Part shown: positions 1 through 64,000 of the stretch, one piece after another
Layout: every line of letters begins with the position of its first letter
Position numbering within the stretch: the first letter of the stretch is position 1
Sequence record: NC_027381.1
Source of the DNA: Escherichia phage Pollock
Length of the DNA stretch: 64,000 nucleotides
Direction: 5' to 3' (one strand)
Notes under the pieces: model-generated
Seen by the model: the letters and a program-made list of their open reading frames with translations, nothing else
Told to the model about the DNA's origin: nothing
Databases searched by the model: none
Made by a program: the position numbers and the translations under genes

Positions 1-15
1 CTTATTAAAATATTT

Positions 16-222
16 ATGAAAGATGAATTAATCATCATTTTAAATGAAATATGGTCATTACCAGAATACCAAAATATACGTGGTCCTAAGGAAGAATTAT
101 GTAGAAGAATAACATGTACCGGAGTTCACTGTACAAATTGTCCTCTTGGTTATTTCTTAAAAGACGAAGATTACGTCTCTCAAATCCATAAAATATTGGA
201 AGTCATTAATCATGAAATATGA
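16..222 (+). CDS. small Cys-rich protein, member of a 4-copy paralogue family (probable Zn-ribbon)
   Basis: 68 aa; N-terminal MKDELIIILNEI motif shared with ORFs 1367 and 1558; 4 Cys (C-x4-C-x4-C-x2-C); 3' end overlaps start of next ORF by 11 nt. Confidence 0.4.
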   Translation: MKDELIIILNEIWSLPEYQNIRGPKEELCRRITCTGVHCTNCPLGYFLKDEDYVSQIHKILEVINHEI

Positions 223-1135
223 AACTCAACTCCTGATTGAATCTATGTTCAACCGTCATCAAGAACGTGAACTCATTAGAAATGAATTAAGAAGTTCACC
301 TGAAATTATGGAGTTAGTTAATGCTGCTGTTAGTAAAGCATTGGAATGGGTTAAAGGAGATTACTTTGAAAGTAAGAATAAACGTTTAGCTTTATTAGAT
401 ACCAATATTTTAGAAGATTTTTATATTGATGTTGCTGGTTCATTGGCTCAGTTTGGTAAAGCTAAGTATACCCAAGTAGTAGGTATGGTGTCTGGGATGA
501 TAACTACTATGTCTCAGAAAGAGGCTATACGTACTGCTGGCGAGTTAATTTCATTAGCAGCTATGGTAGACCTAGTTGATGTGATTCCTGCGTCTATGAG
601 CATTACAGGCTCTATGGAATTGGTTTCTCGTATTCAACTTGAACCAAAAACATTAGAACTGATTGACCAGTATCAGTATCTTCCTCCAATGATTGTTCCA
701 CCTGAACCAGTTAAATCAAATACTGGTAGTGGATACCTGTCTATTAAATGGGATTCGTTAATTCTTAAAAAGAATCATCATGAACATGATATCTGTTTAG
801 ATAATATCAATAGATTCAATTCTGTAGCATTTTGTCTGAATGAACGAGTTATCCGTAATATTCGAGATAATCGTAAACATCTGGATAGTGCTAAAGCAGA
901 TGAGACTGCTGATGAGTTTAAAGCACGAGTAGAGTCATTCCTAAAAATGGAAAAAGAATCTATGAAAGTATTTGCAATGCTCATCAATGAAGGAAATAGA
1001 TTTTATCTAACTCATAAATATGACAAACGAGGACGTACTTACTGTCAAGGTTACCATGTCTCCTACCAAGGTAATACGTATCGTAAAGCTATTCTTGAAT
1101 TAGCTGATAAAGAAATAGTACCTATTGAGGAATAA
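212..1135 (+). CDS. T7-like RNA polymerase, N-terminal-half subunit (N4 RNAPII small-subunit-like)
   Basis: C-terminal HKYDKRGRTYCQGYHVSYQGNTYRKAILELADKE resembles T7 RNAP DWRGRVYAVSMFNPQGNDMTKGLLTLAKGK (recalled from memory); same operon as the catalytic half. Confidence 0.75.
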   Translation: MKYETQLLIESMFNRHQERELIRNELRSSPEIMELVNAAVSKALEWVKGDYFESKNKRLALLDTNILEDFYIDVAGSLAQFGKAKYTQVVGMVSGMITTMSQKEAIRTAGELISLAAMVDLVDVIPASMSITGSMELVSRIQLEPKTLELIDQYQYLPPMIVPPEPVKSNTGSGYLSIKWDSLILKKNHHEHDICLDNINRFNSVAFCLNERVIRNIRDNRKHLDSAKADETADEFKARVESFLKMEKESMKVFAMLINEGNRFYLTHKYDKRGRTYCQGYHVSYQGNTYRKAILELADKEIVPIEE

Positions 1136-1137
1136 TT

Positions 1138-1374
1138 ATGGCTGAATTATCTAAACCAGAACAACTCATTAAGATTACGTTATTACTCCGTAATATTCCA
1201 AATGAGTTAGATACGCATTTTTGTAGTACTCATCCTGCATGTGAAAAATTATGTGGACCTAAACATGATAAAAGTAAATGTGCTTTATTTACATGCTCTG
1301 AAGAAGAGATTAAGAAAACTATCTTTGGATTAGATGCAGCAGGGAGAATGTTAGGAATTATCCCTGATGAATAA
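1138..1374 (+). CDS. small Cys-rich protein (divergent member of paralogue family)
   Basis: 78 aa; 5 Cys incl. C-x5-C-x3-C; starts 3 nt after the RNAP small subunit stop; 3' end overlaps next ORF. Confidence 0.35.
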   Translation: MAELSKPEQLIKITLLLRNIPNELDTHFCSTHPACEKLCGPKHDKSKCALFTCSEEEIKKTIFGLDAAGRMLGIIPDE

Positions 1375-1561
1375 AGAATTAGTTTTAATCCTTAAAGAAA
1401 TAAAAAGAGTATCTGAAACTTCTAAACATGGATGTACTGGTAGTAAATTTAAAGAATTATTTCGTTGTTTAAATGTATCTTGTGGAGTATGTATATTAAA
1501 TAATATACAAAATCCAAAAAAGTATAATTATCAAATATTCTCTATTCCAATAAATCTATGA
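1367..1561 (+). CDS. small Cys-rich protein (paralogue family)
   Basis: 64 aa; MNKELVLILKEI N-terminus; Cys pattern ending C-x4-C-x2-C; overlapping start/stop with neighbours. Confidence 0.4.
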   Translation: MNKELVLILKEIKRVSETSKHGCTGSKFKELFRCLNVSCGVCILNNIQNPKKYNYQIFSIPINL

Positions 1562-1770
1562 ATAAACAATTTATTCTTATATTGGATTCAATTAGGGATT
1601 GGGCAAAATCAGAATTTTCTTGTAAGGGTGGACTGTTAACTATACGCGATACATATATAAATGAACATTTATGTGGGTATTTATGTACCTCATGCCCTAT
1701 TGTTCAAGTAAGAAGTAAACAACTTTATCCCGACCAAATCATTCAAACTTCCTCTCAACTAATTAAGTGA
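1558..1770 (+). CDS. small Cys-rich protein (paralogue family)
   Basis: 70 aa; MNKQFILILDSI N-terminus; Cys pattern ending C-x3-C-x2-C; stop overlaps start of RNAP large subunit. Confidence 0.4.
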   Translation: MNKQFILILDSIRDWAKSEFSCKGGLLTIRDTYINEHLCGYLCTSCPIVQVRSKQLYPDQIIQTSSQLIK

Positions 1771-3005
1771 GACTCAATATGCAACAGTTTACAGCTTTCC
1801 AATATATCAAATTAGATATTGCTAACTCTTTTGGTTTAGATAAAGAACTGTTTGATGACCGTATCAAATGGTTTGAAGAAAACAAAAATAATTTAGCTAA
1901 TTTGGTAAATGATGCAGATGAACCTGCTCAATTCTACGCAGGTATGTTGGCATACCAAGATGTACTGGAAGGTAAACCAATTGGTTATTTAGTAGGTATG
2001 GATGCTACTGCATCTGGATTGCAGTGTATGGCTGCATTAACTGGCTGTAAGACTACCGCTGAAACAGTAAATCTTATTGACCCTAATTGTCGTAAAGATG
2101 CTTATACCGATGGCTATAAAGTCATGGGAGAACTACTTAATGGCAAGATTGATAAGATTGACCGTAAGGATTTGAAGGGAGCTATTATGACTCACTTCTA
2201 TGGTTCTCAAGCAAATCCTAGAAGTGTATTTGGTGAAAATACTATAGAACTACAAAAGTTCTATGAAACTGTTCAAACCATTGCTCCCGGTGCAAATATG
2301 CTACGAGATGATTTAATCAATCTCTGGCAACCAAAAGCACTTCAACATTTATGGGAATTACCAGATGGCTTTACTGCTGTCGTTAAAGTAATGACCATGA
2401 AAGAAGAAAGCTTTGAAGTAAATGAATTAAATAGTTCCTTTACTCATCGTTATTGGGTTAATGAGGGTCAGGATTTTGGTTTATCACTTGCTGCTAATGT
2501 TGTTCACTCTGTAGATGGGATGGTAGTACGTGAGATGAATCGTCGTGCTAACTACGATGAAACCAAAATACAGCGTGTATATGAGCTTCTGACTGGTTCA
2601 AACAATACAGGTATTGTGGACTATACAGTAGATGATAAACAGCTTAAGAGAGCTATTGAGCTTGCTGAAAGACATCGTTTTGTTTCTACTGTGATGATTG
2701 AGTTCATTAACCATGAGAATGTACATATGATTCCTTTATGGATTAAGAACCAACTCATCGAAATTATTGAGAAGATGTTGGCTCATAAACCATATGCATT
2801 AATTGCAATTCATGATTGCTTTAAATGCCATCCTCTGTATATGAATAACGTGCGTCAGAACTACATTGATATCTTTGCTCAGATTGCAGATAGCACAATG
2901 CTTCAAGCAATTGCATCTCAAATCTCTGGTAAACGTATTCCAGTAACTAAACTGTCTAATGACCTTTCAACATACATTCGTAAATCCAACTACATGCTTA
3001 GTTAA
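1767..3005 (+). CDS. T7-like single-subunit RNA polymerase, catalytic C-terminal-half subunit (N4 RNAPII large-subunit-like)
   Basis: RIKWFEENKNNL (cf. T7 RIKFIEENHENI), GMDATASGLQ (motif A, cf. DGSCSGIQH), IMTHFYGSQ (motif B, cf. MTLAYGSK), IAIHDCF (motif C, cf. IHDSFGT); T7 sequences recalled from memory. Confidence 0.85.
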   Translation: MRLNMQQFTAFQYIKLDIANSFGLDKELFDDRIKWFEENKNNLANLVNDADEPAQFYAGMLAYQDVLEGKPIGYLVGMDATASGLQCMAALTGCKTTAETVNLIDPNCRKDAYTDGYKVMGELLNGKIDKIDRKDLKGAIMTHFYGSQANPRSVFGENTIELQKFYETVQTIAPGANMLRDDLINLWQPKALQHLWELPDGFTAVVKVMTMKEESFEVNELNSSFTHRYWVNEGQDFGLSLAANVVHSVDGMVVREMNRRANYDETKIQRVYELLTGSNNTGIVDYTVDDKQLKRAIELAERHRFVSTVMIEFINHENVHMIPLWIKNQLIEIIEKMLAHKPYALIAIHDCFKCHPLYMNNVRQNYIDIFAQIADSTMLQAIASQISGKRIPVTKLSNDLSTYIRKSNYMLS

Positions 3006-3014
3006 GGAACTTCT

Positions 3015-3395
3015 ATGTCCATTTTCACTAATGTAACTATTACCATTGACCCATTAGGTCATTACGTATCTATACCTCGTGACCGTATCCGTGATTCTTT
3101 AGGATACATTCCTCAAATTGTGGAACGTGGAGTACGTCAAGCCAAAGATGAAAAAGATGCTGGTTTCTGGATTTGGACAATTTATCAGTATGGTAATCCT
3201 CTAAATCCACCTGAAACCAAATTGAAATTTAAAGATGGTATTCTGACCTATCCAAAAGAAGAACCAAAATATCCAATAGCTGTTTATCACCTTAATAATG
3301 TTGCCGGATTAGATATCCGGTTTTGGCAATATGAACATGCTATGACTGTATATACAGTTAATGGTAAAGCAATTTTATTCGGGAGAATGGATTAA
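3015..3395 (+). CDS. hypothetical protein
   Basis: 126-aa ORF, co-directional and tightly packed. Confidence 0.4.
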   Translation: MSIFTNVTITIDPLGHYVSIPRDRIRDSLGYIPQIVERGVRQAKDEKDAGFWIWTIYQYGNPLNPPETKLKFKDGILTYPKEEPKYPIAVYHLNNVAGLDIRFWQYEHAMTVYTVNGKAILFGRMD

Positions 3396-3736
3396 TGATT
3401 AAAGTAGGTAATATGGTCAGAATGGTCTTTACTAAAGACCCAGAACAACATACATCCAATGTAATAATCAAAGGGTTATACATGGATAAAGCATGGGTAA
3501 TGTATGAACAGTCAGGTAAAGATGAAATTATTGATTTAGCTGACGTAAGCTTTGGCAACCCTATTCCAGAAGAACCTGCAAATCATTCTTTTGTAGCCAG
3601 AGACTATAGTGGTAATTGGCTATATTGGGACCATAAAAAAGGTTACTGGTATGAATGCAATGACCCAACACAACACGAAGAACAAGAAGTCTCTTTACCG
3701 ATTAATCAAAGCAAGCCAACTCAACCCATTTACTAA
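3395..3736 (+). CDS. hypothetical protein
   Basis: 113-aa ORF; start overlaps the upstream stop (ATGA-type). Confidence 0.4.
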   Translation: MIKVGNMVRMVFTKDPEQHTSNVIIKGLYMDKAWVMYEQSGKDEIIDLADVSFGNPIPEEPANHSFVARDYSGNWLYWDHKKGYWYECNDPTQHEEQEVSLPINQSKPTQPIY

Positions 3737-3893
3737 AATCTGGTTAAATGGGCGTCATTATGACGTCCATAATGTCTTTGATAAAGGGGAATATATTCAA
3801 GCTTACTTATGGACAGGCTGGGTATATTCCCCCTGCTTATTTAATAAAGAGGATTATATATGGCATTTAGTAAATTATGGAAAGCTATCCTAG
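3609..3893 (+). CDS. hypothetical protein (start uncertain; overlaps upstream ORF in another frame)
   Basis: 94-aa ORF overlapping 3395..3736 by 128 nt; no Met after the overlap. Confidence 0.25.
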   Translation: MVIGYIGTIKKVTGMNAMTQHNTKNKKSLYRLIKASQLNPFTKIWLNGRHYDVHNVFDKGEYIQAYLWTGWVYSPCLFNKEDYIWHLVNYGKLS

Positions 3894-4111
3894 TATTCAC
3901 TTTTTTGTTAATTGGTAGTGCTTATAGTAAGGAACACACATTAAATCCTATATCTGAAGAAATGGATGTTCAAAGAATCCATGATGATGAAGCAGGCGTT
4001 ACTTGCTGGATTTTATATGTTCCTAATACATCTAGATATCAAATGCCTGACCATTACAGTATGAGTTGTTTACCTAATACTGTAATCAAACCAGAAGCAA
4101 TTAAAAAATAA
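3860..4111 (+). CDS. hypothetical small protein with N-terminal signal-peptide-like segment
   Basis: 83 aa; hydrophobic N-terminus LVFTFLLIGSAYS; followed by a terminator. Confidence 0.35.
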   Translation: MAFSKLWKAILVFTFLLIGSAYSKEHTLNPISEEMDVQRIHDDEAGVTCWILYVPNTSRYQMPDHYSMSCLPNTVIKPEAIKK

Positions 4112-4137
4112 ATAATTAAAACTTATAACTTCATACT

Positions 4138-4168
4138 AAGCCTCCTTTTATGGAGGCTTTTAGTTTTA
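4138..4168 (+). terminator. rho-independent terminator
   Basis: aagcctcc-ttttat-ggaggctt hairpin followed by T-rich run. Confidence 0.55.
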
Positions 4169-4214
4169 TACAAATGCTTCTTATACAGGAGCATCTTTAT
4201 AAAACTATGTAGGA

Positions 4215-4670
4215 TTGGATATGAAAGTTAAACTGAAAGTACTTCCATTTAATAACACCAATATGAGCTTACCTAAACCAGCAACAGATGGTTCTGCTGG
4301 TATTGATTTACGAGCCAATACAGTTATGCCATTCGAACTTAAACCGGGAGAAACTACTCTGGTAAATACTGGTTTAGCTATCCATCTGGATGATGTTCAC
4401 TATGCAGGTATGATTTTACCTCGTTCTGGGTTAGGGCATAAACATGGTATTGTGCTTGGAAATCTTACAGGTCTCATTGATAGTGATTATCAAGGGGAAC
4501 TGATGGTAAGCCTCTGGAATCGCTCTACAAAGCCTTTTACTATTAATCCAGGTGACCGTATTGCTCAGTTAGTTATTGTGCCTGTAATGCAGCCTGAATT
4601 TGTTATAGTAGACTCTTTTGAAGCTACTGAAAGAGGCGAAGGTGGTTTCAACTCTACTGGAGTTAAGTGA
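4215..4670 (+). CDS. dut: dUTP diphosphatase (dUTPase)
   Basis: 151 aa; near-identical blocks to E. coli Dut as recalled: [59 protein letters not shown]. Confidence 0.92.
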
Positions 4671-4843
4671 TGACTGAACCAATGAGTAAGTTTGAGCTAG
4701 AAAGACATATCCATAATCTTAAGGAATATGATTCCAAGATTGCTGGTCATGAATCTGAAGTAGTTCGTCTACAAGAAGAACGTCGAGAGTACATTAATCG
4801 ACACAATCTTAACAAGATTGCAGAGAAGGTATTTCCTGCTTAA
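4670..4843 (+). CDS. hypothetical small protein (57 aa, coiled-coil-like)
   Basis: ATG overlaps dut stop (GTGATGA); not in ORF track because under 60 aa; translated by eye. Confidence 0.3.
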   Translation: MTEPMSKFELERHIHNLKEYDSKIAGHESEVVRLQEERREYINRHNLNKIAEKVFPA

Positions 4844-4865
4844 GCGCCTACGGCGCTCTCTTTGG
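4843..4865 (+). promoter_or_regulatory. recurrent motif: GC hairpin with 3-nt loop (aGCGCC-TAC-GGCGCt) followed by TCTCTTTGG
   Basis: one of four near-identical instances (4843, 5646, 13796, 59899); function unknown. Confidence 0.4.
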
Positions 4866-4869
4866 TTAT

Positions 4870-4898
4870 AGCTACCTTCGGGTAGCTTTTTATTTTTT
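4870..4898 (+). terminator. rho-independent terminator
   Basis: agctacc-ttcg-ggtagct hairpin followed by ttttatttttt. Confidence 0.6.
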
Positions 4899-4905
4899 GG
4901 GGAAA

Positions 4906-5217
4906 ATGATGGCTAAAGAACCAATCTCCAAACTATGTATTCCTATTGGAGATAAATATGAAATTACCTCTAATGGGTATTCATATGTATTAGTTGAGAA
5001 AAGAACTGTTCAATCAGGAGTTAAAGCTGGGACTACTGCTTCCAGTAATGTTGGTTATTTTCAGACTTTAGGTTCTCTTGCTAAACAGTTAATTAATAAA
5101 GAAGTATGTGAAACTAACATTACTTCTTTACAACAATTAAATGAGCGTATCGAAGAACTAGGTATTGGTATAGCTCAGTTACTTGAACAACTTGTTAAAC
5201 AAAATGAAGGTAAATGA
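4906..5217 (+). CDS. hypothetical protein
   Basis: ORF track gives 4897 (TTG); ATG at 4906/4909 after a GGGGA RBS is more likely. Confidence 0.4.
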   Translation: MMAKEPISKLCIPIGDKYEITSNGYSYVLVEKRTVQSGVKAGTTASSNVGYFQTLGSLAKQLINKEVCETNITSLQQLNERIEELGIGIAQLLEQLVKQNEGK

Positions 5218-5218
5218 A

Positions 5219-5641
5219 ATGGCACTAACCAATGAACAAAAGCAAGCACTTGAAATTGTAGCTGACTTGATTAAACAACAAGAGAATCCTCTAGTTGTTT
5301 CGGCTGGATTGGCTTTGCTGTTTAAATTGGAAATTTCCAATATGTCTCCTCGTGAAGTATTGGAACAGATTGGTAAAGAACTTAAAGCTGAACATGACCA
5401 TGATTCAGGATGTACTTGTCTTGAACGTCATCATTTCTTATTGAACGTTCTGAACAATCTGGAAAAACAGAAGTTCAATGATGAAGTTACTTATAAATTG
5501 TTGAGTACTGCTGAAGATGCTTGGGACACGTTTGAAGAACGTTATGAACGTATTCCTACTGTTACCTATACACCTTCGCAATTCACCATTCAAACTGGTG
5601 TACCGGGTATTTATTTTATTCACCCTGCTGTACAGAAGTAA
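5219..5641 (+). CDS. hypothetical protein
   Basis: ORF track start 5183 overlaps upstream gene; ATG at 5219 right after upstream stop with GAAGG RBS preferred. Confidence 0.4.
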   Translation: MALTNEQKQALEIVADLIKQQENPLVVSAGLALLFKLEISNMSPREVLEQIGKELKAEHDHDSGCTCLERHHFLLNVLNNLEKQKFNDEVTYKLLSTAEDAWDTFEERYERIPTVTYTPSQFTIQTGVPGIYFIHPAVQK

Positions 5642-5645
5642 TTCT

Positions 5646-5667
5646 CGCACTTCGTGCGTCTCTTAGG
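5646..5667 (+). promoter_or_regulatory. recurrent motif: hairpin CGCAC-TTC-GTGCG followed by TCTCTTAGG
   Basis: second instance of the hairpin + TCTCTT(T/A)GG motif; directly followed by a terminator hairpin. Confidence 0.4.
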
Positions 5668-5690
5668 AGTCATTTTGGCTCCTTTTTATT
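5664..5690 (+). terminator. rho-independent terminator
   Basis: aggagtc-atttt-ggctcct hairpin followed by ttttatt. Confidence 0.5.
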
Positions 5691-5713
5691 AACATCTGAA
5701 AGAGGAATTTATT

Positions 5714-6163
5714 ATGGGTTTATTTGGTTTTGGTAAGAAAAAAGTTAGTCAGAAAGTAGAACAAATGCGAGCTACCGCTGGAAAGATGGAAAATAAAGAT
5801 ATCGTTGAAGCAGGTATCGCTGTAATGGTTGGTGTAGCATTTGCAGATAAATCTTGCTCTGATGAAGAAATTGAAATTCTGGAAAATATCATTGAATCTG
5901 ATGACACCTTTGCAGAATGGCGTTCTGAAACTCAGGCAATGACTAATAAATGGATAAGCAAATTCCAGAAATTCCATCGTGGTGCAATGATGGATTTGGA
6001 AAAAGAATTTAACGACCTGAAAGGAGACCCTGCTGGTCAGAAACGTGCTTTGCTGTGTGGTATTGCCGTAGCAGAAGATGATGAAGGCATGGGTGCAGAA
6101 GAAAAAGCTTTTCTTGAAAAAGTTGCAGGTTGGGCAGGCATCCGTTTGGATACTTTACTGTAA
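5714..6163 (+). CDS. TerB-like protein (tellurite-resistance TerB domain family)
   Basis: 149 aa; two-part helical architecture with acidic blocks (SDEEIEILENII ... AEDDEGMGAEEKAFLEKVAGWAGI) recognised by eye as TerB-like; not database-verified. Confidence 0.45.
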   Translation: MGLFGFGKKKVSQKVEQMRATAGKMENKDIVEAGIAVMVGVAFADKSCSDEEIEILENIIESDDTFAEWRSETQAMTNKWISKFQKFHRGAMMDLEKEFNDLKGDPAGQKRALLCGIAVAEDDEGMGAEEKAFLEKVAGWAGIRLDTLL

Positions 6164-6317
6164 ATGGCACTGAAATTACGAGGAATAATAGTAGCCGTAT
6201 TATTGTTCCTTGTAGTTGCTATCGACTTCACTAGTAAGGTGATGTCGATACTAGCAGACGGTGTATTAGTTGCTGCTGTAATAGCAATAATGTGGCCTGT
6301 ATTTAAAAGGACTAACA

Positions 6318-6650
6318 ATGAGTAAACCAAAAATTGAAATTGAAAAGATTGATGCTTTACGTAATGCATTTAATGCAATGTACGTATCTCATCAAGAAAT
6401 ATCTGTAGGTGATATTGTTATTCTACACCCTTCAGTTCCGGGAATTTTTAAAGTTCCTACTGAAGAACGTCCGGGTATCGTTACTAAATTTCTACCAAAA
6501 CCAATGTATGCGTATGAAATGGCTGACGATACACGTCCAAGCCATCCTTCTTCAGCAATACAATATGATTGTGTAATCAATATCATTAATGACGATGGTG
6601 AAATTGTTCCATTCTTAATGGATTCTCGTCGCCTCCTTAAAGTTAATTAA
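6318..6650 (+). CDS. hypothetical protein
   Basis: 110-aa ORF followed by terminator. Confidence 0.4.
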   Translation: MSKPKIEIEKIDALRNAFNAMYVSHQEISVGDIVILHPSVPGIFKVPTEERPGIVTKFLPKPMYAYEMADDTRPSHPSSAIQYDCVINIINDDGEIVPFLMDSRRLLKVN

Positions 6651-6655
6651 TCTAT

Positions 6656-6690
6656 AAGCCTACTTAGTAGTAGGCTTTCATTTTTCATCT
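6656..6690 (+). terminator. rho-independent terminator
   Basis: aagcctac-ttagta-gtaggctt hairpin followed by tcatttttcat. Confidence 0.55.
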
Positions 6691-6704
6691 GTAAAGGTAA
6701 TCCT

Positions 6705-6788
6705 ATGCGTCCTACAGCTATTAAAAAAGCTATTGAAAGAGCTTTTGCAGCAGGACTTGTTCCTTTTATTAAAGGTAGTCCGGGTATT
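6705..6788 (+). CDS. MoxR-like AAA+ ATPase, exon 1 (ends inside Walker A: ...FIKGSPGI)
   Basis: ATG 6705; reading frame stops immediately after GSPGI (TGA at 6789); the GKS that completes the P-loop is at 7179. Confidence 0.55.
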
Positions 6789-7178
6789 TGATTTTACAAG
6801 ATACCCTAAGCAGTGATGCTTAGTAAAAAATCCCTTGAATTGCTGGAAACCCTTAAAGCTGAATTAACTACTGCGAGTTGAAAAACAAAGCCAATGTTTA
6901 AAAATAATTCAGATATGTAGGCAATCAGCAGCCAAGCTCCTAAGGTTTAGGATATTAAGCTATGGAGAAGGTTCAACGACTAGGCGTAAGCCGTACACTC
7001 AAGTGAGTGGAAGTGGGGGACTCTTTACAAACTTACCACCATGGAATACCTTTTGTATTTGCAAAGAAAGGTCTATGTCGTAAATGTAGTAAAGATGAAG
7101 ATATAGTCTCGTCTTATGTGAAAGCATAAGCTGTTTAATAAACAGAGGGTAGCTTAACGAACTACCCTGAAGATTACG
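6789..7178 (+). ncRNA. group I intron 1 (ORF-less), interrupting the AAA ATPase Walker A
   Basis: ~390 nt between exon end (last nt T) and exon 2 (preceded by G); contains AACGACTAGGCG...CTCAAGTGAGTGGAAG core-like element shared with intron 2; exact boundaries approximate. Confidence 0.5.
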
Positions 7179-7421
7179 GGTAAATCTGCAATTATTCGTC
7201 AAATTGCAAAAGAAGCTAAATTATTGGTTATTGACCTTCGTTTAGGTCAATGTGACCCAACTGATTTATTGGGATTTCCAAATATTGAGAATGGACGGTC
7301 TGTATATCATCCACCAAAAGATATTCCAATTATTGGGGATGAAATTCCTAAAGGATATAACGGTTGGCTGTTATTCCTTGATGAAATGAATACAGCACCT
7401 AAAGCTGTTCAGGCTGCTGCT
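7179..7421 (+). CDS. MoxR-like AAA+ ATPase, exon 2 (GKSAIIRQIAKEAKLLVIDLRLGQ ... Walker B LLFLDEMN)
   Basis: no start codon or RBS of its own; in-frame stop at 7155 upstream; ends with stop directly after AVQAAA. Confidence 0.55.
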
Positions 7422-8265
7422 TAAATTAATAGGCATTTATGGGGGAAACCTCATATCTAAAGCTACTTAAAACGGGGAACTCTTAGTAGTGTATATACAC
7501 TAAAGACAATCCGTTGCTAAATAGGAATTAAGATGCAAGAAGTTTGGAAAGCTATTCCCGGATATGAGAAAGAATATGAAATTTCTACTCATGGACGGAT
7601 TAAGAGTTTAGATAGAGTCGTTCCTTGTAAACATGGCACTCGCCTTGTTAAAGGAAAATTATTAAAAACCTATATTAATCGAAAAGGGTATTTAATTGTT
7701 ACTTTATCTAAAGAAAATAAACTGAAAACATATACCGTACATCAGTTAGTTGCTCTTACATTTATTCCAAATTTCATTAAAGGCACAGAAATTAATCATA
7801 AAGACGGTAATAAATCCAATCCAGTATTAGATAATTTAGAAATTAGCAACCCTAGCCATAACCAGTTACATGCTATAGCTACAGGTCTTAAAGCAAAGGT
7901 TGGTAAGAGTAAATACCACAATGTAACTTACATTAAAAACCCACGGGCTAAGAAAAAGTGGGCTGCAAGTATAAGTTATAATGGGGAAAAATCTTTTGGA
8001 TGGAAAACATTTATGACAGAAGAAGAAGCTGCAAGATATGTAGATAAACTTCTTGATGAAATAGGTGATACTTCCCGTTTAAGAAATTTCTAATTAATTC
8101 CTTAAATGCCCAACGACTAGTCGAAAGACGTAGGCTCAAGTGAGTCGAAAAAGTAGCTCCCCAAACAAGTAAAGTTGTGGGGATTGATATAGTCTGCTCT
8201 ATATAGAAATATATAGCTGGATTAATTATCCGGGTAATGATTAACGACCATTACTGAACATAAGG
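7422..8265 (+). mobile_element. group I intron 2 carrying an HNH homing endonuclease ORF (td-like)
   Basis: 7462-7530 CTTAAAACGGGGAACTCTTAGTAG...AGACAATCCGTTGCTAAATAGG closely matches the phage T4 td intron core as recalled; ORF begins right after this element; 3' part has CAACGACTAGTCG...CTCAAGTGAGTCG. Confidence 0.65.
7533..8093 (+). CDS. HNH homing endonuclease (intron-encoded)
   Basis: 186 aa; N-terminal WKAIPGYEKEYEISTHGRIKS, HNH core NHKDGNKSNPVLDNLEISNPSHNQLH, C-terminal AP2-like DNA-binding region. Confidence 0.8.
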   Translation: MQEVWKAIPGYEKEYEISTHGRIKSLDRVVPCKHGTRLVKGKLLKTYINRKGYLIVTLSKENKLKTYTVHQLVALTFIPNFIKGTEINHKDGNKSNPVLDNLEISNPSHNQLHAIATGLKAKVGKSKYHNVTYIKNPRAKKKWAASISYNGEKSFGWKTFMTEEEAARYVDKLLDEIGDTSRLRNF

Positions 8266-8955
8266 TATAAACTGTTGGACCGTATGGTAGGACAAACCAA
8301 ATTACATCCTAGTGTTTATATTGCTGCTGCTGGTAACAAAGATACAGATGGAGCAATTACTACTACTATGAGTAGTGCAACTCTATCTCGTATTGTTAGT
8401 ATGGAACTAGAAGTTAACTTTAATGATTGGGCTGTATGGGCATTAGCCAATAACATTGACCATCGCATCATGGGATATCTTCAGTTCAAACCAGAAGCAT
8501 TCCATAAATTTGACCCTAAAAATCTTAAAGAACCTTTTCCATGCCCACGTACATGGGAGTTCATTAACCGTGCTATTAATGGATTAGATGTATCTTTAAA
8601 TTCTGATTTGGGTTTATTGTCTGGAATTATTGGTAATGGCACTGCTCGTGAATTTATTGAGTATTGTGCTATCTATGGTGAGATTGCTTCCTTTGAAGAA
8701 ATTATGTCTAATCCAGAAAGCATTGTCATCAAAGACAGACCAGACATTAAGTATGCATATGCTGGTTTTGTAGCTTCTCGCATTACCCCTGAAAATGCAT
8801 CTCAATTAATGAAATTCATTAATCGACTGCCCGTTGAATTTCAGATTGTAACTTTGAGTAATGCTTTTAAAGCTAAACCTCTCATTTCTCAAGTTCCAGA
8901 AATAATGGAATGGATTACTCGTTATGCCAACGAGTCAGGTGAAGGGATGCTCTAA
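8266..8955 (+). CDS. MoxR-like AAA+ ATPase, exon 3 (C-terminal part)
   Basis: AVQAAA | (YKL)LDRMVGQTKLHPSVYIAAAGN continues the AAA fold after Walker B; ORF track start 8275 is a TTG; 5' boundary approximate. Confidence 0.5.
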   Translation, partial: YKLLDRMVGQTKLHPSVYIAAAGNKDTDGAITTTMSSATLSRIVSMELEVNFNDWAVWALANNIDHRIMGYLQFKPEAFHKFDPKNLKEPFPCPRTWEFINRAINGLDVSLNSDLGLLSGIIGNGTAREFIEYCAIYGEIASFEEIMSNPESIVIKDRPDIKYAYAGFVASRITPENASQLMKFINRLPVEFQIVTLSNAFKAKPLISQVPEIMEWITRYANESGEGML

Positions 8956-10069
8956 TAAGGAGTTTCCTATGGATAAGAATAAAGCACTGGATTTAGCCAA
9001 AGTAGATTTATTTGCCCGTAAACAAAATACTTTTATTTGTTCCATCTTTTGCTCACTTCAGCTTAAGTGGGACGATACCATCCCTACAGCTTGTACTGAT
9101 GGTTTGAGTATCTTGATAAATCCAGATTATTTTATGGATTTACCACGTCCAATGCGAGTGACACTTCTTGCTCATGAGACGTGGCATGTTGCTTTAAAAC
9201 ATGTCTTAAGGGTTACGGGAAGAAATCCAAAATTATGGAATTATGCTTGTGATTATTACATCAATAATATGCTTGATGATGCTAAGTATGTTATTGGTAC
9301 TGGTTGGCTATTAGACCATCAGTATGATGGCATGAGTGCTCCAGAAATCTATAACAAGCTACAAAAATCCAGTAAAAACCTGCCTCAAAATTTATTAGGT
9401 ATGGATATTAAACCCTGTCCTTCTTCATCAGAAGAAGCTATTGAATCACAAATTGATTCTATGCTTATTCGTGGCTCTATTGCTGCAAAGCAAGGAGGAC
9501 AAGCTGGAAGTATCCCCGGAGATATCCAAGCATATATTGATGAGCTTCTGAATCCTAAATTACCTTGGAACGATATTCTCAGAAATTTTATTAATGAGAT
9601 GACTCGTAATGACTACACTTGGGCTAAACCTAATAAACGGTATTTGCCTGATATTTATTTACCTTCTCTAAATTCTGAAGGTCTAGAACATATCATTTTT
9701 TATACTGATATTTCTGGTTCAGTATCTGATACACAATTTGGTGTGTATATCAGTGAAATTCATGCAATTAAAACAACATTGAATCCAAAACGAATTACAG
9801 TATGTACGTTCGATACAAAGATTCATGAAGTGTATGAATTAGAAGAAGGAGATGATATTAGTAAGTGTACGTTTACAGGTAGAGGAGGTACATCTCTTAC
9901 TTGTGTGTATGAACATGCTAAGAAAGAGAAACCAGAACTCATCGTAATATTTTCTGATTTGGATTGTGCTCCAATGAAGGAACAACCTACACCTAATGTC
10001 ATTTGGGTATGTTTGGACAATCCAACAAAAACAGTTGATTTTGGTCAACTGATTCATGTGAAAAGTTAA
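8924..10069 (+). CDS. HExxH metallopeptidase-like / von Willebrand factor A domain protein (MoxR partner)
   Basis: 381 aa; LLAHETWHVALKH (HExxH); MIDAS-like IIFYTDISGSVSD (DxSxS); overlaps ATPase 3' end. Confidence 0.6.
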   Translation: MPTSQVKGCSNKEFPMDKNKALDLAKVDLFARKQNTFICSIFCSLQLKWDDTIPTACTDGLSILINPDYFMDLPRPMRVTLLAHETWHVALKHVLRVTGRNPKLWNYACDYYINNMLDDAKYVIGTGWLLDHQYDGMSAPEIYNKLQKSSKNLPQNLLGMDIKPCPSSSEEAIESQIDSMLIRGSIAAKQGGQAGSIPGDIQAYIDELLNPKLPWNDILRNFINEMTRNDYTWAKPNKRYLPDIYLPSLNSEGLEHIIFYTDISGSVSDTQFGVYISEIHAIKTTLNPKRITVCTFDTKIHEVYELEEGDDISKCTFTGRGGTSLTCVYEHAKKEKPELIVIFSDLDCAPMKEQPTPNVIWVCLDNPTKTVDFGQLIHVKS

Positions 10070-10111
10070 TCTGCATGAGTAGGTAAATTTTAATTTACCT
10101 TTCAGATGTTT

Positions 10112-10142
10112 TTGCCCTCTTTGTGAGGGCATCTTTTTTTGG
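10112..10142 (+). terminator. rho-independent terminator
   Basis: gccctc-tttgt-gagggc hairpin followed by atcttttttt. Confidence 0.6.
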
Positions 10143-10151
10143 AGTTGTCTC

Positions 10152-10556
10152 ATGTTTAATATTCATAAAGCTGTACGTGATGCAGCTAATTCTATGTACC
10201 CAAAGAAAATTAAAATGGAAGTACCAAGTAATCTTCCTTTATCTAATAACCGTTGTCATTACAACGCTGTACAAGCAGTTAAAAATAATTTAGCTGCTGG
10301 AATATTAGAAGTAGTTATTATTTATAAAAATGACTGTACAGTTCATTATGTAAATGTATTACCTAATGGTACTTGTGTAGATTTCACATTAGGAGTCATG
10401 TGTATAAATGATGATTATCGTTTTATACGTCATGTTTCTCCTAATGAATATGACACCATTAATAAAACTTTAAAAAATGCTAAGGATAAGTTATATGCTT
10501 CAACCCCTTGGTACATACAGAAATTAATAAAACTTTCTGGTAAAGATTGGTGTTAA
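10152..10556 (+). CDS. hypothetical protein
   Basis: 134-aa ORF, Cys-containing. Confidence 0.35.
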   Translation: MFNIHKAVRDAANSMYPKKIKMEVPSNLPLSNNRCHYNAVQAVKNNLAAGILEVVIIYKNDCTVHYVNVLPNGTCVDFTLGVMCINDDYRFIRHVSPNEYDTINKTLKNAKDKLYASTPWYIQKLIKLSGKDWC

Positions 10557-11371
10557 TAATGAAAGAACAAGAACAACTTAGAAAAGATATTTCTCGTATC
10601 TTTTCAATCTTTAAAGCCAGTGAATGTAAATTACGTCCTCATTTCATTCTTACTGGAGAAAGTGGTACTGGAAAAACTTTCTTAATTAAGTCTTTAACTG
10701 AACAGCATAAAATGGATTATATTGAAATTAATGCTGCTCAGCTAACTAAAGAAGGTTTATCGGGAAATAGCTTAAGTAAGGCACTTGCTCCTTTACGCCA
10801 AGCTAATGGTAATCCTGTCATCTGTTTTGTAGATGAATTCGATAAATTATTTATCGCAGGGAATAACAATAGTGAATTAGCTCATGAATCTACCAATGGA
10901 GTTCAAAACGAATTCCTTAAGATTCTTGAATCTGAATGTACTTCTGTATTTGGTGATTATGGTAAATATGTAGATGTTCCTGTAAATAATGTTCTATTTG
11001 TATTTGCAGGAGCATTCAATGGTGAACCAAATATCACTTTAGATAAGCTACGTACTTTTGGTGTTAAAACTGAATTTTTAGGTCGTGTGGGTTTAGTTTA
11101 TAACACTGTCAAAATTAGCTTAGAAAGTCTTATTCAAGTCTTAAAAGATTCAGACACTCTCACTATGTATCTGGATTTATTTCCAGAAGTTAAACGAGAG
11201 AAAGCCATCAAAGATATCTCAGCATTTATCAAAGATAATTATGAGATGAATACTTTGGGTATTCGTATGGTTAATACGTTAATTACTCAATATTTCATTC
11301 AAGATGGAAAACTCACCCGAGATGAAGTTAAAACCAGTACTTTCCAAAATAAACTTAAATTTGGTGAGTAG
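10547..11371 (+). CDS. AAA+ ATPase (P-loop NTPase)
   Basis: 274 aa; Walker A ILTGESGTGKTFLIKSL; Walker B VICFVDEFDKLF. Confidence 0.5.
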   Translation: MVLIMKEQEQLRKDISRIFSIFKASECKLRPHFILTGESGTGKTFLIKSLTEQHKMDYIEINAAQLTKEGLSGNSLSKALAPLRQANGNPVICFVDEFDKLFIAGNNNSELAHESTNGVQNEFLKILESECTSVFGDYGKYVDVPVNNVLFVFAGAFNGEPNITLDKLRTFGVKTEFLGRVGLVYNTVKISLESLIQVLKDSDTLTMYLDLFPEVKREKAIKDISAFIKDNYEMNTLGIRMVNTLITQYFIQDGKLTRDEVKTSTFQNKLKFGE

Positions 11372-11508
11372 TACGTCTAAATCTCCTATTGCATGGGATA
11401 TCTTTCGTATCCCTTCAAAACATGTATGTCGAACCAAGAAACGCACTGTAGCCACTATTGCTCGTAATAAGGGTTATCGTGTGATTCCTGTGTTCGGAAG
11501 AAGTTAAA

Positions 11509-11523
11509 GCCCCTTCGGGGCTT
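11509..11523 (+). promoter_or_regulatory. GC hairpin with 3-nt loop (AGCCCC-TTC-GGGGCT)
   Basis: same hairpin architecture as the recurrent motif but without TCTCTTTGG; ~80 nt upstream of a highly codon-biased gene. Confidence 0.3.
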
Positions 11524-11601
11524 GCCTCGGAAAGAAAGAGGAATTAATCCTCTTCAAATTAAACTCTATTTTTAATCCCAATCTGAAAAGGTAAATGAAA
11601 A

Positions 11602-13044
11602 ATGGCTAAGACTCTTGAAAATGAAGAAAAGAAAGTTCACGTTGCTGACGTTGTTAAACACGGTGAGAAACTGATTCTCCCTGAAAACATGTCTATGTCT
11701 GATGCAATTGATTTGCTGAAGCGTCGTCAGAAGTACGAAGAAGAAGAAGTAATTGTTCGTCGTACTTATAACGTATTCCCATGGGATGGTGCTCATGCAC
11801 TGATGCTGGCTCTGACTGAACGTTATGGTTGGGCTGCTGCTGAAGCAACTCCGGGATTCTTTGGTTCTAACCCTCCGCAAATGCTGGATGTTCAGGTTGG
11901 TTATGGTCAAACCAAGAAAGTACCTTGGGGTCGTTTCTCTTTGCCTCAAGTAGATGGATTTGTTCAGTGCTCTGCACAGAAGAAAGATGGTCGTATTAGC
12001 TTTGAACTAGTTGGTAAAGTTCTGCGTAAAGACGAAAAGACCATCGAACTGCTATTTGATACTGTAGAAAAAACTCTGCGTACTAATTCCATTTATATGG
12101 GTCAGGCTATCAAAATTCGTTTCCGTGATAACGATGGTGAACTGTTGGAAATGCCTGAACCAGAATTTATGGATTTACGTGGTATCAGCCGTAATTCTCT
12201 GGTTTATTCTGATGATGTTCAAAATCTGATTGAAACTAATCTGTTTACTCCGATTGAGCGTGTAGCAGATTGCATCATCAATGAAATTCCAGTTAAACGT
12301 GGTGTACTGCTTGGTGGACCATATGGTACTGGTAAAACTATGGCTGCAACTGTTGCTGCTTCTCTGGCTACCAGCGTTGGTGTTACTTACGTATATGTAC
12401 CTCGTTGTGATGAACTGTCTGATGCAATTCAGTTTGCTAAGCAGTATAGCGATAAAGCGTGTGTAATCTTCTGCGAAGATATTGACCGTGCTGTATCTGG
12501 TGAACGTAGTGTTAAGATGGATGACATCCTGAATATTCTGGATGGTATTGATACTAAAACGTCTCGCATCATCACTGTTCTGACTACTAACCATCTGGAA
12601 AATATTAACCCAGCAATGCTGCGTCCGGGTCGTCTGGATGCAATCATTGATGTTACTCCGCCAGATGCTAAAGCAGTTGAAAAACTGGTACGTCTGTATG
12701 GTCGTGATACCATTGCTGCTGATGCAGACCTGACTCTGGTTGGTGAAGCTCTGGCAGGTACTATCCCTGCGGTAATTGCAGAAGTTGTTAAACGTGCTAA
12801 GTTGCACCAACTTCAGTATCAAGAGCCGGGTACTATGATTAAAGAAATCAGTGGTCAAGCTCTGCTGGATTCTGCTCTGACTATTCAAGCACAGCGTAAG
12901 CTGCTGGAAGAACAGTCTAAACCAAAAGTTAAAGAACCTACCTTTAACGAAACTATTGCTTCTGCCGTTGCTCCTGCAATTGAAGCTGCGGTAAGCAAAG
13001 TTACTAATCAGGTATCTGAACTGCACGAGCGCATCTGCGACTGA
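11602..13044 (+). CDS. classical AAA-family ATPase (FtsH/Cdc48-type AAA domain, no protease domain seen)
   Basis: 480 aa; Walker A LLGGPYGTGKTM; Walker B CVIFCEDIDR; ILDGIDTKTSRIITVLTTNHLENINPAMLRPGRLD; strongly CTG/CGT/GGT-biased codon usage unlike neighbours. Confidence 0.7.
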   Translation: MAKTLENEEKKVHVADVVKHGEKLILPENMSMSDAIDLLKRRQKYEEEEVIVRRTYNVFPWDGAHALMLALTERYGWAAAEATPGFFGSNPPQMLDVQVGYGQTKKVPWGRFSLPQVDGFVQCSAQKKDGRISFELVGKVLRKDEKTIELLFDTVEKTLRTNSIYMGQAIKIRFRDNDGELLEMPEPEFMDLRGISRNSLVYSDDVQNLIETNLFTPIERVADCIINEIPVKRGVLLGGPYGTGKTMAATVAASLATSVGVTYVYVPRCDELSDAIQFAKQYSDKACVIFCEDIDRAVSGERSVKMDDILNILDGIDTKTSRIITVLTTNHLENINPAMLRPGRLDAIIDVTPPDAKAVEKLVRLYGRDTIAADADLTLVGEALAGTIPAVIAEVVKRAKLHQLQYQEPGTMIKEISGQALLDSALTIQAQRKLLEEQSKPKVKEPTFNETIASAVAPAIEAAVSKVTNQVSELHERICD

Positions 13045-13070
13045 ATCATATTCGTTAAGTGATTCTCTAA

Positions 13071-13096
13071 TAGCCCTTCAATGAGGGGCTATTTTA
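13071..13096 (+). terminator. terminator-like hairpin
   Basis: tagccc-ttcaatgag-gggcta followed by ttttag. Confidence 0.4.
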
Positions 13097-13114
13097 GTTA
13101 TCACTGGAGGAATC

Positions 13115-13795
13115 ATGAAAAATCTTTATCAGAAGATTAATGGAAGCCAGTACAACCGAATCTTCGTTGTGGGAGATTTACATGGTTGTTTCGATGCTCT
13201 TCAAAAAGAAATGTGGGCTGTTCAATTTAATACTGAAACAGACCTTATTATATCTGTAGGTGATTTAATTGACCGTGGTACTCAAAACGTAGAGTGTTTA
13301 CGTCTATTAAAAGAACCTTGGTTTAAAGCTGTTTTAGGTAATCATGAAGTAATGGCATTGAATGCCTTATCTTCTGAACTTGACAGTGAAGAATCCAACT
13401 TAGCCTATTATAACTGGTTTAGTAATGGGGGTAGTTGGATTATGGATATTACGGAAGAACAGAAACCAGAAGTATTAGAGTTATTTGGTCTGGTAGCTGA
13501 ATTACCGGGAATCATCGAAATCTCTGTAGATGATAAAACTATTGTTGTTTGTCATGCAGACTACCCTTCAAATCAGTATGAATTCAATAAACCTATTGAT
13601 GAAAATACCCTTATTTGGGGAAGAGGACGTATTGTTCTAAACCAAAATAAAAAAGGTACTGTTATTGAAGGTGCTGATGAATTCTATTTTGGACATACCC
13701 CAGTTAAAGAACCTACTAAATTCTATAATCAAAACTATATTGATACAGGAGCAGTATTTCCTGTTGGTCAATTAAGTATGATTCAAATCAAATAA
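13115..13795 (+). CDS. Ser/Thr protein phosphatase (PPP / calcineurin-like metallophosphoesterase, lambda-PPase-like)
   Basis: 226 aa; GDLHGC (GDxHG), GDLIDRG (GDxxDRG), GNHE motifs in canonical order. Confidence 0.85.
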   Translation: MKNLYQKINGSQYNRIFVVGDLHGCFDALQKEMWAVQFNTETDLIISVGDLIDRGTQNVECLRLLKEPWFKAVLGNHEVMALNALSSELDSEESNLAYYNWFSNGGSWIMDITEEQKPEVLELFGLVAELPGIIEISVDDKTIVVCHADYPSNQYEFNKPIDENTLIWGRGRIVLNQNKKGTVIEGADEFYFGHTPVKEPTKFYNQNYIDTGAVFPVGQLSMIQIK

Positions 13796-13817
13796 CTGCC
13801 TACGGCAGTTTCTTTGG
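13796..13817 (+). promoter_or_regulatory. recurrent motif: hairpin CTGCC-TAC-GGCAG followed by TTTCTTTGG
   Basis: third instance; immediately after the phosphatase stop. Confidence 0.4.
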
Positions 13818-13837
13818 TTAATTTCACATCTGTATAG

Positions 13838-14152
13838 GTGCTCAATATGAATATTCAAAAATTTGGGGAGATTACATTTATTGGTAAATCTAATTTACCT
13901 GCAATGACTAACTTTGTTTTTGAAGTAGAAAACAAAGCAGAATCTGAAATGATTGAAAATCATCAAGTTAAAACATTGCTTATGTTAACTGCTGTACGAA
14001 ATCATTTCGATAGTGTAATCAGTATGGTTCAAAACAAGCTTGATAAAGCTTCTATAAGTGATTTTGAGGACTTTTCTGTACCAGTAGGTAAAAGTGATAA
14101 GTCTCCTAAAGAAATCGTATTAGAGAGCCTCTCACGAATTATGAATAAGTAG
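13838..14152 (+). CDS. hypothetical protein
   Basis: 104-aa ORF. Confidence 0.4.
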   Translation: MLNMNIQKFGEITFIGKSNLPAMTNFVFEVENKAESEMIENHQVKTLLMLTAVRNHFDSVISMVQNKLDKASISDFEDFSVPVGKSDKSPKEIVLESLSRIMNK

Positions 14153-14180
14153 TATTGAGCCTCTATAGTTAAGGGGGTTT

Positions 14181-14444
14181 ATGTCAGATTCTTCAAACAA
14201 TACATATCGTGGAAACATGATGTGTATTAAGTTTTCCTATGACTTTAAGATAATCCTCCCTATTGAAGATGGTAAAGCCTTACTAGAATTATTGAGTAAA
14301 GCTGAACTCTTCAAAGAAGAGTATCAAAAAGAACCTCATATTGAACCAATGGATAAAGACATTGATATTAGGTTCTTAGCAAGAACTACATATGAACGTC
14401 TTAAACTTAACTTTTTAAGGTCTGATAATAATGAGCCTGACTAG
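14181..14444 (+). CDS. hypothetical protein
   Basis: 87-aa ORF; 3' end overlaps helicase start. Confidence 0.4.
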   Translation: MSDSSNNTYRGNMMCIKFSYDFKIILPIEDGKALLELLSKAELFKEEYQKEPHIEPMDKDIDIRFLARTTYERLKLNFLRSDNNEPD

Positions 14445-15675
14445 TTGCCAAGAGCAAGCAGCTAAACAGTTCTTATCGTTTCTTTGTACTTCAGAGAAAC
14501 ATATGGTTATTTCAGGTCCTCCCGGAGTAGGCAAAACATTCATGCTTAATCACATGATTGAGATGTTGCCTAGTAGCAGGCGTATTACAACTATTATGGG
14601 AGCAGAACCTCTTCATAATATTGCTATAACAGCTACTACTAATAAAGCTGCTGAAGTACTTCAGGAAAGATTCCCTGATAGACAAGTAACAACAATTCAT
14701 TCAAAGCTAGGGCTTACAGTAAGAGATGATTACCGTACAGGTAAAACATTTACTGATAAGAGTAAAGGCTTTACACCTCTATCCGACACTCTCGTCTTAA
14801 TGGACGAATCTTCAATGGCGGATACTCAATTACTGAAATTGATTGATGAAGGTACTTCTAAAAACTGTAAGATAGTTTTTATTGGAGACCATTGTCAGTT
14901 AGCTCCAGTGTCAGAAACAATGAGTCCAGTCTTCAACTCGGGCTACATTACTTCATATCTAAATACCCAAATGCGTACTAGTAATAGTCCTGCATTAACT
15001 TTGCTGAATGAACAATTGCGTCAAACAGTAGAAACGGGTGTCTTCAGACCAATTACTCCTGTTCCCGGTACTATCGAATTCGTTGATGACGATACGATGA
15101 GACAATTGATGAATGCTAATTTCATCTCACAGGAAACTCCCGGTCACAAAATCCTTGCATACACAAACAATGGGGTTCAAGAATACAACACGTATATTCG
15201 AACCAAAAAGAATCTACCTCCGACATTAATAGTTGGTGATACTGTTGTATCAAACAATAGTATTGAGACTGCTGGTTCTCGAACAATTATTGAAAAAGCA
15301 TACAATGTATATCATGTATCTGAAATCCAATATGATGATGTAATTCCTTATTACTTAGTTGATATTGGAGTTGGTGGTTTAGTAAAACAACCAGTTAACT
15401 TTTCACAGCTACAAACTCATATCAGAGAAGAAGCCAGTGAAAAGAATTGGGTAGAGTATTTCCGTTTAAAGAATGAATTTGCTGACCTACGGTTTGCATA
15501 TGCATCAACGGTTCATAAATCTCAAGGTTCAACCTTTGATACTGTATATATAGATTTAACTGATTTATGTATCTGTAAAGACATGAATCAATTAGCCCGT
15601 ATGCTTTATGTAGCTGTAAGTCGTGCTACTACTCGTGTTGTGTTCTATGGTAATCCTCCTCATTTTATGAGGTGA
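14431..15675 (+). CDS. SF1 DNA helicase (Dda/RecD-like)
   Basis: 414 aa; Walker A ISGPPGVGKTF; Walker B LVLMDESSM; C-terminal YASTVHKSQGSTFDTVYID. Confidence 0.75.
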   Translation: MSLTSCQEQAAKQFLSFLCTSEKHMVISGPPGVGKTFMLNHMIEMLPSSRRITTIMGAEPLHNIAITATTNKAAEVLQERFPDRQVTTIHSKLGLTVRDDYRTGKTFTDKSKGFTPLSDTLVLMDESSMADTQLLKLIDEGTSKNCKIVFIGDHCQLAPVSETMSPVFNSGYITSYLNTQMRTSNSPALTLLNEQLRQTVETGVFRPITPVPGTIEFVDDDTMRQLMNANFISQETPGHKILAYTNNGVQEYNTYIRTKKNLPPTLIVGDTVVSNNSIETAGSRTIIEKAYNVYHVSEIQYDDVIPYYLVDIGVGGLVKQPVNFSQLQTHIREEASEKNWVEYFRLKNEFADLRFAYASTVHKSQGSTFDTVYIDLTDLCICKDMNQLARMLYVAVSRATTRVVFYGNPPHFMR

Positions 15676-16151
15676 TTATGTCTTCATATACAGAACCAAC
15701 AAAATTACAGAAAGAGATTCTTATAGATTGGTTATTAAACTCAATTACAGATAGTTTCTGTACTTTTGTTTATAACAGGGAAAAACAACTCTGTATTGAT
15801 AATGATGCTCCTAATGGATTTATGTTTAATAACATGGTCTTTAGGGAATCATCTAATATGGTTTTTTACTGTAAACCAGAATTAGTTGAAACAGCTAAAG
15901 AAGTGTGGAAACTCAAACAAAAAGTTAAAAGAGATTGGTTATATCTCGAAAACTATTTTAGAAAAGTTTTTGCACGAATAACTCACTACGGTCAGTTGTA
16001 TTGTTATGTTCCTTCATTCATGCATAAAAACTTAGATAAAGTATTCTCTACTACTGTTTTAGGGGAGAAGACTATTATCGAAGGATTAATGCCTGATGAA
16101 TCTATGCATAAGTTAATCTCTTTCTATGTAATGACACGATTGGTTATTTAA
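15672..16151 (+). CDS. hypothetical protein
   Basis: 159-aa ORF with overlapping start/stop. Confidence 0.4.
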   Translation: MIMSSYTEPTKLQKEILIDWLLNSITDSFCTFVYNREKQLCIDNDAPNGFMFNNMVFRESSNMVFYCKPELVETAKEVWKLKQKVKRDWLYLENYFRKVFARITHYGQLYCYVPSFMHKNLDKVFSTTVLGEKTIIEGLMPDESMHKLISFYVMTRLVI

Positions 16152-16396
16152 TGGATATCGCATTTGTAGTTTCCAAATTGATTGTTACAGAGTACACGTT
16201 GCTTAGACAATGGTGGCCTGAACAATTACGTCAATCCAGATATGTAGATAATGGAATGACTAGAACTTACTTCTTAGATACACATCCATCCCCTGAACTT
16301 CAAGAACTCATAGAAGAGTTACATAAGTTTGGGAGAGAGTATCGACTTATAGATTTAAGAGGAGTGGAAATAGATAATGCGTCATATAATCTTTGA
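16151..16396 (+). CDS. hypothetical protein
   Basis: 81-aa ORF. Confidence 0.35.
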   Translation: MDIAFVVSKLIVTEYTLLRQWWPEQLRQSRYVDNGMTRTYFLDTHPSPELQELIEELHKFGREYRLIDLRGVEIDNASYNL

Positions 16397-18323
16397 ACAA
16401 AATCAAAGATATCCAATCGCCATTCTTATTAAACCTCAACAACTAAAGAAGAAAGAGATATTAGAAGCTTATATCAATCCTACTGGAATCAAGCCAAATC
16501 AATTTATTGCATTTGACCTTGAGTACAATGGGAAAAAAGCTCCTGTATCTATGCAGAAAGACTATCTTAAAGTCTTACTACCAGAGCTTTGTAATTTAAG
16601 AACAGAATATATTCTGTGCTGTGATAGTGCATATTTCAAAACCTTAACCAAGCAATCTAAAGCAGAACCTCATTGTGGTTATGTATTGCCTTGTGTCATT
16701 CCTGGTTTTGAACATCTAAATATTATTTTCTGTCCTAATTATGCTCAGATTTTCTATGACCCTTCTGTACAGGATAAAGTTAATCTGGCTCTCAAAGTTC
16801 TAGTAGATAAGGTAAATGGTCAATACCAAGAGATTGGTAAGAACATTATCCATACTGCTTACTATCCTTCTACAGTTGAAGAAATTGAAGCTTGGCTTGA
16901 ATCTCTACATCAATATCCAATTCTAGCTTCAGATATAGAGGCATTTAGTCTTAAATTCTATAAAGCAGGTGTAGGTACTATTGGATTTGCATGGGACCAA
17001 CACAATGGAGGAGCATTCGCTGTTGATTATACGAATGAACCAGACAAGGCTGAAAGAATTAGGCAGGCTCTTAAGAAGTTTTTTGAAACTTATGAAGGCA
17101 AACTGATTTGGCATAACTCAAGTTATGACTTAACAGTGCTTATTTACCAGCTTTGGATGAATGGTTTAGTAGACCAAAAAGGATTGCTTAAGGGTTTGCA
17201 CATCATGTGTCGTAATTTTCACGATACTAAGATTGTGACATATCTGGCTACAAACTCTTGTGCAGGTAATGAGTTAGGGCTAAAAGCTCAAGCTCATGAA
17301 TTTGCAGGAAACTATGCACAAGAAGATATTGATGATATTACTAAAATCCCATTACCAGACCTTCTGGAGTACAACTTAATTGACTGTCTAAGTACTTGGT
17401 ATGTTGCAGACAAACATGCAGATACTATGGTATTGGATGAACAATGGGAAATTTATAATACTCTGATGTTACCTTCGCTGAAGAATATTATTCAGATGCA
17501 ATTAACTGGTATGCCTATTGATATGGCAGAGGTTAAGAAGGTTAAAGCAGAAATGATTAAAGAGCGAGATGGTTATCTTAGAGCCATCAAGTCATTTGCA
17601 GTAGTAGATTTGTTAGTTAACAACCTACGTAAACAACATGTTGCTACTAGAAATGCTACGCTCAAAACCAAGCAAATTACAATGTCTGATGAGGAGACAT
17701 TAGCAATAGAGTTTAATCCAAACTCTAACCCTCAAATGCAGGAACTTTTGTATGAAATTATGGGATTACCTGTAATTGATTTAACTGATTCTAAGCAGCC
17801 TGCTACTGGTGCAGATACTCTAGAAAAGTTAATTCATCATACAGATGATGATAGACAGAAAAAGATTCTTGAATGCCTTATTAAATATTCTAAGGTAGAA
17901 AAAATTCTTTCTGCATTTATACCTGCATTCGAAGAAGCACCTTTAGCTGAAGATGGTACTCATTATTTATTCGGAAGCTATAACTTAGGTGGTACTGTAT
18001 CTGGTCGTTTGAGTTCATCAAAACCAAACATGCAACAAATTCCTTCCTCTAAGAGTCCTTACGCCAAACCTATAAAACGATGTTTTAAAGCTGGTAAAGG
18101 TTGGCTTCTTATTGGATTAGATTTTGCATCTCTTGAAGACCGTATTTCTGCTCTAACAACCAAAGACCCTAATAAATTGAAAGTGTATATGGGGGTGAAT
18201 GTTTATACGGTTACTATAGAGGGGGTTGACCATCATATTCGAGATGACGATACAATCATTTATGATGGTAAAACTTACACTGGTGAAGAGTTCTATGATG
18301 CTTTTACCTGTGGCCTTCTATGA
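16377..18323 (+). CDS. family A DNA polymerase, N-terminal polypeptide (3'-5' exonuclease + pol motif A)
   Basis: 648 aa; exo motifs ASDIEAFSL, YNLIDC; SGRLSSSKPNMQQIP; motif A LDFASLEDRI; homology ends near KVYMG (~18194) then reads ~43 codons into the inserted HNH element. Confidence 0.8.
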   Translation: MRHIIFEQNQRYPIAILIKPQQLKKKEILEAYINPTGIKPNQFIAFDLEYNGKKAPVSMQKDYLKVLLPELCNLRTEYILCCDSAYFKTLTKQSKAEPHCGYVLPCVIPGFEHLNIIFCPNYAQIFYDPSVQDKVNLALKVLVDKVNGQYQEIGKNIIHTAYYPSTVEEIEAWLESLHQYPILASDIEAFSLKFYKAGVGTIGFAWDQHNGGAFAVDYTNEPDKAERIRQALKKFFETYEGKLIWHNSSYDLTVLIYQLWMNGLVDQKGLLKGLHIMCRNFHDTKIVTYLATNSCAGNELGLKAQAHEFAGNYAQEDIDDITKIPLPDLLEYNLIDCLSTWYVADKHADTMVLDEQWEIYNTLMLPSLKNIIQMQLTGMPIDMAEVKKVKAEMIKERDGYLRAIKSFAVVDLLVNNLRKQHVATRNATLKTKQITMSDEETLAIEFNPNSNPQMQELLYEIMGLPVIDLTDSKQPATGADTLEKLIHHTDDDRQKKILECLIKYSKVEKILSAFIPAFEEAPLAEDGTHYLFGSYNLGGTVSGRLSSSKPNMQQIPSSKSPYAKPIKRCFKAGKGWLLIGLDFASLEDRISALTTKDPNKLKVYMGVNVYTVTIEGVDHHIRDDDTIIYDGKTYTGEEFYDAFTCGLL

Positions 18324-18840
18324 ACAACGGTATAAGATTTTTGATGAAGGTTTCATCTTAAATCTTGCAAACAATCAACTCCTAAAACCAATTCTCAATT
18401 CTAATGGATACCTTAAAGTTGGATTAGCTAATGGTGATGGTACTCATCATCAAGAGCTACTTCATATTCTGGTAGCTAAACACTTCATTCTAAATCCTTA
18501 TGGCTACAAACAGGTAAACCATAAAGATGGTAATAAACTGCATTGCCATAAGGACAATCTGGAATTGTGTTCTGCTACTCAGAACGTCAAACATGCATTT
18601 AAAACAGGACTACGCCCCGGTTATATGTCTGCTGATGATAAAGAGAAATATCTCTTTGAGGTACTAGCAGGCAAGCAAGTTAAGGACATTGCTTTTGAAA
18701 TAGGCAGACGTCCTGAAACTCTGCACAAGATGCTTAGAATCACTGCTGACCGACTTGGTATCCGAAATGAATGGGACGATGTTATGAGGAGAAATAGAAA
18801 AGATGTTGCTTTACGACAGCTTGCCAAAATCAACTCATGA
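18226..18840 (+). CDS. HNH homing endonuclease inserted within the DNA polymerase gene
   Basis: 204 aa; HNH core VNHKDGNKLHCHKDNLELCSATQNVKH; different frame from both polymerase parts; true start may be an internal Met (~18295). Confidence 0.7.
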   Translation: MTIIFEMTIQSFMMVKLTLVKSSMMLLPVAFYEQRYKIFDEGFILNLANNQLLKPILNSNGYLKVGLANGDGTHHQELLHILVAKHFILNPYGYKQVNHKDGNKLHCHKDNLELCSATQNVKHAFKTGLRPGYMSADDKEKYLFEVLAGKQVKDIAFEIGRRPETLHKMLRITADRLGIRNEWDDVMRRNRKDVALRQLAKINS

Positions 18841-19663
18841 CTTCACTGGCAAGAAAATTGACAACGTAGTCAAGGCTGGTAATTCGTCAGGGTATGATGG
18901 TCATAGTTTGAGGGCATTTGCTTACTTTGGCGACCAGATGCCTGATATTGTAGATACTGTGGAAAGTATCAATAGTATTCAGGAATTATATAAGGACTTT
19001 AGACAAGACTCTAAAGCTCCTACTTTTGCATTAACTTATCAAGGTACTTATCACACATTAATGGCTAACTGTGGTTTCCCAGAGGATAAAGCCAAAATGG
19101 TTGAGAAGAGGTATCACGAACTCTACTTCGTATCTGACCAATGGGTAAACGCTAAATTAACTCAAGCCAGTAAAGATGGATATATCACTGCTGCATTTGG
19201 ATTAAGAATCCGTACTCCATTACTTAAAAATGTTGTCTGGGGAATTAAACAAACTCCTTATGAAGCTAAAGCTGAAGGCAGAACTGCTGGAAATGCTTTA
19301 GGTCAATCATGGTGTTTATTAAATAACAGGGCAGCAAATGAATTTATGGAACGAGTATGGAATTCTCCATACGCATATGTAATTAAACCATGTGCTCAAA
19401 TCCATGATGCTCAATATTATCTGGTTCCAGATAACATCGACATTGTTCATTGGGTTAATGAAAATTTAGTCGAATGTATTGAGTGGCAAAACCATCCTGA
19501 TATTTATCACGATAAAGTGAAATTAGGAGGGGAATTAAGCGTCTTTTATCCATCATGGGCTAATGATATTTCATTGAAAAATGGAGCCTCTAAAGAGGAA
19601 ATCTTAAGCACATGTGAAATTGGATTAGATAAGTATCTTTACCCGGAGAAATATAAAAAATGA
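18803..19663 (+). CDS. family A DNA polymerase, C-terminal polypeptide (motifs B and C)
   Basis: 286 aa; YDGHSLRAFAYFGD (cf. Pol I DIHRATAAEVFG), motif B-like RQDSKAPTFALTYQGTY, motif C QIHDAQYY; own ATG overlapping the HNH ORF 3' end. Confidence 0.8.
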   Translation: MLLYDSLPKSTHDFTGKKIDNVVKAGNSSGYDGHSLRAFAYFGDQMPDIVDTVESINSIQELYKDFRQDSKAPTFALTYQGTYHTLMANCGFPEDKAKMVEKRYHELYFVSDQWVNAKLTQASKDGYITAAFGLRIRTPLLKNVVWGIKQTPYEAKAEGRTAGNALGQSWCLLNNRAANEFMERVWNSPYAYVIKPCAQIHDAQYYLVPDNIDIVHWVNENLVECIEWQNHPDIYHDKVKLGGELSVFYPSWANDISLKNGASKEEILSTCEIGLDKYLYPEKYKK

Positions 19664-20037
19664 ATATCTTACAGTCACCTATTGATAATGCTCCTGCAAT
19701 TTTACAGGAAGCAAGTCGTTGTATTGCTGCCAGAGCACATGAACGAGATAAAGAATCTGAACGTTCAATGTCTCGTTGTGTAGCGGCTTTTAATGCCATG
19801 TATGATTTAAATTTAACAGAAGAACAAGGTTGGATGTTCATGGTTTTTTTGAAAGCTGCTAGAGCATCAGGAGGTGCATTTAAACTTGATGATTATGTTG
19901 ATGGTTCTGCTTACTTTGCATTAGCTGGTGAAGCTGCTATCCCACATCCTCAAATGAAATTATCTCTATCTACCTCAGAATTAGTTAAAAAACATATGGA
20001 ACATTTTGGTATTCCAGCAAGTAAGGAACAAATTTAA
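19660..20037 (+). CDS. hypothetical protein
   Basis: 125-aa ORF. Confidence 0.4.
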   Translation: MNILQSPIDNAPAILQEASRCIAARAHERDKESERSMSRCVAAFNAMYDLNLTEEQGWMFMVFLKAARASGGAFKLDDYVDGSAYFALAGEAAIPHPQMKLSLSTSELVKKHMEHFGIPASKEQI

Positions 20038-20669
20038 TGCAAGTTAAATTAATTACTGTAACTCCTGATGCAGAAAAAATCATTGGTTATATTGCTCGTG
20101 TATCCAATCCAGATAACCAAGATAATCCATCTGTAGCTGGTTTACTTCGTTACTGTATTAAACATGCTCATTGGAGTGTGTTTGAACAAGCAGACATGAC
20201 TCTTGAGATTGAAACTACTCGTGCTATTTCTGCACAAATTATTCGTCATCGTAGTTTTACTTTCCAAGAATTTAGTCAGCGATATGCAGAAGTTAAACAA
20301 ATTCCTGCTGTTTTTGATTTACGTTCTCAGGATGAAAAGAATCGTCAAAATTCTATCGACAATATTCCTGCCGATTTAAAAGCTGACCTTCAAACCAAGA
20401 TTCAAACTCACATTGTAGAAACTCAACGTTTGTATGAAGAGTTATTGGCTCAAGGTGTAGCTAAAGAATGTGCTCGTATGATTCTGCCAATGTGTACTCC
20501 AACTAAGATTTACATGAAAGGTAATATTCGTAGCTGGATTACATATATTCAATTACGTAGTGCAAATGGTACTCAGAAAGAACATATGGAAATTGCTTTA
20601 GCTGCTAAAGAAATTTTCAAAACACAATTCCCAATTATCTCTGAAGCCCTAGGATGGGATAAGGATTAA
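20037..20669 (+). CDS. thyX: flavin-dependent thymidylate synthase (ThyX)
   Basis: 210 aa; ThyX signature RHR-x7-S (IIRHRSFTFQEFSQRY). Confidence 0.8.
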   Translation: MQVKLITVTPDAEKIIGYIARVSNPDNQDNPSVAGLLRYCIKHAHWSVFEQADMTLEIETTRAISAQIIRHRSFTFQEFSQRYAEVKQIPAVFDLRSQDEKNRQNSIDNIPADLKADLQTKIQTHIVETQRLYEELLAQGVAKECARMILPMCTPTKIYMKGNIRSWITYIQLRSANGTQKEHMEIALAAKEIFKTQFPIISEALGWDKD

Positions 20670-20672
20670 TTT

Positions 20673-21305
20673 ATGTCTGTACGCTTAACTAATGCTGCTC
20701 GTGATGAAATTATAAAAGCTGCCCTAGATAAATCTGGTTTTCCTGAACGTCTCAAAGAAGCCCGAGATGAAGTAGAAAAAGTTAAAATGGAATGTCTGAT
20801 TGCATCTTTTGGTGGGTTAAAAGCATATCGTCGTATTTGCGATAAATTTAAAACTATTGAAGATAAAATTGATGCTCTCTCTAAAGAAGGAATCTTAGTT
20901 AAATCTTCTCGTGATTACAGTACTTGGAATGCAGATAAAATGAATTTGGGGGGTATGAATGTGTACTATCCAAATCATTCTGCATTAAGTGGTGAGTTTG
21001 AAGATTTGATGATAATCCATTTAAGTAATGGAGTAAAACCAACTTTACCTGCTGATAATTCTTTGGTTCAAAAATTTCTTGATGCAGAAGCAAAAGTAAA
21101 AGAACTGGATTCTAGTATTAAAACTATTAGAGAAAACGTAAGAGCAGTAGTTTATTCAGTAACTACTGTTAAACGTTTAATTGAAGTATGGCCTGAATCT
21201 GCGGAATTAATCCCAAAGGAAGTTGAAGTAGTCCGTGCAGGACTACCAGCAATTAATTTCGAAAGTCTTAATGCTGCTATCGGTATTCCCTCTAAAAAGG
21301 CTTAA
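20673..21305 (+). CDS. hypothetical protein
   Basis: 210-aa ORF. Confidence 0.4.
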   Translation: MSVRLTNAARDEIIKAALDKSGFPERLKEARDEVEKVKMECLIASFGGLKAYRRICDKFKTIEDKIDALSKEGILVKSSRDYSTWNADKMNLGGMNVYYPNHSALSGEFEDLMIIHLSNGVKPTLPADNSLVQKFLDAEAKVKELDSSIKTIRENVRAVVYSVTTVKRLIEVWPESAELIPKEVEVVRAGLPAINFESLNAAIGIPSKKA

Positions 21306-21307
21306 TC

Positions 21308-22294
21308 ATGAAGTTAACCAATAACACTAACATCGCATTGTCGATGGCAGTATGGTTAGCTCAAGATGATTATGACTATATTGAAAAACCTAACTACATC
21401 TCTGCTACCAGTCTATTAAAGAGTGTTCGACAGTTAGTTCTAATGAAACGTCTTACAAGCGTTTCTAACGCATCAACTGATGTAGCTGACCGAATCTCTA
21501 ATCGTATGGGTTCTGCCTTTCATGATGCGATTGAAAGAGCGTGGAAGGGTAATTATCAACAGTCTCTTAATGCTCTTGGTTATCCAAAAAGGGTTATTGA
21601 ATCAATTCGTATTAACCCAACTCCTGAAGAGTTAAATGAAGATGTAATTCCTATTTGGTTAGAACAGCGGGTTGAAAAGGAATTCAAAGGATGGATTATC
21701 GGAGGAAAGTTCGACATGGTTATGGAATATCGCTTAAGAGATGTTAAGTCTACTAGCGTATTCACATACATGAACAAATCCAATGATGAAAAATTCCGTA
21801 TACAAGGAAGTATTTATCGTTGGCTCAATCCAGAAAAAATCAAACATGATTACATGTACATAGATTATCTCTTTACTGATTGGTCAGCTAATCAAGCCAA
21901 AAGTAATAAGGATTACCCACAGCAGAAGATTTTAGAATACCCCTTACAGTTGAAATCAGTACATGAAACGGAGCAGTATATTGCCTCCAAACTTGCTGCT
22001 TTGGAGAAGTATAAAGACTCTCCTGAACCAGAGTTACCTGAATGTACAGAAGAAGAGTTATGGCGTGCTAAACCAGTTTATAAGTACTACAAAAATCCTA
22101 ATTCAACGGGACGTAGTACAAAGAACTTTGACAACCTGCACGATGCCAATTTGAGATTAGCTCAGGATGGTGGAGTAGGAATTGTTGTTACAGTTCCGGG
22201 TGAAGTTAAAGCTTGTAAACACTGTCCTGTCTATTCTCTTTGTACACAAAAAGATAGGTATCTGGCATCAGGAGAACTTGTCATTTCAGATTGA
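21308..22294 (+). CDS. PD-(D/E)XK-type nuclease with C-terminal Cys cluster (Cas4/RecB-like exonuclease)
   Basis: 328 aa; GKFDMVMEYRLRDVK (D...E...DxK-like); C-terminal four-Cys cluster PECTEEE ... CKHCPVYSLC. Confidence 0.45.
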   Translation: MKLTNNTNIALSMAVWLAQDDYDYIEKPNYISATSLLKSVRQLVLMKRLTSVSNASTDVADRISNRMGSAFHDAIERAWKGNYQQSLNALGYPKRVIESIRINPTPEELNEDVIPIWLEQRVEKEFKGWIIGGKFDMVMEYRLRDVKSTSVFTYMNKSNDEKFRIQGSIYRWLNPEKIKHDYMYIDYLFTDWSANQAKSNKDYPQQKILEYPLQLKSVHETEQYIASKLAALEKYKDSPEPELPECTEEELWRAKPVYKYYKNPNSTGRSTKNFDNLHDANLRLAQDGGVGIVVTVPGEVKACKHCPVYSLCTQKDRYLASGELVISD

Positions 22295-24465
22295 GGAATC
22301 CAATGTTTGACCTATCATCAGCCACATACCATCCAATCTCAGAAGAGATTGTAGATGTGCTATGTAAAAAAACCCTTAATAGTAATCGCTTGTTCTTTAG
22401 AGTTCAGGTTAGTTACTTTCTGGCTAAGATGGCATCCAGTATGCGTTGTACTCTGGATACATTAGACAGAGGAAAGATTCCTGTTAATGTTTATGCCCTT
22501 AACTTAGCTCCATCAGGTTCAGGTAAAGGGCATTCCACTAATATCATTGAAGGTCAGTTCCTGAATCAATTTAAGGGTACTTTCCTTCAGGATACATTTC
22601 CATATATAGCTAAACAGAATCTTATAGATGTAGCTGCTAAAAGAGCAGGTAAAAATGGTACAGACCCAGCAGATGAACTTGTTAAGGTAGAAAAGGAATT
22701 TGCTAGTACGGGTGCTTTAGCATTTTCGTTTGATAGTGGTACTGTTCCTGCCCTTAAACAATTACGTCATAAGTTACTTTTAGCAGGAATTGGTGCTGCA
22801 TCTTTTGAATGTGATGAGTTAGGTAAAAACTTAATTGCAAACATGGATTTGTTAACAGCTTTTTTAGAGTTGTATGACCAAGGACTTATCAAACAAAAGT
22901 TAACCAAAAATACAGCAGACTCTCAACGAATGGAGGAATTAGAGGGGAAAACCCCAACTAATATGCTTCTGTTTGGTACTCCAAATAGTTTGCTGAATGG
23001 TGGTAAAGAAGAAGATGAATTCTATGCATTGTTAATAGCAGGCTATGCAAGACGTTGTTTATTTGGATATTCTCGTAAAGAGGATTTTCAAAAAGACATG
23101 TCTCCTGAAGAAGTCTTCGATATGCTTACCGATTCTACGTCTAATGCTACTGTAGCTAGACTATCTCAGCATTTTGGTATGTTGGCTGATGTAGCCAAAT
23201 ATAACCAACATATAGCAGTTAACAGAGATGTAAGTATTAAACTTATTGCTTATAAACTTCACTGCGAACAAATAGCTGATAAGCTTCCTGACCATGAAGA
23301 AATTCGTAAAGCTGAATTACGACACCGTTATTTCAAAGCATTGAAGTTAGCAGGCGTATATGCATTTGTAGATGAAACTCCAGAAGTAACTGAAACTCAA
23401 TTACTATCTGCAATTAAATTAGTTGAAGAGTCTGGTGAAGCTTTTAATAAAATTCTCAGTCGTGAGAAGAATTATGTGAAGCTTGCTAATTATATTGCAG
23501 AAATAGGAAAAGAAGTTACTCATGTAGATTTGGTAGAAGACTTACCATTCTATAAAGGGAGTAATGCACAGAAGCAAGAGCTTATGAATTTGGCTATTGC
23601 TTATGGGTATAAGCATCACATTATTATTAAGAAAACATATATTGATGGTATTGAGTTCTTTAAAGGTGAAGCTCTTAAACCAACTGACCTCAATAAACTT
23701 ATTGTTTCTTATAGTAATCATATAGCCTATAACTATCTCTCAGAGACGATATCCTTTAGTAACCTAGAATCCTTATGCAAGATGGAAGACATGCATTGGA
23801 TTAATCATGCATTGGTTAAAGGTGCTAGTGGGGATGGTCACAGAGAAGGTGGAAATATCATTCCTGGTTTTAATGTTATCGTCATTGATGTTGATGGAGG
23901 AACATCTCTGGATGAAGTTAGAGTATTGATGAAAGACTATACGTATATCATCCATACTACTAAACGGCATCAAACAGAAGGATATGGCGATAGATTCAGA
24001 TTAATTATACCTATCAACTATCATCTAAAATTAGATGAGAATGAATTCAAAGAATTTATGTCAAATATCTTTGAATGGCTTCCATTTAAAGTAGATGAAC
24101 AGACTAGTCAACGTGCTCGTAAATGGGCAACACATCCGGGTATTTCATTTTCTAATGAAGGTGAAATCTTAGATGCTTTAGCTTTCATTCCAAAAACCAG
24201 TAAGAATGATGAGCTAAAGAAAACTATGGTTGATTTAGGTAATCTGGATAATCTTGAACGTTGGTTTGCTCAACGTATGGGCAACGGAAACCGAAACAAT
24301 CAACTGCTAAAATTTGCTATGATGCTTGCAGATACTGGTATGAATTATCAAGATATTCTGCATAAGGTAATTGATTTCAATTCTAAATTGAGTAATAGCC
24401 TTCCAGAGATTGAAATCCATAACACTATCATGCGTAGCGTCAGCAAAAAGTTATCAGAAAAATAA
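22291..24465 (+). CDS. large replication-associated protein (possible primase; function uncertain)
   Basis: 724 aa; P-loop-like APSGSGKGHS near N-terminus; acidic NVIVIDVDGG motif in C-terminal half; location between nuclease and ATPase/SSB-like genes. Confidence 0.35.
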   Translation: MRNPMFDLSSATYHPISEEIVDVLCKKTLNSNRLFFRVQVSYFLAKMASSMRCTLDTLDRGKIPVNVYALNLAPSGSGKGHSTNIIEGQFLNQFKGTFLQDTFPYIAKQNLIDVAAKRAGKNGTDPADELVKVEKEFASTGALAFSFDSGTVPALKQLRHKLLLAGIGAASFECDELGKNLIANMDLLTAFLELYDQGLIKQKLTKNTADSQRMEELEGKTPTNMLLFGTPNSLLNGGKEEDEFYALLIAGYARRCLFGYSRKEDFQKDMSPEEVFDMLTDSTSNATVARLSQHFGMLADVAKYNQHIAVNRDVSIKLIAYKLHCEQIADKLPDHEEIRKAELRHRYFKALKLAGVYAFVDETPEVTETQLLSAIKLVEESGEAFNKILSREKNYVKLANYIAEIGKEVTHVDLVEDLPFYKGSNAQKQELMNLAIAYGYKHHIIIKKTYIDGIEFFKGEALKPTDLNKLIVSYSNHIAYNYLSETISFSNLESLCKMEDMHWINHALVKGASGDGHREGGNIIPGFNVIVIDVDGGTSLDEVRVLMKDYTYIIHTTKRHQTEGYGDRFRLIIPINYHLKLDENEFKEFMSNIFEWLPFKVDEQTSQRARKWATHPGISFSNEGEILDALAFIPKTSKNDELKKTMVDLGNLDNLERWFAQRMGNGNRNNQLLKFAMMLADTGMNYQDILHKVIDFNSKLSNSLPEIEIHNTIMRSVSKKLSEK

Positions 24466-24490
24466 CCCCTTAATTGGGGTTTTCTTATTT
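24464..24490 (+). terminator. rho-independent terminator
   Basis: aacccc-ttaatt-ggggtt followed by ttcttattt. Confidence 0.5.
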
Positions 24491-24504
24491 AAGCAGGAGA
24501 TACA

Positions 24505-25233
24505 ATGTCAGAACCAATTAAAGATTTGGTATTGATTGCAGGTGCATCCTCTTCAGGTAAATCATCTTCATTGATGAATTTGCCAGACCATCCGGGAGTG
24601 ATGTATTTAAACTGTGAATCAGGTAAACGTCTGCCATTTCCAAACAAGTTTGATAAATATGTAATCACTGACCCACTTCAAGTATACGAAGCATTTGATG
24701 CTGCTGAACAGATGCCTCATATTCATACCATTGTTGTAGATTCACTTACATTCTTGATGGATATGTTTGAATCTCTTTATGTAGTTGGTTCTACCAATAC
24801 CATGAAGGGATGGGCAGATTATAACCAATATTTTAAAAACTTGATGCAGGATAAAGTAGCTAAGTCTACTAAACGTGTAATTTTCACTGCTCATACTCTA
24901 TCTCAATTAAATGAGAATGAGATGATTATTGAAACTAAAATTCCGATTAAAGGTGCTTTAAAGAACCAAGGAATTGAAGCGTATTTTACCTGCATTGTTT
25001 ATGCCAAGAAGATGCAGCTTAAGCATCTGAAACCATATGAAAATGACTTATTAGTCATTACTCCTGAAGAGGAAATTCTTGGCTATAAGCATGTATTTCA
25101 AACATGTATCACTAAAGATACTGTGCATGAACGTATTCGTTCTCCACGCTTTATGTGGAAGATGAATGAAAGTTTCATTGATAATGATGTAACTAAAGTA
25201 TTGGACCGTATTAAAGAATTCTACGAAGAGTAA
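24505..25233 (+). CDS. P-loop ATPase (RecA-like core; possible Sak4-type recombination ATPase)
   Basis: 242 aa; Walker A IAGASSSGKSS; Walker B-like IHTIVVDSLT. Confidence 0.4.
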   Translation: MSEPIKDLVLIAGASSSGKSSSLMNLPDHPGVMYLNCESGKRLPFPNKFDKYVITDPLQVYEAFDAAEQMPHIHTIVVDSLTFLMDMFESLYVVGSTNTMKGWADYNQYFKNLMQDKVAKSTKRVIFTAHTLSQLNENEMIIETKIPIKGALKNQGIEAYFTCIVYAKKMQLKHLKPYENDLLVITPEEEILGYKHVFQTCITKDTVHERIRSPRFMWKMNESFIDNDVTKVLDRIKEFYEE

Positions 25234-25242
25234 GGAATAAAT

Positions 25243-25983
25243 ATGTCTCTGTTAAAAAATCTGGAAACTAAAGCTGGTGTTGAAGGTGAAAAGGATACCC
25301 TAGGTGGAGGTGGTGTACTTGACTCTGGTCTGTATGACCTGATTGTAAAAGTAGCTTATATCTCTGCTTCTAGTGGTGGTGCTTTAGCTCTAAATACTAT
25401 CTTTGATTATGATGGTAAAGAAGTACGTCAGCAGTTCTGGATGACTTCTGGCAATGATAAAGGCAATAAGAACACCTATATCGGTAAAGATAATAAAGAA
25501 CATTATCTACCGGGTTTCTTAGCTGCTAATAGTTTGGCTCTTTTGACTGTTGGTAAAGAAATTAGCCAACTGGAATTGGAAGAGAAAACTATCAAGCTGT
25601 ATGACTATGAGGCTAAAGCTGAAGTACCTACTAAGGTACAGGTATTTGTTGAATTAACTGGTCAAAAAATTACTGCTGGTATTCAGAAACAGACCGTTGA
25701 TAAGAACATTGATTCTGGTCAGGTTGACGGTAATGGTAGAAAAATTTATGTAGCATCTGGTGAAACTCGTGATATTAACGAAGTAGTTAAATTCTTCCGT
25801 CACGATGATGGTTTGACTGTACCTGAAATTGAAGCTGGTAAAACTGAGGCTCAATTTAAAAATGATTGGGATGCTAAATTTACTGGTAAAACCATCAATA
25901 AAGCTAAAGGCTCTAAGGATGGTGTAACAGCAGGTGCTCCATCAGCAACAGCAAAACCAACTAAATCCCTATTTGCTAAATAA
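25243..25983 (+). CDS. abundant DNA-metabolism protein, candidate single-stranded DNA-binding protein
   Basis: 246 aa; highly biased codon usage; position just upstream of the late block; C-terminal tail KPTKSLFAK shared with ORF 26637..27068. Confidence 0.35.
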   Translation: MSLLKNLETKAGVEGEKDTLGGGGVLDSGLYDLIVKVAYISASSGGALALNTIFDYDGKEVRQQFWMTSGNDKGNKNTYIGKDNKEHYLPGFLAANSLALLTVGKEISQLELEEKTIKLYDYEAKAEVPTKVQVFVELTGQKITAGIQKQTVDKNIDSGQVDGNGRKIYVASGETRDINEVVKFFRHDDGLTVPEIEAGKTEAQFKNDWDAKFTGKTINKAKGSKDGVTAGAPSATAKPTKSLFAK

Positions 25984-25989
25984 AAAAGA

Positions 25990-26012
25990 AGCCCTCTACG
26001 GAGGGCTTTTTA
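25990..26012 (+). terminator. rho-independent terminator
   Basis: gccctc-tacg-gagggc followed by ttttt. Confidence 0.6.
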
Positions 26013-26024
26013 ATAGGTATTTTT

Positions 26025-26258
26025 ATGACAATCAAAGTAAGAATGTTCCAAAATGTCTCTGGTACAGCTTATCAGAAAGTGTCATATAAAATCATTCAAG
26101 GGATTATAGAAAATCCTAATGATAAAGAAATTGATGTTCTTCTTACTGGTTGGGAACATGCTAGTTCTAAATCAGTAATGAGAACTAAAATTTTACAACA
26201 ACTAGAGTGGTTTAAGTCTCAAGGGTACACTGTCATTTTTAATAATGAGAGACTTTAA
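26025..26258 (+). CDS. hypothetical protein
   Basis: 77-aa ORF. Confidence 0.35.
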   Translation: MTIKVRMFQNVSGTAYQKVSYKIIQGIIENPNDKEIDVLLTGWEHASSKSVMRTKILQQLEWFKSQGYTVIFNNERL

Positions 26259-26260
26259 TC

Positions 26261-26644
26261 ATGTATAAACTTATTGCCCCTCTTCGAGTACACAAATCTA
26301 AAAATAAGTTATTTAGTCTCAATTTGAATGCATACAGGAATGAGAATAGATTTGCTTTGGACAATGCCAAAGTTAATTTTAAAAAGGTTATGGAAGAACA
26401 AATTAGTGAGTTACCTGAGTTCACTAAAGTTCATATTACATATGTCTTTTATCCTGGAACCAAACATTTAAGTGATATTGGTAATGCGTGCTCGATAGTT
26501 GATAAGTTTTTTGCAGATGCTTTAGTTGAACTAGGGAAACTCCCAGATGACAATTATCTTTATATTCCTGAATTGGTTTTTCGGTTTGGGGCTGTAGACC
26601 AAAAAAATCCACGAGTAGAAATCTTTATTAAGGAAATTGAATAA
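26261..26644 (+). CDS. RusA-like Holliday junction resolvase (tentative)
   Basis: 127 aa; LSDIGNACSIVDKFFADALVELGKLPDDNYL resembles RusA D-x-D-N...D-A-L...DD pattern as recalled. Confidence 0.4.
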   Translation: MYKLIAPLRVHKSKNKLFSLNLNAYRNENRFALDNAKVNFKKVMEEQISELPEFTKVHITYVFYPGTKHLSDIGNACSIVDKFFADALVELGKLPDDNYLYIPELVFRFGAVDQKNPRVEIFIKEIE

Positions 26645-27068
26645 TATGCAAATTACTCTGAACCAAGATGAAATTCTTGAAGCTCTGAAGAACTATGCTT
26701 TCTCTGTTATCAACGTAGCTCCGGGTAATGATATTACTATCGACCTGAAAGCTGGTCGTGGTGAGAACGGATATTCTGCTACTTTAGAAATTACTCCTCA
26801 ACGTAAAGAAGTAAAAACTTCCAACGTACATACAGGTTCTACTGAAAATACTGTAGGACTTCGTACAGAAGTTGTAGAACGTACTGTTGAATCTGATAAA
26901 AGAGTTATGCATGAAGTAACTCCAGAACTTCCAGTAGAAGGAGTAGACATTATAGATACTGAAGCTAAAGACCCTGCTGCAGACATGACTGAAGAAGAAG
27001 TTGATGCAGAAGTAGATGCATTTATGGCTACCCAGAATCCAACTAAATCACTCTTCGCTCGTAATTAA
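26637..27068 (+). CDS. hypothetical acidic protein with C-terminal PTKSLFA tail
   Basis: 143 aa; biased codon usage; ends NPTKSLFARN, matching the C-terminus of ORF 25243..25983. Confidence 0.4.
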   Translation: MNNMQITLNQDEILEALKNYAFSVINVAPGNDITIDLKAGRGENGYSATLEITPQRKEVKTSNVHTGSTENTVGLRTEVVERTVESDKRVMHEVTPELPVEGVDIIDTEAKDPAADMTEEEVDAEVDAFMATQNPTKSLFARN

Positions 27069-27081
27069 TTAAGGAGCTAAA

Positions 27082-27231
27082 ATGAAAGCACTTAAAGCTG
27101 CTTTCATTACTGCTCTCATAGTAGGGGTCTTTTTTACATGGCCCCTAGTATTAACAGTAGCTGTGATAGCAGGATTATTTTGGTTTATCTATATGGCTCT
27201 GATTCAAACAGAAGAGGAAGAAGATAATTGA
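27082..27231 (+). CDS. small membrane protein (49 aa)
   Basis: AAGGAG RBS then ATG; single hydrophobic helix; acidic C-terminus EEEEDN; not in ORF track (<60 aa). Confidence 0.3.
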   Translation: MKALKAAFITALIVGVFFTWPLVLTVAVIAGLFWFIYMALIQTEEEEDN

Positions 27232-27458
27232 TTGTTTGGATTGTAATTGGATTAATTGTAGTCATTTGTCGTCTATCAATTTTTAGACAAAATGACCCAA
27301 AAGTAAAGAAAACTATGAGGAATGTTAAAATAGCCTTTGAAGATGAAAGACTTTATTGGGCTATCATTACTCCTTCTTTAATATTTTGGAGCATTATACT
27401 AGCTATATTTTGGCCTGTTGTAGTGTATACAAGATTTTTCTACAAACAGAAAAAATAA
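27228..27458 (+). CDS. small membrane protein
   Basis: 76 aa; two hydrophobic segments. Confidence 0.3.
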   Translation: MIVWIVIGLIVVICRLSIFRQNDPKVKKTMRNVKIAFEDERLYWAIITPSLIFWSIILAIFWPVVVYTRFFYKQKK

Positions 27459-27463
27459 ATAAT

Positions 27464-27483
27464 AAGCCTCTTCCATGAGGCTT
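27464..27483. terminator. bidirectional terminator between convergent plus and minus blocks
   Basis: aagcctc-ttccat-gaggctt hairpin with T-rich tracts on both strands; sits between + gene ending 27458 and - gene ending 27490. Confidence 0.6.
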
Positions 27484-27489
27484 TTTCTT

Positions 27490-30400
27490 TTAGTACAGAC
27501 TTACTAAAGGATGGATAGTAAATCCATTTAGTGCTGTACCCATTCCAACGTTATAACTTAAGCTACCTGTTGCTAAGTTTGCTTCCATGATATTAGGTAA
27601 TCCAGATTCAGCAGTATTACCAAACATAAGGAATAATGCTCTTAATGGGTTTTCCCTAATCGTTCTTAAGATAATTTTCTGAATACGAATCTTATAGTTT
27701 AAGAACCATGTTAAACCAATAGCATCCAAATAGAATCTGGTGCGACTAGGTAATATGTCATAGTTCACAAACTCATCCATTACTCTATTCAATGCACTAT
27801 CTTTATCCATTGGATTACGAGAACGAGTAGTTAAATGCTTATATAGAGAGTATTTAGCAACGAAGTCACCATACTGAATTGAACGATTCAATAAGAAGTA
27901 CACATTACTATCTCTAGATAAAGTGATTTCTTTAGCAACACGTTTAACACTATCTGGAATACCAGAAGTGTACTCATCCATTTTAGTAAGTAGTTTATCC
28001 TTCAAAGAGTAATCATCCTGCTGACCTAAATCTTCTGCGATAGTTGGTAACAAACCAGCTTTAATTAAATCAGCTACTGGGTTACGAGCTTGAGAATCTT
28101 TAAGTTCAGATATTTTTCTCTGATACTCTTCAGCCATTCTTGGATTATGGTTTACAGCCAGATAATGAGAATACTCGTTAATTAATTTCTCATTTCTTCT
28201 GTACTCCTCAGCAGCCAGTACAGCAGTAGACATATCTTTAGCCATAGTAATTGGGCTAATACCTACCGTAGCCAAATGTACCATGTTAGATAAGATATTC
28301 CCTGCGGATACAACTACTGAACGAACTACAATCCAGTCCTTCATTTCCTTCACAAATTCCATCAAACCACGTTCACCAAGTCTTAGATAGCGTGCAGCAT
28401 TCTTACCTAAGAATGTTTCTGCAATGTTTACAAATGCTTTCTGAAACTCTTTAGAGAAATTGGTTTGACCAGTCCATAGATTCAGTACAGAAGGTTCACG
28501 ATAACCAAATGCATTATTCAGTAAATCCTTACGTACTTTAATTTTCCCATTAGGCCAAATACGTTTGGCTGCTTCTTTCATCTCAATAGGCATCAGTTCA
28601 TAGATTTCTTTTAACTGATGGTCTGTAGAGTTTTCATCTATAGTGATGTATTGATATGCTTTTCCTTCTCTAGCATCCTTCTTATAGATTTCACCAAGTC
28701 TTTCTAAAAGCATCTCATTGTATTTGGCAGCCTGAATCTCTTCAGCAATACGACCTTCCCAAGCAGCTAATACTTTAGTGAAGTCATTATCTACATTTAA
28801 TTGAGCTTCTCTATTAGCTCTTGGCATTTGGTACGAGTATCCCATTATTGAACCAGCGCGGTTTAAAACAGGCTGCATCTGTCCATCATAGTTCTGAGGC
28901 ATTGGTTTAGAAGCATCAAATAAATCATTGATAGCAGCTTGTTTATTAGCTGATACCTTGTTCTTTTCTGATGTCTTCCATGCACCCGGGGTCATAGAAC
29001 CATTAACACTTCTGCCTGTAATTGGGTTTACTCCACCTACGGTGCTTTGCAGGGTACTCATTACACCAGCAATCCAACGAGGTTCACCACCATTGTTAGA
29101 ATGGTAGTAGTACATTGGAGTTTTATCTGTATCTGCTGGGTCACGTTTAACTTGAGCACCTCTGGTATAGCCTCTACGAGATAAGCTTGGTTCATCCTTA
29201 ATGGATGCAATAATTACTTTTTTGTTTGGGTCAGTGATAGTAGGAGTAAATCCTTTAACTGCTGCCAAAGAATAGTTATTACCAGATTTAGCTAACTCAG
29301 CGCCTTTAAGGCTTTCATAGTATTTGAGAGTAAAAGTCATACCATTATTATCTGGTTCACCTTTAGTCATCTCTCTACTGATTACATTACTTACTGTTTC
29401 TTTATCTGCTTGAGATAATTCAGTAAGAGCACTCAATGAAGCCAAGGTATCAATTAACTGAGTAGCTATTTCAACAGCATCATTTGATGGTCTTTCTCTA
29501 CCAGTACCAATCAAACGTGCAATAGCAGCAGCATTTGATAATTGGTATGCCAGTGGAGATACTCCATGCACCATCTGTTTAGCTAAACCATGAGCAGATT
29601 TAATATAGAATGCAGAGTTTTGAGCACCTGCTTTTTGTAACTGAGATTCTATTAAATCTATCTCTTTAGCTAACTCATTTGGATTAGTTAATAATTCATT
29701 TAAACGAACCAAGTCATACCCATTAGCAAACAGGTATGCCATATCTGTATTGGCAACTACTCTCTGAATAGCCTCTTTCTCATTTTGGTTTAAAGAAACA
29801 AACGTTTTTTCAATCATACCCGGAACCATCTCACGAATAATCTGACGTGCTCTATCAGCAGCCATATTTTTCTGAGTTAATAAGGTATGAATACTACTGT
29901 TGGTTTCATTAGAACCAATAAATTCATTAATGAGTTCAGCGATAGTACCTAGTTTTCCATCCTGATGAATGGTCATATAAATGTGAGTTATAGCCTCACG
30001 TACATCATGAGCATCTTGTTCATTAAATACTGCTGCTCCAACAGTAATACCAAATGCTACAGACTTAGGTACTTTCTTCTCTACTTTGCTTAACTGCTTA
30101 CGAATAGAGTTACCAAAAGCTCTCAACCTATCTTGAGTAGCTTCAGTGATTTCTTCTGTACCTCTACCAATTCTGGTAAAGAGATTATCTCTTGCCTGAC
30201 TATCTACATGACTAATGTTCTTAGCCAGTTTAGATAAACGAGAAGCAATATTTGTATCTCTTAAAGATTTAGTAGCTAAGCCAGATAACCAAGTAAGAAT
30301 CATATTAGTTAAATCACCAATACGTTCTCTAAGAGATGTAGCCTGATTCTGTCTGGTACGTTTAACACTAATTTGAGACAGCTTATTTCTTAATTGTTCA

Positions 30401-33400
30401 TTGGTTTCAGCCAATGCAATAAAGTTAGCAAGTCTGTTAGTACGACCAGTAGCATCAGTAGTAATAGCTGTATTGCCAAATACTGCATCATATCTTTGTT
30501 TAGCTAATGCCATTTCATTAGCAGAACGATTGTTAGGGTCAGTTAAGAAATCTTCTACTTTTAAGTTTTCTCTGGCTTGCGAGTACAAACTACGTGCAAC
30601 CAGAACACTTGGAGAAAAGTTCTCTAACCCATATTTCATAGATACTTGCAGCATCTTGAATACAAATGCTTCTTTCTCACTCATGTTAAAACCATGAGCA
30701 ATTAATGCATTTGGTGAGTCATCAATTTCTGGGTCAATGCTATCTACCAAAAGTTTATCTTGGTAATGCTCTAAACCAGATATTTGCTGACCAGTATTTT
30801 TAATTACTTTAATGATATTGGATTGTAAGTAATCCAGAGTATCTGTTAGATGATTTACATGTTCCTGAGATGCTTTACCTGCATCCAATTTATTAAATAA
30901 TGTTTCTGCATCTAATCTATTAATGTTGTTAGCATTTTGCTGAGCATAGCTTGTTGTATCTCTGGATTTAACAGGATTGGTAGCATCAGCCAAAGCAACG
31001 GTATGGCCTAACAAACGAGTCCAGTAAGAAGTAATGTCTGGATTAGAGCCAATAGCAAACAGACGTTTAATAGATTCAGCTAATTGCTTAAGTACCTTTG
31101 TTACAGTTCCTGTAATAGTTTTTTTAGTCATTGCATCAATCATCCTTGGGTTAACAAGACCCCATGCAATGAATTCAGCAGTAGCCTGAGCCATATCACC
31201 AGAAGCAATATGATTATTAATCAAGTCTACAACACTATCTGTTTCAGGATTCGTACTAGAATACTCATTAACAAATTTAGTCATGAGTGCTTCTATTGAA
31301 GCAATCTCTACTTTTTGAGCAGGAGTTAATGCTTCTGGATTACTGTAATAATTGTGAACAGCATTAGCAGTAGCAGCATGAATTAACTCATGCATTACAG
31401 TCTCAATAGACTGAGAACCAATATAGATATTCTGTCCCTGTGTAAGCCCTAAGAATGAGTTATTAAACTCAACCTTAGTATCAGGTGTCATTTCCTGTTG
31501 AACGGCTGAGAGAGCTTCTGGAGAGCCTACATACACATTAATATCTTCAGGAATAGAGTTAGCAATCTTATCTAATACGAAGCTAGTAATTCTATTTTGA
31601 CGAGAAGGTAAAGATTTAGCTGCTTCTTTAATAGCAGCAATCACATCACCTTTAGACAGTACTTTAATTCCATCATGTCCTGATACATTTCTTCCATTTT
31701 TAGCCAATGCTTCAATCATTTGACGAGTAGGAGGAATAGTTACTCTACCTTTAGGGAGAGATACTGATTCCATAGTAGGAAGTTCTGTATTAGCAATTAA
31801 CTGTTCTAAAGGAGTTCTGGTATCAATTGCTTCTTTATCAGTCTGCTTACCATTCTGAACATTGAATGGAATATTAGCCCCGGTCATTTGGTTAATAGAA
31901 GTAACTGCTTCTCCTCCTAATAAACCTTGTTTAATAGCAGTTTGAGTAGCAGCTTCTTTTTTAAGAAGTGTAGTAAATGCTTCTAACACTTCTGGGCTAG
32001 TAGGTGAATTGGTTTCATCTGCTCCAATCATTTCCATAATTCCACGGAAAGATTGTTCCAAACGTGTATCTGCATCTGGACCTAATTCTTCAGTTAGATT
32101 TACTCCTTCCATCGCTTGCTCAAAACGATTAGTAAAATCTTGAAGTAAATCAAATTCATTCCAACTTTGCAGAACACCTTGGTTAATAGCTTGAGAACCA
32201 GTATCTAAATGAGCTACAGCATTAATATAACCATCAAATACGTTAAGGGCATTGTTAGGGTTAATATCACGAGCAATAGCCTGCATAGCTGCTTCTACAG
32301 ATTGAACCAATAAAGGCATTACACGAGTACCTGGTTCAGTATAAGTAGGAGTATCTACACCAAAAGTAGCACGACGCATTTTACCATCCAGATTTCTACG
32401 TCCTCTGGATTCCATACGATAAATATCAAATGTGACTCTACCTTCTTCACTCAGAAGAATACCTTCATTTAATTTAGCTGCATCAGTATTACCAGCAGTA
32501 AACCAAGAGTTAAAGATAGGCATCTGAGTAATCAGTTCTCTCTTAATCTCGTTATATTGCTGCTGAGAAAGAGATTCATACTTAGATAATTTACCTGCTT
32601 CTCTAAGTTCTTTTTCTTTAGCTTCTACTACTTTATTCCAACGAGACATGAATACTTCATGCATTACAGCAGCAGCATAAACCATCATCTTGCCGCGATT
32701 GATTACAGTACCAAATTCATTAGCAATTGATTCATTTACTGCTGCACCAATACCAATTTTGATGTTTTGGGTAATTGCTTCAATCTGCTCGCTAGTAAAC
32801 TCAAATTTAGTTACATCTTTTCCTAAATTGATAGGAGCACCAATTTTTACCCAAGAACCATTACGAAATACTTGAGCAGTAGTTAATTCATTAGTTGTAT
32901 TGGTCAAATCATTAATATGAGCAATTGCAGCATCTCTATCTTCCTGATTAGTAGCTGAATCTACTGCTCTTAATGCTTCTGTGATTGCTTCGTAATAACC
33001 ATTAGCAATACCCATAGCAATCTTTCTATTGATTGCATTAGCACCACCAGAATAAACAGTAACTGTTACTGGATTTTTAAGTAATCCTCGACCTATTTGG
33101 ATTGGATGTTCTACATCCTCTCCTTCAACAATATTTACATCACCAATTAGTTTTGATGCAGCAAGAGTTACCCTTACCTGATTTTTCAAGCGTTCAATAT
33201 CTCTCATCTCTTTTTGTTGGAATTGTCGAGATTTATTTTTAAGGGCAGCTAACCTGTTAGGGATATTACTGTAAGCATCCATCATGTTGTTGATGTATTG
33301 CTGTGAGCCAGCAGCAGCAGTTTTATACAGGTCTAAGAATCCCGGTTCTTCAGCAGCATCATTGTATAGACGGTCTGATTGCCCATAGAACAAACCACCT

Positions 33401-36400
33401 TTCTCTAACTTATTCAGTAAATCTTGGTTCACGTCTTTTAAACCAAGCTGAACAATAGAGTTAAATGGTCCATTAGTTACACCATCAAGCTCCAGCATCA
33501 CATGAGTCTGGAATGAGGATTTACCTTGTTCTACTGCTAATTCATATTGAGCTTGTGCATATAAAGCATGGAGTGTTTTAGTTTTCTCCTTACCTGCTTT
33601 TACAGCTTCTAAAAGAACCTCTGCATCAGCATCACTAATTGAATCTTGGTTTTCAGCAGCTTTTAGAATATTGATAGCATCTCTAAATAAACCAGTACTG
33701 ATAGCTTTATTTAGCTTATCTCTGGCAGTCTCAGAAGAGAGTTTATCAACAGCAATATCCAATCCTTGAGCAATAGCATAATCAAGAAATGCACCATGTT
33801 GAGGATTGTTGAGTTCAATAGTAGAAGGTTCAACAGTAATTAATTCACGATGTAATTTAGCTGACTGAGGGTTTAAATCCCCTGAGTTAAGCATCATACG
33901 GAAGTTACTAATTACGTTATATGCAAAATAAATAGGTGTATTAGCCAGAGGTAATCCAGCTTCTGACATACGAGTTAAACCGTTAATCAGAGTATTAATA
34001 TCTCTTTCAATAGTACGGTTAGAACCTTGAATGGATTTCAGATGAGCACCATTAGCATTCTCTTCTGATTGAATGCCTAACATTCTACCAATCCATTCTG
34101 TACCTAATTTATCCAGCATAAGGTCATGAAGACCCATGTTGATATAATGAGGTTGTTTACTGGCTTTGTTACGTGCAGCAAGCATCTTTTCAGGAATATC
34201 CTGACCACCACCATTTTTAACTTTAGTGCTCTGACCTTTTGGTGGAGTACCAAAGTATGCTCCTGCTTTTTCTCTCTGAGGATTAGTTAATTGACCTAAG
34301 AGGTCATTGGAATCCTTCATTAAGTCTACTAAACGTTTAGCAGCTTCAGATTCTTCATTCATACGAATGAATATACGAGAGTTTTTAATGTTGGATTCAT
34401 TTACTTTAGTAGAACCAACAGCAGCTAATTCACTGTTTTTAACAACAGATTCTTGAACCAGATTAGCATTAATCATTACGTTCAATACTTCAGTTGCTAG
34501 TGCTTTAGATACAGCATCACGAACAGAGATAGGAGTATTAGGGTCAGCATTAATACCTAAGATTCCAAAAATCTCTCTGCTTAAATAATCAATAACATTT
34601 TGCCGGTCTGTACCTACATTACGTAATAAATCTGTTTGCTCTACAGTAGGTTTAGTTTTGTTATCTAAACCAAGAATATCCATTACTGTACGGTCATCAT
34701 TGAATGTAGTTTCAACTGCATTACGTACAAACCACTGCATCATACCAGCAGTCATTGCTTCAATTACTGGCTGAGGTAAGAAGTAAACATTTTCACCATT
34801 GATATTTCTTACTTCACTAAAATATTCGACAGGGTATGTTTCCCAGAAGATACGTTGACCTTCAGGAGTTAATTTACCCCAAGATTGAATTAACGATTGT
34901 TCAATAGCAGGGACTAAACCAGCAAATTGACGTAGTACTTTTACTTCTTTCTCTGTTACTTGTTCTGGTTTAATAAATCCTTTAAACAGATTTTGAATCT
35001 GAGTAATAGGATTAGAACCATTGGTAAAAATGTTATTAAGTCTTCCAGAGAAATTAGAAGTTCTCAGGAATGCAGAACGTTTACCTGTAGGTTTAAACCA
35101 TTTTTTAACTTGGTTAGTAGCCTGATAGTTCTTATCTGCTTCTGAAGTAGATTTAGCATCAGAACGTACAGTTTCTGATTGCAGACTACTCAGAATATCG
35201 AAATTAACACCTTTATCTAAACCAAGTTCTAATTGAGACTCATCCATTAAATCAGTCTCAACTTCAGTTGGTTTTTCCTGAATCTGAATTTCAGATTCAA
35301 CTACATCTGGTTTCTCAAATAGTTCTCCTTGAACTGGAGTACTAGTAGGAGCTTCTGTAACAGCTTCTGGCTGTGTTTCTACAGTCTCAGAAGGTGTTTG
35401 TACCTGTTCTTCAGAAACCTGTGCAGAAGCCTCTATAGGAGCTTCTGATTCTTGAGTTGAGACTAATTCCTCTGTAGCAACTGGAGCAGATTGTGCTGGC
35501 ACAGATACAGGTTTACCATCTACTAATTGACTAGTAATGGTATGTGCTTGACGAACAGCATTAGCATCATTACGAATTTCTTTGATTAATCCTTTAGAAC
35601 GTACCGGATGATACGTCATAGGATTTCCATCTAAAGATAAATATGGTTGTCCTGTAGTTGGATTAATTACTTCTACAGGTTGATTACCAGTAAAGTTTTG
35701 AGCAGCCTGTTCAAATGCATTAGCTTTAGTTTCCATGTGCTCTGCAAAACGGTTTAAATGGTCTAATAAACCTTGAGCACGAGCAGTATCCCCTAAAGAT
35801 AATGCACGGAAGATACCTTGCTGATACTGTTGAATACCAATAAATCCATCAGAACCTTTACGTACATCTTCTCCTACTTGGCTCATTGCTTTACCAGTAG
35901 CAGAGATAATTTTTAATTTATCTACATCCTGCTGGTTCAAACCAATGGTTTCTGCTGAATTAACTAAACGGTCAGCAACTTCTGGAGTAATAGAAGATGC
36001 ATCTAAATTCATTTGAGCCAGAACAGATTTAATGTTCTTTTGTACTTCAGGAGATTTATAAGTTTCTGGAGTAATTTCAGAAGGTAAAGACTCCATAATC
36101 TTATTCATTTCTTCTGGAGTCAGTCTGAAGCTTTCAGCAGTAGTTTTAACTGCTTGTACATCAGGATGGTTCAGCACAGCATTGATATTATCAATAGCTG
36201 TTTGATACTGAGCTTTCTCTTCTTCTGGTGCAACTTCCATCTGTGCTTGAATTTGAGGTAAAGCTTCCTCATAAGCAGAGATAACATTATTACCTACAAC
36301 AGCTAAATCTCTACGAGAAGCTTCATCCAAATTACGTTCTTTAATTGCACGGGAAATTCTCAAAATAGAATCTGGAGAACTAATTTCCTCTTCAGGAATA

Positions 36401-38103
36401 GCTTTAAATACTTCTTTAGCAGCAGGTTCAGTAACAGCATCAACAGCTTTAACTACAGTTGGTTCTGCTACTGCTTCAGCATCTGTTTGTTGTACTGTTT
36501 GTTTAACTGATTCATTAGCAGCAGATACAGTATTCCTAAAAGATTGTGCTCTGGATTCTGCTTTACGGGCTTCTCTTGCTTCAAATGCTTCACGACCTTG
36601 TTGAGCACCTTCTTGAATTGCTCTAGGTGTTTCACTGATAGCCGAGCCAAAAGCACCCATACCCGCACCAGCAATAGCAGACTCAACAGCGTTTGAACCA
36701 ATGTCTTCAGCAAGGGACTGAGATTCATCAGCAGAAGTCCGTATGCCGAGGTTAGAAGCAAATTGACCAGTAATCCCTTGGGAGGTTTCTTCAATAGTTT
36801 CTTTGAAAGCATTGTTAAGAACTCGTGAGGAAGCACTAAAGAATCCCGTACCTTCAAGTAAGGAAGGAGTGAATATACGAGATTCAAATGGAGCAGCAAC
36901 CTTACCAGTCAGAGCACCAAGAGTACCTGCTACCAAAGCAGTGACATTACCTGTTTGAGTACGTACTTGTCTTCTGGCTTGCTCTGGAGACATACCATCA
37001 GCAATTAAATCACGATACATAGGTGATTTTTCTGCTAATTGCTTATCAGTCATTCCATCAATCTGGTCTAATGTTTGTTGGGCATTAGAACCTGCTTCTT
37101 GGAAACCTACATAACCAACCAATGCTCTTTCAGCAGCATCCTGAAGACGTTTTCTACCATACTGAGTTGAAGCTAGCTTGGTAGCAAAATCTGCACCATA
37201 TTCTTCAGCTAATTGTTTAAATGCTCCACGAGAAGCAATCTTACCTACTAAACCACCAGTTAATATATCTGGAGCAGATTCAGCAATAAGTGTAGTTAAT
37301 GCTCCCGGAGCACCACCATATTGTTCAGCAGTATTAACAAACTGACGTAATTGTTCTTTAGCCCCTGCAACTAAAGGATTATCACCTTTAGCTATATCAG
37401 CAGCTTCACGAGCTTCAGCACCTTGTTTAAATCTCTCTTTTTCTGCTTCAATTACAGATTGTTCATATTGAACACGCGGAGAATATTGAGAACGTTGTTC
37501 TTCAACATACTGTTTTAATGGTACATCAATACCCACTTGTTCTAATAAAGTAGGTTGTCCTAATTGTTCTTCTTGACCAGTAACATTAGCAATTAAATCT
37601 TGAGTATTTTGTAATGCTAAGTTACCCAAACCAGTAACAAATCTAGCTGTATTACCTGCCCATATCTGTGCAGCATTACCTACATCAGATAATTCTATAG
37701 GAGCATTTTCAAATATATCTGTATTGGCTTGAGCAATATTTAAAGACAGTTTGTCTCTAGCTGCCTGAGGACCATATTTCTGCTGTAATGCAGATAAAGG
37801 CATATCTCTTAAATCAGCCAAATATTGCTCAGAAGGATTAGTTTGAGTAGCAGTAGTAGTAGTTCTTTGTCCAGATAGCATCTGATTCATCTGTTCTCTT
37901 GTATATTTAGGACCAGATTCTGCTAACTGGATTGCTTGCTGTGCTCTTTGATACTGTGGAGAACCTACAGCAAAGTCTATTTCTACCCCGGGTACTGGAG
38001 TACCTAACTCTAATTTCTTCTGTTGAGTAGCTATATTTAATTGTTGTGTTTTTTGTAAGGCAGCATTAGCTAATTCTTGCTGTTTCTCAAATCCGGTGGC
38101 CAT
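27490..38103 (-). CDS. giant virion-encapsidated RNA polymerase (N4 vRNAP-like)
   Basis: single uninterrupted 3,537-aa ORF; size and position at the head of the late structural block fit N4-type architecture; catalytic motifs not verified by eye. Confidence 0.8.
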   Translation of the reverse strand: MATGFEKQQELANAALQKTQQLNIATQQKKLELGTPVPGVEIDFAVGSPQYQRAQQAIQLAESGPKYTREQMNQMLSGQRTTTTATQTNPSEQYLADLRDMPLSALQQKYGPQAARDKLSLNIAQANTDIFENAPIELSDVGNAAQIWAGNTARFVTGLGNLALQNTQDLIANVTGQEEQLGQPTLLEQVGIDVPLKQYVEEQRSQYSPRVQYEQSVIEAEKERFKQGAEAREAADIAKGDNPLVAGAKEQLRQFVNTAEQYGGAPGALTTLIAESAPDILTGGLVGKIASRGAFKQLAEEYGADFATKLASTQYGRKRLQDAAERALVGYVGFQEAGSNAQQTLDQIDGMTDKQLAEKSPMYRDLIADGMSPEQARRQVRTQTGNVTALVAGTLGALTGKVAAPFESRIFTPSLLEGTGFFSASSRVLNNAFKETIEETSQGITGQFASNLGIRTSADESQSLAEDIGSNAVESAIAGAGMGAFGSAISETPRAIQEGAQQGREAFEAREARKAESRAQSFRNTVSAANESVKQTVQQTDAEAVAEPTVVKAVDAVTEPAAKEVFKAIPEEEISSPDSILRISRAIKERNLDEASRRDLAVVGNNVISAYEEALPQIQAQMEVAPEEEKAQYQTAIDNINAVLNHPDVQAVKTTAESFRLTPEEMNKIMESLPSEITPETYKSPEVQKNIKSVLAQMNLDASSITPEVADRLVNSAETIGLNQQDVDKLKIISATGKAMSQVGEDVRKGSDGFIGIQQYQQGIFRALSLGDTARAQGLLDHLNRFAEHMETKANAFEQAAQNFTGNQPVEVINPTTGQPYLSLDGNPMTYHPVRSKGLIKEIRNDANAVRQAHTITSQLVDGKPVSVPAQSAPVATEELVSTQESEAPIEASAQVSEEQVQTPSETVETQPEAVTEAPTSTPVQGELFEKPDVVESEIQIQEKPTEVETDLMDESQLELGLDKGVNFDILSSLQSETVRSDAKSTSEADKNYQATNQVKKWFKPTGKRSAFLRTSNFSGRLNNIFTNGSNPITQIQNLFKGFIKPEQVTEKEVKVLRQFAGLVPAIEQSLIQSWGKLTPEGQRIFWETYPVEYFSEVRNINGENVYFLPQPVIEAMTAGMMQWFVRNAVETTFNDDRTVMDILGLDNKTKPTVEQTDLLRNVGTDRQNVIDYLSREIFGILGINADPNTPISVRDAVSKALATEVLNVMINANLVQESVVKNSELAAVGSTKVNESNIKNSRIFIRMNEESEAAKRLVDLMKDSNDLLGQLTNPQREKAGAYFGTPPKGQSTKVKNGGGQDIPEKMLAARNKASKQPHYINMGLHDLMLDKLGTEWIGRMLGIQSEENANGAHLKSIQGSNRTIERDINTLINGLTRMSEAGLPLANTPIYFAYNVISNFRMMLNSGDLNPQSAKLHRELITVEPSTIELNNPQHGAFLDYAIAQGLDIAVDKLSSETARDKLNKAISTGLFRDAINILKAAENQDSISDADAEVLLEAVKAGKEKTKTLHALYAQAQYELAVEQGKSSFQTHVMLELDGVTNGPFNSIVQLGLKDVNQDLLNKLEKGGLFYGQSDRLYNDAAEEPGFLDLYKTAAAGSQQYINNMMDAYSNIPNRLAALKNKSRQFQQKEMRDIERLKNQVRVTLAASKLIGDVNIVEGEDVEHPIQIGRGLLKNPVTVTVYSGGANAINRKIAMGIANGYYEAITEALRAVDSATNQEDRDAAIAHINDLTNTTNELTTAQVFRNGSWVKIGAPINLGKDVTKFEFTSEQIEAITQNIKIGIGAAVNESIANEFGTVINRGKMMVYAAAVMHEVFMSRWNKVVEAKEKELREAGKLSKYESLSQQQYNEIKRELITQMPIFNSWFTAGNTDAAKLNEGILLSEEGRVTFDIYRMESRGRRNLDGKMRRATFGVDTPTYTEPGTRVMPLLVQSVEAAMQAIARDINPNNALNVFDGYINAVAHLDTGSQAINQGVLQSWNEFDLLQDFTNRFEQAMEGVNLTEELGPDADTRLEQSFRGIMEMIGADETNSPTSPEVLEAFTTLLKKEAATQTAIKQGLLGGEAVTSINQMTGANIPFNVQNGKQTDKEAIDTRTPLEQLIANTELPTMESVSLPKGRVTIPPTRQMIEALAKNGRNVSGHDGIKVLSKGDVIAAIKEAAKSLPSRQNRITSFVLDKIANSIPEDINVYVGSPEALSAVQQEMTPDTKVEFNNSFLGLTQGQNIYIGSQSIETVMHELIHAATANAVHNYYSNPEALTPAQKVEIASIEALMTKFVNEYSSTNPETDSVVDLINNHIASGDMAQATAEFIAWGLVNPRMIDAMTKKTITGTVTKVLKQLAESIKRLFAIGSNPDITSYWTRLLGHTVALADATNPVKSRDTTSYAQQNANNINRLDAETLFNKLDAGKASQEHVNHLTDTLDYLQSNIIKVIKNTGQQISGLEHYQDKLLVDSIDPEIDDSPNALIAHGFNMSEKEAFVFKMLQVSMKYGLENFSPSVLVARSLYSQARENLKVEDFLTDPNNRSANEMALAKQRYDAVFGNTAITTDATGRTNRLANFIALAETNEQLRNKLSQISVKRTRQNQATSLRERIGDLTNMILTWLSGLATKSLRDTNIASRLSKLAKNISHVDSQARDNLFTRIGRGTEEITEATQDRLRAFGNSIRKQLSKVEKKVPKSVAFGITVGAAVFNEQDAHDVREAITHIYMTIHQDGKLGTIAELINEFIGSNETNSSIHTLLTQKNMAADRARQIIREMVPGMIEKTFVSLNQNEKEAIQRVVANTDMAYLFANGYDLVRLNELLTNPNELAKEIDLIESQLQKAGAQNSAFYIKSAHGLAKQMVHGVSPLAYQLSNAAAIARLIGTGRERPSNDAVEIATQLIDTLASLSALTELSQADKETVSNVISREMTKGEPDNNGMTFTLKYYESLKGAELAKSGNNYSLAAVKGFTPTITDPNKKVIIASIKDEPSLSRRGYTRGAQVKRDPADTDKTPMYYYHSNNGGEPRWIAGVMSTLQSTVGGVNPITGRSVNGSMTPGAWKTSEKNKVSANKQAAINDLFDASKPMPQNYDGQMQPVLNRAGSIMGYSYQMPRANREAQLNVDNDFTKVLAAWEGRIAEEIQAAKYNEMLLERLGEIYKKDAREGKAYQYITIDENSTDHQLKEIYELMPIEMKEAAKRIWPNGKIKVRKDLLNNAFGYREPSVLNLWTGQTNFSKEFQKAFVNIAETFLGKNAARYLRLGERGLMEFVKEMKDWIVVRSVVVSAGNILSNMVHLATVGISPITMAKDMSTAVLAAEEYRRNEKLINEYSHYLAVNHNPRMAEEYQRKISELKDSQARNPVADLIKAGLLPTIAEDLGQQDDYSLKDKLLTKMDEYTSGIPDSVKRVAKEITLSRDSNVYFLLNRSIQYGDFVAKYSLYKHLTTRSRNPMDKDSALNRVMDEFVNYDILPSRTRFYLDAIGLTWFLNYKIRIQKIILRTIRENPLRALFLMFGNTAESGLPNIMEANLATGSLSYNVGMGTALNGFTIHPLVSLY

Positions 38104-38139
38104 TTGAAATCCTCTAAAGGAATGTAACTGGATAGGAGT

Positions 38140-38170
38140 GTACTAAAAGAAATCCCTCACTAGGAGGGAT
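38140..38170 (-). terminator. terminator-like hairpin (minus strand)
   Basis: atccctc-actag-gagggat with T-run on minus strand, between upstream structural gene and the giant ORF. Confidence 0.45.
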
Positions 38171-38177
38171 TTTGTCA

Positions 38178-39593
38178 TTATCTCGTAGATTTATTCACTT
38201 TTGGATTACCTAATGTATCCTCAAGGAACTTTCTTAACTGTTGTCGTTGTCCACTGTAATCAGGAACAACTGGTTGGAATGATTCCACAGGAGTACCAGA
38301 AATATTAGCTCTAGGTAGTTTTCTCTGAAACTCAATTAAAGGAGCATTTGCTTCTTTAAGAAGTGATTCTTGAGATTTATCTACCAGTCTTAATGCATCA
38401 GTTAAAGCTTGTTTAGCAGCAGCATTACTTGCTGTTTTCTTAGCTTGTTCTGCATTTCTTTCTACAGTACCAAATGAAATAGATACCCCATCTGTAAACC
38501 AATTAGGAGATAACGATTGTTCCATGATATACCCAACAGTGGCTGGCGTAGCATTGGGGTATTTTTTCTTAATACGAGTATATGCTTCTGTAGCTTCATC
38601 TGGGTCTGATAATCTAGACTGAAAGCTTTTGATAACATCATCTGCTTTAGTCTTCTTATCATCCTGTAGATTGAATACAGTAGGGTCAATACCAGAACTA
38701 AGAAATGCAGCATTAACTTCCTGTATTGCATCCTGCTTGTATTGGTCTGCTGCTTCTTTATTAAGAACACTTTGGTTCTGAATAATAGTTGCTTGTTCAG
38801 GAGTAGGAGCACCTAATGTACTAATGTTCTGGGATACAGCAGTAGCAACCTGATTACCAGTAACAGGGTTAACATTAAATTTCTTCTGCAATTCAGCAGC
38901 TTTAGCCCCAATAGGTTTATCTGGATTATCCAATACCCATTGGTTTAATTCCTGAGCATAATTTCTTAAACCAATACGTTCTTCAGCAGCAAGCTTTCTT
39001 TCTGCATTTGCAGATGCTCTGGTAGCACGAGATTCAGCTAGTTGTGCCTGTCTTAAACCAAGCTCTGCTAATTGCTGTCTACGATTAGTTAAATCACCAT
39101 ATAGTTGACGAGCATTAGCAAAATTAGCTTCATTTTGTCTAAGGAATGCTTCTGCCTGATTAGGATTACTAGCCAATAAAGAATAGAACTGGTTCTCATA
39201 TGGTTGAGATGCCTGTTCTTTCTGTAGATTCTCTAATTGAATCTGACCAGAAATATCTTGTCTTAACTGCCCCGGTCTTGTAGCTAAAATTTGGTTAATA
39301 GCTGATTGGTCTACAGCAGCACCAAATCTACTTCTTAAATTATCAGCAGCAAACTGTTGTCTGGCTGCTTCTAATGAAGCAGGGTCAGTAAAACCAAGTA
39401 ATTCATTTTGTAATGCAGCAGTGTTTTGAGTACGTGCAGTATTAAAATTGATATTACTTAGTTCTTGCTGTCGTTGGACAGGAGCCAATAAACCAGAAAG
39501 AGCATCTCTGATGCTTTGAGCACCTACTTGTTGGAGTCTTGCTATTCCTGTTAAATCAGGAGCATCAATATTTCTCCATGTTATCTGAGCCAT
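38178..39593 (-). CDS. virion structural protein (Q/A-rich, coiled-coil-like)
   Basis: 471 aa; low-complexity Q/A/N-rich sequence; late block. Confidence 0.4.
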   Translation of the reverse strand: MAQITWRNIDAPDLTGIARLQQVGAQSIRDALSGLLAPVQRQQELSNINFNTARTQNTAALQNELLGFTDPASLEAARQQFAADNLRSRFGAAVDQSAINQILATRPGQLRQDISGQIQLENLQKEQASQPYENQFYSLLASNPNQAEAFLRQNEANFANARQLYGDLTNRRQQLAELGLRQAQLAESRATRASANAERKLAAEERIGLRNYAQELNQWVLDNPDKPIGAKAAELQKKFNVNPVTGNQVATAVSQNISTLGAPTPEQATIIQNQSVLNKEAADQYKQDAIQEVNAAFLSSGIDPTVFNLQDDKKTKADDVIKSFQSRLSDPDEATEAYTRIKKKYPNATPATVGYIMEQSLSPNWFTDGVSISFGTVERNAEQAKKTASNAAAKQALTDALRLVDKSQESLLKEANAPLIEFQRKLPRANISGTPVESFQPVVPDYSGQRQQLRKFLEDTLGNPKVNKSTR

Positions 39594-39602
39594 GATTACT
39601 CC

Positions 39603-40067
39603 TTAGAGACGATTTTTATTTAAGTAGGCTTGAACGTCTTCTTCTTTACCAGCGTAATCAGAAGTACGTCCTCTGATTCTGTCTTCAAGGGCTGTGTTAT
39701 ATGCTTGTCTTTGGTTTGCTAGATTAGTGTTATATGCGTTTCTTTGGAAATTTAACTGGTCTTTAGCTAAACCAAGATTCTGCATACCTGACCATGCTTG
39801 GAATATAGAACCTAATCCTTGTAAGGTAGGGGAGATGATTCCTTGACTCTGAAATCCAGTTGACGGGTCAGTACCACCAAATAAAGTGCGTGCAGTATCC
39901 CCATTCAACCAATCAGAGAATGCAGAAAACATTCCTGAATTACCTAATGCAGAAGTATCTACAGTAGATAAAGGTGTGTTTAATATACTACTTTGTGTTG
40001 GATTATAGTTTTGGTAAACCAAAGGTAATTGCTGTTGGTTCATACCAAAGTTTAAATCAAAAGCCAT
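39603..40067 (-). CDS. virion-associated protein (hypothetical)
   Basis: 154-aa ORF in late block. Confidence 0.4.
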   Translation of the reverse strand: MAFDLNFGMNQQQLPLVYQNYNPTQSSILNTPLSTVDTSALGNSGMFSAFSDWLNGDTARTLFGGTDPSTGFQSQGIISPTLQGLGSIFQAWSGMQNLGLAKDQLNFQRNAYNTNLANQRQAYNTALEDRIRGRTSDYAGKEEDVQAYLNKNRL

Positions 40068-40069
40068 AG

Positions 40070-42445
40070 TTAACTCCTCATAGAATTTAAGTCAGTAGGT
40101 AATGTTAAAGCATAATCAACATAATTCTCTATACTTTCTAAGGTAACAACACCTGGATTTGTACTTAAAGTTCTAGTAAAGAATTCATCTGGCTGTTCAA
40201 ATAAATTAAAGAATGCAGAGTTAATTAATGCATCTATATCAATATTAGGATTTATAGTTCCTAAAGCATCCATAGCATCTTCAATCTCTTCCATCTGCTT
40301 CTTATAGTTTTCAGCATTCTTCTGCATCTCTTTAACGATATTTTGTAAATCTTGCTGTAGACGCATTTGAGCACCCTTAGCAACTGAAGGTACTAAATTC
40401 ATTACTTCAGTAGCATAAGGGAGTCCTTTGTTACCTGTAGTACCATACGATTGATATGCAGATACTGCTCCATAGGTAAGCATTGCAATAGTAGCAATGA
40501 ACATAATATTTGGACTAACAAACTTAGCTAAAATAGAAACACCAAAACTAATAGCTAAACCAATAGCTACTTGAGTAGTGATGTATACAGCTACAGCAGC
40601 AGCAACAGAAGTACCAGCAGCAGTAGCAGCACTTGCAGCAGCAGTAATACCAGCAGATAAAGTACCCAATGAATACACAGCAATTACTACAGCAATAGCT
40701 ATAGTAACTACTTTAAATATTCCAGATTGATACCACTTAGCTTTAGTAACTTGATATGAGTTAACTACAATATGTAAGCAGTCATATGTCATCTGAGTAC
40801 GATGAACAATTTGTTGTGCATCTACAATATTTGCACATAAGGGAATAAGAAATCCTTCATTATCTGGGTCAGATAAACTAGCTTCTCCAGTAATATTTAC
40901 TGAATGCCCTTTGTATATATAGTTGATATGTTCTAATCCACATATCTCTACTTCTTCATATTGAGTTTCAGATATCTGTTTTCTGAACAAGATAGTAGAA
41001 ACATCAGCAGTCATTTCTACTGATGCATTAAGTATGTTTACTACATTGATTGTAGCCTTATTACCTACGCTTCTAGTTACAGTACCAATACTGCCAATGC
41101 TTCCATTTTTTACAGTAAGGTCTGAATATTGATATGCAATGGTAATATCATAAGGGTCTTGTCTTAGGCTTAATCTGTTAACAGGAGGTTTGCTATCAGT
41201 GTTAGAAATAGTACCTTCTTCATTAACATTCTCTGTATACCATTTAATATAATTTTCTTTATCGTTAGGAGATACCTGAGCCAGATATTTAAAGAACTCA
41301 TGTAAGTAATCTATGGAAGATTCATACTTTGAATTTAAAGAAATACCCATTACAAAGAATGCATGGTCTATATCTTTAATATCTGGATTCTCATTTAAGG
41401 TATCCCCTAAATCTGTAAATCTGAGATTCAATTTATTAAGTAGAGTTTTACTGGTTTTGAATTGTTCTGCACTGACATTATTTGGGTCAGTTAAATCTGT
41501 ATTATTTACTCTTAAAGGTACAACAGGATAATAGGCAGAATCCCTAACTACATCAGTTAAGATTTTATCCAGTATAGGATAAGTTCCTGAACCAGCTTCA
41601 TAAATAAAATATTTTTTACGAGATAGAGTACTTACAACAACTGTAGTTGTAATAGTGGTTTCAGTCTTATCTTCATTAATAGTTGCCTGTACTGTAGTAA
41701 CAGTTGAAGTTATTAAACCAAAATTATTATTAATGGTTTCATCAGTAGTAGTACCTTCTTCATCTCCTTCTTCATATGCTCTGGTTTCTGTAGTTACTTC
41801 AGGAGTACCCGGAGTACGTACACGATAAATTACCTGATAGTATTCAGAACCATAGTTAATATCTGAGAAGGAAACTTGTTCTGTAAAATCAATTTCAGAA
41901 CCAGTACCCATTGTAATGGTGACTACACCATTATTATCAATAGACCAGTCAATGGTAGCTGTAGAAGCTACTCCTGCTGGTGGATTACCCATACCACCAT
42001 AGTCTGCATCCCAATCATATGTATTAGTCAGATACCGTTCTATCCAATAAGATAGGTCAGCTACGTTATAATCTGACATTACAATAGATACTTCTTTTCC
42101 TTCATTTAATGAAGAAAGTACAGTCATCAAATCATCGTAGTTAGGTACAACATAAAAAATAGAACCATCTGGTAATCCTAATGAATAATAATCTCTACCA
42201 TATCTATATGCTTGTCTAATCTGAGTACCCATACCATTCAAGTATGCTTGGTTTAAAGTACTTCCAATACCACTACCATTCATAACAGCAGTGGTAATAG
42301 TTTTCTGTAAAAAGTTTTCAGCATCATCTCCAGCTAAATTAACTGTAACTGAAGATACTGAAATAATTTTCTTTCTACTAAATAATCCCATATACATTAA
42401 AGGGGGCTTTCGCCCCCTCTCCTTAATATGTAACACTAACTCCAT
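40070..42445 (-). CDS. large virion protein with C-terminal hydrophobic segments
   Basis: 791 aa; long hydrophobic region near C-terminus; true start may be an internal Met (~42397/42391) because a hairpin overlaps the first 16 codons. Confidence 0.45.
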   Translation of the reverse strand: MELVLHIKERGRKPPLMYMGLFSRKKIISVSSVTVNLAGDDAENFLQKTITTAVMNGSGIGSTLNQAYLNGMGTQIRQAYRYGRDYYSLGLPDGSIFYVVPNYDDLMTVLSSLNEGKEVSIVMSDYNVADLSYWIERYLTNTYDWDADYGGMGNPPAGVASTATIDWSIDNNGVVTITMGTGSEIDFTEQVSFSDINYGSEYYQVIYRVRTPGTPEVTTETRAYEEGDEEGTTTDETINNNFGLITSTVTTVQATINEDKTETTITTTVVVSTLSRKKYFIYEAGSGTYPILDKILTDVVRDSAYYPVVPLRVNNTDLTDPNNVSAEQFKTSKTLLNKLNLRFTDLGDTLNENPDIKDIDHAFFVMGISLNSKYESSIDYLHEFFKYLAQVSPNDKENYIKWYTENVNEEGTISNTDSKPPVNRLSLRQDPYDITIAYQYSDLTVKNGSIGSIGTVTRSVGNKATINVVNILNASVEMTADVSTILFRKQISETQYEEVEICGLEHINYIYKGHSVNITGEASLSDPDNEGFLIPLCANIVDAQQIVHRTQMTYDCLHIVVNSYQVTKAKWYQSGIFKVVTIAIAVVIAVYSLGTLSAGITAAASAATAAGTSVAAAVAVYITTQVAIGLAISFGVSILAKFVSPNIMFIATIAMLTYGAVSAYQSYGTTGNKGLPYATEVMNLVPSVAKGAQMRLQQDLQNIVKEMQKNAENYKKQMEEIEDAMDALGTINPNIDIDALINSAFFNLFEQPDEFFTRTLSTNPGVVTLESIENYVDYALTLPTDLNSMRS
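42395..42419 (-). terminator. hairpin (possible weak terminator/attenuator, minus strand)
   Basis: gggggc-gaaa-gccccc on minus strand just after stop of ORF 42423..43067. Confidence 0.3.
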
Positions 42446-43067
42446 CCGCTACCTTTTTGGTAAATGCATCAACTGCACTTGTATCAAATCCTGTAGGTAG
42501 AGGAGTGCCATCATCAACCGTCTTACGAGTAATCCAAGTATCAGCAATTATCTTCAGAGCTTTCTGTTCAGCATCTCGTAAGAAACCTTCTTTCTGCTGT
42601 TTATATAAAGCTACCTGAGCACCAATAATTCCTGTTACTGAAGTACCATCAACTGTATCAGATATTTGAGCTATCTCAGTTTTAACCTTTTGAGCAATAA
42701 GGTCAGCATTAAGCTGTTGAAGTTCAATTTGTTTATCTAACAATTGAAGTTCTTTATCTGCTTTCTCAAGTTCTTTATCTGCTAATTCAATTTGTTTATT
42801 AGCCAGATTAATTTGAGATTCAACTAAAAGGTTATTGAGATAGGTCTTATCCTTTTCAATAAGAAAAGTGACAGCTTGAGCTAGTACTGCTGTTAACTGG
42901 CCTAAATATACTTCTGCATATTGAGTACCAGTAATTCTGTCTTTATCCCACTGGTTATCTAGATGAGCATTGGCTGCTGACATCAACTCATCAAAGATAC
43001 CAGAACCACCAACTACCTTAGTAGTTAGGTCTTCATTTGTAATTGGATTGATAACAACAGCCATCAT
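42423..43067 (-). CDS. coiled-coil protein (hypothetical)
   Basis: 214 aa; heptad-like LxxKxxE repeats. Confidence 0.4.
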   Translation of the reverse strand: MMAVVINPITNEDLTTKVVGGSGIFDELMSAANAHLDNQWDKDRITGTQYAEVYLGQLTAVLAQAVTFLIEKDKTYLNNLLVESQINLANKQIELADKELEKADKELQLLDKQIELQQLNADLIAQKVKTEIAQISDTVDGTSVTGIIGAQVALYKQQKEGFLRDAEQKALKIIADTWITRKTVDDGTPLPTGFDTSAVDAFTKKVADGVSVTY

Positions 43068-43074
43068 CTATTCC

Positions 43075-43626
43075 TTAGTCAATAGACTTAGCAGCAGCTT
43101 GTTTAGCTTTAAGGTCAGCAAGCTCTTGTGCAGTCAGTTGAGGGAGTACCTGAATGCTGTATGCATTGGCTTGGATGTTCTGTTGAGTATCACCTTTAGG
43201 ACCTTTAATGGTTTTAATAGATGAATACTTACGGTCTCTCAGGAATTTATAAATGATGTTTGGTACATGGTAACCATCTTCATAGAACTCTTCACGATAC
43301 GGTACAAAGACTTTAACGTTACCTACTACGTCATTACCTACAGTAATGATTTCACCATGATAATCAGCTTTAGATGGGTCCATACAGGTAAGACGAATAC
43401 GTACAAGCTTCATAGCTTCACTATAGGCTTCAGCACGTAATTGAGAAGCAGTTTTAGCTTTAGTAATAAACTCAGAATTATCAGCTTCTTCTGTTACATT
43501 GGCTTGACCTGACAATTTAGCTTGTACTTTTTCACGTAATTTATCTACACCAATATTTGGATGGTAAGAAATACCTAATTGGTCAGCACGTTGTTTCAGT
43601 AAATCAAGTTCATTTAATTCGGACAT
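43075..43626 (-). CDS. hypothetical virion protein
   Basis: 183-aa ORF. Confidence 0.4.
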   Translation of the reverse strand: MSELNELDLLKQRADQLGISYHPNIGVDKLREKVQAKLSGQANVTEEADNSEFITKAKTASQLRAEAYSEAMKLVRIRLTCMDPSKADYHGEIITVGNDVVGNVKVFVPYREEFYEDGYHVPNIIYKFLRDRKYSSIKTIKGPKGDTQQNIQANAYSIQVLPQLTAQELADLKAKQAAAKSID

Positions 43627-43698
43627 AAATATTTTCCTTTTAACTTTCTGGGTGGAACCAGTTTTATATGGTCTCGGTAAGTTTACCGTATTTTAAGG

Positions 43699-43725
43699 AT
43701 AAAAAAAGAGTGGGTTTCCCCACTC
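43699..43725 (-). terminator. strong rho-independent terminator after capsid gene (minus strand)
   Basis: gagtggg-gaaa-cccactc followed by 7 T on minus strand. Confidence 0.65.
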
Positions 43726-43742
43726 TCTTTGCACTTACTGCA

Positions 43743-44930
43743 TTACATCTGAGCTACAGTTTTGTACAAACCAATCCACTCAGGACGCAGAATCAGAGAA
43801 CCGTAGTACCACTTGATAGAAGTGAAACCTAATTCACCGAATGGGTCAGAGTAAGATGCAGTAGCTTCACCCGGTTTTTTAGTGTAGGTAACAAACTTAA
43901 CAGTCTTACCATCAGTCTGGAAGCCAATAGTAGTAAAGGAACCAGAACCAACACACAGCATTGGGAATACGTCATACTTATCATCAGTAGCGTAGTAACC
44001 CGGATTGATAGTTACAGAATCACCTGCACCTGCCCATTTCATCATCTTAGGTACAACGATGATACGGAAAGAAGCAATAGAACCAATCTCACCTTTTAAC
44101 AGATTACCTGCATCTGCATAATGCTGTACTGGAATGAATGCTGCATTACCAAATGGGTCTTGCATCTTACGTAACATCAGTTCCAGTTCAGAACCAATAT
44201 ACAGAGCACGAGCACCTGGGATAACACGAGTATCAGTCATTAGAGAACCTTTAATCATCTTCGTCTGAAGAGGACACAGGTTATCGTTTAAAGTGATACC
44301 TAACTTAACCAGACCATCATAGGTAACTACGTTAGGAGAATTACCTTCACCAGTCATTTCACTGTTTTCTGTAGCTGTACCCGGATAGCGGATAACACCA
44401 GCACCATTCAACAGGTCAATCTGTAACTGGTCTTCAGTGATTTCATTAGCACCTTTAACAGCTTCCTGAATCAAATGCATATCCAATTCTTCATCAGAAT
44501 CGAAATCCATTGATTCTTGGGTCCATTCATAGAAGAAACCAAATTTCTTAATAGTGCCTTCTAATTGAATACGTGTAAAACCAACACGGTTAACACGACC
44601 ACCATTCTCAGTCAGAGTTGGTAGTTTACCCGGAATAGTACCAATGTCTTTACTAGAGCCGTACAGGTTACCTTTATTATCAGAGGTAGTACCATCAGCA
44701 TTAATACCTTGGTCATTCATGTTACGGTCATCCAGTAACGGAACATAATGGTACATCTTAATTTTTTTACCCATATGCTTTGGCATAGCAGTGACATCAG
44801 CAAGCTGGCTGAAGTACATTTCTTTTGCTGCATCTACCAAAGCCTTCTTATAGTAATAATCCAGACGAATCTGAGGACCAATGGTAGAAGCCTTTGGACT
44901 GGAATCAGCTCCGGGGGTATTGTACTGCAT
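43743..44930 (-). CDS. major capsid protein (putative)
   Basis: 395 aa; strongly biased codon usage; follows scaffold-like gene and is followed by a strong terminator; no motif verification. Confidence 0.6.
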   Translation of the reverse strand: MQYNTPGADSSPKASTIGPQIRLDYYYKKALVDAAKEMYFSQLADVTAMPKHMGKKIKMYHYVPLLDDRNMNDQGINADGTTSDNKGNLYGSSKDIGTIPGKLPTLTENGGRVNRVGFTRIQLEGTIKKFGFFYEWTQESMDFDSDEELDMHLIQEAVKGANEITEDQLQIDLLNGAGVIRYPGTATENSEMTGEGNSPNVVTYDGLVKLGITLNDNLCPLQTKMIKGSLMTDTRVIPGARALYIGSELELMLRKMQDPFGNAAFIPVQHYADAGNLLKGEIGSIASFRIIVVPKMMKWAGAGDSVTINPGYYATDDKYDVFPMLCVGSGSFTTIGFQTDGKTVKFVTYTKKPGEATASYSDPFGELGFTSIKWYYGSLILRPEWIGLYKTVAQM

Positions 44931-44946
44931 AGATTATCATCCTATT

Positions 44947-46020
44947 TTAACGAAATTTTAATTTAAACGTTTTTTCAAACTCTTCATCATCCATAGCCAA
45001 AGGACTTACTTCTTGCTCTTTAGCTTTGTTTGAAGGTTTGGTTGGACTTGCAGCTTTACGCTTTGCAGCCCTCTCAGAGTCTTCTTGCGTTGGAATACGA
45101 GGTTTAACTTCTACAGGTTGTTTAGGAGTTGCTTTATTAAAGGCTCCTTTAGCTGCTAGTTCTTTACCTACATATTCATACGCTTGTAAATCTGAAAGAC
45201 CACTCAAATTACCCAATGCTCTTTGCTTCGTTATTTCCGTAGCGATTGTATCAAAGATTCCATTTGCTACATGCTCGTTAATAAGTGGAATAAGAGTTGG
45301 TTCATTTGCAAGTGCACGTTTACTATTATCATCCCATTCGTCAAGAATGACGGTCATTGTCCGATTGTATGTTGGAGTATGTTCAATACTATCCAACACC
45401 ATATCTAGATTAACCTGTGCATCTGGAACAGAATAATCTCTAGGTGTGTACTTTGGTTCTTCCTGAGTATTTACATCTAGTGGGTCAATCCCACTTTCAC
45501 GAATAAGTTTACTAATTGCTTCAGGATTCTTCTTATCTAAATCTATTAAATAAGAAAGTTTCTGTTCATCTAATAAACCATTATTTTCAAGCATCTTAAG
45601 AACTTTCAAAGATGGTTTCAAGGCTTCCATCTTCTTATTATAGTTTGCTCCTTTTTGCATGAGCTTAATAGCGTCATCAACATTATCAATTTGAATGTCT
45701 CGACCATTAGCTTTAAAAGGAGAAAACAGTTTCTTAAGCTGTTCCTCTGCATTAGTAATTTTTACTTCTTCAGTCTGATTTTCTTCAGACTCTTCAGTAG
45801 ATTCTGTTTCTTTATTTTCTTCTACTGATTCATCAGAAGTATTAATTTCTTCTTCAGAAGTATTTTCTTCAGTAGTTAATGCTTCTTCTTCAGTATCTTG
45901 TTCCTGAGTATTTTCCTGTTGCTCAAATGAAGATGCCGACTCGAAAGTCGGCATTGGAGCATTCAGGAAATCAGCATCAGACATACCAAGAATAGATTGT
46001 TCAACACTGTTTCCAGACAT
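44947..46020 (-). CDS. scaffolding-like protein (acidic, low complexity)
   Basis: 357 aa; Glu/Thr/Ser-rich N-terminal half; lies between portal and capsid genes. Confidence 0.4.
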   Translation of the reverse strand: MSGNSVEQSILGMSDADFLNAPMPTFESASSFEQQENTQEQDTEEEALTTEENTSEEEINTSDESVEENKETESTEESEENQTEEVKITNAEEQLKKLFSPFKANGRDIQIDNVDDAIKLMQKGANYNKKMEALKPSLKVLKMLENNGLLDEQKLSYLIDLDKKNPEAISKLIRESGIDPLDVNTQEEPKYTPRDYSVPDAQVNLDMVLDSIEHTPTYNRTMTVILDEWDDNSKRALANEPTLIPLINEHVANGIFDTIATEITKQRALGNLSGLSDLQAYEYVGKELAAKGAFNKATPKQPVEVKPRIPTQEDSERAAKRKAASPTKPSNKAKEQEVSPLAMDDEEFEKTFKLKFR

Positions 46021-46026
46021 AAGCTA

Positions 46027-46365
46027 TTACTCCTGTACTTCTTCTTCTAACAGTTCGACCTGAGTCTCTTCATCTGCTGGCAAGGAATTACGTGCCTGTT
46101 CAGCAAACATTTCAGTACGACCTAAGAAGTTACGGAAATATGCAATAGCTAACATCTGATTGCGAATTTCAGTCTGGGAAACTTCATCCTGCATATTTGG
46201 ATGAGCCAACAGAGATACAAGACGCTTAGGTTCATTCTCAAAGAACTCAGTATCAATTAGACGTTTCCAATCACGGTTCTTAGTGAGACGTGATACAGAA
46301 TCACCTAAAGCAATCATCTCTTTTTTTTGTTCGATAGTAATACGAATTTGTTCAATCTGACTCAT
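46027..46365 (-). CDS. hypothetical protein
   Basis: 112-aa ORF. Confidence 0.4.
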   Translation of the reverse strand: MSQIEQIRITIEQKKEMIALGDSVSRLTKNRDWKRLIDTEFFENEPKRLVSLLAHPNMQDEVSQTEIRNQMLAIAYFRNFLGRTEMFAEQARNSLPADEETQVELLEEEVQE

Positions 46366-46388
46366 ACGTGTGTCCTCATAATGAGATA

Positions 46389-48509
46389 TTAAATTTCACT
46401 TAATGGCTTACCAGATTTAAGAATGTAATCAACAATCTTAGTTTGAGTTTGACTTTCAGCTTGTGCAGAAATCTTCTCAACATCTCTGGCTTGTTTAACC
46501 CCAGACTCTTGTTCAATATAATCCAAGTTTTTAAGGTCTGTATCACTTTGAACATTTTGAGCTTGGGTAGCTTTATACCCTGCATTAGCTCTGTTTTCAA
46601 TTGCTTTAGATTGCTTCTCAGCGATTTCAGCTTCTAAAAGTGCAATTTCTAGTTCAGCTTTACGTTGTGCTAATGGGTCAGGTTGTGGCTGATAGGATTC
46701 AATTCTTTTAGCTAAGTCAGGCATATTTCTTAAACGAGCAATATCACTTAATACCATTTGAGTCATTTCAAAAGGCATACTATTACCCATTGTTTGTAGC
46801 ATAAATGCCAATTCTTGAGCTTTTTGGTTATCAGCTTCAGCAGTAGAGATACTTAGTTTAAGGTCAAAATCACCAGCTAATTCATCTCTTCGTACTCTAA
46901 CAAATTCATCATTAGTAATACGTACTACTTCTTCCTCAGATAAGAACTCAGCATTCATAGAAACAAACTTACGTCCAATTTCTATAATACCTTGAGCCAA
47001 TCTACGTAAAATTCCTAATTCACGTTTAGAAGCTGCATCTAATGCACCACGAATACCAGCAGCAACATCACCTAATGCTTGTGATGCAATACCTTGAGAG
47101 AAGGATTTAACACCTGTAAGAGATTCTGCTTCATTATTCTGATACTGAATCATTACAGCAGCAGATTGAGGAATCTCAGGGGCTGTATGCATGTAGATAC
47201 CTTGTCTTGGGTCTACGTTAGCATTGAACTCATAATCCTCACCCTTATCAAACTTACGTCTGTTGGTAATATCCAGCATGTCTTTACGAATACCAGTTTG
47301 ACCGTTAGCACTACGAGCCAAGATATCAATCATTGCTCTAGTAGTAGCTCCAATAATCTTCTGGTTATCTTCCAGTAATGCACCATCTGGTTCACCATAT
47401 ACAGAACGAGTAACAGGTAAATATGGAACCACAATAAATGGAATTTGTTTATCTGGATAAGGATTCTCTTCAAGACGAATCATAGTATTACCTACAAAAG
47501 TAGCTACTATAGGTACAGTCTTACCATTACCTGAAATATCCCACCAACCCCAATACTCATAAGCTACAAATTTCTTACGAGGTTCATCTTTAAAATTAAA
47601 ACCAGATGAATCTTCAGTTTCATGGTCAGGGGTATTTAAAGGGCTAGTTGAAGATACAGAAATCTTATCCAGATTCTTATATCTACCATCTTTCTCTAAA
47701 TCGGATTTAGAAGTTTCAAAACTATAGATAACAAACTGTGCCTGAGAAATATCACCATTACATGTTGGGTCAATTACTACGTTTTGAGGATTAACTACTT
47801 CAACAGTAGGATGGTTTTTAATAACTTTCTCATACTCAATTTCTTCAGTACCAGTTTGTACTGCTACATATGCACCATTGTTCTCATATGAGTAATCTAC
47901 TGAAGCAATAATATCATCAGGAAGATTATGATATTCATTTGGATTATTAACTTTAAGTTGTAGAGCTTCTTGAATAGCCTGTACTTGGTCTTCATTCTCA
48001 GCAGGATAATAAGCATATACAGGTACAGTTTCTTTAACTGTTTCTGTTTGACTTACCCAACCAACTCTAGCAATAACAGTCCCTTCATTAACAGCAGCAC
48101 GTACATACTCATCAATGAAACGAACCTTATTTATCTTTATATTGAATTGGTAATTAAGAACTAACTGGTTTTGAATAGCAGCATCTCTGTCTTCCCATGT
48201 AGCAGGAGAAACAGTAAATAATTCATCAGTACTTAAGAAGGGTTCTGTAAGAGCAGAGTATCTCCACTCAGCTTGCTTACGAATAAGCATAGGTTGAACA
48301 GAAGAACGTCCCGGACTTTTCTTTGGTTTGGCTGAACCTTCAATCTTTAGGTTATTAAGCCAAGTAGTGATTTGGGACATCTGAGCACTATGAGAGCTAT
48401 ATGCAGCATTATAGTCTGCCCTCAAATCTGAGACTGTAGGTTCATTTTTCCAGTCTGTTAGATTGCTGGTTTCTTCTGGGTTTACTATACGTAAATCGTC
48501 TTTAGACAT
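46389..48509 (-). CDS. portal protein (putative)
   Basis: 706 aa; first large gene of the morphogenesis block upstream of scaffold and capsid; assignment by size and order only. Confidence 0.55.
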   Translation of the reverse strand: MSKDDLRIVNPEETSNLTDWKNEPTVSDLRADYNAAYSSHSAQMSQITTWLNNLKIEGSAKPKKSPGRSSVQPMLIRKQAEWRYSALTEPFLSTDELFTVSPATWEDRDAAIQNQLVLNYQFNIKINKVRFIDEYVRAAVNEGTVIARVGWVSQTETVKETVPVYAYYPAENEDQVQAIQEALQLKVNNPNEYHNLPDDIIASVDYSYENNGAYVAVQTGTEEIEYEKVIKNHPTVEVVNPQNVVIDPTCNGDISQAQFVIYSFETSKSDLEKDGRYKNLDKISVSSTSPLNTPDHETEDSSGFNFKDEPRKKFVAYEYWGWWDISGNGKTVPIVATFVGNTMIRLEENPYPDKQIPFIVVPYLPVTRSVYGEPDGALLEDNQKIIGATTRAMIDILARSANGQTGIRKDMLDITNRRKFDKGEDYEFNANVDPRQGIYMHTAPEIPQSAAVMIQYQNNEAESLTGVKSFSQGIASQALGDVAAGIRGALDAASKRELGILRRLAQGIIEIGRKFVSMNAEFLSEEEVVRITNDEFVRVRRDELAGDFDLKLSISTAEADNQKAQELAFMLQTMGNSMPFEMTQMVLSDIARLRNMPDLAKRIESYQPQPDPLAQRKAELEIALLEAEIAEKQSKAIENRANAGYKATQAQNVQSDTDLKNLDYIEQESGVKQARDVEKISAQAESQTQTKIVDYILKSGKPLSEI

Positions 48510-48670
48510 TTCAAATATCCTTTAGTTACTTTGCAAGCAGTATATATGTTTATCCTCTTTCTAAACATACTTTGTCTTCTTGCGTAAGAATTATCTAATA
48601 TTTCTTTGGATTTCTATTGTATTCTTGACGAACTTCTAGAGAAGTATTTCTTATTTACTGGAGGATTCTT

Positions 48671-49045
48671 ATGCATGAACCAGTTTCTGGTACAGCTATT
48701 ACATCAGGACTATGGGCTACTACTCTACTATCCTATTGGGCTGGTATACCTTCTGGGGTAATCATTGGTTCTTTTGCAGGTGCAGTTGTCTATGTGTTAA
48801 CTAACTCTGATGTTCCTATCTTTAAGAGATTAACTTTTTTCTTAATTTCTTTTCTTGTAGGGATAATAGGAGCAGGATATACAGCTAAAGTTATTGAGGG
48901 ATTTACTCGTGTATGGACTCAATCAGATGTTCATGTAGACCACTCTATAGGGGCACTCATAGCAGCAGCACTAGCTATTAAAGTACTATTCAATTTAATA
49001 GCTAAAGCTAAGGTTCCCAATGTTTCAGCAGGGGGAAACCAGTAA
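48671..49045 (+). CDS. holin-like membrane protein
   Basis: 124 aa; multiple hydrophobic helices; first gene of lysis cassette. Confidence 0.45.
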   Translation: MHEPVSGTAITSGLWATTLLSYWAGIPSGVIIGSFAGAVVYVLTNSDVPIFKRLTFFLISFLVGIIGAGYTAKVIEGFTRVWTQSDVHVDHSIGALIAAALAIKVLFNLIAKAKVPNVSAGGNQ

Positions 49046-49335
49046 TGACAATCATAGAGTATTTTGCTTCTTTTTCTCCAATGGAGTTAGTCAATGCATT
49101 TGTCTGTATAAGCATTGCTCTAAGATTAATGGTATTTAGACAAGGAAATGCCAAACATAAACTAAGTTATTCAATTTTTGCTTATGTTCTTACAGTATCA
49201 TCTGTTGCAATTGCTATACGTATAATTATGAAGCACTATACAAATATTGACCCTTGGGAAGTATTTCTCAACTCGTCAATTTTAATTGGTGTATTTTGTG
49301 CTAAAGGTAATGTAGCAAAGTTACTAAGGGTATAA
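49045..49335 (+). CDS. small membrane protein (holin/antiholin-like)
   Basis: 96 aa; hydrophobic segments. Confidence 0.4.
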   Translation: MTIIEYFASFSPMELVNAFVCISIALRLMVFRQGNAKHKLSYSIFAYVLTVSSVAIAIRIIMKHYTNIDPWEVFLNSSILIGVFCAKGNVAKLLRV

Positions 49336-49337
49336 GT

Positions 49338-49838
49338 ATGTCTCGTGATATTTCAAATAATGGATTGAAATTTACTGCTGCTTGGGAACAGTTAAGAACC
49401 AAAGCATATAGAGCTACACAAAATGAGAAGTACCTAACGATAGGGTATGGTCACTACGGTCCTGATGTTAAACCGGGTGACACTATCACTGCTGATGGTG
49501 CTTTAAATTTACTGTACAAGGATATGGCTAAAGCTGTTCGTAAAGCATCAGAATTAGTTCATCCATCTTTTAATCAAGCTCAATTCGATGCCATTGTAGA
49601 CCTATGTTTTAACGTAGGTATTGGTGTTATCGAAAAAGATAATGTTCTTGGTGATTTCGATGATGCTGTTCGTTTAGGGGATATTCCCAAAGCCAGAGAA
49701 ATCATGGGGCAATTTATCTATCAAAATAAAAAACCATTATTAGGATTAAAAAGACGAGCAGTAGGACGTATTGCTCTGTTTGATGGTAAGTCTTGGTTAG
49801 AAGCAGAAGCTATCGGGAGAGGAGTTAAATCTCTATGA
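49338..49838 (+). CDS. endolysin, GH24 lysozyme family (P22 gp19-like)
   Basis: 166 aa; WEQLR...AY...LTIGYGH, TITA, NQAQFDAIVDLCFNVG, RRAVGRIALF match phage lysozyme blocks as recalled. Confidence 0.8.
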   Translation: MSRDISNNGLKFTAAWEQLRTKAYRATQNEKYLTIGYGHYGPDVKPGDTITADGALNLLYKDMAKAVRKASELVHPSFNQAQFDAIVDLCFNVGIGVIEKDNVLGDFDDAVRLGDIPKAREIMGQFIYQNKKPLLGLKRRAVGRIALFDGKSWLEAEAIGRGVKSL

Positions 49839-50383
49839 TAAATAAAACCAAGTTATTAATGCTTGGTTTGACTGCTATAGCTCTCACTTCGGTGGGAGCT
49901 TTTTTATCTTGGTATATAGCCAGTAATAAGTATGAATATGAAATAGCTATATTAAAGTCAGATTACAGTCTGAAATTAAAAGCTATATCAGATGAAGCAG
50001 CATTCAAACTAGGTAATGAAATAGTACGTAATAACCAACTACAACAAGAATTGAATGAATTAGATTCTAAATATTATAGAGATTTAGAGTATGAAAAAGA
50101 ACGTAATAAACAACTTAGCATTGATGTTAGTAATGGTACTCGTAGGGTGCAATTCGCAGAAACAAGTCTTGCAACCTGTAAGCAATCCAGAAATACAGGA
50201 ACAATCTCCCCCAGCATGGGTAATGGAACCACCATCGAACTCTCTCCAATTGCTGGACAAAACATTCTCAATATCCGAGAAGGAATTATTGCAGACCAAA
50301 TTAAATTGAGATATTTACAAGATTACATTCGTAAAGTAGAGGCATCCAGATATGGCAAAACTAACATCCAAACAAAGAAATAA
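49835..50383 (+). CDS. i-spanin (Rz-like)
   Basis: 182 aa; N-terminal TM helix then coiled coil; contains embedded +1-frame ORF. Confidence 0.55.
   Translation: MINKTKLLMLGLTAIALTSVGAFLSWYIASNKYEYEIAILKSDYSLKLKAISDEAAFKLGNEIVRNNQLQQELNELDSKYYRDLEYEKERNKQLSIDVSNGTRRVQFAETSLATCKQSRNTGTISPSMGNGTTIELSPIAGQNILNIREGIIADQIKLRYLQDYIRKVEASRYGKTNIQTKK
50091..50309 (+). CDS. o-spanin (Rz1-like lipoprotein), embedded in the i-spanin gene
   Basis: 72 aa; signal peptide with lipobox LVGC; Pro-rich mature part. Confidence 0.5.
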   Translation: MKKNVINNLALMLVMVLVGCNSQKQVLQPVSNPEIQEQSPPAWVMEPPSNSLQLLDKTFSISEKELLQTKLN

Positions 50384-50552
50384 ACTTCCTGATTCAGCTT
50401 TTGCTGGTCCAGATAGGAGTTATCCGGTACATGATAAAGCTCATGCAGCTAATGCTAAAGCTAGAGCAACACAGCAATATGAAGCAGGTAATCTCTCTAA
50501 GTCACAAAGAGATAAGATTCGAGCCAGAGCTAATAAAGTTTTATATGGTTAA
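50352..50552 (+). CDS. hypothetical small basic protein
   Basis: 66-aa ORF followed by terminator. Confidence 0.35.
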   Translation: MAKLTSKQRNKLPDSAFAGPDRSYPVHDKAHAANAKARATQQYEAGNLSKSQRDKIRARANKVLYG

Positions 50553-50556
50553 AATA

Positions 50557-50582
50557 AGCCCCCAAATAAGGGGGCTTTTTAT
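50557..50582. terminator. terminator between convergent lysis (+) and tail (-) genes
   Basis: agccccc-aaataa-gggggct hairpin followed by tttttatt. Confidence 0.6.
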
Positions 50583-50585
50583 TAC

Positions 50586-53441
50586 TTACTTATTCTCAAG
50601 TGCATCTATTCTACTAACCAATACATTAACAGTTTCTGCTAATGAATCAATTTGATTAATAGTAGCTCTCAGACACCACCAAAGAAGTTCTTCTTTTCTA
50701 AAGCGATATCGAGTACCTGCTTCTAATGCAGGACGTACTAGAACTTTTTGAGATTCTCTTACAAGTACTAAGGTTGTACCACTTAATAGCTCTCCTTCAT
50801 CAGAGTAGATAGCAGGTTGTACAGGTACTTCTTCATACTCTGCTGGAATCTCTTCATATTCTGCTTCAACAGCATCCCAAGAATCTAAACAGAAAGCACT
50901 GTATTTTCTCCAATCCAGTCCATGTTTAGTCATGATATCAATTGCTGCTTGCACAGTAGGACCAGAATGTAATCTGGCATCATCACCTTCTTCTTCAATT
51001 CGTTGTAACCATCTCCATACAGAAGGTAAACGAGCTATTTCTGCAAATGCAGCAATCTCTGATGAATTGATATCTCTTGGTTCATCTTTCAATGTTGCAT
51101 CAGATACAACAGTCGGTGAATTATTAAAGTAAGCATTACTGAATGCTTTACTAGAAGAACCAATATTATAGGTATTGTTAGTTGAAGGTAAGAAGTTACC
51201 TTTAATATCTGTATCCATCTGCATGAATGCAGTGCCGTTACTACGGGCTGCAATTACATAAGCGTCAGCAGAATCGTCATAAATACCCAGATTCCCGGAT
51301 GTTGATACCTGGAAAGCTCCCGCCTTCAGCGTGGTACTGATAGTCATGCGCTTCTGGGTTTTGTCATCCGATTTAATATTCACGCCCTGCAGGTATGCCA
51401 CATTCCAGCGATTTGGCGATGACCCCAGATTCATTGCCTTGTCCTGGTCGGGATGAAATGACGGCGAGACCGGACTCAATAATACAGACCAGGTCTCGCT
51501 GCCATCGGTACAATAAAGCCTTGTGCGCCCCGCCGACTGAGTATCGTTCATTGAGTAAAGGTTAATCCCGCCACCGCTCAACAAATTCACGTCAGCGCGT
51601 ATTTCCAGACAATCGTGCACGGCGTTCAGGCGGTGTTTCCACTGAACGAAGCGGCCTGTGTATTCTCCGGTTCGGAACGCATCCCCGAACAAACGAAAAA
51701 CAGCAGCAGAAGTGTCTGTATCCGGAGCCTCCTTTCTGACCTCAAATAACGGGCGATGCGAGCGCAGATTCTGCTCATAGGCTGCCACCTGGAAGTCTTC
51801 ATTGGGTGACAGGGCAATATTTACAGCATTGGGACATAGAAAAAGACTGGCATGACTATCAGGATAAGCTACACCAAAAATTGAATACCCAGTACCATCA
51901 TAAGGTTCTACAGAGACAATAGCTTTAGTACGCTTTGTTCTTGTACCACGAGTATAAGTCTTTGTTGAATCCCATTGACTTGCATTACTTGTTCCATAAG
52001 TAGTAGGTGTCCAATAAGTTGGGTTTACTGGAGAATACCCGGAAAAATTAGCTGTTCTTGCAGCAAAGTATTTTCCTTCAAATAAAACAACATCTGCTGT
52101 GGCATACCAAAAATCCATATCAAGCAGATATAGTTTACCTTTATATAAAGCTAATCCTTCTGGTTCTTGTAAACATGGATAACCTAATTCTGCATTACCA
52201 AGCATTTTCTCACGTCCATACTTAGCACGCACACCATCTACATTAAACCATCTAATAATCTCACCTGTGAATAAATTATAAATAACAATACGGTGGGTTA
52301 AGAAAACACCATTGTATCCATAATATACATATAGATATTGGTCATCACTTGCCATCCCTTGGAAAGATTGAGCCACCATAGGGATATTATTTATATGAAA
52401 TCTATATTTAAATGTTAAAGAAACACGGTCAAATACATAAATTATACGGTGGTCATCTCTGTTATACTGTACGTGAACAGGCTCACCTATAGTTTCAATA
52501 ACTAATGTTTTACCACTTTCAGATAATGCAAGTGTGATAATTTCATCGTTGTTATAGAAGTCTGATTTAAATACTTCTACTCTAGTAATATTTGATGTAG
52601 TAGTATCTCTTCCTTTCCAATTAATTATATTGATACCTTTACTGTCTTCAGTAGGTAAATACAAAATTACACCACCATTCTCATATATAGCCCCGATACT
52701 CTGATGACCTATATCTTCAAATACTGGAGAGAAAGAAATAACAGTAGGGTTTTCATTGTCCCCTTCTGGATTAAATGTTGTTTCAACAATTCTAACTCCA
52801 CCTGTTACTGGTTGATGGATAAACATACGTAAACCATCTGGAGTTTCACAAATACAGAATCCCTGACTTAAATTTTCTGCACCTTCAAAAATTCCTGAAT
52901 AATCAATATCATGTACAACTTTATGTTGTAGAGCTATATTATCAACAATAGGGTTATGTGTTGCTAAAGTTCCTACAGGAACCCATGCACCAACATGAAT
53001 ACCTCCACTTTTTTCTGGAGTAGAATCTGGTTCAACTACTTTAGGTAGTTCTCCATCCCATCTATATAAACCAGAAATACTTGTAAGTACTTCATTCTTA
53101 GTAGTTATAGTAGTTCCTGTAGTAAATGAACCAGGTACAGTTATAAACTCTTCTCGTTGTGCCCCTAATTCACCTAAATCTACAGAACCTTGTGAATGTA
53201 CAAGTACAGCATCAGTACCAAGACTGATGGCAGTAGTACCAGAAGAAATGTCAGTAGGTAAGGAATAAGCTCTTTGTGTTGTCTTATCATAAATAACCTT
53301 ATAACCACCTAAATCTACTCCTTCTGAGAAGTAGACTACTTCACTCTGTTTAACACCAAACTTACGAGCAATAGCTTGTTTGTTGGTTAAGATTCCAGTT
53401 GAACCTCTACCACCTTGGCTGAACATTTCGTTCATATACAC
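50586..53441 (-). CDS. tail fibre protein with C-terminal intramolecular chaperone domain
   Basis: 951 aa; C-terminal SDATLKDE ... IAAFAEIARLPSVWRW ... coiled-coil end; contains GC-rich segment 51240-51860. Confidence 0.65.
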   Translation of the reverse strand: MYMNEMFSQGGRGSTGILTNKQAIARKFGVKQSEVVYFSEGVDLGGYKVIYDKTTQRAYSLPTDISSGTTAISLGTDAVLVHSQGSVDLGELGAQREEFITVPGSFTTGTTITTKNEVLTSISGLYRWDGELPKVVEPDSTPEKSGGIHVGAWVPVGTLATHNPIVDNIALQHKVVHDIDYSGIFEGAENLSQGFCICETPDGLRMFIHQPVTGGVRIVETTFNPEGDNENPTVISFSPVFEDIGHQSIGAIYENGGVILYLPTEDSKGINIINWKGRDTTTSNITRVEVFKSDFYNNDEIITLALSESGKTLVIETIGEPVHVQYNRDDHRIIYVFDRVSLTFKYRFHINNIPMVAQSFQGMASDDQYLYVYYGYNGVFLTHRIVIYNLFTGEIIRWFNVDGVRAKYGREKMLGNAELGYPCLQEPEGLALYKGKLYLLDMDFWYATADVVLFEGKYFAARTANFSGYSPVNPTYWTPTTYGTSNASQWDSTKTYTRGTRTKRTKAIVSVEPYDGTGYSIFGVAYPDSHASLFLCPNAVNIALSPNEDFQVAAYEQNLRSHRPLFEVRKEAPDTDTSAAVFRLFGDAFRTGEYTGRFVQWKHRLNAVHDCLEIRADVNLLSGGGINLYSMNDTQSAGRTRLYCTDGSETWSVLLSPVSPSFHPDQDKAMNLGSSPNRWNVAYLQGVNIKSDDKTQKRMTISTTLKAGAFQVSTSGNLGIYDDSADAYVIAARSNGTAFMQMDTDIKGNFLPSTNNTYNIGSSSKAFSNAYFNNSPTVVSDATLKDEPRDINSSEIAAFAEIARLPSVWRWLQRIEEEGDDARLHSGPTVQAAIDIMTKHGLDWRKYSAFCLDSWDAVEAEYEEIPAEYEEVPVQPAIYSDEGELLSGTTLVLVRESQKVLVRPALEAGTRYRFRKEELLWWCLRATINQIDSLAETVNVLVSRIDALENK

Positions 53442-53451
53442 CTCTTTGTTT

Positions 53452-53481
53452 TTCTAAAAAAATCCCCTCCGAAGAGGGGAG
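53452..53481 (-). terminator. rho-independent terminator (minus strand)
   Basis: tcccctc-cgaa-gagggga hairpin followed by 7 T on minus strand. Confidence 0.6.
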
Positions 53482-53487
53482 TAAAGC

Positions 53488-56400
53488 TTAGTAAAATTTC
53501 TTTTCAGTAGAAGATTCTAAAACAGAAAGACGTTCTTCTATTCTTTCTAATCTTCTGCGTAGATAAGCAGCCTCAAGCCATAAGCATTGGTCTGCACGTA
53601 TTCCCCAACGATTACCAGCCTCTCTTACGAGAACTTTTTCACCAGTATCATATTCTTCCTCTACTTCTGTTTCCACACCATCAATAATGGTAGATACTTT
53701 TCTAGTTGCTAATACTGGCTCATAAGAGTCTTCCCATTCGTCATAACAAAGAAGACCAAATTTAGTTCCATCTAAACCATGAGCAAGGAAAGCATCTCTT
53801 ACCTGTTGAGCTATTACACCAAAATGCCAACGAGCATCATCATTTTTAAGTTTGATAGCAGAGAGCCAACGGAAAGCTATGATTCTTACATCTTCCCAAG
53901 CATCCAGAATTGCATCTCCATCATATTCTGAAGACAGAGATGAGCTAAGTTCACTGGTAGTTACTGGCTCTGTTTTCTCTCTTTCATCAGATGTATTTAT
54001 TGTTCCAGATACAGCATAAACCTGAGTAGGTCTATTATCTGCAACACCAAGACTATAGGAGTTATCCAGATAAGGATGCCAATGACCATTTGGACTTACT
54101 TTCCATCTCCATGTGTCATTACTTCCCAAATGTAAATCAGCTCCATTTGCAGCCATTAAAGCTACATTGGAAGTGCTCATGTACATCTGGAAATAACCAA
54201 CGCCTTTTCTCTGCCATTCATAAAGCAAGCCTGTTTCCTGTTCGTTGTTGAACTTTAATGCTTTTATAGGTGAATTTTCTCCCCATGTTGTATCACCCGA
54301 ATAAATTACATGAGGAACCACCTCAGGATTATCAGAGATACATATTTCTTTAGATGGTAGAGATAGCGTTCTTTTATCTCCTGCACCAAGCGCATAAATC
54401 AGAATGGTGCGTCTGGTTGCCCCCATAACATCAGAATGCTCAGATACTATTGTTACCGATGGATATAGAACACCATCGTAATCAACAAAATGCATTCCTT
54501 CTGATTCACGGAATGTAGGAGTAGAACCAATGATTCTAGGTAAATCAGTATCACCTAAATCAGAGATAGCTTTCCGTACATCATTACCTAACAAGTCACA
54601 ACTGGATAAGTACTGGGTTTGTCCAAATGTAATATTCCCGCAATACATATACAGATGCGAGCCATCAGAACAAAATCCACTAAGTGATGTGGTTTCATCA
54701 CCACCGACTTGTGAAAGTTGAAGAGTAAACTCATGAGTACACATAGATGAATAATCACCTTGTGTATCAAAAATATCTGTAGAGAAAATGCGGAATGTTT
54801 GATTGTTGTAGTCAGCATTATCAGTAAATCTAACAATCAACCATTTACCATCAAGAGAAATAGTAGGTGTAGTTGAGCTACCTGCTGTACGAGTTTCTTC
54901 TACAACTCTAAACAATTCAGGCGCATCAATTTCACCGTCTGTGTTACTTCTCCAAGAAAATCTAACAATCCCGTGAGAACCGCCTACAGAAAAATCAAAA
55001 TCAGTATGGGTAGTAGAACCTGCTGGTGTATCTGGTGCTGTAGTCCATAACTTAATTGCATTATTTAAATTCTGTACTGCTATACCCTGATGACCCAATC
55101 TGTCTTCAGGTAACATAAAGTCAGTAGAACTATTAATAATTCTTGAGTCAGCAGAATACTTATTCCAGATAGAAACAGTAGTGGCATTACCATCTATTTC
55201 TGTATTGTGGTTAGAGTAATAAGCCCTATCTACAGGGTCATATGTGAATGTCTGTAGTGTTCTTATTTGTCCACGACCCTGAGCAATAGGAATGAATCTT
55301 ACTGCTGAATTAGATTCTCGACCTATAGTATAAACATCCCATGCTGGCTTCTTATTAGTAAGAAGCTCCCCATTCATAGGAATGGATTTTCCGTTTATAA
55401 GCCAAGTACCATTAATATAGATATTTTTAAAGAAGGTTTTAGTAGTGGCATATACTTTGCCATCCATATCTATAACCTTGGATGTAACATCTGATTCTAG
55501 TTGCTCAAATGCACTAGTATCATCAGTAACACCATTACCTACTATTCCCCATGCACGAGGGTCATACTCATCTTTCCAACGAGCTATCTGTAAATCAGGA
55601 TATAAAGTAGCACCATCAGGATTACTAATTTTATCCTGAAGGTCTAAACCAGTAATTACTTCATCTAAGATAACTACTACGTTACCGGGAGTATAAGTAA
55701 GTTTTCCATCTGCTACTGTAGAGATATAAACATTTCTTAAAGCAGTAGGTAACCTATAGATTTTCTGTTCATCTACAGAATAGATAATAGTTTTATTATC
55801 TAATGCCTGACTGGTATTAGTACTTAAAATTACTTCTGAATTTTTTACATTAGTGGCTCTTGCTACCTCTTGAATAGTACGGTCAGCAATCTCAATAACT
55901 TCTTGCTCACCTCCAATCTGAATAATCAAACGGTCATTAGCAACCAATGGTTCAGTAAGAGTAATGGTTTGAGCATTAGCATCTACAAAGTAGGATTGAG
56001 TTTGTAATCCCTTATAGAATCTCAAACCATTCTTAAATACCGCAGGAATATCCTGAAAGGTATATGGAATATTGATAGTAGTTTCACCACCAACAGCAGC
56101 ACCTTCATTGTATAACCAGTTAAAAATAGTCCAGTTATCAATATTTGGATTATCAGGTACAGCAGGAGTACCACTAAGAAGTAAAACTACTTCATCTCCT
56201 TCCTCTAAAGCTTGAGATAATGTAACCAAGTTATTGGAAATAGAGAATTGAAATCCATAACCAACAGATTGCATGTAGCCATTAACAATAATAAATGGAA
56301 CACTTACAGTTCCATTGGGTACTGTAATAGTAGTTTCTCCACCTAAAGCAAAGCCACTCTTATAAACATAAGGAATGTAGGAACCACCACCATTTCCACC

Positions 56401-56754
56401 AGACGAGGATGTACCTACAACAATCCAACTACCTGTAGCTCCAGATTCATTAGGAATGATTCCAGAAGTATCGTTTTCTACATACAAATAATCTGTATAG
56501 ATTATGTAACTAGAATCAAAAGTATTATAGATACGTGCATACTTGACAGATACAGGAAGTGCTTTTAATTCATCTTCTGAAGTAACACAAATAAGTACTC
56601 CATACTTATTTAGAAATTCATAGATAAAGTGAATTTCTCCTAAGCTATCATATACAGCTTTAACTACGTCATATGCTGTACCAATAAACTTTTCTACTAA
56701 TGGAGCATTGTTACCACAACAAGTATTAGTAGTTCTGATTGACATTATACCCAT
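53488..56754 (-). CDS. large tail / receptor-binding protein with C-terminal intramolecular chaperone domain
   Basis: 1088 aa; C-terminal SDEREK (S-D-x-R-x-K-like) ... ILDAWEDVRIIAFRW ... LERIEERLSVLE. Confidence 0.6.
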   Translation of the reverse strand: MGIMSIRTTNTCCGNNAPLVEKFIGTAYDVVKAVYDSLGEIHFIYEFLNKYGVLICVTSEDELKALPVSVKYARIYNTFDSSYIIYTDYLYVENDTSGIIPNESGATGSWIVVGTSSSGGNGGGSYIPYVYKSGFALGGETTITVPNGTVSVPFIIVNGYMQSVGYGFQFSISNNLVTLSQALEEGDEVVLLLSGTPAVPDNPNIDNWTIFNWLYNEGAAVGGETTINIPYTFQDIPAVFKNGLRFYKGLQTQSYFVDANAQTITLTEPLVANDRLIIQIGGEQEVIEIADRTIQEVARATNVKNSEVILSTNTSQALDNKTIIYSVDEQKIYRLPTALRNVYISTVADGKLTYTPGNVVVILDEVITGLDLQDKISNPDGATLYPDLQIARWKDEYDPRAWGIVGNGVTDDTSAFEQLESDVTSKVIDMDGKVYATTKTFFKNIYINGTWLINGKSIPMNGELLTNKKPAWDVYTIGRESNSAVRFIPIAQGRGQIRTLQTFTYDPVDRAYYSNHNTEIDGNATTVSIWNKYSADSRIINSSTDFMLPEDRLGHQGIAVQNLNNAIKLWTTAPDTPAGSTTHTDFDFSVGGSHGIVRFSWRSNTDGEIDAPELFRVVEETRTAGSSTTPTISLDGKWLIVRFTDNADYNNQTFRIFSTDIFDTQGDYSSMCTHEFTLQLSQVGGDETTSLSGFCSDGSHLYMYCGNITFGQTQYLSSCDLLGNDVRKAISDLGDTDLPRIIGSTPTFRESEGMHFVDYDGVLYPSVTIVSEHSDVMGATRRTILIYALGAGDKRTLSLPSKEICISDNPEVVPHVIYSGDTTWGENSPIKALKFNNEQETGLLYEWQRKGVGYFQMYMSTSNVALMAANGADLHLGSNDTWRWKVSPNGHWHPYLDNSYSLGVADNRPTQVYAVSGTINTSDEREKTEPVTTSELSSSLSSEYDGDAILDAWEDVRIIAFRWLSAIKLKNDDARWHFGVIAQQVRDAFLAHGLDGTKFGLLCYDEWEDSYEPVLATRKVSTIIDGVETEVEEEYDTGEKVLVREAGNRWGIRADQCLWLEAAYLRRRLERIEERLSVLESSTEKKFY

Positions 56755-57449
56755 CCTCTCATTTCAGGCTTCATATTAGATTGACCAATGTAAGCATTGT
56801 TCAAATCCAAATCCTCTATTCTCTTACACTCTGCTTCATATCTTTGAGACCATTCAACACCTTTAGCAGCAGTCTCTTGATTTGGTGAGTTAGAGTACAG
56901 TTGAGATGCAATGTAATAAGTAAGAGCTTTTTCATGACTAGCAGGAATACGAATATCAGTATTTAAATCTGTAGTATCCAAAGGAATCTTTGGATGATTG
57001 GCTCTATACGTAACAAACAATGCATTAGTTTCGATAGGAGATACTATCTGAATACAATCAAATGATGGAGTCATGATTGAACCACATTGAGGTTCATCAT
57101 TTAAATAGAGGCAACAACCTACTTCACTAAAAACACTCTCTACTCTAATTACATCCTCAGAGAATCTGTCAAAAGGAGTATCTTTAATGTATTTATATGG
57201 TTCAGTAGATTCAGTATTCATTTCAGCATACTGAACTCTTAGATAGTATTTACTAATGTGTTCATACTGCTGAATGATTACTTCCTTTTCTAGTAAAGGA
57301 AATCTTGTATGTAATGCAGTTAAGCCTGCATTAAGTTGAGCAATAATTTTAGGATAATCTTGTTCACGAATACCCTCTCCATTATTACCTACCCTAATCA
57401 GGCTTAACTCACCTACAGACAGCATCTGGAATAGTTCAGATAATTTCAT
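56745..57449 (-). CDS. hypothetical virion/tail-associated protein
   Basis: 234-aa ORF overlapping the tail gene start. Confidence 0.4.
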   Translation of the reverse strand: MKLSELFQMLSVGELSLIRVGNNGEGIREQDYPKIIAQLNAGLTALHTRFPLLEKEVIIQQYEHISKYYLRVQYAEMNTESTEPYKYIKDTPFDRFSEDVIRVESVFSEVGCCLYLNDEPQCGSIMTPSFDCIQIVSPIETNALFVTYRANHPKIPLDTTDLNTDIRIPASHEKALTYYIASQLYSNSPNQETAAKGVEWSQRYEAECKRIEDLDLNNAYIGQSNMKPEMRGWV

Positions 57450-57492
57450 AATGTAGTCCCATAAATTAATGTCGCTACATTATATGCTTAAC

Positions 57493-59115
57493 CTAAACCA
57501 GATAACTATCAATTCCATTGGTTTGATGAGGTGTAGACATATCCCATATACTATCTTCTTGTACGGCTCCTGAGATGCCCTGAGATGGTTTCCACACCTT
57601 CAAACAAGACAACATACTGATGGTATCAATGAAGTCATCATGCTTACTTTTAAAGCCTTCTACAGTAGCCATACGAAGTTCATCCATAGCTTCAAGCATG
57701 ATTTTTTCTTCCTTCATTTCTTCAGGGAAGTAAAACTTACCTGTTTTAAACCAAGGAAGTACTGTATTGAATCTCACCATCTTATTGGTATTAGGTCTAA
57801 TACCCGGTCTATTGTTATTGCCTTCAGAAGCAAAGTTAAACCAGATATTACGTCTCATCATCTCATCCTGAAGTAGAGGGATGAATCCACCTTGTTGACC
57901 TGTAACTTCAATACCTACAGATTGAGGTTGGTATTCAACTACCAATCTAAATAAATCATCGAAGTTTTTATCCATAAGCTGACGTCTACAGATACCATCA
58001 ACCCAGAACCAGTCACCATTACTATTGATAGCCCATACAGATATTACAGAGAAGTCTGCTGATTGCTTATCAGAGGTAGCAAAGTCAGTAGTGATATAAA
58101 AATTAAAATGCCCTCTATTCAGTAGTAGAGATTTACGTTTATACCACTGAATATCTGACTCAAGAATTAGTCGTTCTTCATCAGAAGTAATACGTAACAT
58201 CAATTCTTGGTTAAATGCAGCTACCTGTCCTGTAGATACAGCAAGGTCATACTGACCTTTAACAAAGTCATAAGAGAATCTGTCTTCCCATGCTCCTACA
58301 AATTCTTCTCTCGTACATGGGAATTTCTCACATATTGGGAATACGTTGACGTACCAACCCCCAGACTCAACAGCTTCATAAAGAATATCGTTCTTGTTAA
58401 AGGGTGTGCCACTGAAAACAATTTTTCTACGAGTAGGGTCAAGAGCATAGTCTACTCCTTTATACACAGTATCTTTAATTGCCTGCATTGTGCTCTTAGA
58501 TTTAGCATCATCATCACTAACCAAATCATCAAGCACAGCTAAAACAGGACGTTTACCAAAGATTTTAGTACCACGTAAACCAGTTTTAGCACCAAACATA
58601 CGAACACCTAACTTATGTCCATCAGCATTAGTAAATTCTAAGTAGGCATCAGTGAATTTAGCTTCAGGAATGTACTTCTGAAGAAATTCAGAGTTGTTAT
58701 AGCGATATTCGATGTTTTTTCTTAATGATTTAACCCCGTTTTCCATAGAATCCGAGATATAAATCATACCCTCGATTTCACCAAATCCATCAATTTCACC
58801 ATAAAGTGCTATGTATAAAACTAGATACTCACCAAATAGAGTAGTTTTAGCCATACCACGAGAACATAGATTAGCTAATCGAGTACGTTTACCTGCTAAT
58901 TCATCTAACATCTTAAGATGAACTACAGGAGTTAGATTTGACTCTCCTGCTTCACCATTAACTAACTTAATAAAGTTAACGTAATTAAGTGCGAATACAG
59001 AAGGAACATAATTTCCAGAGTTCAAGGAAGCATAATCGACAGAATTAAGCCATTCCTCTACTGTCTTTTTAACCATTGGGTCTTCTTTAATCGACACGTT
59101 CTGATTCCCCATCAA
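57493..59115 (-). CDS. terminase large subunit
   Basis: 540 aa; Walker B-like VLAVLDD; C-terminal nuclease-like FYITTDFATSDKQSADFSVISVWA. Confidence 0.7.
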   Translation of the reverse strand: MMGNQNVSIKEDPMVKKTVEEWLNSVDYASLNSGNYVPSVFALNYVNFIKLVNGEAGESNLTPVVHLKMLDELAGKRTRLANLCSRGMAKTTLFGEYLVLYIALYGEIDGFGEIEGMIYISDSMENGVKSLRKNIEYRYNNSEFLQKYIPEAKFTDAYLEFTNADGHKLGVRMFGAKTGLRGTKIFGKRPVLAVLDDLVSDDDAKSKSTMQAIKDTVYKGVDYALDPTRRKIVFSGTPFNKNDILYEAVESGGWYVNVFPICEKFPCTREEFVGAWEDRFSYDFVKGQYDLAVSTGQVAAFNQELMLRITSDEERLILESDIQWYKRKSLLLNRGHFNFYITTDFATSDKQSADFSVISVWAINSNGDWFWVDGICRRQLMDKNFDDLFRLVVEYQPQSVGIEVTGQQGGFIPLLQDEMMRRNIWFNFASEGNNNRPGIRPNTNKMVRFNTVLPWFKTGKFYFPEEMKEEKIMLEAMDELRMATVEGFKSKHDDFIDTISMLSCLKVWKPSQGISGAVQEDSIWDMSTPHQTNGIDSYLV

Positions 59116-59788
59116 TTATTAGTTTAGTATGAGCAACTTCTTTAGCGGAATACAAACCACCTTCAATGAGTTGTTGCTGCTTCGCAGCTAATCTTGAAGT
59201 TATTTCTCTTAATTCATTAATAACTCCACCTTCCTGAATACCAACATTGAGTTCAATCTTACTGGCTTCAGGACGTTTAAGATGATTAAGCAATGAGTTG
59301 GCTGCATCACATCTAACTTTTTCACTTTTAGCTGTCAACATTAAATCAGCTTGTACATTAATAGCTTTCTGGAATATGTCAGCATTAAGTACATGAGTTG
59401 GAACCAAAGTTTGCTCATAAATTAAATTAACTAATTTATTTTTATTATATGCAGATACATAACAATGAATGTCCTTAGTAGGAGTATTGTTATTTAAGAA
59501 GTTCTGATATCTATCAGGGAATGTTTTTATGTAAGCTTCAAAGTTAGTGTGTCCCATCAGTTTAAAACTTACGTACTTAACAGCAGAGATATAGTCTTCA
59601 ATCTTAAACCTACCTTCTTTCATGACATGGGTATAAGACATTAAGTTATCTCTAAGTACTTCACCCATATTAGGGTCAGACAGAATCTTATTGATTTTAT
59701 CCATCAATTCTTGATTGATGTTGCCTTTATGATTAGTAGGCATTACAGCTTTAAATTGTTCTACGGTTAATTGAGTAGACATGAGCAC
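59087..59788 (-). CDS. hypothetical protein (possible terminase small subunit by position)
   Basis: 233-aa ORF immediately upstream of terminase large subunit on minus strand. Confidence 0.35.
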   Translation of the reverse strand: MLMSTQLTVEQFKAVMPTNHKGNINQELMDKINKILSDPNMGEVLRDNLMSYTHVMKEGRFKIEDYISAVKYVSFKLMGHTNFEAYIKTFPDRYQNFLNNNTPTKDIHCYVSAYNKNKLVNLIYEQTLVPTHVLNADIFQKAINVQADLMLTAKSEKVRCDAANSLLNHLKRPEASKIELNVGIQEGGVINELREITSRLAAKQQQLIEGGLYSAKEVAHTKLIIDGESERVD

Positions 59789-59898
59789 TCCAATAGCATC
59801 TATAGTTAGTCTATAGGTACTATATAGTACTTTTTAATAAAAATAGAAGATACTTAAGAAAGGAAGCTATAGAAGTGTTACTGATACATCTTTTGTTT

Positions 59899-59922
59899 AA
59901 GCACCTTCGGTGCTTTTCTTGG
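59899..59922 (+). promoter_or_regulatory. recurrent motif: hairpin AAGCACC-TTC-GGTGCTT followed by TTCTTGG
   Basis: fourth instance; in divergent region at the start of the plus-strand block. Confidence 0.4.
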
Positions 59923-60086
59923 AAAAATATAAAGGTGAAAACCAGAGGATAAGAGCTTTCTTATCCAGAGGTTGGCAAAAGAGTCATATCAGTCATAATG
60001 TATTCCTTGAGTGAGATACGAACAGAATGTTCGTTTCAGCAGTTTGATTGAATTCTCACTTGTTATCACTCTTTTAAGGAAATGTT

Positions 60087-60239
60087 ATGGATAGGCGCTA
60101 CTGTTCGTCTTGCGGTACATTGCAATATAAGTGCCCTGAATGTGGTGAATGGTTTACTAAAAAGAGAAGTGACCAAGTTTTATGTAGGCCGAGTTGTAGA
60201 CAAAGAAAGTCTAGAAGAAAGAAAAAAGAGCAAGAATAA
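60087..60239 (+). CDS. small zinc-ribbon protein (50 aa)
   Basis: AAGGA RBS 6 nt upstream; CSSC...CPEC...CRPSC Cys pairs; basic C-terminus; followed by terminator; not in ORF track (<60 aa). Confidence 0.35.
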   Translation: MDRRYCSSCGTLQYKCPECGEWFTKKRSDQVLCRPSCRQRKSRRKKKEQE

Positions 60240-60247
60240 TGAAAAAT

Positions 60248-60272
60248 AAGCCTCTATTTGAGGCTTTTTATT
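60248..60272 (+). terminator. rho-independent terminator
   Basis: aagcctc-tattt-gaggctt followed by tttatt. Confidence 0.55.
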
Positions 60273-60307
60273 GAATTAAACATTTAATCTAATGTATAAA
60301 GCATTCA

Positions 60308-60384
60308 CGGAATGTAGCACAGCCGGGTAGTGCATCTGCTTTGGGAGCAGAGGGTCATAGGTTCAAATCCTATCATTCCGACCA
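60308..60384 (+). tRNA. tRNA-Pro (anticodon UGG)
   Basis: hand-folded cloverleaf: acceptor CGGAATG/CATTCCG, anticodon loop TTTGGGA, T-loop TTCAAAT, encoded CCA. Confidence 0.75.
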
Positions 60385-60389
60385 AATTA

Positions 60390-60467
60390 TTCCCGTTTAG
60401 CTTAATTGGTTAAAGCACCCGACTCATAATCGGATGATTACAGGTTCGAATCCTGTCACGGGAACCA
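60390..60467 (+). tRNA. tRNA-Met or Ile2 (anticodon CAU)
   Basis: hand-folded: anticodon loop CTCATAA, T-arm ACAGG-TTCGAAT-CCTGT, encoded CCA; exact 5' end ambiguous by 1 nt. Confidence 0.65.
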
Positions 60468-60471
60468 AAAT

Positions 60472-60547
60472 GCATCCTTAGCTCAATGGATAGAGCAGTA
60501 GCCTTCTAAGCTATTGGTTACAGGTTCGAATCCTGTAGGATGCACCA
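60472..60547 (+). tRNA. tRNA-Arg (anticodon UCU)
   Basis: hand-folded: acceptor GCATCCT/AGGATGC, anticodon loop CTTCTAA, T-loop TTCGAAT, encoded CCA. Confidence 0.75.
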
Positions 60548-60552
60548 TATTA

Positions 60553-60637
60553 GGGAGTATGGTGAAATTGGTAAACACAAGGGATTTAAAATCCCTCGCT
60601 TAATTGCTTACGAGTTCGAGTCTCGTTACTCCCACCA
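60553..60637 (+). tRNA. tRNA-Leu (anticodon UAA)
   Basis: hand-folded: acceptor GGGAGTA/TACTCCC, anticodon loop TTTAAAA, long variable arm, T-loop TTCGAGT, encoded CCA. Confidence 0.75.
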
Positions 60638-61491
60638 AATTAGTGCTCTGGTATATTATGTTTAACTCTTAGGTTATGCACAGTATTACAACAGATTGGG
60701 TCATCTGAAATCAGAGCACTAATCCTATATGAACCAGGTATGAACAACTTACTTAGTATTAACAATTCCGCATAGGGGTATGTTTGGGTTGTTGGTGGTA
60801 AGTAGCTGGTTAGAATCCAGCATGGTTCATTAATTAATTGCCATTCTCTTATGGCGATTGGGATAGCACGCTGGCTCTGCTTAAACCAGCATACAACAGG
60901 TAAGAGCACTGAATGTTGACTGGCTTAGCATACCAAATCCAACATTGTTGCCGCAGTGCTCTTACCGTTGTAGCGACCCTGCAACACCGAAGACCGAAGC
61001 TTTTCCTTCCCTGCTTTTTGGGAATAGCACTTCAAACAGGTATATCCTGTATATGTATCAAAGGCGTAAAAACTGGAGATACCAGAGTACTAGAACTCTG
61101 TTACCAAACTCAGGGAGTGATTGGCCTAACCAATCCAACATCCTATCAATGAGTGTACTGAGATAACGTGCGGAGGTTTACACTGTAGCCGGTGTAAATA
61201 GAGAAGACGGCAAGATAGCTACTTGTTCTTAGTGCACTCTTTGATAGTTTTCGTGAGCGACTTTGCGGACTTTTTAGAAACTGACCTCAAAGATAAATGC
61301 AAACGATGATGTTGTTCTGATGGCGGCGTAATAGCCTATAAATCAGCAAGGTCTTCCGATTCCTTGTAAACAAATTCGGCGCACTGGCCCGGTGTGATTA
61401 ATAATGGGCAACTACATCCCTCTAAGGGTATTTAATTAAGTATTCTTAAAGGGATGGGTACTCTCTATCTCCGTAAACATGTCAACTCTTT
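60638..61491 (+). other. ~0.85 kb apparently non-coding, structure-rich region (candidate structured RNA or cis-acting DNA element)
   Basis: no convincing ORF; multiple long inverted repeats (13-bp perfect GGTAAGAGCACTG/CAGTGCTCTTACC at 60899-60965); visibly more GC-rich than flanks; bounded by tRNA-Leu and a strong terminator. Confidence 0.3.
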
Positions 61492-61520
61492 GCCTCTATT
61501 AATTAGAGGCTTTTTTTTTT
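61492..61520 (+). terminator. strong rho-independent terminator
   Basis: gcctcta-ttaat-tagaggc hairpin followed by T10. Confidence 0.7.
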
Positions 61521-61534
61521 ATCCCAATTACTGC

Positions 61535-61588
61535 CTTACGCTTACGCGCTTCCATCGCTCACTACGTTCGCTTGGAGCGCCCGCTTCA
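61535..61588 (+). promoter_or_regulatory. GC-rich CGCTT-repeat cluster upstream of early gene (candidate promoter/operator)
   Basis: CGCTT occurs four times in ~55 nt (cttacgcttacgcgcttcc...cgttcgcttggagcgcccgcttcagg) in an otherwise AT-rich genome. Confidence 0.25.
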
Positions 61589-61612
61589 GGCATTATTGTA
61601 GGAGATTTTATA

Positions 61613-62641
61613 ATGGCTTCCCCTTGCGAAATGCTAGGTTATGAAGAAGGAATGAGATTTGTTGTAGTTAGTCCTAATGAGGAGTTCTCAGTAGGAGATA
61701 CTATATGGCTACATCATGATGATAAATCTCATTGTCCTCTCTTCCGAGATACTGAAGAAGATAATGAAGATGCTAATACCGATTACTGTTATTTAAATAA
61801 TGTAGCTCCTTATTCAGAATCTCATACTCTTGCTTATAACCGTGGATTCAGAAAAGGTGATATTTTATTAGTTACCGAAGATGATGAAGATGAAGATGCA
61901 TTAGCAGGAGATATTGTTACCTTCATCCATGATGATGGTGATACTTGTCCTAAATTTAAAGTACATAGAACTGGTACTGAAGAATATCTCTATCTAGGCT
62001 GTATTGATAGTCTGAAACCAAAAGTTGGCCGTAAAGTTCGTATCATTTATAACTGTACTGCAGGTCATCCATCTGGTTCAGAAGGCATCATCGAAAAAAT
62101 AGATGCAGATGGTGATTTAATGATAAATGTTGATGGTACGTGTTGCTTTCATCATCCATATTCTTGTGTTGTATTTGGTTATTCAGAAGATGAATTATCA
62201 GACAATACAAAATCTGAACCAAAAACAGAATGGACTACTAAACCAGCTTCTGAATGGAAAAAAGGTGATAAAGGAATTGTTCGAGGACAACAGAAATCTG
62301 ACCAACACAATTTCAATATTGGTGCAGAAGTAACCTTTATATCTCATGCTTGGGAAAACAGAGGTCGCTTTGAATCCCCCTCATTCCATCGTTCTCAGAC
62401 AGTTGAATATGATTTGATTGAACCAATTGAATCAAATAAACCATCTGAAACCAAACCAACAGTAGTAGCTGTTGATGAACTTACGGATGTCTCTGGTAAG
62501 TACAAATACTTTATTGATGGTGATTCTATTGAAGTAACTTTAGTTGGTTACTTTGAAGGGGAACCTATCTGTGCATATAAAGACAGATGGGGAGATACTC
62601 AAGTATTCGTTGCTAAGCCTTCTCTACTAGTAAAAGAATAA
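61613..62641 (+). CDS. hypothetical acidic protein (early)
   Basis: ORF track start 61454 rejected because the terminator lies inside the extension; ATG 61613 preceded by GGAG RBS; DEDEDA-type acidic stretches. Confidence 0.45.
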   Translation: MASPCEMLGYEEGMRFVVVSPNEEFSVGDTIWLHHDDKSHCPLFRDTEEDNEDANTDYCYLNNVAPYSESHTLAYNRGFRKGDILLVTEDDEDEDALAGDIVTFIHDDGDTCPKFKVHRTGTEEYLYLGCIDSLKPKVGRKVRIIYNCTAGHPSGSEGIIEKIDADGDLMINVDGTCCFHHPYSCVVFGYSEDELSDNTKSEPKTEWTTKPASEWKKGDKGIVRGQQKSDQHNFNIGAEVTFISHAWENRGRFESPSFHRSQTVEYDLIEPIESNKPSETKPTVVAVDELTDVSGKYKYFIDGDSIEVTLVGYFEGEPICAYKDRWGDTQVFVAKPSLLVKE

Positions 62642-62645
62642 ACCA

Positions 62646-62888
62646 ATGGTACAAGACCAATTAGCTTTATCCTTAGAAGAACGTAAGCTTTGGAGAAGGG
62701 CAGCTACTAGATGGTCTGATTTACTCTTATCCGGTGATTTATCTAATTCAGAGATGGATTGGGTATTAGCCAGAAAAGAATATTGTCTAAGACAAGCAAA
62801 GAGAACAGTACCTTATTCTGATTCTAGTAGTTTACAAGGTAATGTTAATGCATCTCTATATACTTACTTAGGTTCTTTAAGTAAATAG
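62646..62888 (+). CDS. hypothetical protein
   Basis: 80-aa ORF followed by terminator-like hairpin ggggtac-atcta-gtacccc. Confidence 0.35.
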   Translation: MVQDQLALSLEERKLWRRAATRWSDLLLSGDLSNSEMDWVLARKEYCLRQAKRTVPYSDSSSLQGNVNASLYTYLGSLSK

Positions 62889-62996
62889 TAATAAGGGGTA
62901 CATCTAGTACCCCATTTCATAAATTACTATTAAACCAATAGTAAATACCTCTATTAACCACCATCTCATATCCCAATCTCCATTAGGAATAAACCA

Positions 62997-63287
62997 ATGA
63001 ATTTAGATTTATACATACTGATATTAACCAGTATTGGATTTATCTTTGGTTGGATTGTAGGAAGATTTAACTATAAAAAGAAATTACTTAAATGTATTGA
63101 AGGAATAGAATTTAAAGGTACTTCTAATAATGAATATTTTACTGCTAGTATGTATAAGGGAATTGATGCTCTAAAGATATACTTGAAAAGTATTATACTA
63201 GATAACAAAGTAGGTAAATCTTATCTATTAGAATTACATTCTAACAAAGATTTATTATCTAAATCCTCTAAAAAGAATAATAAATAA
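62997..63287 (+). CDS. hypothetical small membrane protein
   Basis: 96 aa; N-terminal hydrophobic helix; very AT-rich. Confidence 0.3.
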   Translation: MNLDLYILILTSIGFIFGWIVGRFNYKKKLLKCIEGIEFKGTSNNEYFTASMYKGIDALKIYLKSIILDNKVGKSYLLELHSNKDLLSKSSKKNNK

Positions 63288-63422
63288 TAAAGTATTACTG
63301 TCAATATGTAATTTAATACAGTATGTATATTTATCTATTATTTTTAAGAGGGTTTAGATTTTTACTATAATTTTGTCTCATGTTAGTAATAATGCACACA
63401 ATCATTCTGTAAGCAAAGTACT

Positions 63423-63433
63423 CCCCCCCCCCC
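63423..63433. repeat. homopolymeric C11 tract
   Basis: 11 consecutive C in an AT-rich intergenic region upstream of ORF 63509. Confidence 0.9.
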
Positions 63434-63508
63434 ATACTTCACACATTGATGAGTCTTCGACTCTAGTGGAGCAATGGTGCTCTACTTAATCATGATTAGG
63501 AGTATGTT

Positions 63509-63844
63509 ATGAAACCTGTTAACTCTATCGGTATCTTTGGTGCTGTATCTTCCTCTACTGTATCTGCATTGAATGCAATTGAACGTGGTGCAGTAGCTGT
63601 AGCTAATACTGCTAACATGGCAGTAGCTCTTACTGAATGGGGTAATGAGGAGATTGAGAACCTTCGTCATCATCGTGCTATGAAGCGTGAAGTAGAAGGT
63701 GAAATCTTCCGAACCAAGTATGTAATGGAAGCAGCTAAAGAAGTAGCTGAAGTACATGCAGAAGCCAATAAAGCTATGGAGAGTGCATCTCCCGAAGTTA
63801 AAGCAGTATTTGATGCATTAGTAGCTAAGCATCTCAACAAGTAA
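63509..63844 (+). CDS. hypothetical protein (Ala-rich, helical)
   Basis: 111-aa ORF; biased codon usage; followed by hairpin aagcctactc-ttcg-gagtaggttt. Confidence 0.4.
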   Translation: MKPVNSIGIFGAVSSSTVSALNAIERGAVAVANTANMAVALTEWGNEEIENLRHHRAMKREVEGEIFRTKYVMEAAKEVAEVHAEANKAMESASPEVKAVFDALVAKHLNK

Positions 63845-63850
63845 TTACTA

Positions 63851-63873
63851 AGCCTACTCTTCGGAGTAGGTTT
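63851..63873 (+). terminator. terminator-like hairpin
   Basis: cctactc-ttcg-gagtagg followed by tttaaaaatt. Confidence 0.4.
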
Positions 63874-64000
63874 AAAAATTCTAATTCACACATTACACAT
63901 CAGATAGATAGTATGTACATAAACACATGTGTATCCATACATATCGCTATAACGCTCTAGGAAGCTCTACAATGAGATTAAGGGTAGAGGTAATAGGGTA

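Follow-up and report, generated by a model that had tools for sequence, protein, structure and literature searches.

Organization of the locus

The window, that is, the whole stretch of 64,000 nucleotides analyzed here (NC_027381.1), comes from the N4-like Escherichia phage Pollock. Its plus strand carries a primase homologous to N4 gp43 (22291..24465; phrog_2135, E 0), a Sak4-like/RecA-like ATPase homologous to N4 gp44 (24505..25233; phrog_124, E 5e-47; Pfam AAA_24) that is a candidate partner in what follows, and an N4 gp45-type SSB of 246 amino acids (25243..25983; phrog_743, E 4e-75, residues 1-246 aligned to positions 1-245 of 246). Directly 3' of the SSB stop codon lies a GC-rich, terminator-like hairpin with T-runs (25989..26008), which the scan called on the minus strand only. 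Further along the plus strand follow a 77-amino acid ORF (26025..26258; phrog_20544) that occupies the variable position separating SSB from resolvase, a RusA-like Holliday-junction resolvase (26261..26644; phrog_1682, E 2e-39; phrog_34, E 1e-10), and a 140-amino acid protein of the N4 gp47/Bes2 family (26646..27068; phrog_27655, E 6e-82), here called the gp47-like protein. Passages of a preprint on Pseudomonas phage Ab09 describe the SSB-resolvase slot of N4-like phages as a hotspot of anti-defence genes (bioRxiv 10.64898/2026.06.04.730250). We relied on PHROGs for family assignment where Pfam gave none; the SSB, the RusA-like protein, the gp47-like protein and N4 gp46 matched no Pfam family significantly (E<=0.01).

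The first-pass annotation had started the last of these genes at a TTG (26637). We moved the start to the ATG at 26646 (MQITLNQ...), and the N-terminus MQITLNQDEI is kept in most homologues examined. The stop codon of the RusA-like gene (26644) thus falls 1 nt before this ATG (26646). The corrected product is 100% identical to CPT_Pollock56.

The SSB and gp47-like genes had also been placed just upstream of the late block and credited with a strong CTG/CGT/GGT codon bias, and both statements hold. Two small ORFs (27082-27231 and 27228-27458) alone separate the gp47-like gene from the minus-strand gene of the virion RNA polymerase (27490..38103; 3537 amino acids; assigned by synteny with N4 gp50), the first gene of the leftward block. 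The order of primase, Sak4-like protein, SSB and opposite-strand virion RNA polymerase is kept as in N4-type loci. When 64 genes are ranked by CTG/CGT/GGT usage, the SSB comes 3rd and the gp47-like gene 8th, with the major head protein 2nd and the intervening RusA gene 63rd. These ranks suggest that the SSB and the gp47-like protein are abundant.

Two proteins of the locus end in the same peptide

As the first reading had noticed, the peptide PTKSLFA stands at the C-terminus of both proteins, directly legible in the sequence: the SSB ends in ...ATAKPTKSLFAK (PTKSLFA at 25957..25977, plus strand) and the gp47-like protein in ...ATQNPTKSLFARN (27039..27059, plus strand; S135, F137, R139). At the DNA level, the two tails have only the 11 nt CCAACTAAATC in common, and the next four codons contain three synonymous differences (tcc/tca, cta/ctc, ttt/ttc, gct/gct). 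The synonymous changes beyond CCAACTAAATC therefore bear out the proposal that conservation acts on the protein, and they rule out a recent gene conversion or DNA repeat.

A shared heptapeptide is by itself weak evidence, since two of the three 7-mers that occur in different proteins of the window's called proteome are an HNH motif and one that looks random (three observed against 0.47 in shuffles). If both copies of a shared 7-mer must lie among the 12 C-terminal residues of their proteins, simple arithmetic puts the chance at about 2.5e-4 (~0.06^7 over 36 positions in each of 2485 pairs). The reality of the shared tail is settled by its conservation in homologues.

In both proteins, a folded domain leads through a disordered linker to the tip, as one would expect for a docking peptide and as judged from AF2 pLDDT values; the models are single chains and thus uninformative on partners. 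In the SSB, residues 225-246 (25915..25980, plus strand) form the disordered linker and tail, which in the model stay unpacked from the protein's own core (pLDDT <50); the linker is rich in Gly, Ala and Pro and varies in length among homologues. The gp47-like protein begins with a conserved N-domain of one helix and a beta-hairpin (residues 1-52, MQITLNQDEI...AGRGENG; 26646..26801, plus strand). It continues in a low-confidence linker that becomes acidic near its end (26802..27038, plus strand), with pLDDT 46-61 over residues 51-110 and a predicted acidic helix at residues 110-129 (modeled as H110-113 and H116-129). Both the length and the sequence of this linker are free to vary between homologues. 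Searched against PDB chains, the SSB profile gave only noise and the gp47-like profile gave nothing at E up to 10.

The tail is conserved in both families

Upon examination of the homologues, we found the S-[L/I/M]-F core kept in both families, even in very distant relatives. The first reading had named loss of the tail in homologues as a refutation, and this outcome is clearly contradicted. An [LIVM]F pair occurs within the last 20 residues of 119/120 SSB homologues and of 229/236 gp47-like proteins. Counting back from the Phe that anchors every tail, Ser occupies position -2 in 35/35 unique SSB tails and in 151 of the 163 unique gp47-like tails, of which 160 have I or L at -1; S-[L/M]-F is present in all 35 unique SSB tails. 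The SSB motif reads K-P-T-[S/K/T]-S-[L/M]-F-x-[K/R] and the gp47-like motif [K/R/G]-S-[I/L]-F-[S/A/N]-[K/F]. S242 and F244 of the SSB are invariant in alignment A1, and in the gp47-like alignment A2 F137 is invariant and S135 nearly so. Among further representatives clustered at 50% identity, 108/116 retain the motif. Outside the S-[L/I]-F core, residue identity is specific to the lineage.

We collected loci with a profile of the gp47-like family, which reached more widely than a single SSB sequence (19 loci). In the recovered loci, all 36 distinct combinations of SSB and gp47 tails, including three divergent or fused forms (L010, L018 and L019), bear the motif on both proteins. The tail pattern fits 89 of 886 called genes in 60 loci, and 81 of these 89 are SSB or gp47-like genes; the other eight comprise one divergent gp47-like ORF, two RusA::gp47 fusions and five chance-like fits. 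Apart from the RusA fusions and the divergent ORF, no third tail-bearing family emerged among these 886 genes.

The tail behaves, by its sequence distribution, like a modular peptide: 14/120 gp47-like proteins contain two copies, and the distance from Phe to the C-terminus ranges from 1 to 14 residues. Tails from the same genome share 3.56 identities on average against 3.25 after shuffling, a value reached by 207/10000 shuffles with shared ancestry uncorrected, which hints weakly at co-variation within genomes. Individual pairs illustrate the trend: in L012 and in Ab09, SLFS closes both tails; in L018 and L019, the Phe of either tail is followed by Asp. The literature that we found on N4SSB describes the motif neither as family-wide nor as common to a second protein, and its sharing between the SSB and the gp47/Bes2 family appears to be unreported.

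The gp47-like protein, Bes2 and the resolvases

N4 gp47, once its reading frame is corrected, matches the family HMM (3e-22), and a profile-profile comparison (hhalign) with the family of Ab09 gp61 (Bes2) gives 95.3%, E 2e-8 and ~21% identity over the N-domain. By these comparisons, the gp47-like family is homologous to Bes2 of Pseudomonas phage Ab09. Bes2 protects against Thoeris and CBASS, as shown for Ab09 only; the preprint reports neither a mechanism nor a recognisable fold, and its passages found by term search do not mention the tail (bioRxiv 10.64898/2026.06.04.730250). Pollock's protein resembles Bes2 and N4 gp47 in its N-domain, its position after a resolvase, its disordered body and its SLF-type end. 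It differs in its neighbor, which is RusA-like in Pollock, whereas Ab09's Bes1 is RuvC-like; the Pollock RusA-like gene holds the position of the RuvC-like N4 gp46 and Ab09 Bes1.

A resolvase gene lies immediately upstream of the gp47-like gene in 34/40 distinct contexts, and in three of the other six it stands one gene further upstream, beyond an inserted HNH or small ORF (L005, L045/L046). These upstream resolvases belong to three PHROG families, one RusA-like and two RuvC-related, and fusions of RusA to the gp47-like protein occur repeatedly. By gene order and fusions, the gp47-like protein is genetically tied to the phage's resolvase.

A predicted tail swap in phage Ab09

The preprint describes a viable Ab09 mutant, delta-gp57-61, by 'positions 41,096-42,899' (bioRxiv 10.64898/2026.06.04.730250). 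We noticed that a 7-bp repeat, CCGGCAG, stands at both of these coordinates and that each copy begins at a codon boundary. Deletion between the copies removes 1803 bp and stays in frame; taken literally, the published coordinates give 1804 bp, out of frame. With the repeat as the junction, the deletion appears to replace the 16 C-terminal residues of the SSB with those of Bes2, SLFS among them, and the predicted chimeric SSB would end in ...GRPAPAAKQAAPASTGGSLFS. From this deduced junction, we infer that the SSB and Bes2 tails may be interchangeable.

The second tail can also be missing altogether. In the N4 reference record, a 1-nt deletion has removed the tail of gp47, and Ab09 without gp60-61 is viable according to the preprint (bioRxiv 10.64898/2026.06.04.730250); under laboratory conditions these phages can therefore do without the second tail, which weighs against the docking reading set out below.

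What the tail may dock on

The Pollock SSB is 40% identical to N4 gp45 in alignment A1, with 33 invariant columns, and its tail aligns with the C-terminus of the N4 SSB, AAKSLFGKK. In this alignment, S242 takes the position of N4SSB S260 and K246 that of K264. S260, K264 and K265 constitute the 'activating region' of N4SSB (PMC2784036). N4SSB contacts the beta-prime subunit of RNA polymerase and activates the sigma70 enzyme at late promoters via the C-terminal region of beta-prime, and its C-terminal residues are essential for late activation (PMC4496689). Because of this alignment and this contact, the proposal that the tail recruits a partner, as SSB-type tails do, is right for the SSB; the comparison with the canonical SSB tip does not carry over, the Pollock tail being basic and its Phe not the last residue. 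The partner on record is the RNA polymerase of the host rather than a DNA polymerase.

The motif is conserved in both families and contains the residue of the N4 late switch, so the gp47-like protein probably docks on the same partner as the SSB. Identity of the motif, the weak co-variation and the tail swap deduced for Ab09 point in this direction. On balance, we favor reading the shared tail as a short linear motif for docking, by which the gp47-like protein reaches the docking site of the SSB tail on RNA polymerase beta-prime. Beta-prime is the sole candidate partner with experimental support, and we infer that it, rather than a replication or recombination protein, would be the common target. 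The SSB tail is the counterpart of the N4 region that switches on late transcription by touching the C-terminal part of beta-prime. An abundant and otherwise unrelated protein, the gp47/Bes2 type with its 52-residue N-domain, disordered linker and tip displays the same peptide and would thereby reach the same site. At this site, it could act as a competitor of the SSB or in concert with it, or it could deliver itself and, in the fused forms, the resolvase.

Two observations sit uneasily with beta-prime as the target. K264 and K265 are missing in many lineages, in which SSBs end in ...SLFG, ...SLFS or ...SLFED; Pollock's SSB itself has one terminal Lys (K246), the gp47-like protein has R139 followed by N140, and many homologues have none. 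Moreover, it is hard to see why a resolvase should be delivered to RNA polymerase, and a replisome or recombination hub would suit the RusA fusions better. It is possible, if less likely, that both tails bind some component of replication or recombination. The phage DNA polymerase, the primase and the Sak4/RecA-like gp44 are candidates, and so is the core of a neighboring SSB, which would make the tail a cooperativity contact. The gp47-like tail would then bring its own protein and the resolvase to SSB-coated forks and junctions, and the beta-prime contact would be a secondary use in the N4 lineage. The repeated RusA/gp47-like fusions and the placement of the module among primase, Sak4-like, SSB and resolvase genes agree with such a partner, as does the fact that the motif, but not K264/K265, is universal across phages of very different hosts. 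T7 offers a precedent, in that the C-terminal tails of its gp2.5 (SSB) and gp4 (helicase-primase) contact one partner, the phage DNA polymerase. N4SSB, too, is needed for replication and recombination (PMC2784036). By contrast, the literature that we found documents no such partner of the N4SSB C-terminus, the low-confidence SSB tail lies free of the SSB core in the AF2 monomer, and the gp47-like gene seems to be expressed much more strongly than RusA, a poor fit to a 1:1 resolvase adaptor.

A further candidate is the host beta sliding clamp, with the tail as a degenerate form of its binding motif QL[SD]LF; this would make the clamp a common anchor for the SSB, the resolvase adaptor and late transcription in N4-like phages, much as T4 uses gp45 and Mu uses MuC, and we consider it very unlikely. 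We found no evidence of clamp involvement in N4-like phages. S-L-F does equal the last three consensus positions, and clamp-binding motifs of phage Mu likewise lie in disordered C-termini, sometimes in two copies as in MuC, with Mor functioning with DLF alone of the consensus (PMC12867686). In T4, gp43, gp33 and gp55 have interchangeable clamp-binding C-termini (PMC2988020). The remaining positions of the Pollock-type tails do not follow the consensus: among the 35 unique SSB tails, T/A/R/S/K/G occur at -4 and S/K/T/A/N at -3, so that position 1 is never Gln (0/35) and position 2 is S/K/T rather than hydrophobic. We therefore reject a true beta-clamp-binding motif and keep the clamp only as this low-probability alternative. 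Reviews, moreover, ascribe activation by N4SSB to a direct interaction with beta-prime (PMC4496689).

Least credible of all is that the tails have no common partner and are independent look-alikes (a degradation tag, a solubility element or a DNA-contact element): the motif is short, the window proteome holds another, seemingly random, shared 7-mer, and identity outside the core follows lineage, but two unrelated families conserve the motif almost universally and always together in one genome, its Ser is functionally important in N4SSB (PMC2784036), and the internal second copies and variable distance from the end speak against any tag that requires the terminal carboxylate and rule out a C-terminal degradation tag.

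Relation to known shared-tail systems

A close likeness is to the N4SSB activating region itself. Pollock's SSB is a full-length homologue whose KSLFAK matches KSLFGKK residue for residue; it has one of the two terminal lysines, and the likeness is one of sequence only. The bacterial SSB tip (E. coli ...DDDIPF) is comparable in general plan: the OB-fold core is followed by a disordered linker, and the short conserved end serves as a hub for protein interactions. Unlike that tip, the Pollock-type tail (KPTKSLFAK) is net basic, bears no sequence similarity to it, and has its Phe 1 to 3 residues short of the C-terminus. In T7, too, a C-terminal tail is common to the SSB (gp2.5) and another replication protein (gp4). 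By contrast, the T7 tails are strongly acidic, and Phe is their very last residue.

In T4, gp43, gp33 and gp55 are likewise unrelated proteins of one phage with closely similar C-terminal peptides on flexible linkers; these peptides are interchangeable, and by docking on a single hub they link late transcription with replication (PMC2988020). Their hub is the sliding clamp that T4 itself encodes, and their character is hydrophobic and acidic, whereas the Pollock tail is basic. N4-like phages are not known to encode a clamp. QL[SD]LF of Mu MuC and Mor resembles the tail in its [S/D]-L-F core and in its disordered, sometimes duplicated termini, and links late transcription to replication (PMC12867686); the Pollock-type tails depart from it at positions 1 and 2. 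In the design seen in T4 and T7, shared tails bring unrelated proteins to a common hub, through which replication and late gene expression are coupled. If our preferred reading of a common beta-prime docking site is true, Pollock would add a third case, after T4 and T7, of unrelated phage proteins with one C-terminal peptide. The N4SSB activating region, defined as three residues in one phage, here widens into a family-wide linear motif that occurs over thousands of clusters.

For Bes2, for which the preprint reports no mechanism, the SSB-like tail and the resolvase link, fusions included, give a first and testable mechanistic handle. As a rather doubtful extension, the abundant, mostly disordered Bes2/gp47 proteins of every N4-like phage might be mimics of the SSB tail on beta-prime or another hub, tuning the late switch or tethering the resolvase, which might in turn underlie the protection against Thoeris and CBASS. 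In Ab09, both systems respond to the tail fibre, a late protein.

Gene order of the replication module

The window belongs to an N4-like phage (Schitoviridae). Its DNA is 80-85% identical to that of Salmonella phages FSL SP-058/076 and Klebsiella phage Pylas, and its 140-amino acid ORF matches CPT_Pollock56 of Escherichia phage Pollock at 100% identity. The replication module matches N4 gp43 to gp50 in gene order. On the plus strand it comprises a primase (22291-24465), a Sak4/RecA-like ATPase (24505-25233), the N4 gp45-type SSB (25243-25983), a 77-amino acid ORF of unknown function (26025-26258; phrog_20544), a RusA-like resolvase (26261-26644), the 140-amino acid ORF of the gp47/Bes2 family (26646-27068), and two small ORFs (27082-27231 and 27228-27458), the 49-amino acid one of which appears membrane-spanning; a virion RNA polymerase of 3537 amino acids (27490-38103) lies on the minus strand. 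The 77-amino acid ORF sits between SSB and resolvase, a slot that a preprint describes as a hotspot of anti-defence genes in N4-like phages (Acb4, Tad2, Sequestin and others; bioRxiv 10.64898/2026.06.04.730250), and could be a candidate immune antagonist.

A C-terminal motif is shared by the two proteins and conserved in both families

The first-pass annotation had reported a C-terminal PTKSLFA on both the SSB and the 140-amino acid protein. Both carry it, encoded at 25957-25977 and 27039-27059, and their DNA has 11 nucleotides in common before three of the next four codons differ synonymously. Both ORFs end where that annotation placed their ends. The start of the second shifts from 26637 to the ATG at 26646, since the N-terminus conserved in the family is MQITLNQDEI. 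The CTG/CGT/GGT codon bias ascribed to both genes also holds: among 64 genes the SSB ranks 3rd and the 140-amino acid ORF 8th, with the major head protein 2nd. The RusA gene between them ranks 63rd, at the opposite extreme from its gp47-like neighbor. The strongest bias in the window (0.84), above that of the major head protein, is found in a 480-amino acid protein (11602-13044, plus strand; phrog_10440, function unknown, weak ATPase-like matches), for which it suggests very high expression.

A shared 7-mer anywhere in the window proteome is not rare: three are common to different proteins where shuffles give 0.47, and of these one looks random. EDRDAAI, internal in both the virion RNA polymerase (27490-38103, minus strand) and a 706-amino acid late protein (46389-48509, minus strand), looks like a chance match, and NHKDGNK is common to two HNH homing-endonuclease genes of the early/middle region (7533-8093 and 18226-18840, plus strand) that are probably paralogous mobile elements. 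A 7-mer that both proteins share in their final dozen residues is rare, at about 2.5e-4 by our own arithmetic. On sequence grounds, it is conservation in homologues, a check already proposed in the first-pass annotation, that settles the reality of the tail over chance.

The motif is kept in 119 of 120 SSB homologues. Thirty-five unique SSB tails give the consensus K-P-T-[S/K/T]-S-[L/M]-F-x-[K/R], in which the serine and phenylalanine are invariant and the phenylalanine lies 1 to 3 residues from the end. In the 140-amino acid family, [K/R/G]-S-[I/L]-F-[S/A/N]-[K/F] occurs in 229 of 236 sequences, with the phenylalanine 1 to 14 residues from the end, and a second, internal copy is present in 14/120. 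A profile search with the N-domain only retrieved 2870 representative clusters (50% identity) at E <=1e-3, and 108 of 116 newly retrieved representatives bear the motif in their last 16 residues. Across 60 loci the tail pattern fits 89 of 886 called genes (81 SSB or gp47-like, one divergent family member, two RusA fusions, and five that look like chance), and all 36 distinct SSB/gp47 tail-pair combinations from the loci carry the motif on both proteins of the same genome. Tails of one genome are slightly more alike than shuffled pairs (3.56 versus 3.25 identities, reached in 207 of 10000 shuffles, with kinship ignored). Matched pairs include SLFS/SLFS in locus L012 and in Pseudomonas phage Ab09 (SSB ...KPASLFS, Bes2 ...TGGSLFS), and an aspartate after the phenylalanine on both proteins of loci L018 and L019.

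In the predicted structure, the N-domain of the 140-amino acid protein consists of a helix (7-21) and a hairpin (29-36/43-50) at pLDDT 73-84, and no similar fold was found for it among solved structures. A low-confidence linker follows, then an acidic helix immediately ahead of the tip. As modeled, the SSB and the 140-amino acid protein are built alike: a folded domain is followed by a flexible linker and then the tip.

The SSB tail corresponds to the N4SSB activating region

The SSB of the window belongs to the N4 gp45 family, and its tail corresponds to the activating region already known from N4SSB. N4 SSB ends in ...A-A-K259-S260-L-F-G-K264-K265, and the region that transcriptional activation requires is reported to consist, in part or in whole, of S260, K264 and K265 (Miller et al. 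1997, cited in PMC2784036). Late activation by N4SSB dispenses with ssDNA-binding activity but cannot do without C-terminal residues, and N4SSB interacts with RNA polymerase beta-prime (PMC4496689). By alignment, the invariant serine of the motif is S260; S260 and K264 are matched by S242 and K246 in the window SSB, and by S135 and R139 in the 140-amino acid protein.

The 140-amino acid protein is a gp47/Bes2 homologue

By sequence, the 140-amino acid protein is a homologue of N4 gp47 and a member of the gp47/Bes2 family. In the N4 reference record (NC_008720), gp47 is truncated by a 1-nt deletion and the other frame gives ...EEAKEPVQAKPSLFAGLKR; gp47 of PMBT57, a phage of the same species (L061, 101-544), ends exactly in ...EEAKEPVQAKPSLFAGLKR. 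Either a sequencing error or a mutation in the laboratory strain lies behind the missing N4 tail. An A-rich run in N4 gp47 (L001, 8040-8115) is 1 nt shorter than in close relatives, and the annotated protein ends ...KPNLLCLQV.

A June 2026 preprint names Ab09 gp60 (RuvC-like) Bes1 and gp61 Bes2. [quoted passage not shown] Its authors consider that Bes proteins may work via phage development rather than as inhibitors proper (bioRxiv 10.64898/2026.06.04.730250).

gp47-like genes adjoin or fuse to resolvases

Directly 5' of the gp47-like gene lies a Holliday-junction resolvase in 34 of 40 distinct contexts (loci L001-L059). Different N4-like lineages fill this slot from three PHROG families: RusA-like in the window, RuvC-like phrog_159 (N4 gp46, Bes1), and phrog_1770, which also matches phrog_159 more weakly. 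In the remaining contexts the gene directly 5' is an inserted HNH endonuclease, a small ORF of winged-helix type, or the SSB; HNH homing endonucleases separate resolvase and gp47-like gene in L005 and L017. In-frame RusA::gp47-like fusions occur in L018, in L019 and in five of the best 150 representatives, and several PHROG 'RusA' families have the length of such a fusion. Because resolvase families swap beside a constant neighbor and the fusion recurs, gene context indicates that the two proteins are functionally tied.

In the window, the RusA stop (TAA, 26642-26644) ends 1 nt before the gp47-like ATG, and in other phages the two proteins are joined exactly at that methionine. The linker of the L018 (5079-6125) and L019 (3901-4830) fusions has a basic stretch resembling an AT-hook, for example KKRGRGGRPPGSKNKPK, and in addition to the C-terminal SIF these proteins have further LF motifs (DLF, NLF) internally.

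A deletion in Ab09 may have swapped the tails

The viable Ab09 delta-gp57-61, a Cas3-generated deletion, is described in the preprint as lacking 51 bp of the SSB gene 3' end through most of gp61, 'positions 41,096-42,899' (bioRxiv 10.64898/2026.06.04.730250). In HG962375, the 7-bp repeat CCGGCAG starts at exactly 41096 and 42899 (4097-4103 and 5900-5906 of locus L060), each copy beginning at the first base of a codon in its respective gene. Deletion between the repeats removes 1803 bp and yields an SSB of the same length ending ...GRPAPAAKQAAPASTGGSLFS, that is, an SSB with the Bes2 tail; the published coordinates taken literally remove 1804 bp and shift the frame. This implies that delta-gp57-61 would be a microhomology-mediated, in-frame SSB::Bes2-tail chimera and not a simple SSB truncation. 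If so, the Bes2 and SSB tails are interchangeable in vivo.

Candidate docking partners

The shared tail is probably a short linear docking motif common to both proteins. In the searchable literature, we found neither a tail common to the SSB and gp47/Bes2 families, nor family-wide universality of the motif, its duplication, or its fusion to RusA.

Our tentative choice of partner is RNA polymerase beta-prime, the sole one with experimental support (for N4SSB). Abundant gp47/Bes2 protein might then compete or cooperate with SSB at the polymerase, which would tune a replication-coupled late-gene switch. Such tuning could also help to explain the phenotype of Bes2, since in Ab09 the tail fibre, a late protein, is what type II Thoeris responds to (bioRxiv 10.64898/2026.06.04.730250). 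A somewhat unlikely reading, which fits the resolvase fusions better, puts the common partner in a hub for replication or recombination or in the core of the SSB. That the partner is the host beta clamp is improbable: S-L-F equals the end of the QL[SD]LF consensus, and Mu and T4 late transcription both use clamps, but the tails never match the consensus at positions 1 and 2. It is very improbable that the resemblance is a coincidence or that the tail is a degradation tag.

The closest parallel in logic is the set of interchangeable C-termini of T4 gp43, gp33 and gp55; the C-terminal tails of T7 gp2.5 and gp4 reportedly follow a similar logic. Unlike the T4 and T7 tails, the tail in the window is basic, not acidic, and its probable hub also differs.

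Follow-up and report, generated by a model that had tools for sequence, protein, structure and literature searches.

The product of the open reading frame (ORF) at 27490..38103 is almost certainly the full-length homologue of N4 gp50, i.e., the virion RNA polymerase (vRNAP) of the N4-like podophage Escherichia phage Pollock. The first-pass annotation had read this giant ORF as an N4-like vRNAP, and the reading was supported by PHROG 2206, the solved N4 gp50 and the Pollock record, which agree with each other. The window, i.e., the whole stretch of DNA that was analysed, was 64,000 bp in length.

The vRNAP ORF was found in the ORF listing of the window on the minus strand. It starts with ATG and encodes 3,537 aa followed by a stop codon, and no internal stop was found in the translation. 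A ribosome-binding site, GAGGA, was located at 38114-38110, 6 bases 5' of the start codon. The single 3,537-aa ORF had been noted before, and its strand, which had not been given, is now added. The stop-free run at this locus was 3,550 codons, whereas 100 shuffles of the window gave at most 197 codons (mean 136). Given the composition of the gene itself (36.9% G+C), a stretch of 3,537 codons would escape a stop with a probability of approximately 1e-116. A chance origin of the ORF is excluded. The GC skew changed sign at about 28 kb of the window, in agreement with the coding-strand switch there.

Domains and catalytic residues of the vRNAP

The N4-type vRNAP was defined as one chain of approximately 3,000-3,800 aa that is collinear with the N-terminal, polymerase and C-terminal regions of N4 gp50. 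The definition also included the T7-like motif residues, an HExxH motif in the C1 subdomain, and a genomic context of gp51, gp52, RNAPII and SSB genes. The promoters of such an enzyme were defined as DNA hairpins with a 5-7 bp stem and a 3-nt loop at the left genome end. All of the defining features of the protein and its genomic context that can be tested in sequence were found in the window, including collinearity with N4 gp50 over the three regions.

In the profile search, PHROG 2206 "virion RNA polymerase" was aligned from aa 59 to 3536 with profile positions 15-3404 of 3406 (3,214 bits). Three of three Pfam families, i.e., N4_RNAP_helical, vRNAP_dom_2 and vRNAP_dom, scored above their curated cut-offs, and no Pfam family beyond these vRNAP-specific ones was matched. 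When the whole protein was searched by HMMER, the solved full-length N4 gp50 structures (11GP, 9PNQ) were matched over aa 638-3535 (E=1.8e-183), and a second stretch, aa 204-586, was aligned to N4 161-532. The central 1,151 aa matched the mini-vRNAP structures 2PO4, 3C2P and 3Q0A at E~3e-46, which is the outcome anticipated when a comparison of the central ~1,100 aa with N4 mini-vRNAP was first suggested. T7 RNA polymerase (RNAP) gave no direct sequence match to the window vRNAP in PDB or Pfam.

The domains were placed by alignment to N4, with boundaries taken from the preprint on the full-length structure (PMC12633501), and are listed in Table 1 together with the other features. The membrane-spanning helices predicted in N4 lie at 224-278 (PMC12633501). 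The equivalent region of the window protein is aa 267-311, where the hydropathy profile has an overlapping, moderate hydrophobic peak (aa 268-286). Identity to N4 was 21-28% in all domains, and identity to the vRNAP of Salmonella phage FSL SP-058 was 81-92%, the polymerase domain being the highest.

Table 1. Positions of the vRNAP domains, motif residues, neighbouring genes and hairpins in the window
Feature	Position	Strand	Remark
N-terminal domain, aa 1-878	35470..38103	minus	HMMER alignment to N4 gp50 161-532
Linker, aa 879-975	35179..35469	minus	low-complexity, E/V/S/Q/T/A/P-rich; N4 equivalent 907-1006 (PMC12633501)
T7-like single-subunit RNAP domain, aa 976-2107	31783..35178	minus	equivalent of N4 mini-vRNAP 998-2103
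vRNAP_dom_2, aa 1310-1422; N4_RNAP_helical, aa 1644-1806; vRNAP_dom, aa 1940-2073		minus	Pfam
T/DxxGR Arg, R1402	33898..33900	minus	aligned to N4 R424; local ISNFR, only Arg kept
Motif A Asp, D1540	33484..33486	minus	LELDGVTNGP; aligned to N4 D559
Motif B, K1676 to Y1684	33052..33078	minus	KNPVTVTVY; aligned to N4 K670 to Y678
Motif C Asp, D1957	32233..32235	minus	NVFDG; aligned to N4 D951
C1 subdomain, aa 2136-2374	30982..31698	minus	contains HExxH
HELIH (HExxH), aa 2238-2242	31378-31392	minus	aligned with N4 HELVH at 2228
C2 subdomain, aa 2375-3537	27493..30981	minus	collinear with N4 2376-3500
gp51-position gene, 471 aa	38178..39593	minus	N-terminal ~120 aa similar to N4 gp51, E=9e-8
N4 gp52 homologue, 154 aa	39603..40067	minus	E=1e-14
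RNAPII genes	212..1135 and 1767..3005	plus	collinear with RNA polymerase subunit and RNA polymerase of SP-058
Terminator-like hairpin	27464..27483	scored on both strands	6 nt 3' of vRNAP stop, where the convergent blocks meet
Terminator-like hairpin, 9-bp stem	38150..38172	minus	between gp51-like gene and vRNAP start
Candidate vRNAP promoter hairpin	63451..63469	plus	GAGTC-TTC-GACTC then TAGTGG; identical to hairpin at nt 28 of SP-058

Eight vRNAPs from several Schitoviridae lineages were aligned by MAFFT, i.e., those of the window, N4, FSL SP-058, Pylas, Erwinia S6, Vibrio JA-1, Pseudomonas Pa2 and Dinoroseobacter R7L. The catalytic residues of N4 mini-vRNAP, which we take to be R424 (T/DxxGR), D559 (motif A), K670 and Y678 (motif B) and D951 (motif C), sit in the expected local sequences TRVGR, EADGVTNGP, KNPLTITIY and KIFDG. 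All five were aligned to identical residues in the window protein (R1402, D1540, K1676, Y1684 and D1957), so the residues of the T7-like palm motifs, for which a check had been proposed, are kept in the alignment to N4. Four residues were invariant in 8 of 8 vRNAPs, i.e., the T/DxxGR Arg, the Asp residues of motifs A and C and the Lys of motif B; the motif B Tyr is Tyr in the window protein. The only motif departure was the replacement of the Thr and Gly of TxxGR, i.e., ISNFR, which was found in the three Humphriesvirinae vRNAPs aligned. A previous study has confirmed the motifs T/DxxGR, A, B and C of N4 vRNAP with mutational validation, without giving residue numbers (PMC4496689). The HExxH motif, described in the C1 subdomain of N4 (PMC12633501), was found in all eight vRNAPs; seven share the alignment column of N4, and in JA-1 it is displaced.

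It was considered whether the protein is a true gp50 homologue that retains the ejection and structural roles but is no longer active as a polymerase, or is active with another template specificity. The polymerase domain is only ~24% identical to that of N4, TxxGR is degenerate throughout the Humphriesvirinae, and two further differences would suit a changed specificity, i.e., Gly in place of D901 and a -8 position of the candidate promoters that, unlike in N4, is not G. However, both metal-binding Asp residues are conserved, as are the Lys and Tyr of motif B and the Arg of T/DxxGR, and the candidate hairpin promoters sit exactly at the expected early-promoter sites. Within the subfamily the polymerase domain is the most conserved part (92% vs 81-87% in the other parts), a pattern that speaks for purifying selection on this domain. 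This alternative is therefore very improbable as a whole. Judged from the conserved residues, loss of polymerase activity is unlikely, and a shifted promoter specificity is plausible as a variant of the vRNAP assignment, not a rival to it. That the product is some other giant virion protein, i.e., a tape-measure protein, tail fibre or internal ejection scaffold, with ~3,500 aa by coincidence, is less credible still: size by itself does not separate a vRNAP from such proteins, the N- and C-terminal thirds carry no enzymatic Pfam annotation and the N-terminal domain probably serves in membrane insertion and ejection (PMC12633501), but this explanation is refuted by the end-to-end collinearity with N4 gp50 and by the central domain, which matches a solved polymerase with all motif residues intact.

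For the vRNAP assigned here, homology, intact motifs and synteny come from the window, and the rest of the mechanism is taken from N4 (PMC4496689, PMC12633501). By this analogy, a few vRNAP copies would be packaged in the capsid and leave it via the tail at infection, ejected with the gp51-like and the gp52-like protein. The enzyme would then transcribe the early genes, including those of the RNAPII subunits, without host RNA polymerase. Its promoters would be template-strand DNA hairpins at the left genome end, extruded by supercoiling and gyrase and stabilised by SSB. The C-terminal domain is predicted to autoinhibit the enzyme. The vRNAP gene itself would be a late gene, the last one in a leftward unit beginning at the portal gene.

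Genomic context and interrupted genes

The gene order around the vRNAP gene was syntenic with N4, i.e., SSB, the convergent junction, vRNAP, the gp51-like gene, the gp52 homologue, the major head protein and the portal. At its end, the plus-strand block carries a Sak4-like gene, the SSB gene (25243..25983, PHROG 743) and a RusA-like gene. On the minus strand, a gp53-like gene, the major head protein gene and the portal gene were placed 5' of the gp52 homologue. The adjacent gp51- and gp52-type genes, a two-subunit RNAPII and an N4-type SSB are thus all present in the same genome. N4 gp51 and gp52 are ejection proteins reported to be ejected with vRNAP, gp52 forming a periplasmic tunnel (PMC12633501).

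The late unit from the portal gene to the vRNAP gene extends from 48509 down to 27490, from high to low coordinates. The first-pass annotation had put the ORF at the head of the late block. This position has to be reversed: the unit is transcribed from right to left, on the minus strand, so the vRNAP gene is its last and 3'-most gene. The same annotation had used the ORF to anchor hairpin motifs and RNAPII genes. The RNAPII genes are indeed present, on the plus strand, and are expected to be products of vRNAP early transcription; of hairpins, only one candidate was found, at 63451.

The hairpin ahead of the vRNAP start reads AAATCCCTC-CTAGT-GAGGGATTT from 38172 to 38150 and is followed by CTTTT. 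An identical sequence was found in SP-058 and Pylas, and an analogous hairpin in N4. This hairpin may limit or attenuate read-through into the vRNAP gene. Such a limit would fit the low copy number of vRNAP per virion, which is 4 +/- 1 in N4 (PMC12633501).

Interrupted genes were found elsewhere in the window. Group I introns are reportedly mentioned in papers on other N4-like phages. A MoxR-like AAA ATPase gene (6705-8952, plus strand) was resolved by tblastn with the SP-058 protein into three exons, i.e., 6705-6788, 7179-7421 and 8266-8952; the gene is uninterrupted in SP-058. Intron 1 (6789-7178) splits the Walker A motif between GSPGI and GKS, and the Rfam group I intron model RF00028 was matched at 6778-7130 with 101 bits (E=4e-25). 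In intron 2 (7422-8265), an HNH endonuclease ORF (7533..8093) was found, and both ends showed sub-threshold group I matches. Both introns are preceded by an exonic U able to pair with G in a P1-type helix and have a terminal G. These sequence signatures identify the two interruptions of the AAA ATPase gene as group I introns. The Pollock announcement mentions only the insertion in the DNA polymerase gene, not the AAA ATPase introns (PMC4319500).

A 39-nt repeat was found on the plus strand at 6974-7012 and 8111-8149. Each copy can form two small hairpins with compensatory changes between the copies, i.e., GGC-GTAA-GCC vs GTC-GAAA-GAC, and CACTC-AAGT-GAGTG vs GGCTC-AAGT-GAGTC. The copies lie in the 3' core of both introns, so the introns are mutually related. 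The repeat was also considered as a vRNAP hairpin promoter, and this was rejected with both copies being located within group I introns.

A 695-nt insert, almost wholly an HNH endonuclease ORF (18226..18840), breaks the DNA polymerase gene (16377-19663, plus strand) between 18188 and 18884. In the Rfam search, no group I signal was detected in the insert at E<=1. A split intein was rejected, as the first residue of the insert is Met and neither Cys nor Ser, and as in-frame stops are present. Of the two flanking ORFs, one extends 44 aa into the insert and the other begins 27 aa short of the insert's end. This arrangement suggests that the DNA polymerase may be made as two polypeptides and not from a spliced mRNA, contrary to the intron stated in the announcement (PMC4319500).

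Candidate hairpin promoters

Promoters were scanned for with a pattern of a perfect 5-bp stem with a C:G closing pair and a TYC loop on the coding strand, followed by TNNTGG. In the left 9 kb of N4, three matches were found at nt 90, 559 and 4548, i.e., 5' of gp1, gp2 and gp15. The whole genome of FSL SP-058 (72,394 bp) gave five matches, all on the plus strand and in the left 5.8 kb. In the 64,000-bp window, outside which most of the Pollock early region lies, one match was found, at 63451, where shuffled windows averaged 0.035. Because the window opens with the RNAPII genes, it lacks about 4.3 kb of the early region, the expected home of most promoters. The segment 63424-63969 was aligned to nt 1-555 of SP-058, i.e., the left genome end, with 87.7% identity. 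From this alignment, 63424-64000, which includes the hairpin at 63451-63469, is probably the 610-bp right terminal repeat of Pollock.

On the template strand, +1C, -9C, -10G, -11A and -12A are kept in the candidates. They have the GAA loop of N4 P1, but the conserved -8G is absent: T, A or C occupies this position in the candidates, vs G in three of three N4 promoters. In the enzyme, the specificity-loop motif is NLDGKMRR in the window protein vs NLDDRMR in N4, with R904 kept as Arg and D901 replaced by Gly. For the element recognising -11, R119 corresponded to Arg and W129 to Tyr, in HMMER and only in a low-confidence stretch of the alignment. The MAFFT alignment had given a complete loss of the N4 promoter-contact residues; this reading was dropped, as local pairwise and HMMER alignments show that the specificity-loop motif is kept.

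It is possible, although we hold it tentatively, that the vRNAPs of the Humphriesvirinae, including that of the window, recognise a hairpin class distinct from that of N4. The proposed class would have a 5-bp stem closed by a C:G pair, a loop that reads GAA on the template strand, no fixed base at -8, in contrast to the invariant G of N4, and +1C after a 4-nt spacer. It would accompany the change of D901 to Gly, ISNFR at TxxGR and possibly the change of W129 to Tyr. If this is true, the window vRNAP would be an orthogonal hairpin-specific single-subunit RNAP.

Another hairpin was observed at 59901-59923 on the plus strand, approximately 400 nt 5' of the tRNA cluster (60308-60637: Pro, Met, Arg and Leu). 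It reads GCACC-TTC-GGTGC and is followed by TTTTCTTGG. The loop and the closing pair are promoter-like and the spacer is longer; it could equally be a terminator.

Relatives of the Pollock vRNAP

By exact-sequence look-up, the window vRNAP was identical over 3,537 aa to YP_009152160.1 / AIX12418.1, "virion RNA polymerase [Escherichia phage Pollock]". The Pollock genome is KM236242, and its lineage is Pollockvirus, Humphriesvirinae, Schitoviridae. The 2015 announcement put the G+C content at 36%, listed four tRNAs, a terminal repeat of 610 bp, an HNH gene located in the DNA polymerase gene and a TerB/TciA homologue, and explicitly named the homologues of N4 vRNAP, RNAPII and SSB (PMC4319500). 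Of these features, the 36% G+C, the four tRNAs and the HNH gene within the DNA polymerase gene were seen directly in the window. In megablast against a phage collection without KM236242, the nearest DNA matches to the vRNAP gene were Salmonella Ithacaviruses with about 85% identity. A new species, to which this best DNA match could point, was ruled out by the protein identity to YP_009152160.1.

Of the other Humphriesvirinae, Salmonella phage FSL SP-058 (Ithacavirus) has a vRNAP with 87.6% aa identity to that of the window, and Klebsiella phage Pylas (Pylasvirus) one with 82.4%, both with identical motifs. About 56 aa near residue 83-85, present in SP-058 and Pylas, are absent from the window protein. 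Pylas has a 214-aa insert in the linker, at window residue ~890, that is found in neither the window protein nor SP-058, indicating that the linker tolerates large insertions. The vRNAP of Shigella phage B2 (Ithacavirus) was detected by mass spectrometry in CsCl-purified virions (PMC11654681), and the B2 gene is ~84% identical in DNA to the window gene. This indirectly supports packaging of the window vRNAP.

N4 gp50 (3,500 aa) shares with the window protein its length class, the domain order, i.e., NTD-linker-RNAP-C1(HExxH)-C2, and the catalytic residues, and its gene has the same genomic position beside the gp51 and gp52 genes. The two differ in sequence, with only 21-28% identity per domain, TRVGR changed to ISNFR and D901 of the specificity loop changed to Gly. 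The right-hand fold of the T7 RNA polymerase family has been established for N4 mini-vRNAP, together with its motifs T/DxxGR, A, B and C (PMC4496689). The kinship of the window vRNAP with T7 RNAP is visible only via N4 vRNAP. Compared with T7 RNAP, it is ~4 times larger and, by analogy with N4, is expected to be packaged in the virion and to use hairpin promoters, not duplex ones.

The vRNAP gene already has a GenBank annotation and a mention in the 2015 announcement, so its assignment brings no new biology. The assignment marks the window as belonging to the Schitoviridae, genus Pollockvirus, and it frames the rest of the window, from a transcription cascade of three polymerases to early hairpin promoters and ejection proteins. 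The practical value is modest: domains and motifs are mapped residue by residue onto the full-length N4 enzyme, whose structure was solved recently, and candidate promoters are shortlisted for a polymerase that is only ~24% identical to that of N4.

Follow-up and report, generated by a model that had tools for sequence, protein, structure and literature searches.

The junction described here lies on the minus strand of the window (the whole 64-kb stretch of DNA that was analysed), between two virion structural genes. The upstream gene (42423..43067, 214 aa, with its TAA at 42425–42423) encodes a gp54-like protein matching the profile phrog_2050 (E = 1e-76), and in relatives the upstream gene is annotated as 'similar to N4 gp54'. 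The downstream gene (40070..42391, 773 aa, with a conserved ATG at 42391–42389 and the N-terminus MGLFSRKKIISV...) encodes a gp53-like protein matching phrog_2220 (E = 3e-234). In phage N4, gp54 is the tail tube and gp53 the tail plug, and the tail-gating complex shows a 12:6:1 symmetry mismatch, with 12 copies of the tube protein and one of the plug protein per virion (N4 cryo-EM preprint, PMC12633501). The gp53-like gene is identified by homology and by synteny with gp54, gp52, gp51 and the vRNAP gene, the gene order (gp56-gp55-gp54-gp53-gp52-gp51-gp50) being identical to that of N4, with which this phage also shares the tail tube, the tail plug and the MGLFS N-terminus of gp53. The phage is an N4-like podophage of the Schitoviridae.

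The gp54 stop codon overlaps a Shine–Dalgarno (SD) sequence, UAAGGAG (42419..42425, minus strand), of which all seven bases are complementary to the 3' end of 16S rRNA. The core AAGGAG (42424–42419) is followed by a single A (42418) and then, 5 nt past the stop codon and in the sense orientation, by the hairpin GGGGGC-GAAA-GCCCCC (42402..42417, minus strand), composed of GGGGGC (42417–42412), the loop GAAA (42411–42408) and GCCCCC (42407–42402). Past the hairpin the minus strand reads TTTA, ATG (42397–42395), TAT, ATG (42391–42389) and GGA TTA TTT, so that an A/U-rich tail (42392..42401, minus strand; UUUAAUGUAU) with a weak U-tract separates the hairpin from the conserved AUG. The gp54–gp53 spacer of 31 nt is arranged as the combined stop codon and SD UAAGGAG, an A, the GC hairpin with its GNRA loop, 10 nt rich in U and A, and the AUG.

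The longest open reading frame over this region, 40070..42445, opens at an ATG (42443..42445, minus strand) that sits 23 nt inside the upstream gene, within the gp54 codons GCG-GAT-GGA (A-D-G); its translation, MELVLHIKERGRKPPLMYMGLF, reads through the hairpin and passes the in-frame ATGs at 42397 and 42391. The sequence-only reading had described this overlap with a GGGGGC-GAAA-GCCCCC hairpin just past the upstream stop codon, and all of its sequence statements hold. It had also held that the reading frame begins too early, which is borne out by the relatives. In those belonging to Ithacavirus, a TAA stands in the same frame three codons past the equivalent of ATG 42445, and a start codon is absent between this TAA and the conserved ATG, so that an N-terminal extension is ruled out. 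When residues 1–300 of the gp53-like protein were used as a tblastn query, 165 Schitoviridae records were matched, and among the matches listed the alignment begins at residue 1 in all but one. A search for IMG/VR loci with the single protein as the query returned the source contig alone (IMGVR_UViG_2706796286_000001), and a search with a six-sequence alignment as the query reached 24 loci. An MG(L/F)F N-terminus is common to the 165 phage records and 23 IMG/VR loci; MGLFS opens the gp53 homologue in N4, Bp4, Pylas, EcP1, Ithacavirus, TR2 and Axy04 as well as in the 23 IMG/VR loci, and the annotated gp53 start is the equivalent of ATG 42391 in every relative examined. Judged from this conservation, the true start of the gp53-like gene is ATG 42391 (MGLFSRKK...), the first 16–18 codons of ORF 40070..42445 are non-coding and the hairpin is intergenic. 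AUG 42445 is a product of the longest-ORF rule; no annotation is 'mis-called', as had been proposed, since the 791-aa form follows from that rule and relatives in the databases already carry the short form. Gene callers that apply the rule would lengthen the tail plug of this phage by 18 false residues and give its gene a spurious overlap with that of the tail tube, and annotation should take the conserved start at 42391.

The same reading had put forward the Met codons at 42397 and 42391 together as better starts, and only the latter is conserved family-wide. The extra in-frame ATG (42395..42397, minus strand), which would give MYMGLF... and a protein of 775 aa, has ATA as its equivalent in Ithacavirus and TR2, the closest relatives, and none of the other loci examined has an in-frame ATG in the interval from the hairpin to the conserved start; the ATG at 42397 is therefore specific to this phage. 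Its distance from the SD is 21 nt, which folding of the hairpin reduces to 5 nt, and in the predicted folds of this phage's mRNA AUG 42397 is more accessible than AUG 42391.

The hairpin comprises six G-C pairs and a GNRA tetraloop, with a predicted stability of −13.3 kcal/mol. It is the sole perfect all-G/C stem of 6 bp with a loop of 3–5 nt in the window, which has a GC content of 36% and in which 0.03 such stems are expected under a first-order Markov model. For the surrounding 81 nt the folding energy is −23.1 kcal/mol (z = −3.05 versus shuffles), and the base-pair probability of the hairpin core is about 1. Across 13 lineages 96.2% of the cells in the stem are paired, versus 42–73% for slid partners, and three pairs carry double changes (in nine cells), a covariation score that was reached by none of 500 shuffles. 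The arms occur as GGGGGC/GCCCCC, GGAGGC/GCCTCC, GGGAGC/GCTCCC, GGCGGC/GCCGCC and GGGCGC/GCGCCC, together with one G·U intermediate, and the loops are GAAA, GUAA, UUCG and UACG, that is, of the GNRA and UNCG classes, which are stable RNA tetraloops on this strand alone. The G·U pair, found in lineage L037, would become an A·C mismatch if read on the opposite strand, and the U-tract is found solely on the 3' side of the hairpin. The pattern of these changes indicates that the hairpin is under selection as a sense-strand RNA.

Inspection of the ribosome-binding site gave UAAGGAG as the only SD of the gp53-like gene; it precedes the hairpin, at 27 nt from AUG 42391, and no SD-like motif occurs between the hairpin and the AUG (GCCCCCUUUAAUGUAU); the hairpin therefore sits inside the ribosome-binding site. 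Its earlier description as an intergenic terminator or attenuator is right as to its intergenic position and plausible as to termination, but gives only half of the picture. An SD motif (AAGGAG, GGAGG or AGGAGG) lies 0–4 nt 5' of the hairpin in 12 of the 13 lineages, and this adjacency persists although the position of the stop codon varies by up to about 14 nt. In the same 12 lineages the sole SD is the one directly 5' of the hairpin, with the AUG 25–31 nt away, or 10–15 nt away with the hairpin folded out; the spacing less the hairpin is 10–11 nt in nine of them, and here it falls from 27 to 11 nt. In the lineages that lack the hairpin, the ATG is directly adjoined by either an SD-like motif or the stop codon of gp54. 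Within the window, gp53 is the sole gene whose SD is not 4–9 nt from its ATG and the sole gene whose SD precedes rather than follows a hairpin. Three sequence features of a split ribosome-binding site are found together: a distant SD with no alternative, a stable hairpin confined to the stretch that separates the SD from the AUG, and compensatory conservation. With 33 copies in the window versus 36 expected, AAGGAG shows no enrichment, and the case for the SD therefore rests on the conservation of its position across lineages, which are related. Two points speak against a split site. An effective 11 nt, to which the width of the helix end is to be added, stands at the upper limit of the spacings from which an SD can direct initiation; and in lineages whose U-tract is long, folding predicts weak pairing between this tract and the purines of the SD, which would hinder rather than help initiation.

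For genes 25 and 38 of T4, experiments have demonstrated split ribosome-binding sites, with the spacing cut from 27 to 11 nt and from 22 to 5 nt, respectively (Nivinskas et al., 1999, J Mol Biol 288:291; Malys & Nivinskas, 2009, Mol Microbiol 73:1115; reviewed in PMC3014915). The SD–AUG distance of 27 nt and its reduction to 11 nt by an intervening hairpin are common to T4 gene 25 and the present junction, and the 22 to 5 nt of gene 38 compare with 21 to 5 nt for the extra AUG here. As in T4, the structure is kept in close relatives and absent in distant ones, and it stands at an intercistronic junction of virion genes. The gene 25 hairpin is AU-rich (CUCAAAG-AGUU-CUUUGAG, −6.4 kcal/mol; the junction sequence was read directly), has no terminator character and is embedded in the coding sequence of gene 26, the stop codon of which overlaps the AUG of gene 25. 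The present element, by contrast, occupies a true intergenic spacer and consists of a GC-rich stem with a tetraloop and a U-rich tail behind it.

The position of a GC-rich, short-loop stem just after a gene and on the transcribed strand is that of an intrinsic terminator. In all 13 lineages the tail opens with TT(T) right after the stem (UUUUUACU, UUUUUUAUU and UUUUUUUAUU in relatives), and its length is 8–12 nt except in L030. Most relatives have 5–7 consecutive U, with 6–7 T among the first 8 nt; the U-tract here (UUUAAUGU) has three consecutive U and five U in 8 nt (TTTAAT, which is weak), a point against a terminator role in this phage, and both here and in Ithacavirus it is UUU followed by AAU. 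The tail-score index that we used is a rough one of the d'Aubenton-Carafa type and serves for ranking only, as it is uncalibrated. A consensus terminator scan of the window did not list the hairpin site, an absence that is not informative, since the stem extended through A-U and G·U pairs uses up three of the U residues. The window has six strong GC hairpins, all of them outside the coordinates of the longest ORFs, and a T-run follows those whose flanks were inspected. L030 keeps the hairpin and the T-run and yet has its SD (GAGG) downstream of both, which indicates a role of the hairpin that is independent of bridging. Leaky terminators between co-transcribed genes have precedents in T1 of ColE7, between cei and cel (PMC2896534), and in the N4-like phage LUZ7, in which host RNA polymerase transcribes late operons punctuated by leaky stepwise terminators (bioRxiv 10.1101/2022.03.18.484859). 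In both, as proposed here, a GC hairpin and a U-rich tail stand where the need for product drops, and read-through feeds the downstream genes. In ColE7 T1 and at the other terminator-like hairpins inspected in the window and in N4 the downstream gene's own SD follows the terminator; here, unlike in ColE7 T1, the SD is upstream of the hairpin, the U-tail runs into the AUG and the U-tract is short.

We favour, with guarded confidence, the reading that the element is a leaky intra-operon terminator and at the same time the bridge of a split ribosome-binding site, with gp53 starting at AUG 42391; the termination, the bridging by the hairpin and the dosage rationale are each proposed from sequence analysis. 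The hairpin and its U-rich tail would form a leaky intrinsic terminator for the host RNA polymerase, and fewer transcripts would continue past the tail-tube gene into the genes for the tail plug, the ejection proteins and the vRNAP. In the transcripts that read through, the folded hairpin would remove 16 nt from the 27-nt gap that separates the SD from the AUG, and an effective spacing of about 11 nt would permit initiation. The hairpin probably lowers the output of a protein present in one copy per virion. More tentatively, it may be that one hairpin does two jobs, as a terminator and as an SD–AUG bridge, such that transcriptional and translational attenuation are combined within 31 nt for a ratio of about 12:1, and that the new AUG at an effective spacing of 5 nt may shift the start.

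The simpler possibility that the hairpin and its tail only terminate the upstream transcript, or stabilize its 3' end, is one that we consider unlikely. Translation of gp53 would then proceed without the upstream SD, either by S1-dependent initiation on the U/A-rich leader or by reinitiation about 30 nt downstream after gp54, and the purine tract 5' of the stem would merely partner the U-tract in an extended stem. The terminator signature is indeed kept in all 13 lineages, including L030 with its conventional downstream SD, the minimum free-energy folds pair the SD purines with the U-tract, a low output fits a protein present once per virion, and in several lineages the gp54 stop codon overlaps or is near the SD motif. 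However, the 5' flank is SD-like (AAGGAG, GGAGG or AGGAGG) and not A-rich as in ordinary terminators, and such a flank is absent from the other terminator-like hairpins inspected in the window. The sole lineage without an upstream SD has a downstream one, as a functional SD predicts, and in the lineages EcP1, G19 and L024 the stop codon is displaced upstream by 13–14 nt, which makes reinitiation through proximity of the stop codon less likely. The converse, in which the hairpin just brings the SD and the AUG together and there is no useful termination in this phage, appears improbable. The UUU then AAU of this phage and of Ithacavirus would suit it, as would the exact agreement of the spacings with T4 gene 25 and an A/U-rich spacer that also favours initiation, but it leaves unexplained the constant GC-rich stem and the runs of 5–7 U in most relatives, as well as the hairpin and T-run of L030, and deletion of the spacer, as in N4, Bp4 and Axy04, would give the same spacing.

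A different role altogether, whether as a protein-binding or processing site, a decay barrier or a DNA hairpin, or else a real 791-aa form, is in our view very improbable. N4-type early promoters are DNA hairpins, which lends a role at the DNA level some initial appeal, but a sense RNA is indicated by tetraloops whose classes are stable on the sense strand only, by the G·U pair and by a U-tract on one side alone, the site lies in a late operon and the loop has 4 nt, not 3; a hairpin of the N4 vRNAP promoter type was rejected on these grounds. GC hairpins can protect mRNA ends, as suggested for ColE7 T1 (PMC2896534); against another such role at the RNA level, a covariance-model search of Rfam gave matches at chance level only, the best being SraG with 22.7 bits versus a gathering score of 50 and on the other strand, and membership of a known RNA family was rejected. 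A weak AAGGT motif 5 nt upstream of ATG 42445 is consistent with the 791-aa form, which was rejected because it overlaps gp54 out of frame, is interrupted by the Ithacavirus TAA and disregards the family-wide conservation of MGLFS; the covariation of the hairpin, moreover, ignores its codons.

On the reading favoured here, that of a terminator combined with a bridge, the junction may be a second natural case of a split ribosome-binding site, independent of those in the T-even phages, built on a terminator-like hairpin and placed where the virion stoichiometry falls from 12 copies to one. The general principles are unchanged by this finding. A limited search of the literature for the order SD, terminator and AUG gave conventional cases only, such as ColE7 T1, and novelty is not proven. 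The 31-nt element could serve as a part for tuning the expression ratio of two adjacent genes.

The gp54 stop codon stands 1–3 nt ahead of the gp53 ATG in N4, Bp4, Axy04 and Klebsiella phage phi1_146050, which have no hairpin at this junction. The 12:1 stoichiometry is itself known from N4, a phage without this hairpin. The terminator-like hairpins of N4 are found after gp56 and after gp55 instead.

The window, identical to IMGVR_UViG_2706796286_000001, belongs to an N4-like podophage (family Schitoviridae); its closest database relatives are Ithacavirus S5, As2, FSL SP-058, FSL SP-076, UTK0001 and Shigella B2 (76–80% nucleotide identity), with Triduovirus TR2 at 73%. The late genes form a minus-strand operon, ordered as portal, a pair of small genes, the major capsid protein gene (44930..43743), gp55-like, gp54-like (43067..42423), a large gene, gp52-like, gp51-like and the 3537-residue virion RNA polymerase (38103..27490). 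The gp54-like gene falls in phrog_2050 (virion structural protein) and the large gene in phrog_2220 (E = 3e-234); a Pfam search gave no match. In relatives the two are labelled as similar to N4 gp54 and gp53, which a 2025 cryo-EM preprint describes as the tail tube and the single-copy tail plug, with a 12:6:1 symmetry mismatch and with gp52, gp51 and gp50 as ejection proteins (PMC12633501).

At the junction of these genes, the gp54-like gene ends ...GTT ACA TAT TAA (minus strand, stop codon 42425–42423), and its stop codon overlaps an AAGGAG motif (42424–42419). A single A follows, and then the hairpin GGGGGC-GAAA-GCCCCC (arms 42417–42412 and 42407–42402), TTTA, ATG (42397), TAT, ATG (42391) and GGA TTA TTT. 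By a mechanical rule, the longest ORF begins at ATG 42445, 23 nt within the upstream gene in a different frame, and translates to MELVLHIKERGRKPPLMYMGLF...; within gp54 this ATG belongs to conserved codons for Ala-Asp-Gly. Each statement that the sequence-only reading made about the sequence is correct, as shown by the minus-strand reading, the ORF list and the translated junction. Its view that the 791-residue ORF starts too early is borne out by homologues. All annotated relatives, and N4 too, begin the gene at an ATG aligning with 42391; tblastn with the first 300 residues from 42391 reached 165 Schitoviridae records, all but one of the matches listed aligning from query residue 1, and the MG(L/F)F N-terminus recurs in phages of widely divergent hosts, Vibrio, Rhizobium, Achromobacter and roseobacters among them. 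Ithacavirus has an in-frame TAA 14 codons before the start and no intervening start codon, and the window reads gtg TTA in place of gcg TAA; the ORF extends to 42445 solely because this stop has been lost. Sequence comparison thus marks ATG 42445 as an artefact, ruled out by the Ithacavirus stop, the gp54 codon overlap and the conserved N-terminus, and ATG 42391 as the conserved start of a 773-residue product. Of the two starts that had been preferred, 42391 is the family-conserved one, whereas 42397 is an additional in-frame AUG unique to this phage (ATA in Ithacavirus), which would add Met-Tyr and at which initiation may occur here. The correction is an ordinary annotation matter, relatives already carrying the short form.

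The hairpin is well beyond what chance would produce: it is the sole perfect all-G/C 6-bp stem with a 3–5 nt loop in the 64-kb, 36%-GC window, against a first-order Markov expectation of 0.03, and the local fold of −23.1 kcal/mol lies at z = −3.05 relative to shuffles. In 13 distinct lineages (the window, six database genera or isolates, and IMG/VR loci from an alignment-based scan), a GC stem of 5–7 bp occupies the same place in all 13, with the arms varying as GGGGGC/GCCCCC, GGAGGC/GCCTCC, GGGAGC/GCTCCC, GGCGGC/GCCGCC, GGGCGC/GCGCCC, GGGGC/GCCCC and, with one G·U pair, GGGGGC/GCCTCC. Across the alignment 96.2% of cells are paired, compared with 42–73% for slid partners, the three unpaired cells being the EcP1 5-nt loop left ungapped by MAFFT; double-sided changes occur in three pairs (nine cells), and the covariation score was reached by none of 500 shuffles. 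The sense-strand loops are mostly GNRA (GAAA, GUAA) or UNCG (UUCG, UACG), the G·U pair would read as a mismatched A·C on the opposite strand and the U-rich tail lies on the 3' side only, so that selection acts in the mRNA rather than in DNA or antisense RNA. These comparisons make the hairpin a well-supported conserved RNA element; Rfam holds no matching family.

On the 3' side, the stem is followed directly by TT(T) and a T-rich tail in every lineage with the hairpin (TTTTTACT, TTTATTTTT, TTTTTTATT, TTTTTTTATT and TTTTTATTTT in relatives; a weaker TTTAAT in the window and Ithacavirus), and a GC stem with a T-rich tail is the sequence signature of an intrinsic terminator. The U-tract here is short, and a consensus terminator scan of the window did not list the site. 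N4-like late genes are transcribed by host RNA polymerase, and most terminators mapped in LUZ7 leak, giving stepwise termination along the structural operons (bioRxiv 10.1101/2022.03.18.484859). The proposal of an intergenic terminator or attenuator is plausible from the 3' flank but incomplete, as the hairpin also lies within the ribosome-binding site (RBS).

On the 5' side, a Shine–Dalgarno (SD) motif (AAGGAG, GGAGG or AGGAGG) stands 0–4 nt before the stem in 12 of the 13 lineages, and none of these has an SD-like motif in the 8–12 nt from stem to AUG; inspection of the RBS thus places the only SD motif for gp53 5' of the hairpin. This adjacency is constant while the gp54 stop codon shifts, overlapping the SD in the window, Ithacavirus and Pylas, and lying 4 nt upstream in TR2 and 13–14 nt upstream in EcP1, G19 and the comparison locus L024. 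AAGGAG is not enriched in the window, and the argument consequently rests on conserved position in related lineages. All other window genes have an SD 4–9 nt from the ATG, and the other terminator-like hairpins inspected are each followed by their own SD, the gp53 junction being the sole exception in both respects. Where the hairpin is missing (N4, Bp4, Axy04, phi1_146050, L031, L033–L036 and L038), the ATG directly follows the stop codon or an adjacent SD-like motif. The raw SD–AUG distance is 27 nt here and 25–31 nt over the lineages; folding out the hairpin shortens it to 11 nt here, to 10–11 nt in nine of 12 lineages and to 12–15 nt in the other three. The same figures apply to T4 gene 25 (27 to 11 nt), and T4 gene 38 (22 to 5 nt) resembles the extra AUG 42397 (21 to 5 nt). 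For T4, enhancement of initiation by the hairpin has been demonstrated by mutagenesis, lacZ fusions and DMS probing (PMC3014915); the T4 26–25 junction, read directly, has GAGG, 27 nt and ATG, with an AU-rich hairpin of −6.4 kcal/mol inside gene 26. The gp53 RBS thus appears to be a new member of the rare split-RBS class, in which an intervening hairpin brings SD and AUG together, with a terminator-like flavour.

The best reading of the two flanks is a dual element, in which a leaky terminator would lower transcription where the needed dosage falls from 12 copies (tube) to one (plug), a stoichiometry taken from N4, which itself has no junction hairpin, and the same hairpin would bridge the split RBS on read-through mRNA. 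A terminator only, with SD-independent initiation or reinitiation, would account for the T-rich tails and would leave aside the SD held against the stem. The sole exception on the 5' side is L030, which lacks an SD 5' of the hairpin and has GAGG between T-run and ATG, 7 nt from the latter. As hairpin and T-run persist there beside a conventional SD, the terminator-like role seems older and more general, and the split RBS would have resulted from compaction of the spacer. A split RBS only would account for the folded-out spacing and leave aside the tails. For any bridging role, 11 nt is a long effective spacing, and in long-U-tract lineages weak pairing of the SD purines with the U's is predicted, which would damp initiation and so would fit an attenuator, not an enhancer. 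Another RNA role is the least likely of the rivals.

The substitutions creating ATG 42397 (ATACTT to ATGTAT) and others in the final gp54 codons (AAC TAC to ACA TAT) jointly give a predicted 5-bp outer helix in this phage only, CAUAU (42430–42426) with AUAUG (42393–42389) on the minus strand; it rests on one sequence, so that covariation is not applicable. The helix would cover the conserved AUG 42391 and leave AUG 42397 largely open; this phage may therefore initiate at 42397, or initiation at 42391 may need ribosomes that translate the gp54 end to open the helix.

Elsewhere in the late operon, the major capsid gene is followed by a 116-nt spacer (43627–43742, minus strand) that contains a strong terminator-like hairpin at 43730–43703, AAAGAGAGTGGG-GAAA-CCCACTCTTT, followed by further T's and two smaller hairpins, CGGTAA-AC-TTACCG and CTGG-TTCCAC-CCAG; the main hairpin and much downstream sequence are almost unchanged in As2, B2 and TR2, and it probably marks the capsid-to-tail dosage step. 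Between the gp51-like and virion RNA polymerase genes, AAATCCCTC-CTAGT-GAGGGATTT (38150–38172, minus strand), then CTTTTAG, lies 47 nt before the polymerase ATG. These two, with the gp54–gp53 hairpin, split the operon into blocks whose copy number decreases. Other perfect 6-bp stems with five or more G/C pairs lie at 4843–4857, 10114–10130, 11508–11522, 25991–26006 and 53464–53479, all outside longest-ORF coordinates (six such stems in the window against 0.15 expected under a Markov model); the five are probably the phage's other intrinsic terminators, as the inspected flanks (4843, 10114, 53464) have a T-run. N4 (locus L041, 4199–4277 and 4905–4966, minus strand) has terminator-like hairpins after gp56 (GGGGAGG-GAAA-CCTCCCC, analogous to the capsid-spacer hairpin) and after gp55, both with a normal SD behind them, but lacks one at its gp54–gp53 junction, so that the position of the attenuating hairpins along the late operon differs between Schitoviridae subfamilies.

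The first eight codons of the gp53-like gene (42368–42391, minus strand) encode MGLFS(K/R)KK, conserved across Schitoviridae despite gp53 proteins otherwise only 25–35% identical in Vibrio, Rhizobium, Achromobacter and roseobacter phages. The motif resembles the eukaryotic N-myristoylation pattern MGxxxS plus basic residues, which to our knowledge has no meaning in bacteria. Candidate reasons for its conservation are protein function or a constraint on the initiation region. The cryo-EM model of N4 gp53 begins at residue 9 (PMC12633501).

Follow-up and report, generated by a model that had tools for sequence, protein, structure and literature searches.

De Paepe and co-workers (PLoS Genet 2014, PMC3945230) described recent mosaics that arise when phages and prophages, defective ones included, exchange DNA through relaxed homologous recombination. 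The mosaics detected in that survey were confined to temperate and defective phages; none linked virulent with temperate genomes in the E. coli phages (26 virulent genomes). Part of the literature on P2 H, Mu S, lambda stf and T4 gp37-38 describes horizontal exchange of fibre modules among unrelated phages and prophages, and related observations concern the modularity of tailspikes (PMC10408124), the shuffling of protein fragments among phages (PMC10684548) and fibre recombination in N4-like Litunavirus (PMC9786124). Known fibre and tailspike exchanges combine a lineage-specific N-terminal adaptor with an exchangeable distal module and involve recombination between conserved motifs, features that are shared by the tail fibre gene of Escherichia phage Pollock. 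However, most of the described exchanges are whole-module swaps deduced at the protein level, whereas the Pollock gene very probably carries a like-for-like conversion at sub-domain scale, caught before compositional amelioration and with resolved breakpoints. The kind of event, a prophage-to-phage fibre exchange, is already known, and the Pollock case is unusually clean.

The DNA analyzed here, hereafter the window, is a 64-kb stretch of the Pollock genome. It contains a 3537-aa ORF at 27490-38103, the giant virion RNA polymerase by which N4-like phages are recognized, and an N4-type RNAP II identified through phrog_2166 (“N4-like RNA polymerase”) and phrog_2051. A phage exonuclease is encoded at 21308-22294. 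Pollock shares ~80% nucleotide identity with Shigella phage B2 and Salmonella phages FSL SP-058/076 and is an N4-like podophage (Schitoviridae). N4-like phages are regarded as virulent (strictly lytic), and no integrase was detected among the 10 large ORFs scanned in the window.

The tail fibre/spike (RBP) gene occupies 50586-53441 on the minus strand as an ORF of 951 aa, in which the Pfam domains Tail_spike_N and Peptidase_S74 were recognized and aa 135-951 are covered by phrog_19921 (“tail spike protein”). The ATG at 53435 (MNEMFSQGG...) is probably the true start, given that the called genes of relatives begin with MNEMF, matching residue 1 of PDB 4oj5. An N-terminal virion-attachment adaptor of the CBA120 TSP1/G7C gp63.1 type (aa 3-162; 52956-53435) matched PDB sequences 4oj5 (E 6e-69) and 4qnl and scored 64.6 bits with PF18668 (Tail_spike_N; cut-off 25), as is characteristic of branched-RBP adaptors. 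Its identity to the prophage gene considered below is at background (0.34-0.40), and it represents a native N4-like part that lacks prophage homology. Downstream of the adaptor, aa ~171-513 (51903-52931) form a five-bladed β-propeller “platform” that is AT-rich, phage-type and 59-77% identical in nucleotide sequence to the prophage allele. This platform lies upstream of the GC-rich patch and superposes on the five-bladed propeller of Staphylococcus aureus phi11 Gp45 (PDB 5efv), a protein comprising a stem, platform and tower. Sequence identity between the two fibres is 15%, and PF21311 (Gp45-like propeller) scored 13.6 bits in the Pollock protein, under the gathering cut-off of 23.7. Gp45 has no C-terminal S74 chaperone, whereas the Pollock fibre possesses one in addition to its CBA120/G7C-type N terminus. 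The phage-type intramolecular chaperone (Peptidase_S74; aa 780-951, 50589-51104) opens with SDATLK at aa 780 and was recognized by PF13884 (aa 780-842; score 37.3 bits, cut-off 22) and by PDB sequence matches to 4uw8 (T5 pb1) and 3gw6 (endoNF). As in the endosialidase and pb1 fibres, its SDxxxK start follows an “LGxxxxRWxxxY” stalk motif; by contrast, the pre-chaperone region, consisting of the propeller and two β-domains, bears no relation to either the catalytic domain of the endosialidase or the tip of pb1. Chaperones of this class are expected to be released by autoproteolysis once the fibre has trimerized.

An earlier note, made from the sequence alone, had described a GC-rich island within this AT-rich gene. 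In 200-nt sliding windows, GC rises from 0.33-0.40 to 0.47-0.535 at ~51200-51900 and then drops back, confirming the claim. For 400-nt windows, the mean over the 64 kb is 0.362 (sd 0.033), and the top value of 0.54 at 51416-51815 (z = 5.4) is the strongest composition outlier, the next-best windows reaching z ≤ 3.0. A two-state likelihood fit within the gene placed the island at 51215-51815, with a GC content of 0.522 compared with 0.353 outside and a log-likelihood gain of 28.3. Judged against this fit and the homology breakpoints (51202-51836), the coordinates originally proposed, 51240-51860, were near the mark, each end lying within about 40 nt. The peptides quoted in that note all fall at aa ~580-686 of the 951-aa minus-strand ORF, within the tract defined below. 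Codon usage gave the same picture, with GC3 values of 0.47-0.63 inside the tract and 0.03-0.27 elsewhere in the gene, and third codon positions carry the strongest GC signal. A 63-aa alternative-frame ORF at 51626-51817 was ascribed to the high GC content of this stretch. Elsewhere in the window, at least two minor GC outliers (z ≤ 3) around 11.5-13.1 kb correspond to coding sequence rich in CTG, CGT and GGT codons and were taken to reflect codon bias, not foreign DNA.

From aa ~162 to its end, the fibre gene is homologous to its counterparts in E. coli prophages of the P2-like and Mu/SfV-like types (76% nucleotide and 78% amino acid identity). The GC3 of the prophage gene is uniform at 0.4-0.8, compared with 0.07-0.27 for the phage gene outside the tract described next. 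Within this region, a tract of 612-635 nt encoding aa 536-747 (51202-51836, minus strand) is prophage-type, with a GC content of 0.52 and a GC3 of ~0.6. When the island segment alone was used as a BLAST query, as the earlier note had suggested, E. coli prophage fibre genes matched at 98.1-98.7% (best identities 98.7% and 98.1% over 634 nt), and blastn searches of 50,697 phage records and of 72,556 plasmids returned no match. Nucleotide identity between tract and prophage is 0.94-1.00, and synonymous third-position identity is about 1.0; in the flanks, the corresponding values are 0.58-0.77 and 0.3-0.5. Likewise, dS is 0.02-0.03 in the tract, and the flanks are saturated (pS 0.81-0.93). The homologous flanks span ~1 kb upstream and ~0.6 kb downstream of the tract; they include, directly downstream, phage-type fibre repeat motif 2, recognized by motif matches, and the predicted mature C terminus (aa 748-779; 51105-51200), where identity to the prophage falls to 0.58 and GC3 to 0.17. 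A triplet informative-site test assigned 176 of 179 sites inside the tract to the prophage type and 468 of 529 sites outside it to the phage type (Fisher P = 2e-108), and a second comparison of this kind yielded P = 5e-116.

Of 5426 complete E. coli genomes, 87 possess a donor-type allele, in every case on the chromosome, and the E. coli matches to the tract (93/93) are chromosomal prophage genes; the donor of the tract is visible in bacterial chromosomes only. The contexts of these alleles comprise one Mu/SfV-like prophage, one P2-like prophage and, in E. coli B REL606, a defective P2-like prophage; E. coli C also carries a donor-type allele in a defective prophage. Identity to the tract ranges over 97.6-98.7% for the 11 prophage alleles examined, which show few polymorphic sites. 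A 100%-identical donor was not found among the 87 E. coli alleles, the best of which has 8 mismatches in 634 nt. No match to a donor-type 41-mer was obtained among 100,044 species-representative genomes, a collection that holds one genome per species and consequently gives little information on E. coli strain diversity.

Three same-species relatives, L018, L019 and L020, are independent assemblies from unrelated samples. Each aligns with the window at 92.5-96.2% identity over 5.7-17.4 kb and is 96-100% identical to Pollock at both ends of the gene. Across the tract, all three are AT-rich and 54-92% identical to Pollock, contrary to an equally GC-rich segment in all relatives, which the earlier note had named as the observation that would speak against acquisition. 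Thus, the patch is specific to the Pollock genome. The relatives themselves contain shorter prophage-identical tracts, at aa 610-634 in L018/L019 and aa ~577-603 in L020, and the gene is a mosaic among the phages, with Pollock resembling L020 at aa 116-190 and 472-530 and L018 at aa 233-470. Since these relatives differ from each other in the tract region, the pre-conversion Pollock sequence to which they point would be an approximation. A 42-mer spanning the 3′ recombinant junction occurred in IMG/VR only in the source contig, IMGVR_UViG_2706796286_000001, and had zero occurrences in the JGI metagenomes, and a 41-mer with three Pollock-private variants had none in either the 100,044 species-representative genomes or the JGI metagenomes.

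Breakpoints were mapped from a nucleotide alignment of Pollock, L018, L020 and prophage alleles, and this analysis bounded the tract at 51202-51836. In gene orientation (minus strand), the 5′ crossover interval (51814-51836) lies between the last phage-type site at 51837 and the first prophage-type site at 51813 and includes both a 22-nt block without differences between the phage-type and prophage-type alleles and a private S536C change at 51836. In the 3′ crossover interval (51201-51210, minus strand), which lies at the end of a conserved block encoding FMQMDTDI, the last informative sites of the prophage type are 51210 and 51202, and the phage type resumes at 51201. Both breakpoints are resolved to within 10-23 nt. 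At the 3′ junction, the two sequence types are exactly identical for no more than about 14 nt, a small length for RecA-dependent exchange of the classical kind. The tract has six private substitutions; every one replaces G/C by A/T (binomial P of about 0.02), and they look like the start of a drift toward phage composition. Private changes in the protein include D619N, E694K, A715S and D735N. The tract is collinear with the prophage alleles, with no gaps in the alignment; no repeats were found at its borders, and the ORF is uninterrupted. Given the lack of extra sequence and border repeats, insertion of an intein, intron, homing-endonuclease cassette or IS element was rejected as the cause of the island. 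Segment exchange by an invertase (Cin/Gin/Pin), with crossover at cix-like inverted repeats, was dropped for want of supporting features: no inverted repeats were found at the two junctions, and no invertase is annotated adjoining the donor genes in L001, L002 or L021.

Taken together, these data make it very likely that the island arose by recent homologous gene conversion (patch recombination) from a prophage allele. The interpretation given in the earlier note is thereby partly supported, namely as regards acquisition from a higher-GC prophage fibre; the receptor-binding role and the link to host range also suggested there are conjectural. Extreme conservation of the protein or of an embedded nucleic-acid element, with no transfer at all, would fit the persistence of peptides such as GGGINLY and LYCTDG across distant relatives. 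This explanation, and with it a phage-to-prophage direction, has a negligible probability and is refuted by the near-complete (about 100%) identity of synonymous sites inside the tract and their saturation outside it, and by same-species relatives that are AT-rich and only 54-92% identical there. Moreover, the composition of the tract is the uniform composition of the prophage gene and a 5.4-sd outlier in the phage, and the 11 prophage alleles all lie within 97.6-98.7% of the tract with few polymorphic sites. The transfer was from prophage to phage.

An assembly chimera, in which the assembler carried reads of a host prophage's fibre gene into the phage contig across the homologous region so that no real phage genome contains the patch, is a more serious but still quite improbable explanation. 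The recombinant junction was seen in a single source contig, whose identifier is of the IMG genome type and not metagenomic, such that host DNA may share the library, and donor-type alleles are present in E. coli B REL606 and E. coli C, both of them widely used as laboratory hosts. Against this, a chimera needs two switches at exact identities of just 22 and about 14 nt, under the usual assembler k-mers, and the tract differs by at least 8 nt from each of the 87 E. coli alleles. The uniform G/C-to-A/T direction of the private differences (6/6) is what evolution within an AT-rich phage would produce, three assemblies from unrelated samples have prophage-identical tracts of this kind elsewhere in the gene, and a prophage allele from the same IMG dataset was not found in IMG/VR. 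A somewhat greater, although low, probability was assigned to a real recombinant whose immediate donor was either a temperate phage present through co-infection or induction, as a particle, or a virulent phage that already had the tract. The mosaic structure of the fibre gene among the phage relatives implies that phage-phage recombination at this gene is active, and the presence of one fibre module in two unrelated prophage types shows that the module moves between temperate phages. However, the tract is absent from phage records and from IMG/VR virulent-phage contigs other than the source, the E. coli matches are without exception (93/93) chromosomal prophage genes, and a fully E. coli/prophage-like composition with a dS of only 0.02 leaves little time for passage via another AT-rich phage.

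Conversion from a prophage allele can be described by the following minimal scheme. The recipient fibre is an N4/CBA120-type adaptor fused to a propeller, distal-domain and S74-chaperone module, the latter being an old, AT-adapted homologue of the P2-like and Mu/SfV-like prophage fibre. Infection of an E. coli cell with an intact or defective prophage version of this fibre, probably resident in the chromosome, would allow the two diverged homologues to pair, and the prophage copy would then overwrite about 620 nt of its phage counterpart (aa 536-747) through crossovers in short conserved blocks, the 5′ one within the 22 nt of exact identity and the 3′ one within the FMQMDTDI-coding block. In GC content and codons, the tract has remained E. 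coli-like, there having been too little time for drift to phage composition. The tract resembles the mosaics of De Paepe et al. in having a segment of >90% identity, absent from close relatives, between flanks of lower identity that remain above background (“HR traces”; here, the ~35-40% of the N-terminal region), in having defective prophages among its donors and in affecting a tail-fibre gene. It differs in that the Pollock flanks are more diverged (58-76%), exact junction identity is only about 14-22 nt, and the recipient is N4-like and regarded as virulent.

A broader interpretation is put forward tentatively and falls a little short of being probable: that conversion of RBP-gene stretches from the fibre genes of resident host prophages, defective ones included, is a recurrent and ongoing process in a virulent N4-like lineage, operating across 25-40% divergence and with only ~14-22 nt of junction homology. 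If so, prophage fibres would constitute a standing reservoir for the evolution of virulent-phage fibres, at odds with the survey in which no recent virulent/temperate mosaics were reported for E. coli phages, and the un-ameliorated tract (GC3 of 0.6 against 0.15; 6/6 G/C to A/T) would serve as a natural clock for the erosion of foreign DNA. The Pollock tract provides a datable, breakpoint-resolved case of a virulent coliphage acquiring prophage DNA, a class absent from the PMC3945230 survey. Such uptake is relevant to phage-therapy safety and host-range prediction, and the donor-type alleles in defective prophages of the propagation hosts REL606 and E. coli C imply that conversions could arise in routine laboratory amplification. 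The different short prophage-identical tracts of the three relatives, all within one ~200-aa region, suggest a recombination or selection hot spot, which is a candidate determinant for engineering fibre specificity.

The swap alters about one in four residues of two distal β-domains, which are preceded by the propeller platform and followed by the predicted site of chaperone cleavage. It may thereby change the properties of the distal fibre, conceivably including adsorption or host range. Distal all-β domain A (aa ~532-656; 51474-51848, minus strand) was modelled with ten strands (AF2 pLDDT 70-88) and is rare: out of 1.84e9 representatives, no more than ~3-4 clusters share the full segment. 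Remote relatives have domain A as the final domain ahead of the S74 chaperone (alignment A1). Distal all-β domain B (aa ~697-741; 51219-51353, minus strand) was modelled with five strands (AF2 pLDDT 78-87). GGGINLY and LYCTDG are among the well-conserved peptides of the tract. Between the two domains lies fibre repeat motif 1 (aa ~660-697, FHPDQDKAMNLGSSPNRWNVAYLQGVNIKSDDKTQK; 51351-51464, minus strand), with multi-copy matches in many long fibre-like proteins and a weak Pfam End_tail_spike match at aa 661-686. In alignment A1, this motif coincides with the chaperone junction of remote relatives, and SDDKTQK (aa ~690) aligns with their SDxxxK chaperone start. The idea that SDDKTQK is a vestigial chaperone cleavage site was only partly supported and was set aside, the surrounding motif being a widespread fibre repeat; SDDKTQK is common to all alleles and therefore has no bearing on the island.

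The window displays the hallmarks of an N4-like podophage: it encodes a 3537-aa ORF and N4-type RNAP II subunits as well as a polymerase, a primase and a helicase of its own. Its closest matches among sequenced phages, Shigella phage B2 and Salmonella phages S5 and FSL SP-058/076, share only about 80% nucleotide identity with it. The tail fibre/spike gene (50586-53441, minus strand; 951 aa) opens with an adaptor of the CBA120-TSP1/G7C-gp63.1 type at aa 3-162 (PF18668; PDB 4oj5, E 6e-69) and, by Pfam and PDB sequence matches, ends with a Peptidase_S74 intramolecular chaperone from aa 780 onward, starting SDATLK. Structure prediction places two distal all-β domains at aa ~532-656 and ~697-741, and motif matches place one copy of the short, widespread fibre repeat motif P..D....LG....RW...Y after each. 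The start assigned by the ORF finder is GTG 53441 (VYMNEMF...). Given that the gene calls of phage relatives and residue 1 of PDB 4oj5 begin at MNEMFSQGG, the true start is probably ATG 53435.

An earlier note had suggested that a GC-rich island at 51240-51860 in this gene is a horizontally acquired receptor-binding segment, a typical route to host-range switching. The island is real. In 200-nt windows, GC content was 0.47-0.535 at about 51200-51900, compared with 0.33-0.40 before it, and fell again afterwards. Across the 64 kb, 400-nt windows had a mean of 0.362 (sd 0.033); the maximum of 0.54, at 51416-51815, corresponds to z = 5.4, and all other peaks had z ≤ 3.0. A two-state fit within the fibre gene delimited the island to 51215-51815, with GC of 0.522 inside and 0.353 outside. 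The coordinates first proposed were accurate to within about 40 nt, and the peptides quoted with them were all found in the 951-aa minus-strand ORF.

The island alone gave no match in 50,697 phage records or in plasmids, but it matched tail-fibre genes of chromosomal prophages in 87 of 5426 complete E. coli genomes. Identity to the prophage alleles over the mapped tract was 98.7% (best allele) or 98.1%. Donor-type alleles are carried by a Mu/SfV-like prophage at prfC, by P2-like prophages and, in E. coli B REL606, by a defective P2-like prophage next to ogrK/yegQ, whose fibre gene (NC_012967.1, 2105251-2108109) is intact; E. coli C also has such an allele, as a gene match from the hit list only. 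REL606 and E. coli C are standard propagation hosts, and such conversions could therefore arise during routine phage amplification. The island is not a foreign domain set in an unrelated gene: everything in the phage gene downstream of aa ~162 aligns collinearly with the prophage fibre (76% nucleotide and 78% amino acid identity). The proposed horizontal origin is supported, with a prophage-type allele as donor.

In a codon-aligned scan, nucleotide identity to the prophage was 0.94-1.00 at ~51210-51870, compared with 0.58-0.77 outside the tract, and third-position identity at conserved residues was ~1.0, compared with 0.3-0.5 outside. Phage GC3 was ~0.6 in the same interval and 0.07-0.27 elsewhere. 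Given that the prophage gene has GC3 of 0.4-0.8 over its full length, the phage value equals that of the prophage within the tract. Nei-Gojobori dS to the prophage was 0.02-0.03 in the tract, whereas the flanks were saturated (pS 0.81-0.93). In a triplet test with L020, a same-species contig from an ENA metagenome, as the phage relative, the window gene had the prophage state at 176 of the 179 informative sites within the tract and the L020 state at 468 of 529 outside (Fisher P = 2e-108; 5e-116 when L018, a Logan SRA assembly, was used).

In gene orientation, the 5′ crossover lies between 51837, the final informative site of phage type, and 51813, the first of prophage type, an interval that holds a 22-nt block identical in all alleles. 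The 3′ crossover, between the last prophage-type sites (51210 and 51202) and the first phage-type site (51201), coincides with the end of a conserved FMQMDTDI-coding block, beyond which identity drops to about 0.58. The resulting tract of 612-635 nt (aa 536-747) coincides almost exactly with the predicted pair of distal β-domains. When aligned to the prophage alleles it is free of indels, and neither direct nor inverted repeats were found at its borders; both features speak against a mechanism of the intein, intron, IS or invertase type.

A protein search found two full-length homologues that share the N4-type adaptor, and their contigs were then compared. The relatives comprise two Logan SRA assemblies, L018 (fibre gene at 1752-4604) and L019 (918-3770), and L020 (8001-10853). 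Gene order is the same in all three; their identity to the window is 92.5-96.2% over 5.7-17.4 kb and reaches 96-100% at the two ends of the fibre gene. The segment is not equally GC-rich in these relatives: over aa ~531-745 it is AT-rich there (GC3 0.07-0.43), with only 54-92% identity to the window. The tract is therefore derived in this genome and does not reflect conservation of the segment. The relatives hold short prophage-identical stretches of their own with prophage-type synonymous sites, of about 75 nt in L018 and L019 (aa 610-634, 2 mismatches) and about 95 nt in L020 (aa ~577-603, 3 mismatches), so that exchange with prophage-type alleles appears to be recurrent in this lineage. L020 is also moderately prophage-like over aa 531-610 (identity 0.82-0.93, GC3 0.27-0.37), which could represent an older, partly ameliorated conversion. 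Upstream of the tract (51900-53100, aa ~116-530), mosaicism is also seen between the phages: the window gene is similar to L020 at aa 116-190 and 472-530 and to L018/L019 at aa 233-470, which implies that phages have recombined with one another in the propeller region.

Set against 11 prophage alleles, the window carries seven private differences. One, S536C, is at the 5′ junction; the other six lie within the tract and are without exception G/C→A/T (binomial P about 0.02), four of them non-synonymous (D619N, E694K, A715S and D735N) and two synonymous. Such polarity would look like the early amelioration expected in a 36%-GC phage. Given that dS in the tract (~0.02 to the prophage) is below the ~0.09-0.10 that separates the window from its relatives over the conserved 3′ portion of the gene, the data fit a conversion younger than their split.

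These comparisons establish the donor type, direction, extent, recency and lineage specificity of the tract. Transfer ran from prophage to phage, because the tract has the uniform composition of the donor gene and stands out from the rest of the recipient; synonymous sites and composition together exclude both conservation without transfer and the reverse direction. The junction was found in one contig only (source contig IMGVR_UViG_2706796286_000001, of 68,365 nt), as an assembly chimera would predict, but a chimera is very improbable: it needs two switches where homology spans just 22 nt and ~14 nt, the tract has at least 8 differences, with G/C→A/T polarity, from every E. coli allele, and comparable prophage-identical tracts occur in three independent assemblies. 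An indirect donor, a temperate virion or another phage, is unlikely and would leave the main conclusion unchanged, namely that the tail-fibre gene of this presumably virulent phage holds a genuine gene-conversion tract, clean and recent, of prophage origin.

The exchange would have occurred by homologous ('homeologous') patch recombination, in which the genome of the infecting phage paired with the fibre gene of a chromosomal prophage and the crossovers were presumably resolved within short conserved blocks. The window encodes a PD-(D/E)XK-type exonuclease (phrog_2139); no annealing protein was found among the window ORFs scanned. N4 is not known to degrade host DNA, which would leave prophage genes available as partners. 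The tract pattern matches the 'mosaic with HR traces' of De Paepe et al. 2014, in which temperate phages were shown experimentally to acquire DNA from defective prophages (PMC3945230). Their survey of 26 virulent phages reported no recent virulent/temperate mosaics in E. coli phages (PMC3945230), whereas the fibre locus described here, in an N4-like and presumably virulent phage, is of that class. The kind of event is already known and the example is new, with some added value: the recipient is N4-like, the breakpoints are resolved, relatives show signs of recurrence, and standard laboratory hosts carry donor alleles.

A role of the island in receptor binding and host-range switching is hypothetical. 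Within this fibre, it is a φ11-Gp45-like propeller that has a structural precedent as a receptor-binding domain, and this propeller lies upstream of the tract and is phage-type. In four remote relatives (P0190, P0191, P0198 and P0201), the S74 junction directly follows the equivalent of aa ~530-690, which is the terminal domain of the mature fibre; a distal-tip role for the tract domains is therefore plausible. The swap alters about a quarter of residues relative to L018 and L020 (dN 0.17-0.19).

Several further observations were made. A pre-chaperone stalk motif, itself a widespread repeat, is repeated inside the fibre at 51351-51464 and 51105-51200 (aa ~660-697 and ~748-786). In alignment, its first copy, '...LGSSPNRWNVAYLQGVNIKSDDKTQK', lies opposite the SDxxxK start of the chaperone in remote relatives, which suggests an ancestral fibre ending there that later gained a further domain and another chaperone. 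One Logan homologue, probably P0048, differs from the prophage protein by systematic T-to-I, A-to-V, H-to-Y and P-to-L/F changes, equivalent to C-to-T changes in the DNA, as would arise if it had been assembled from reads that were bisulfite-converted or deaminated; it was left out of the protein alignment. The neighbouring 1088-aa fibre/spike gene (53488-56754, minus strand) likewise has a C-terminal S74 chaperone. Over nt 1125-3240 it shares 80.6% identity with a 'phage tailspike protein' gene in a single E. coli chromosome, NZ_AP043621.1, among the 5426 genomes, and other genomes match only over the ~500-nt chaperone end (71%); thus, both RBP genes have prophage counterparts. A secondary GC outlier at ~60740-61340 (GC 0.455, z 2.8) looks non-coding from its sequence and may be an RNA or regulatory region. 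Finally, the DNA polymerase is apparently split (16377-19663, plus strand) into ORFs at 16377-18323 and 18803-19663, corresponding to phrog_17 positions 509-1036 and 1035-1255; the separation of about 480 nt could reflect an intervening element or a naturally split gene.
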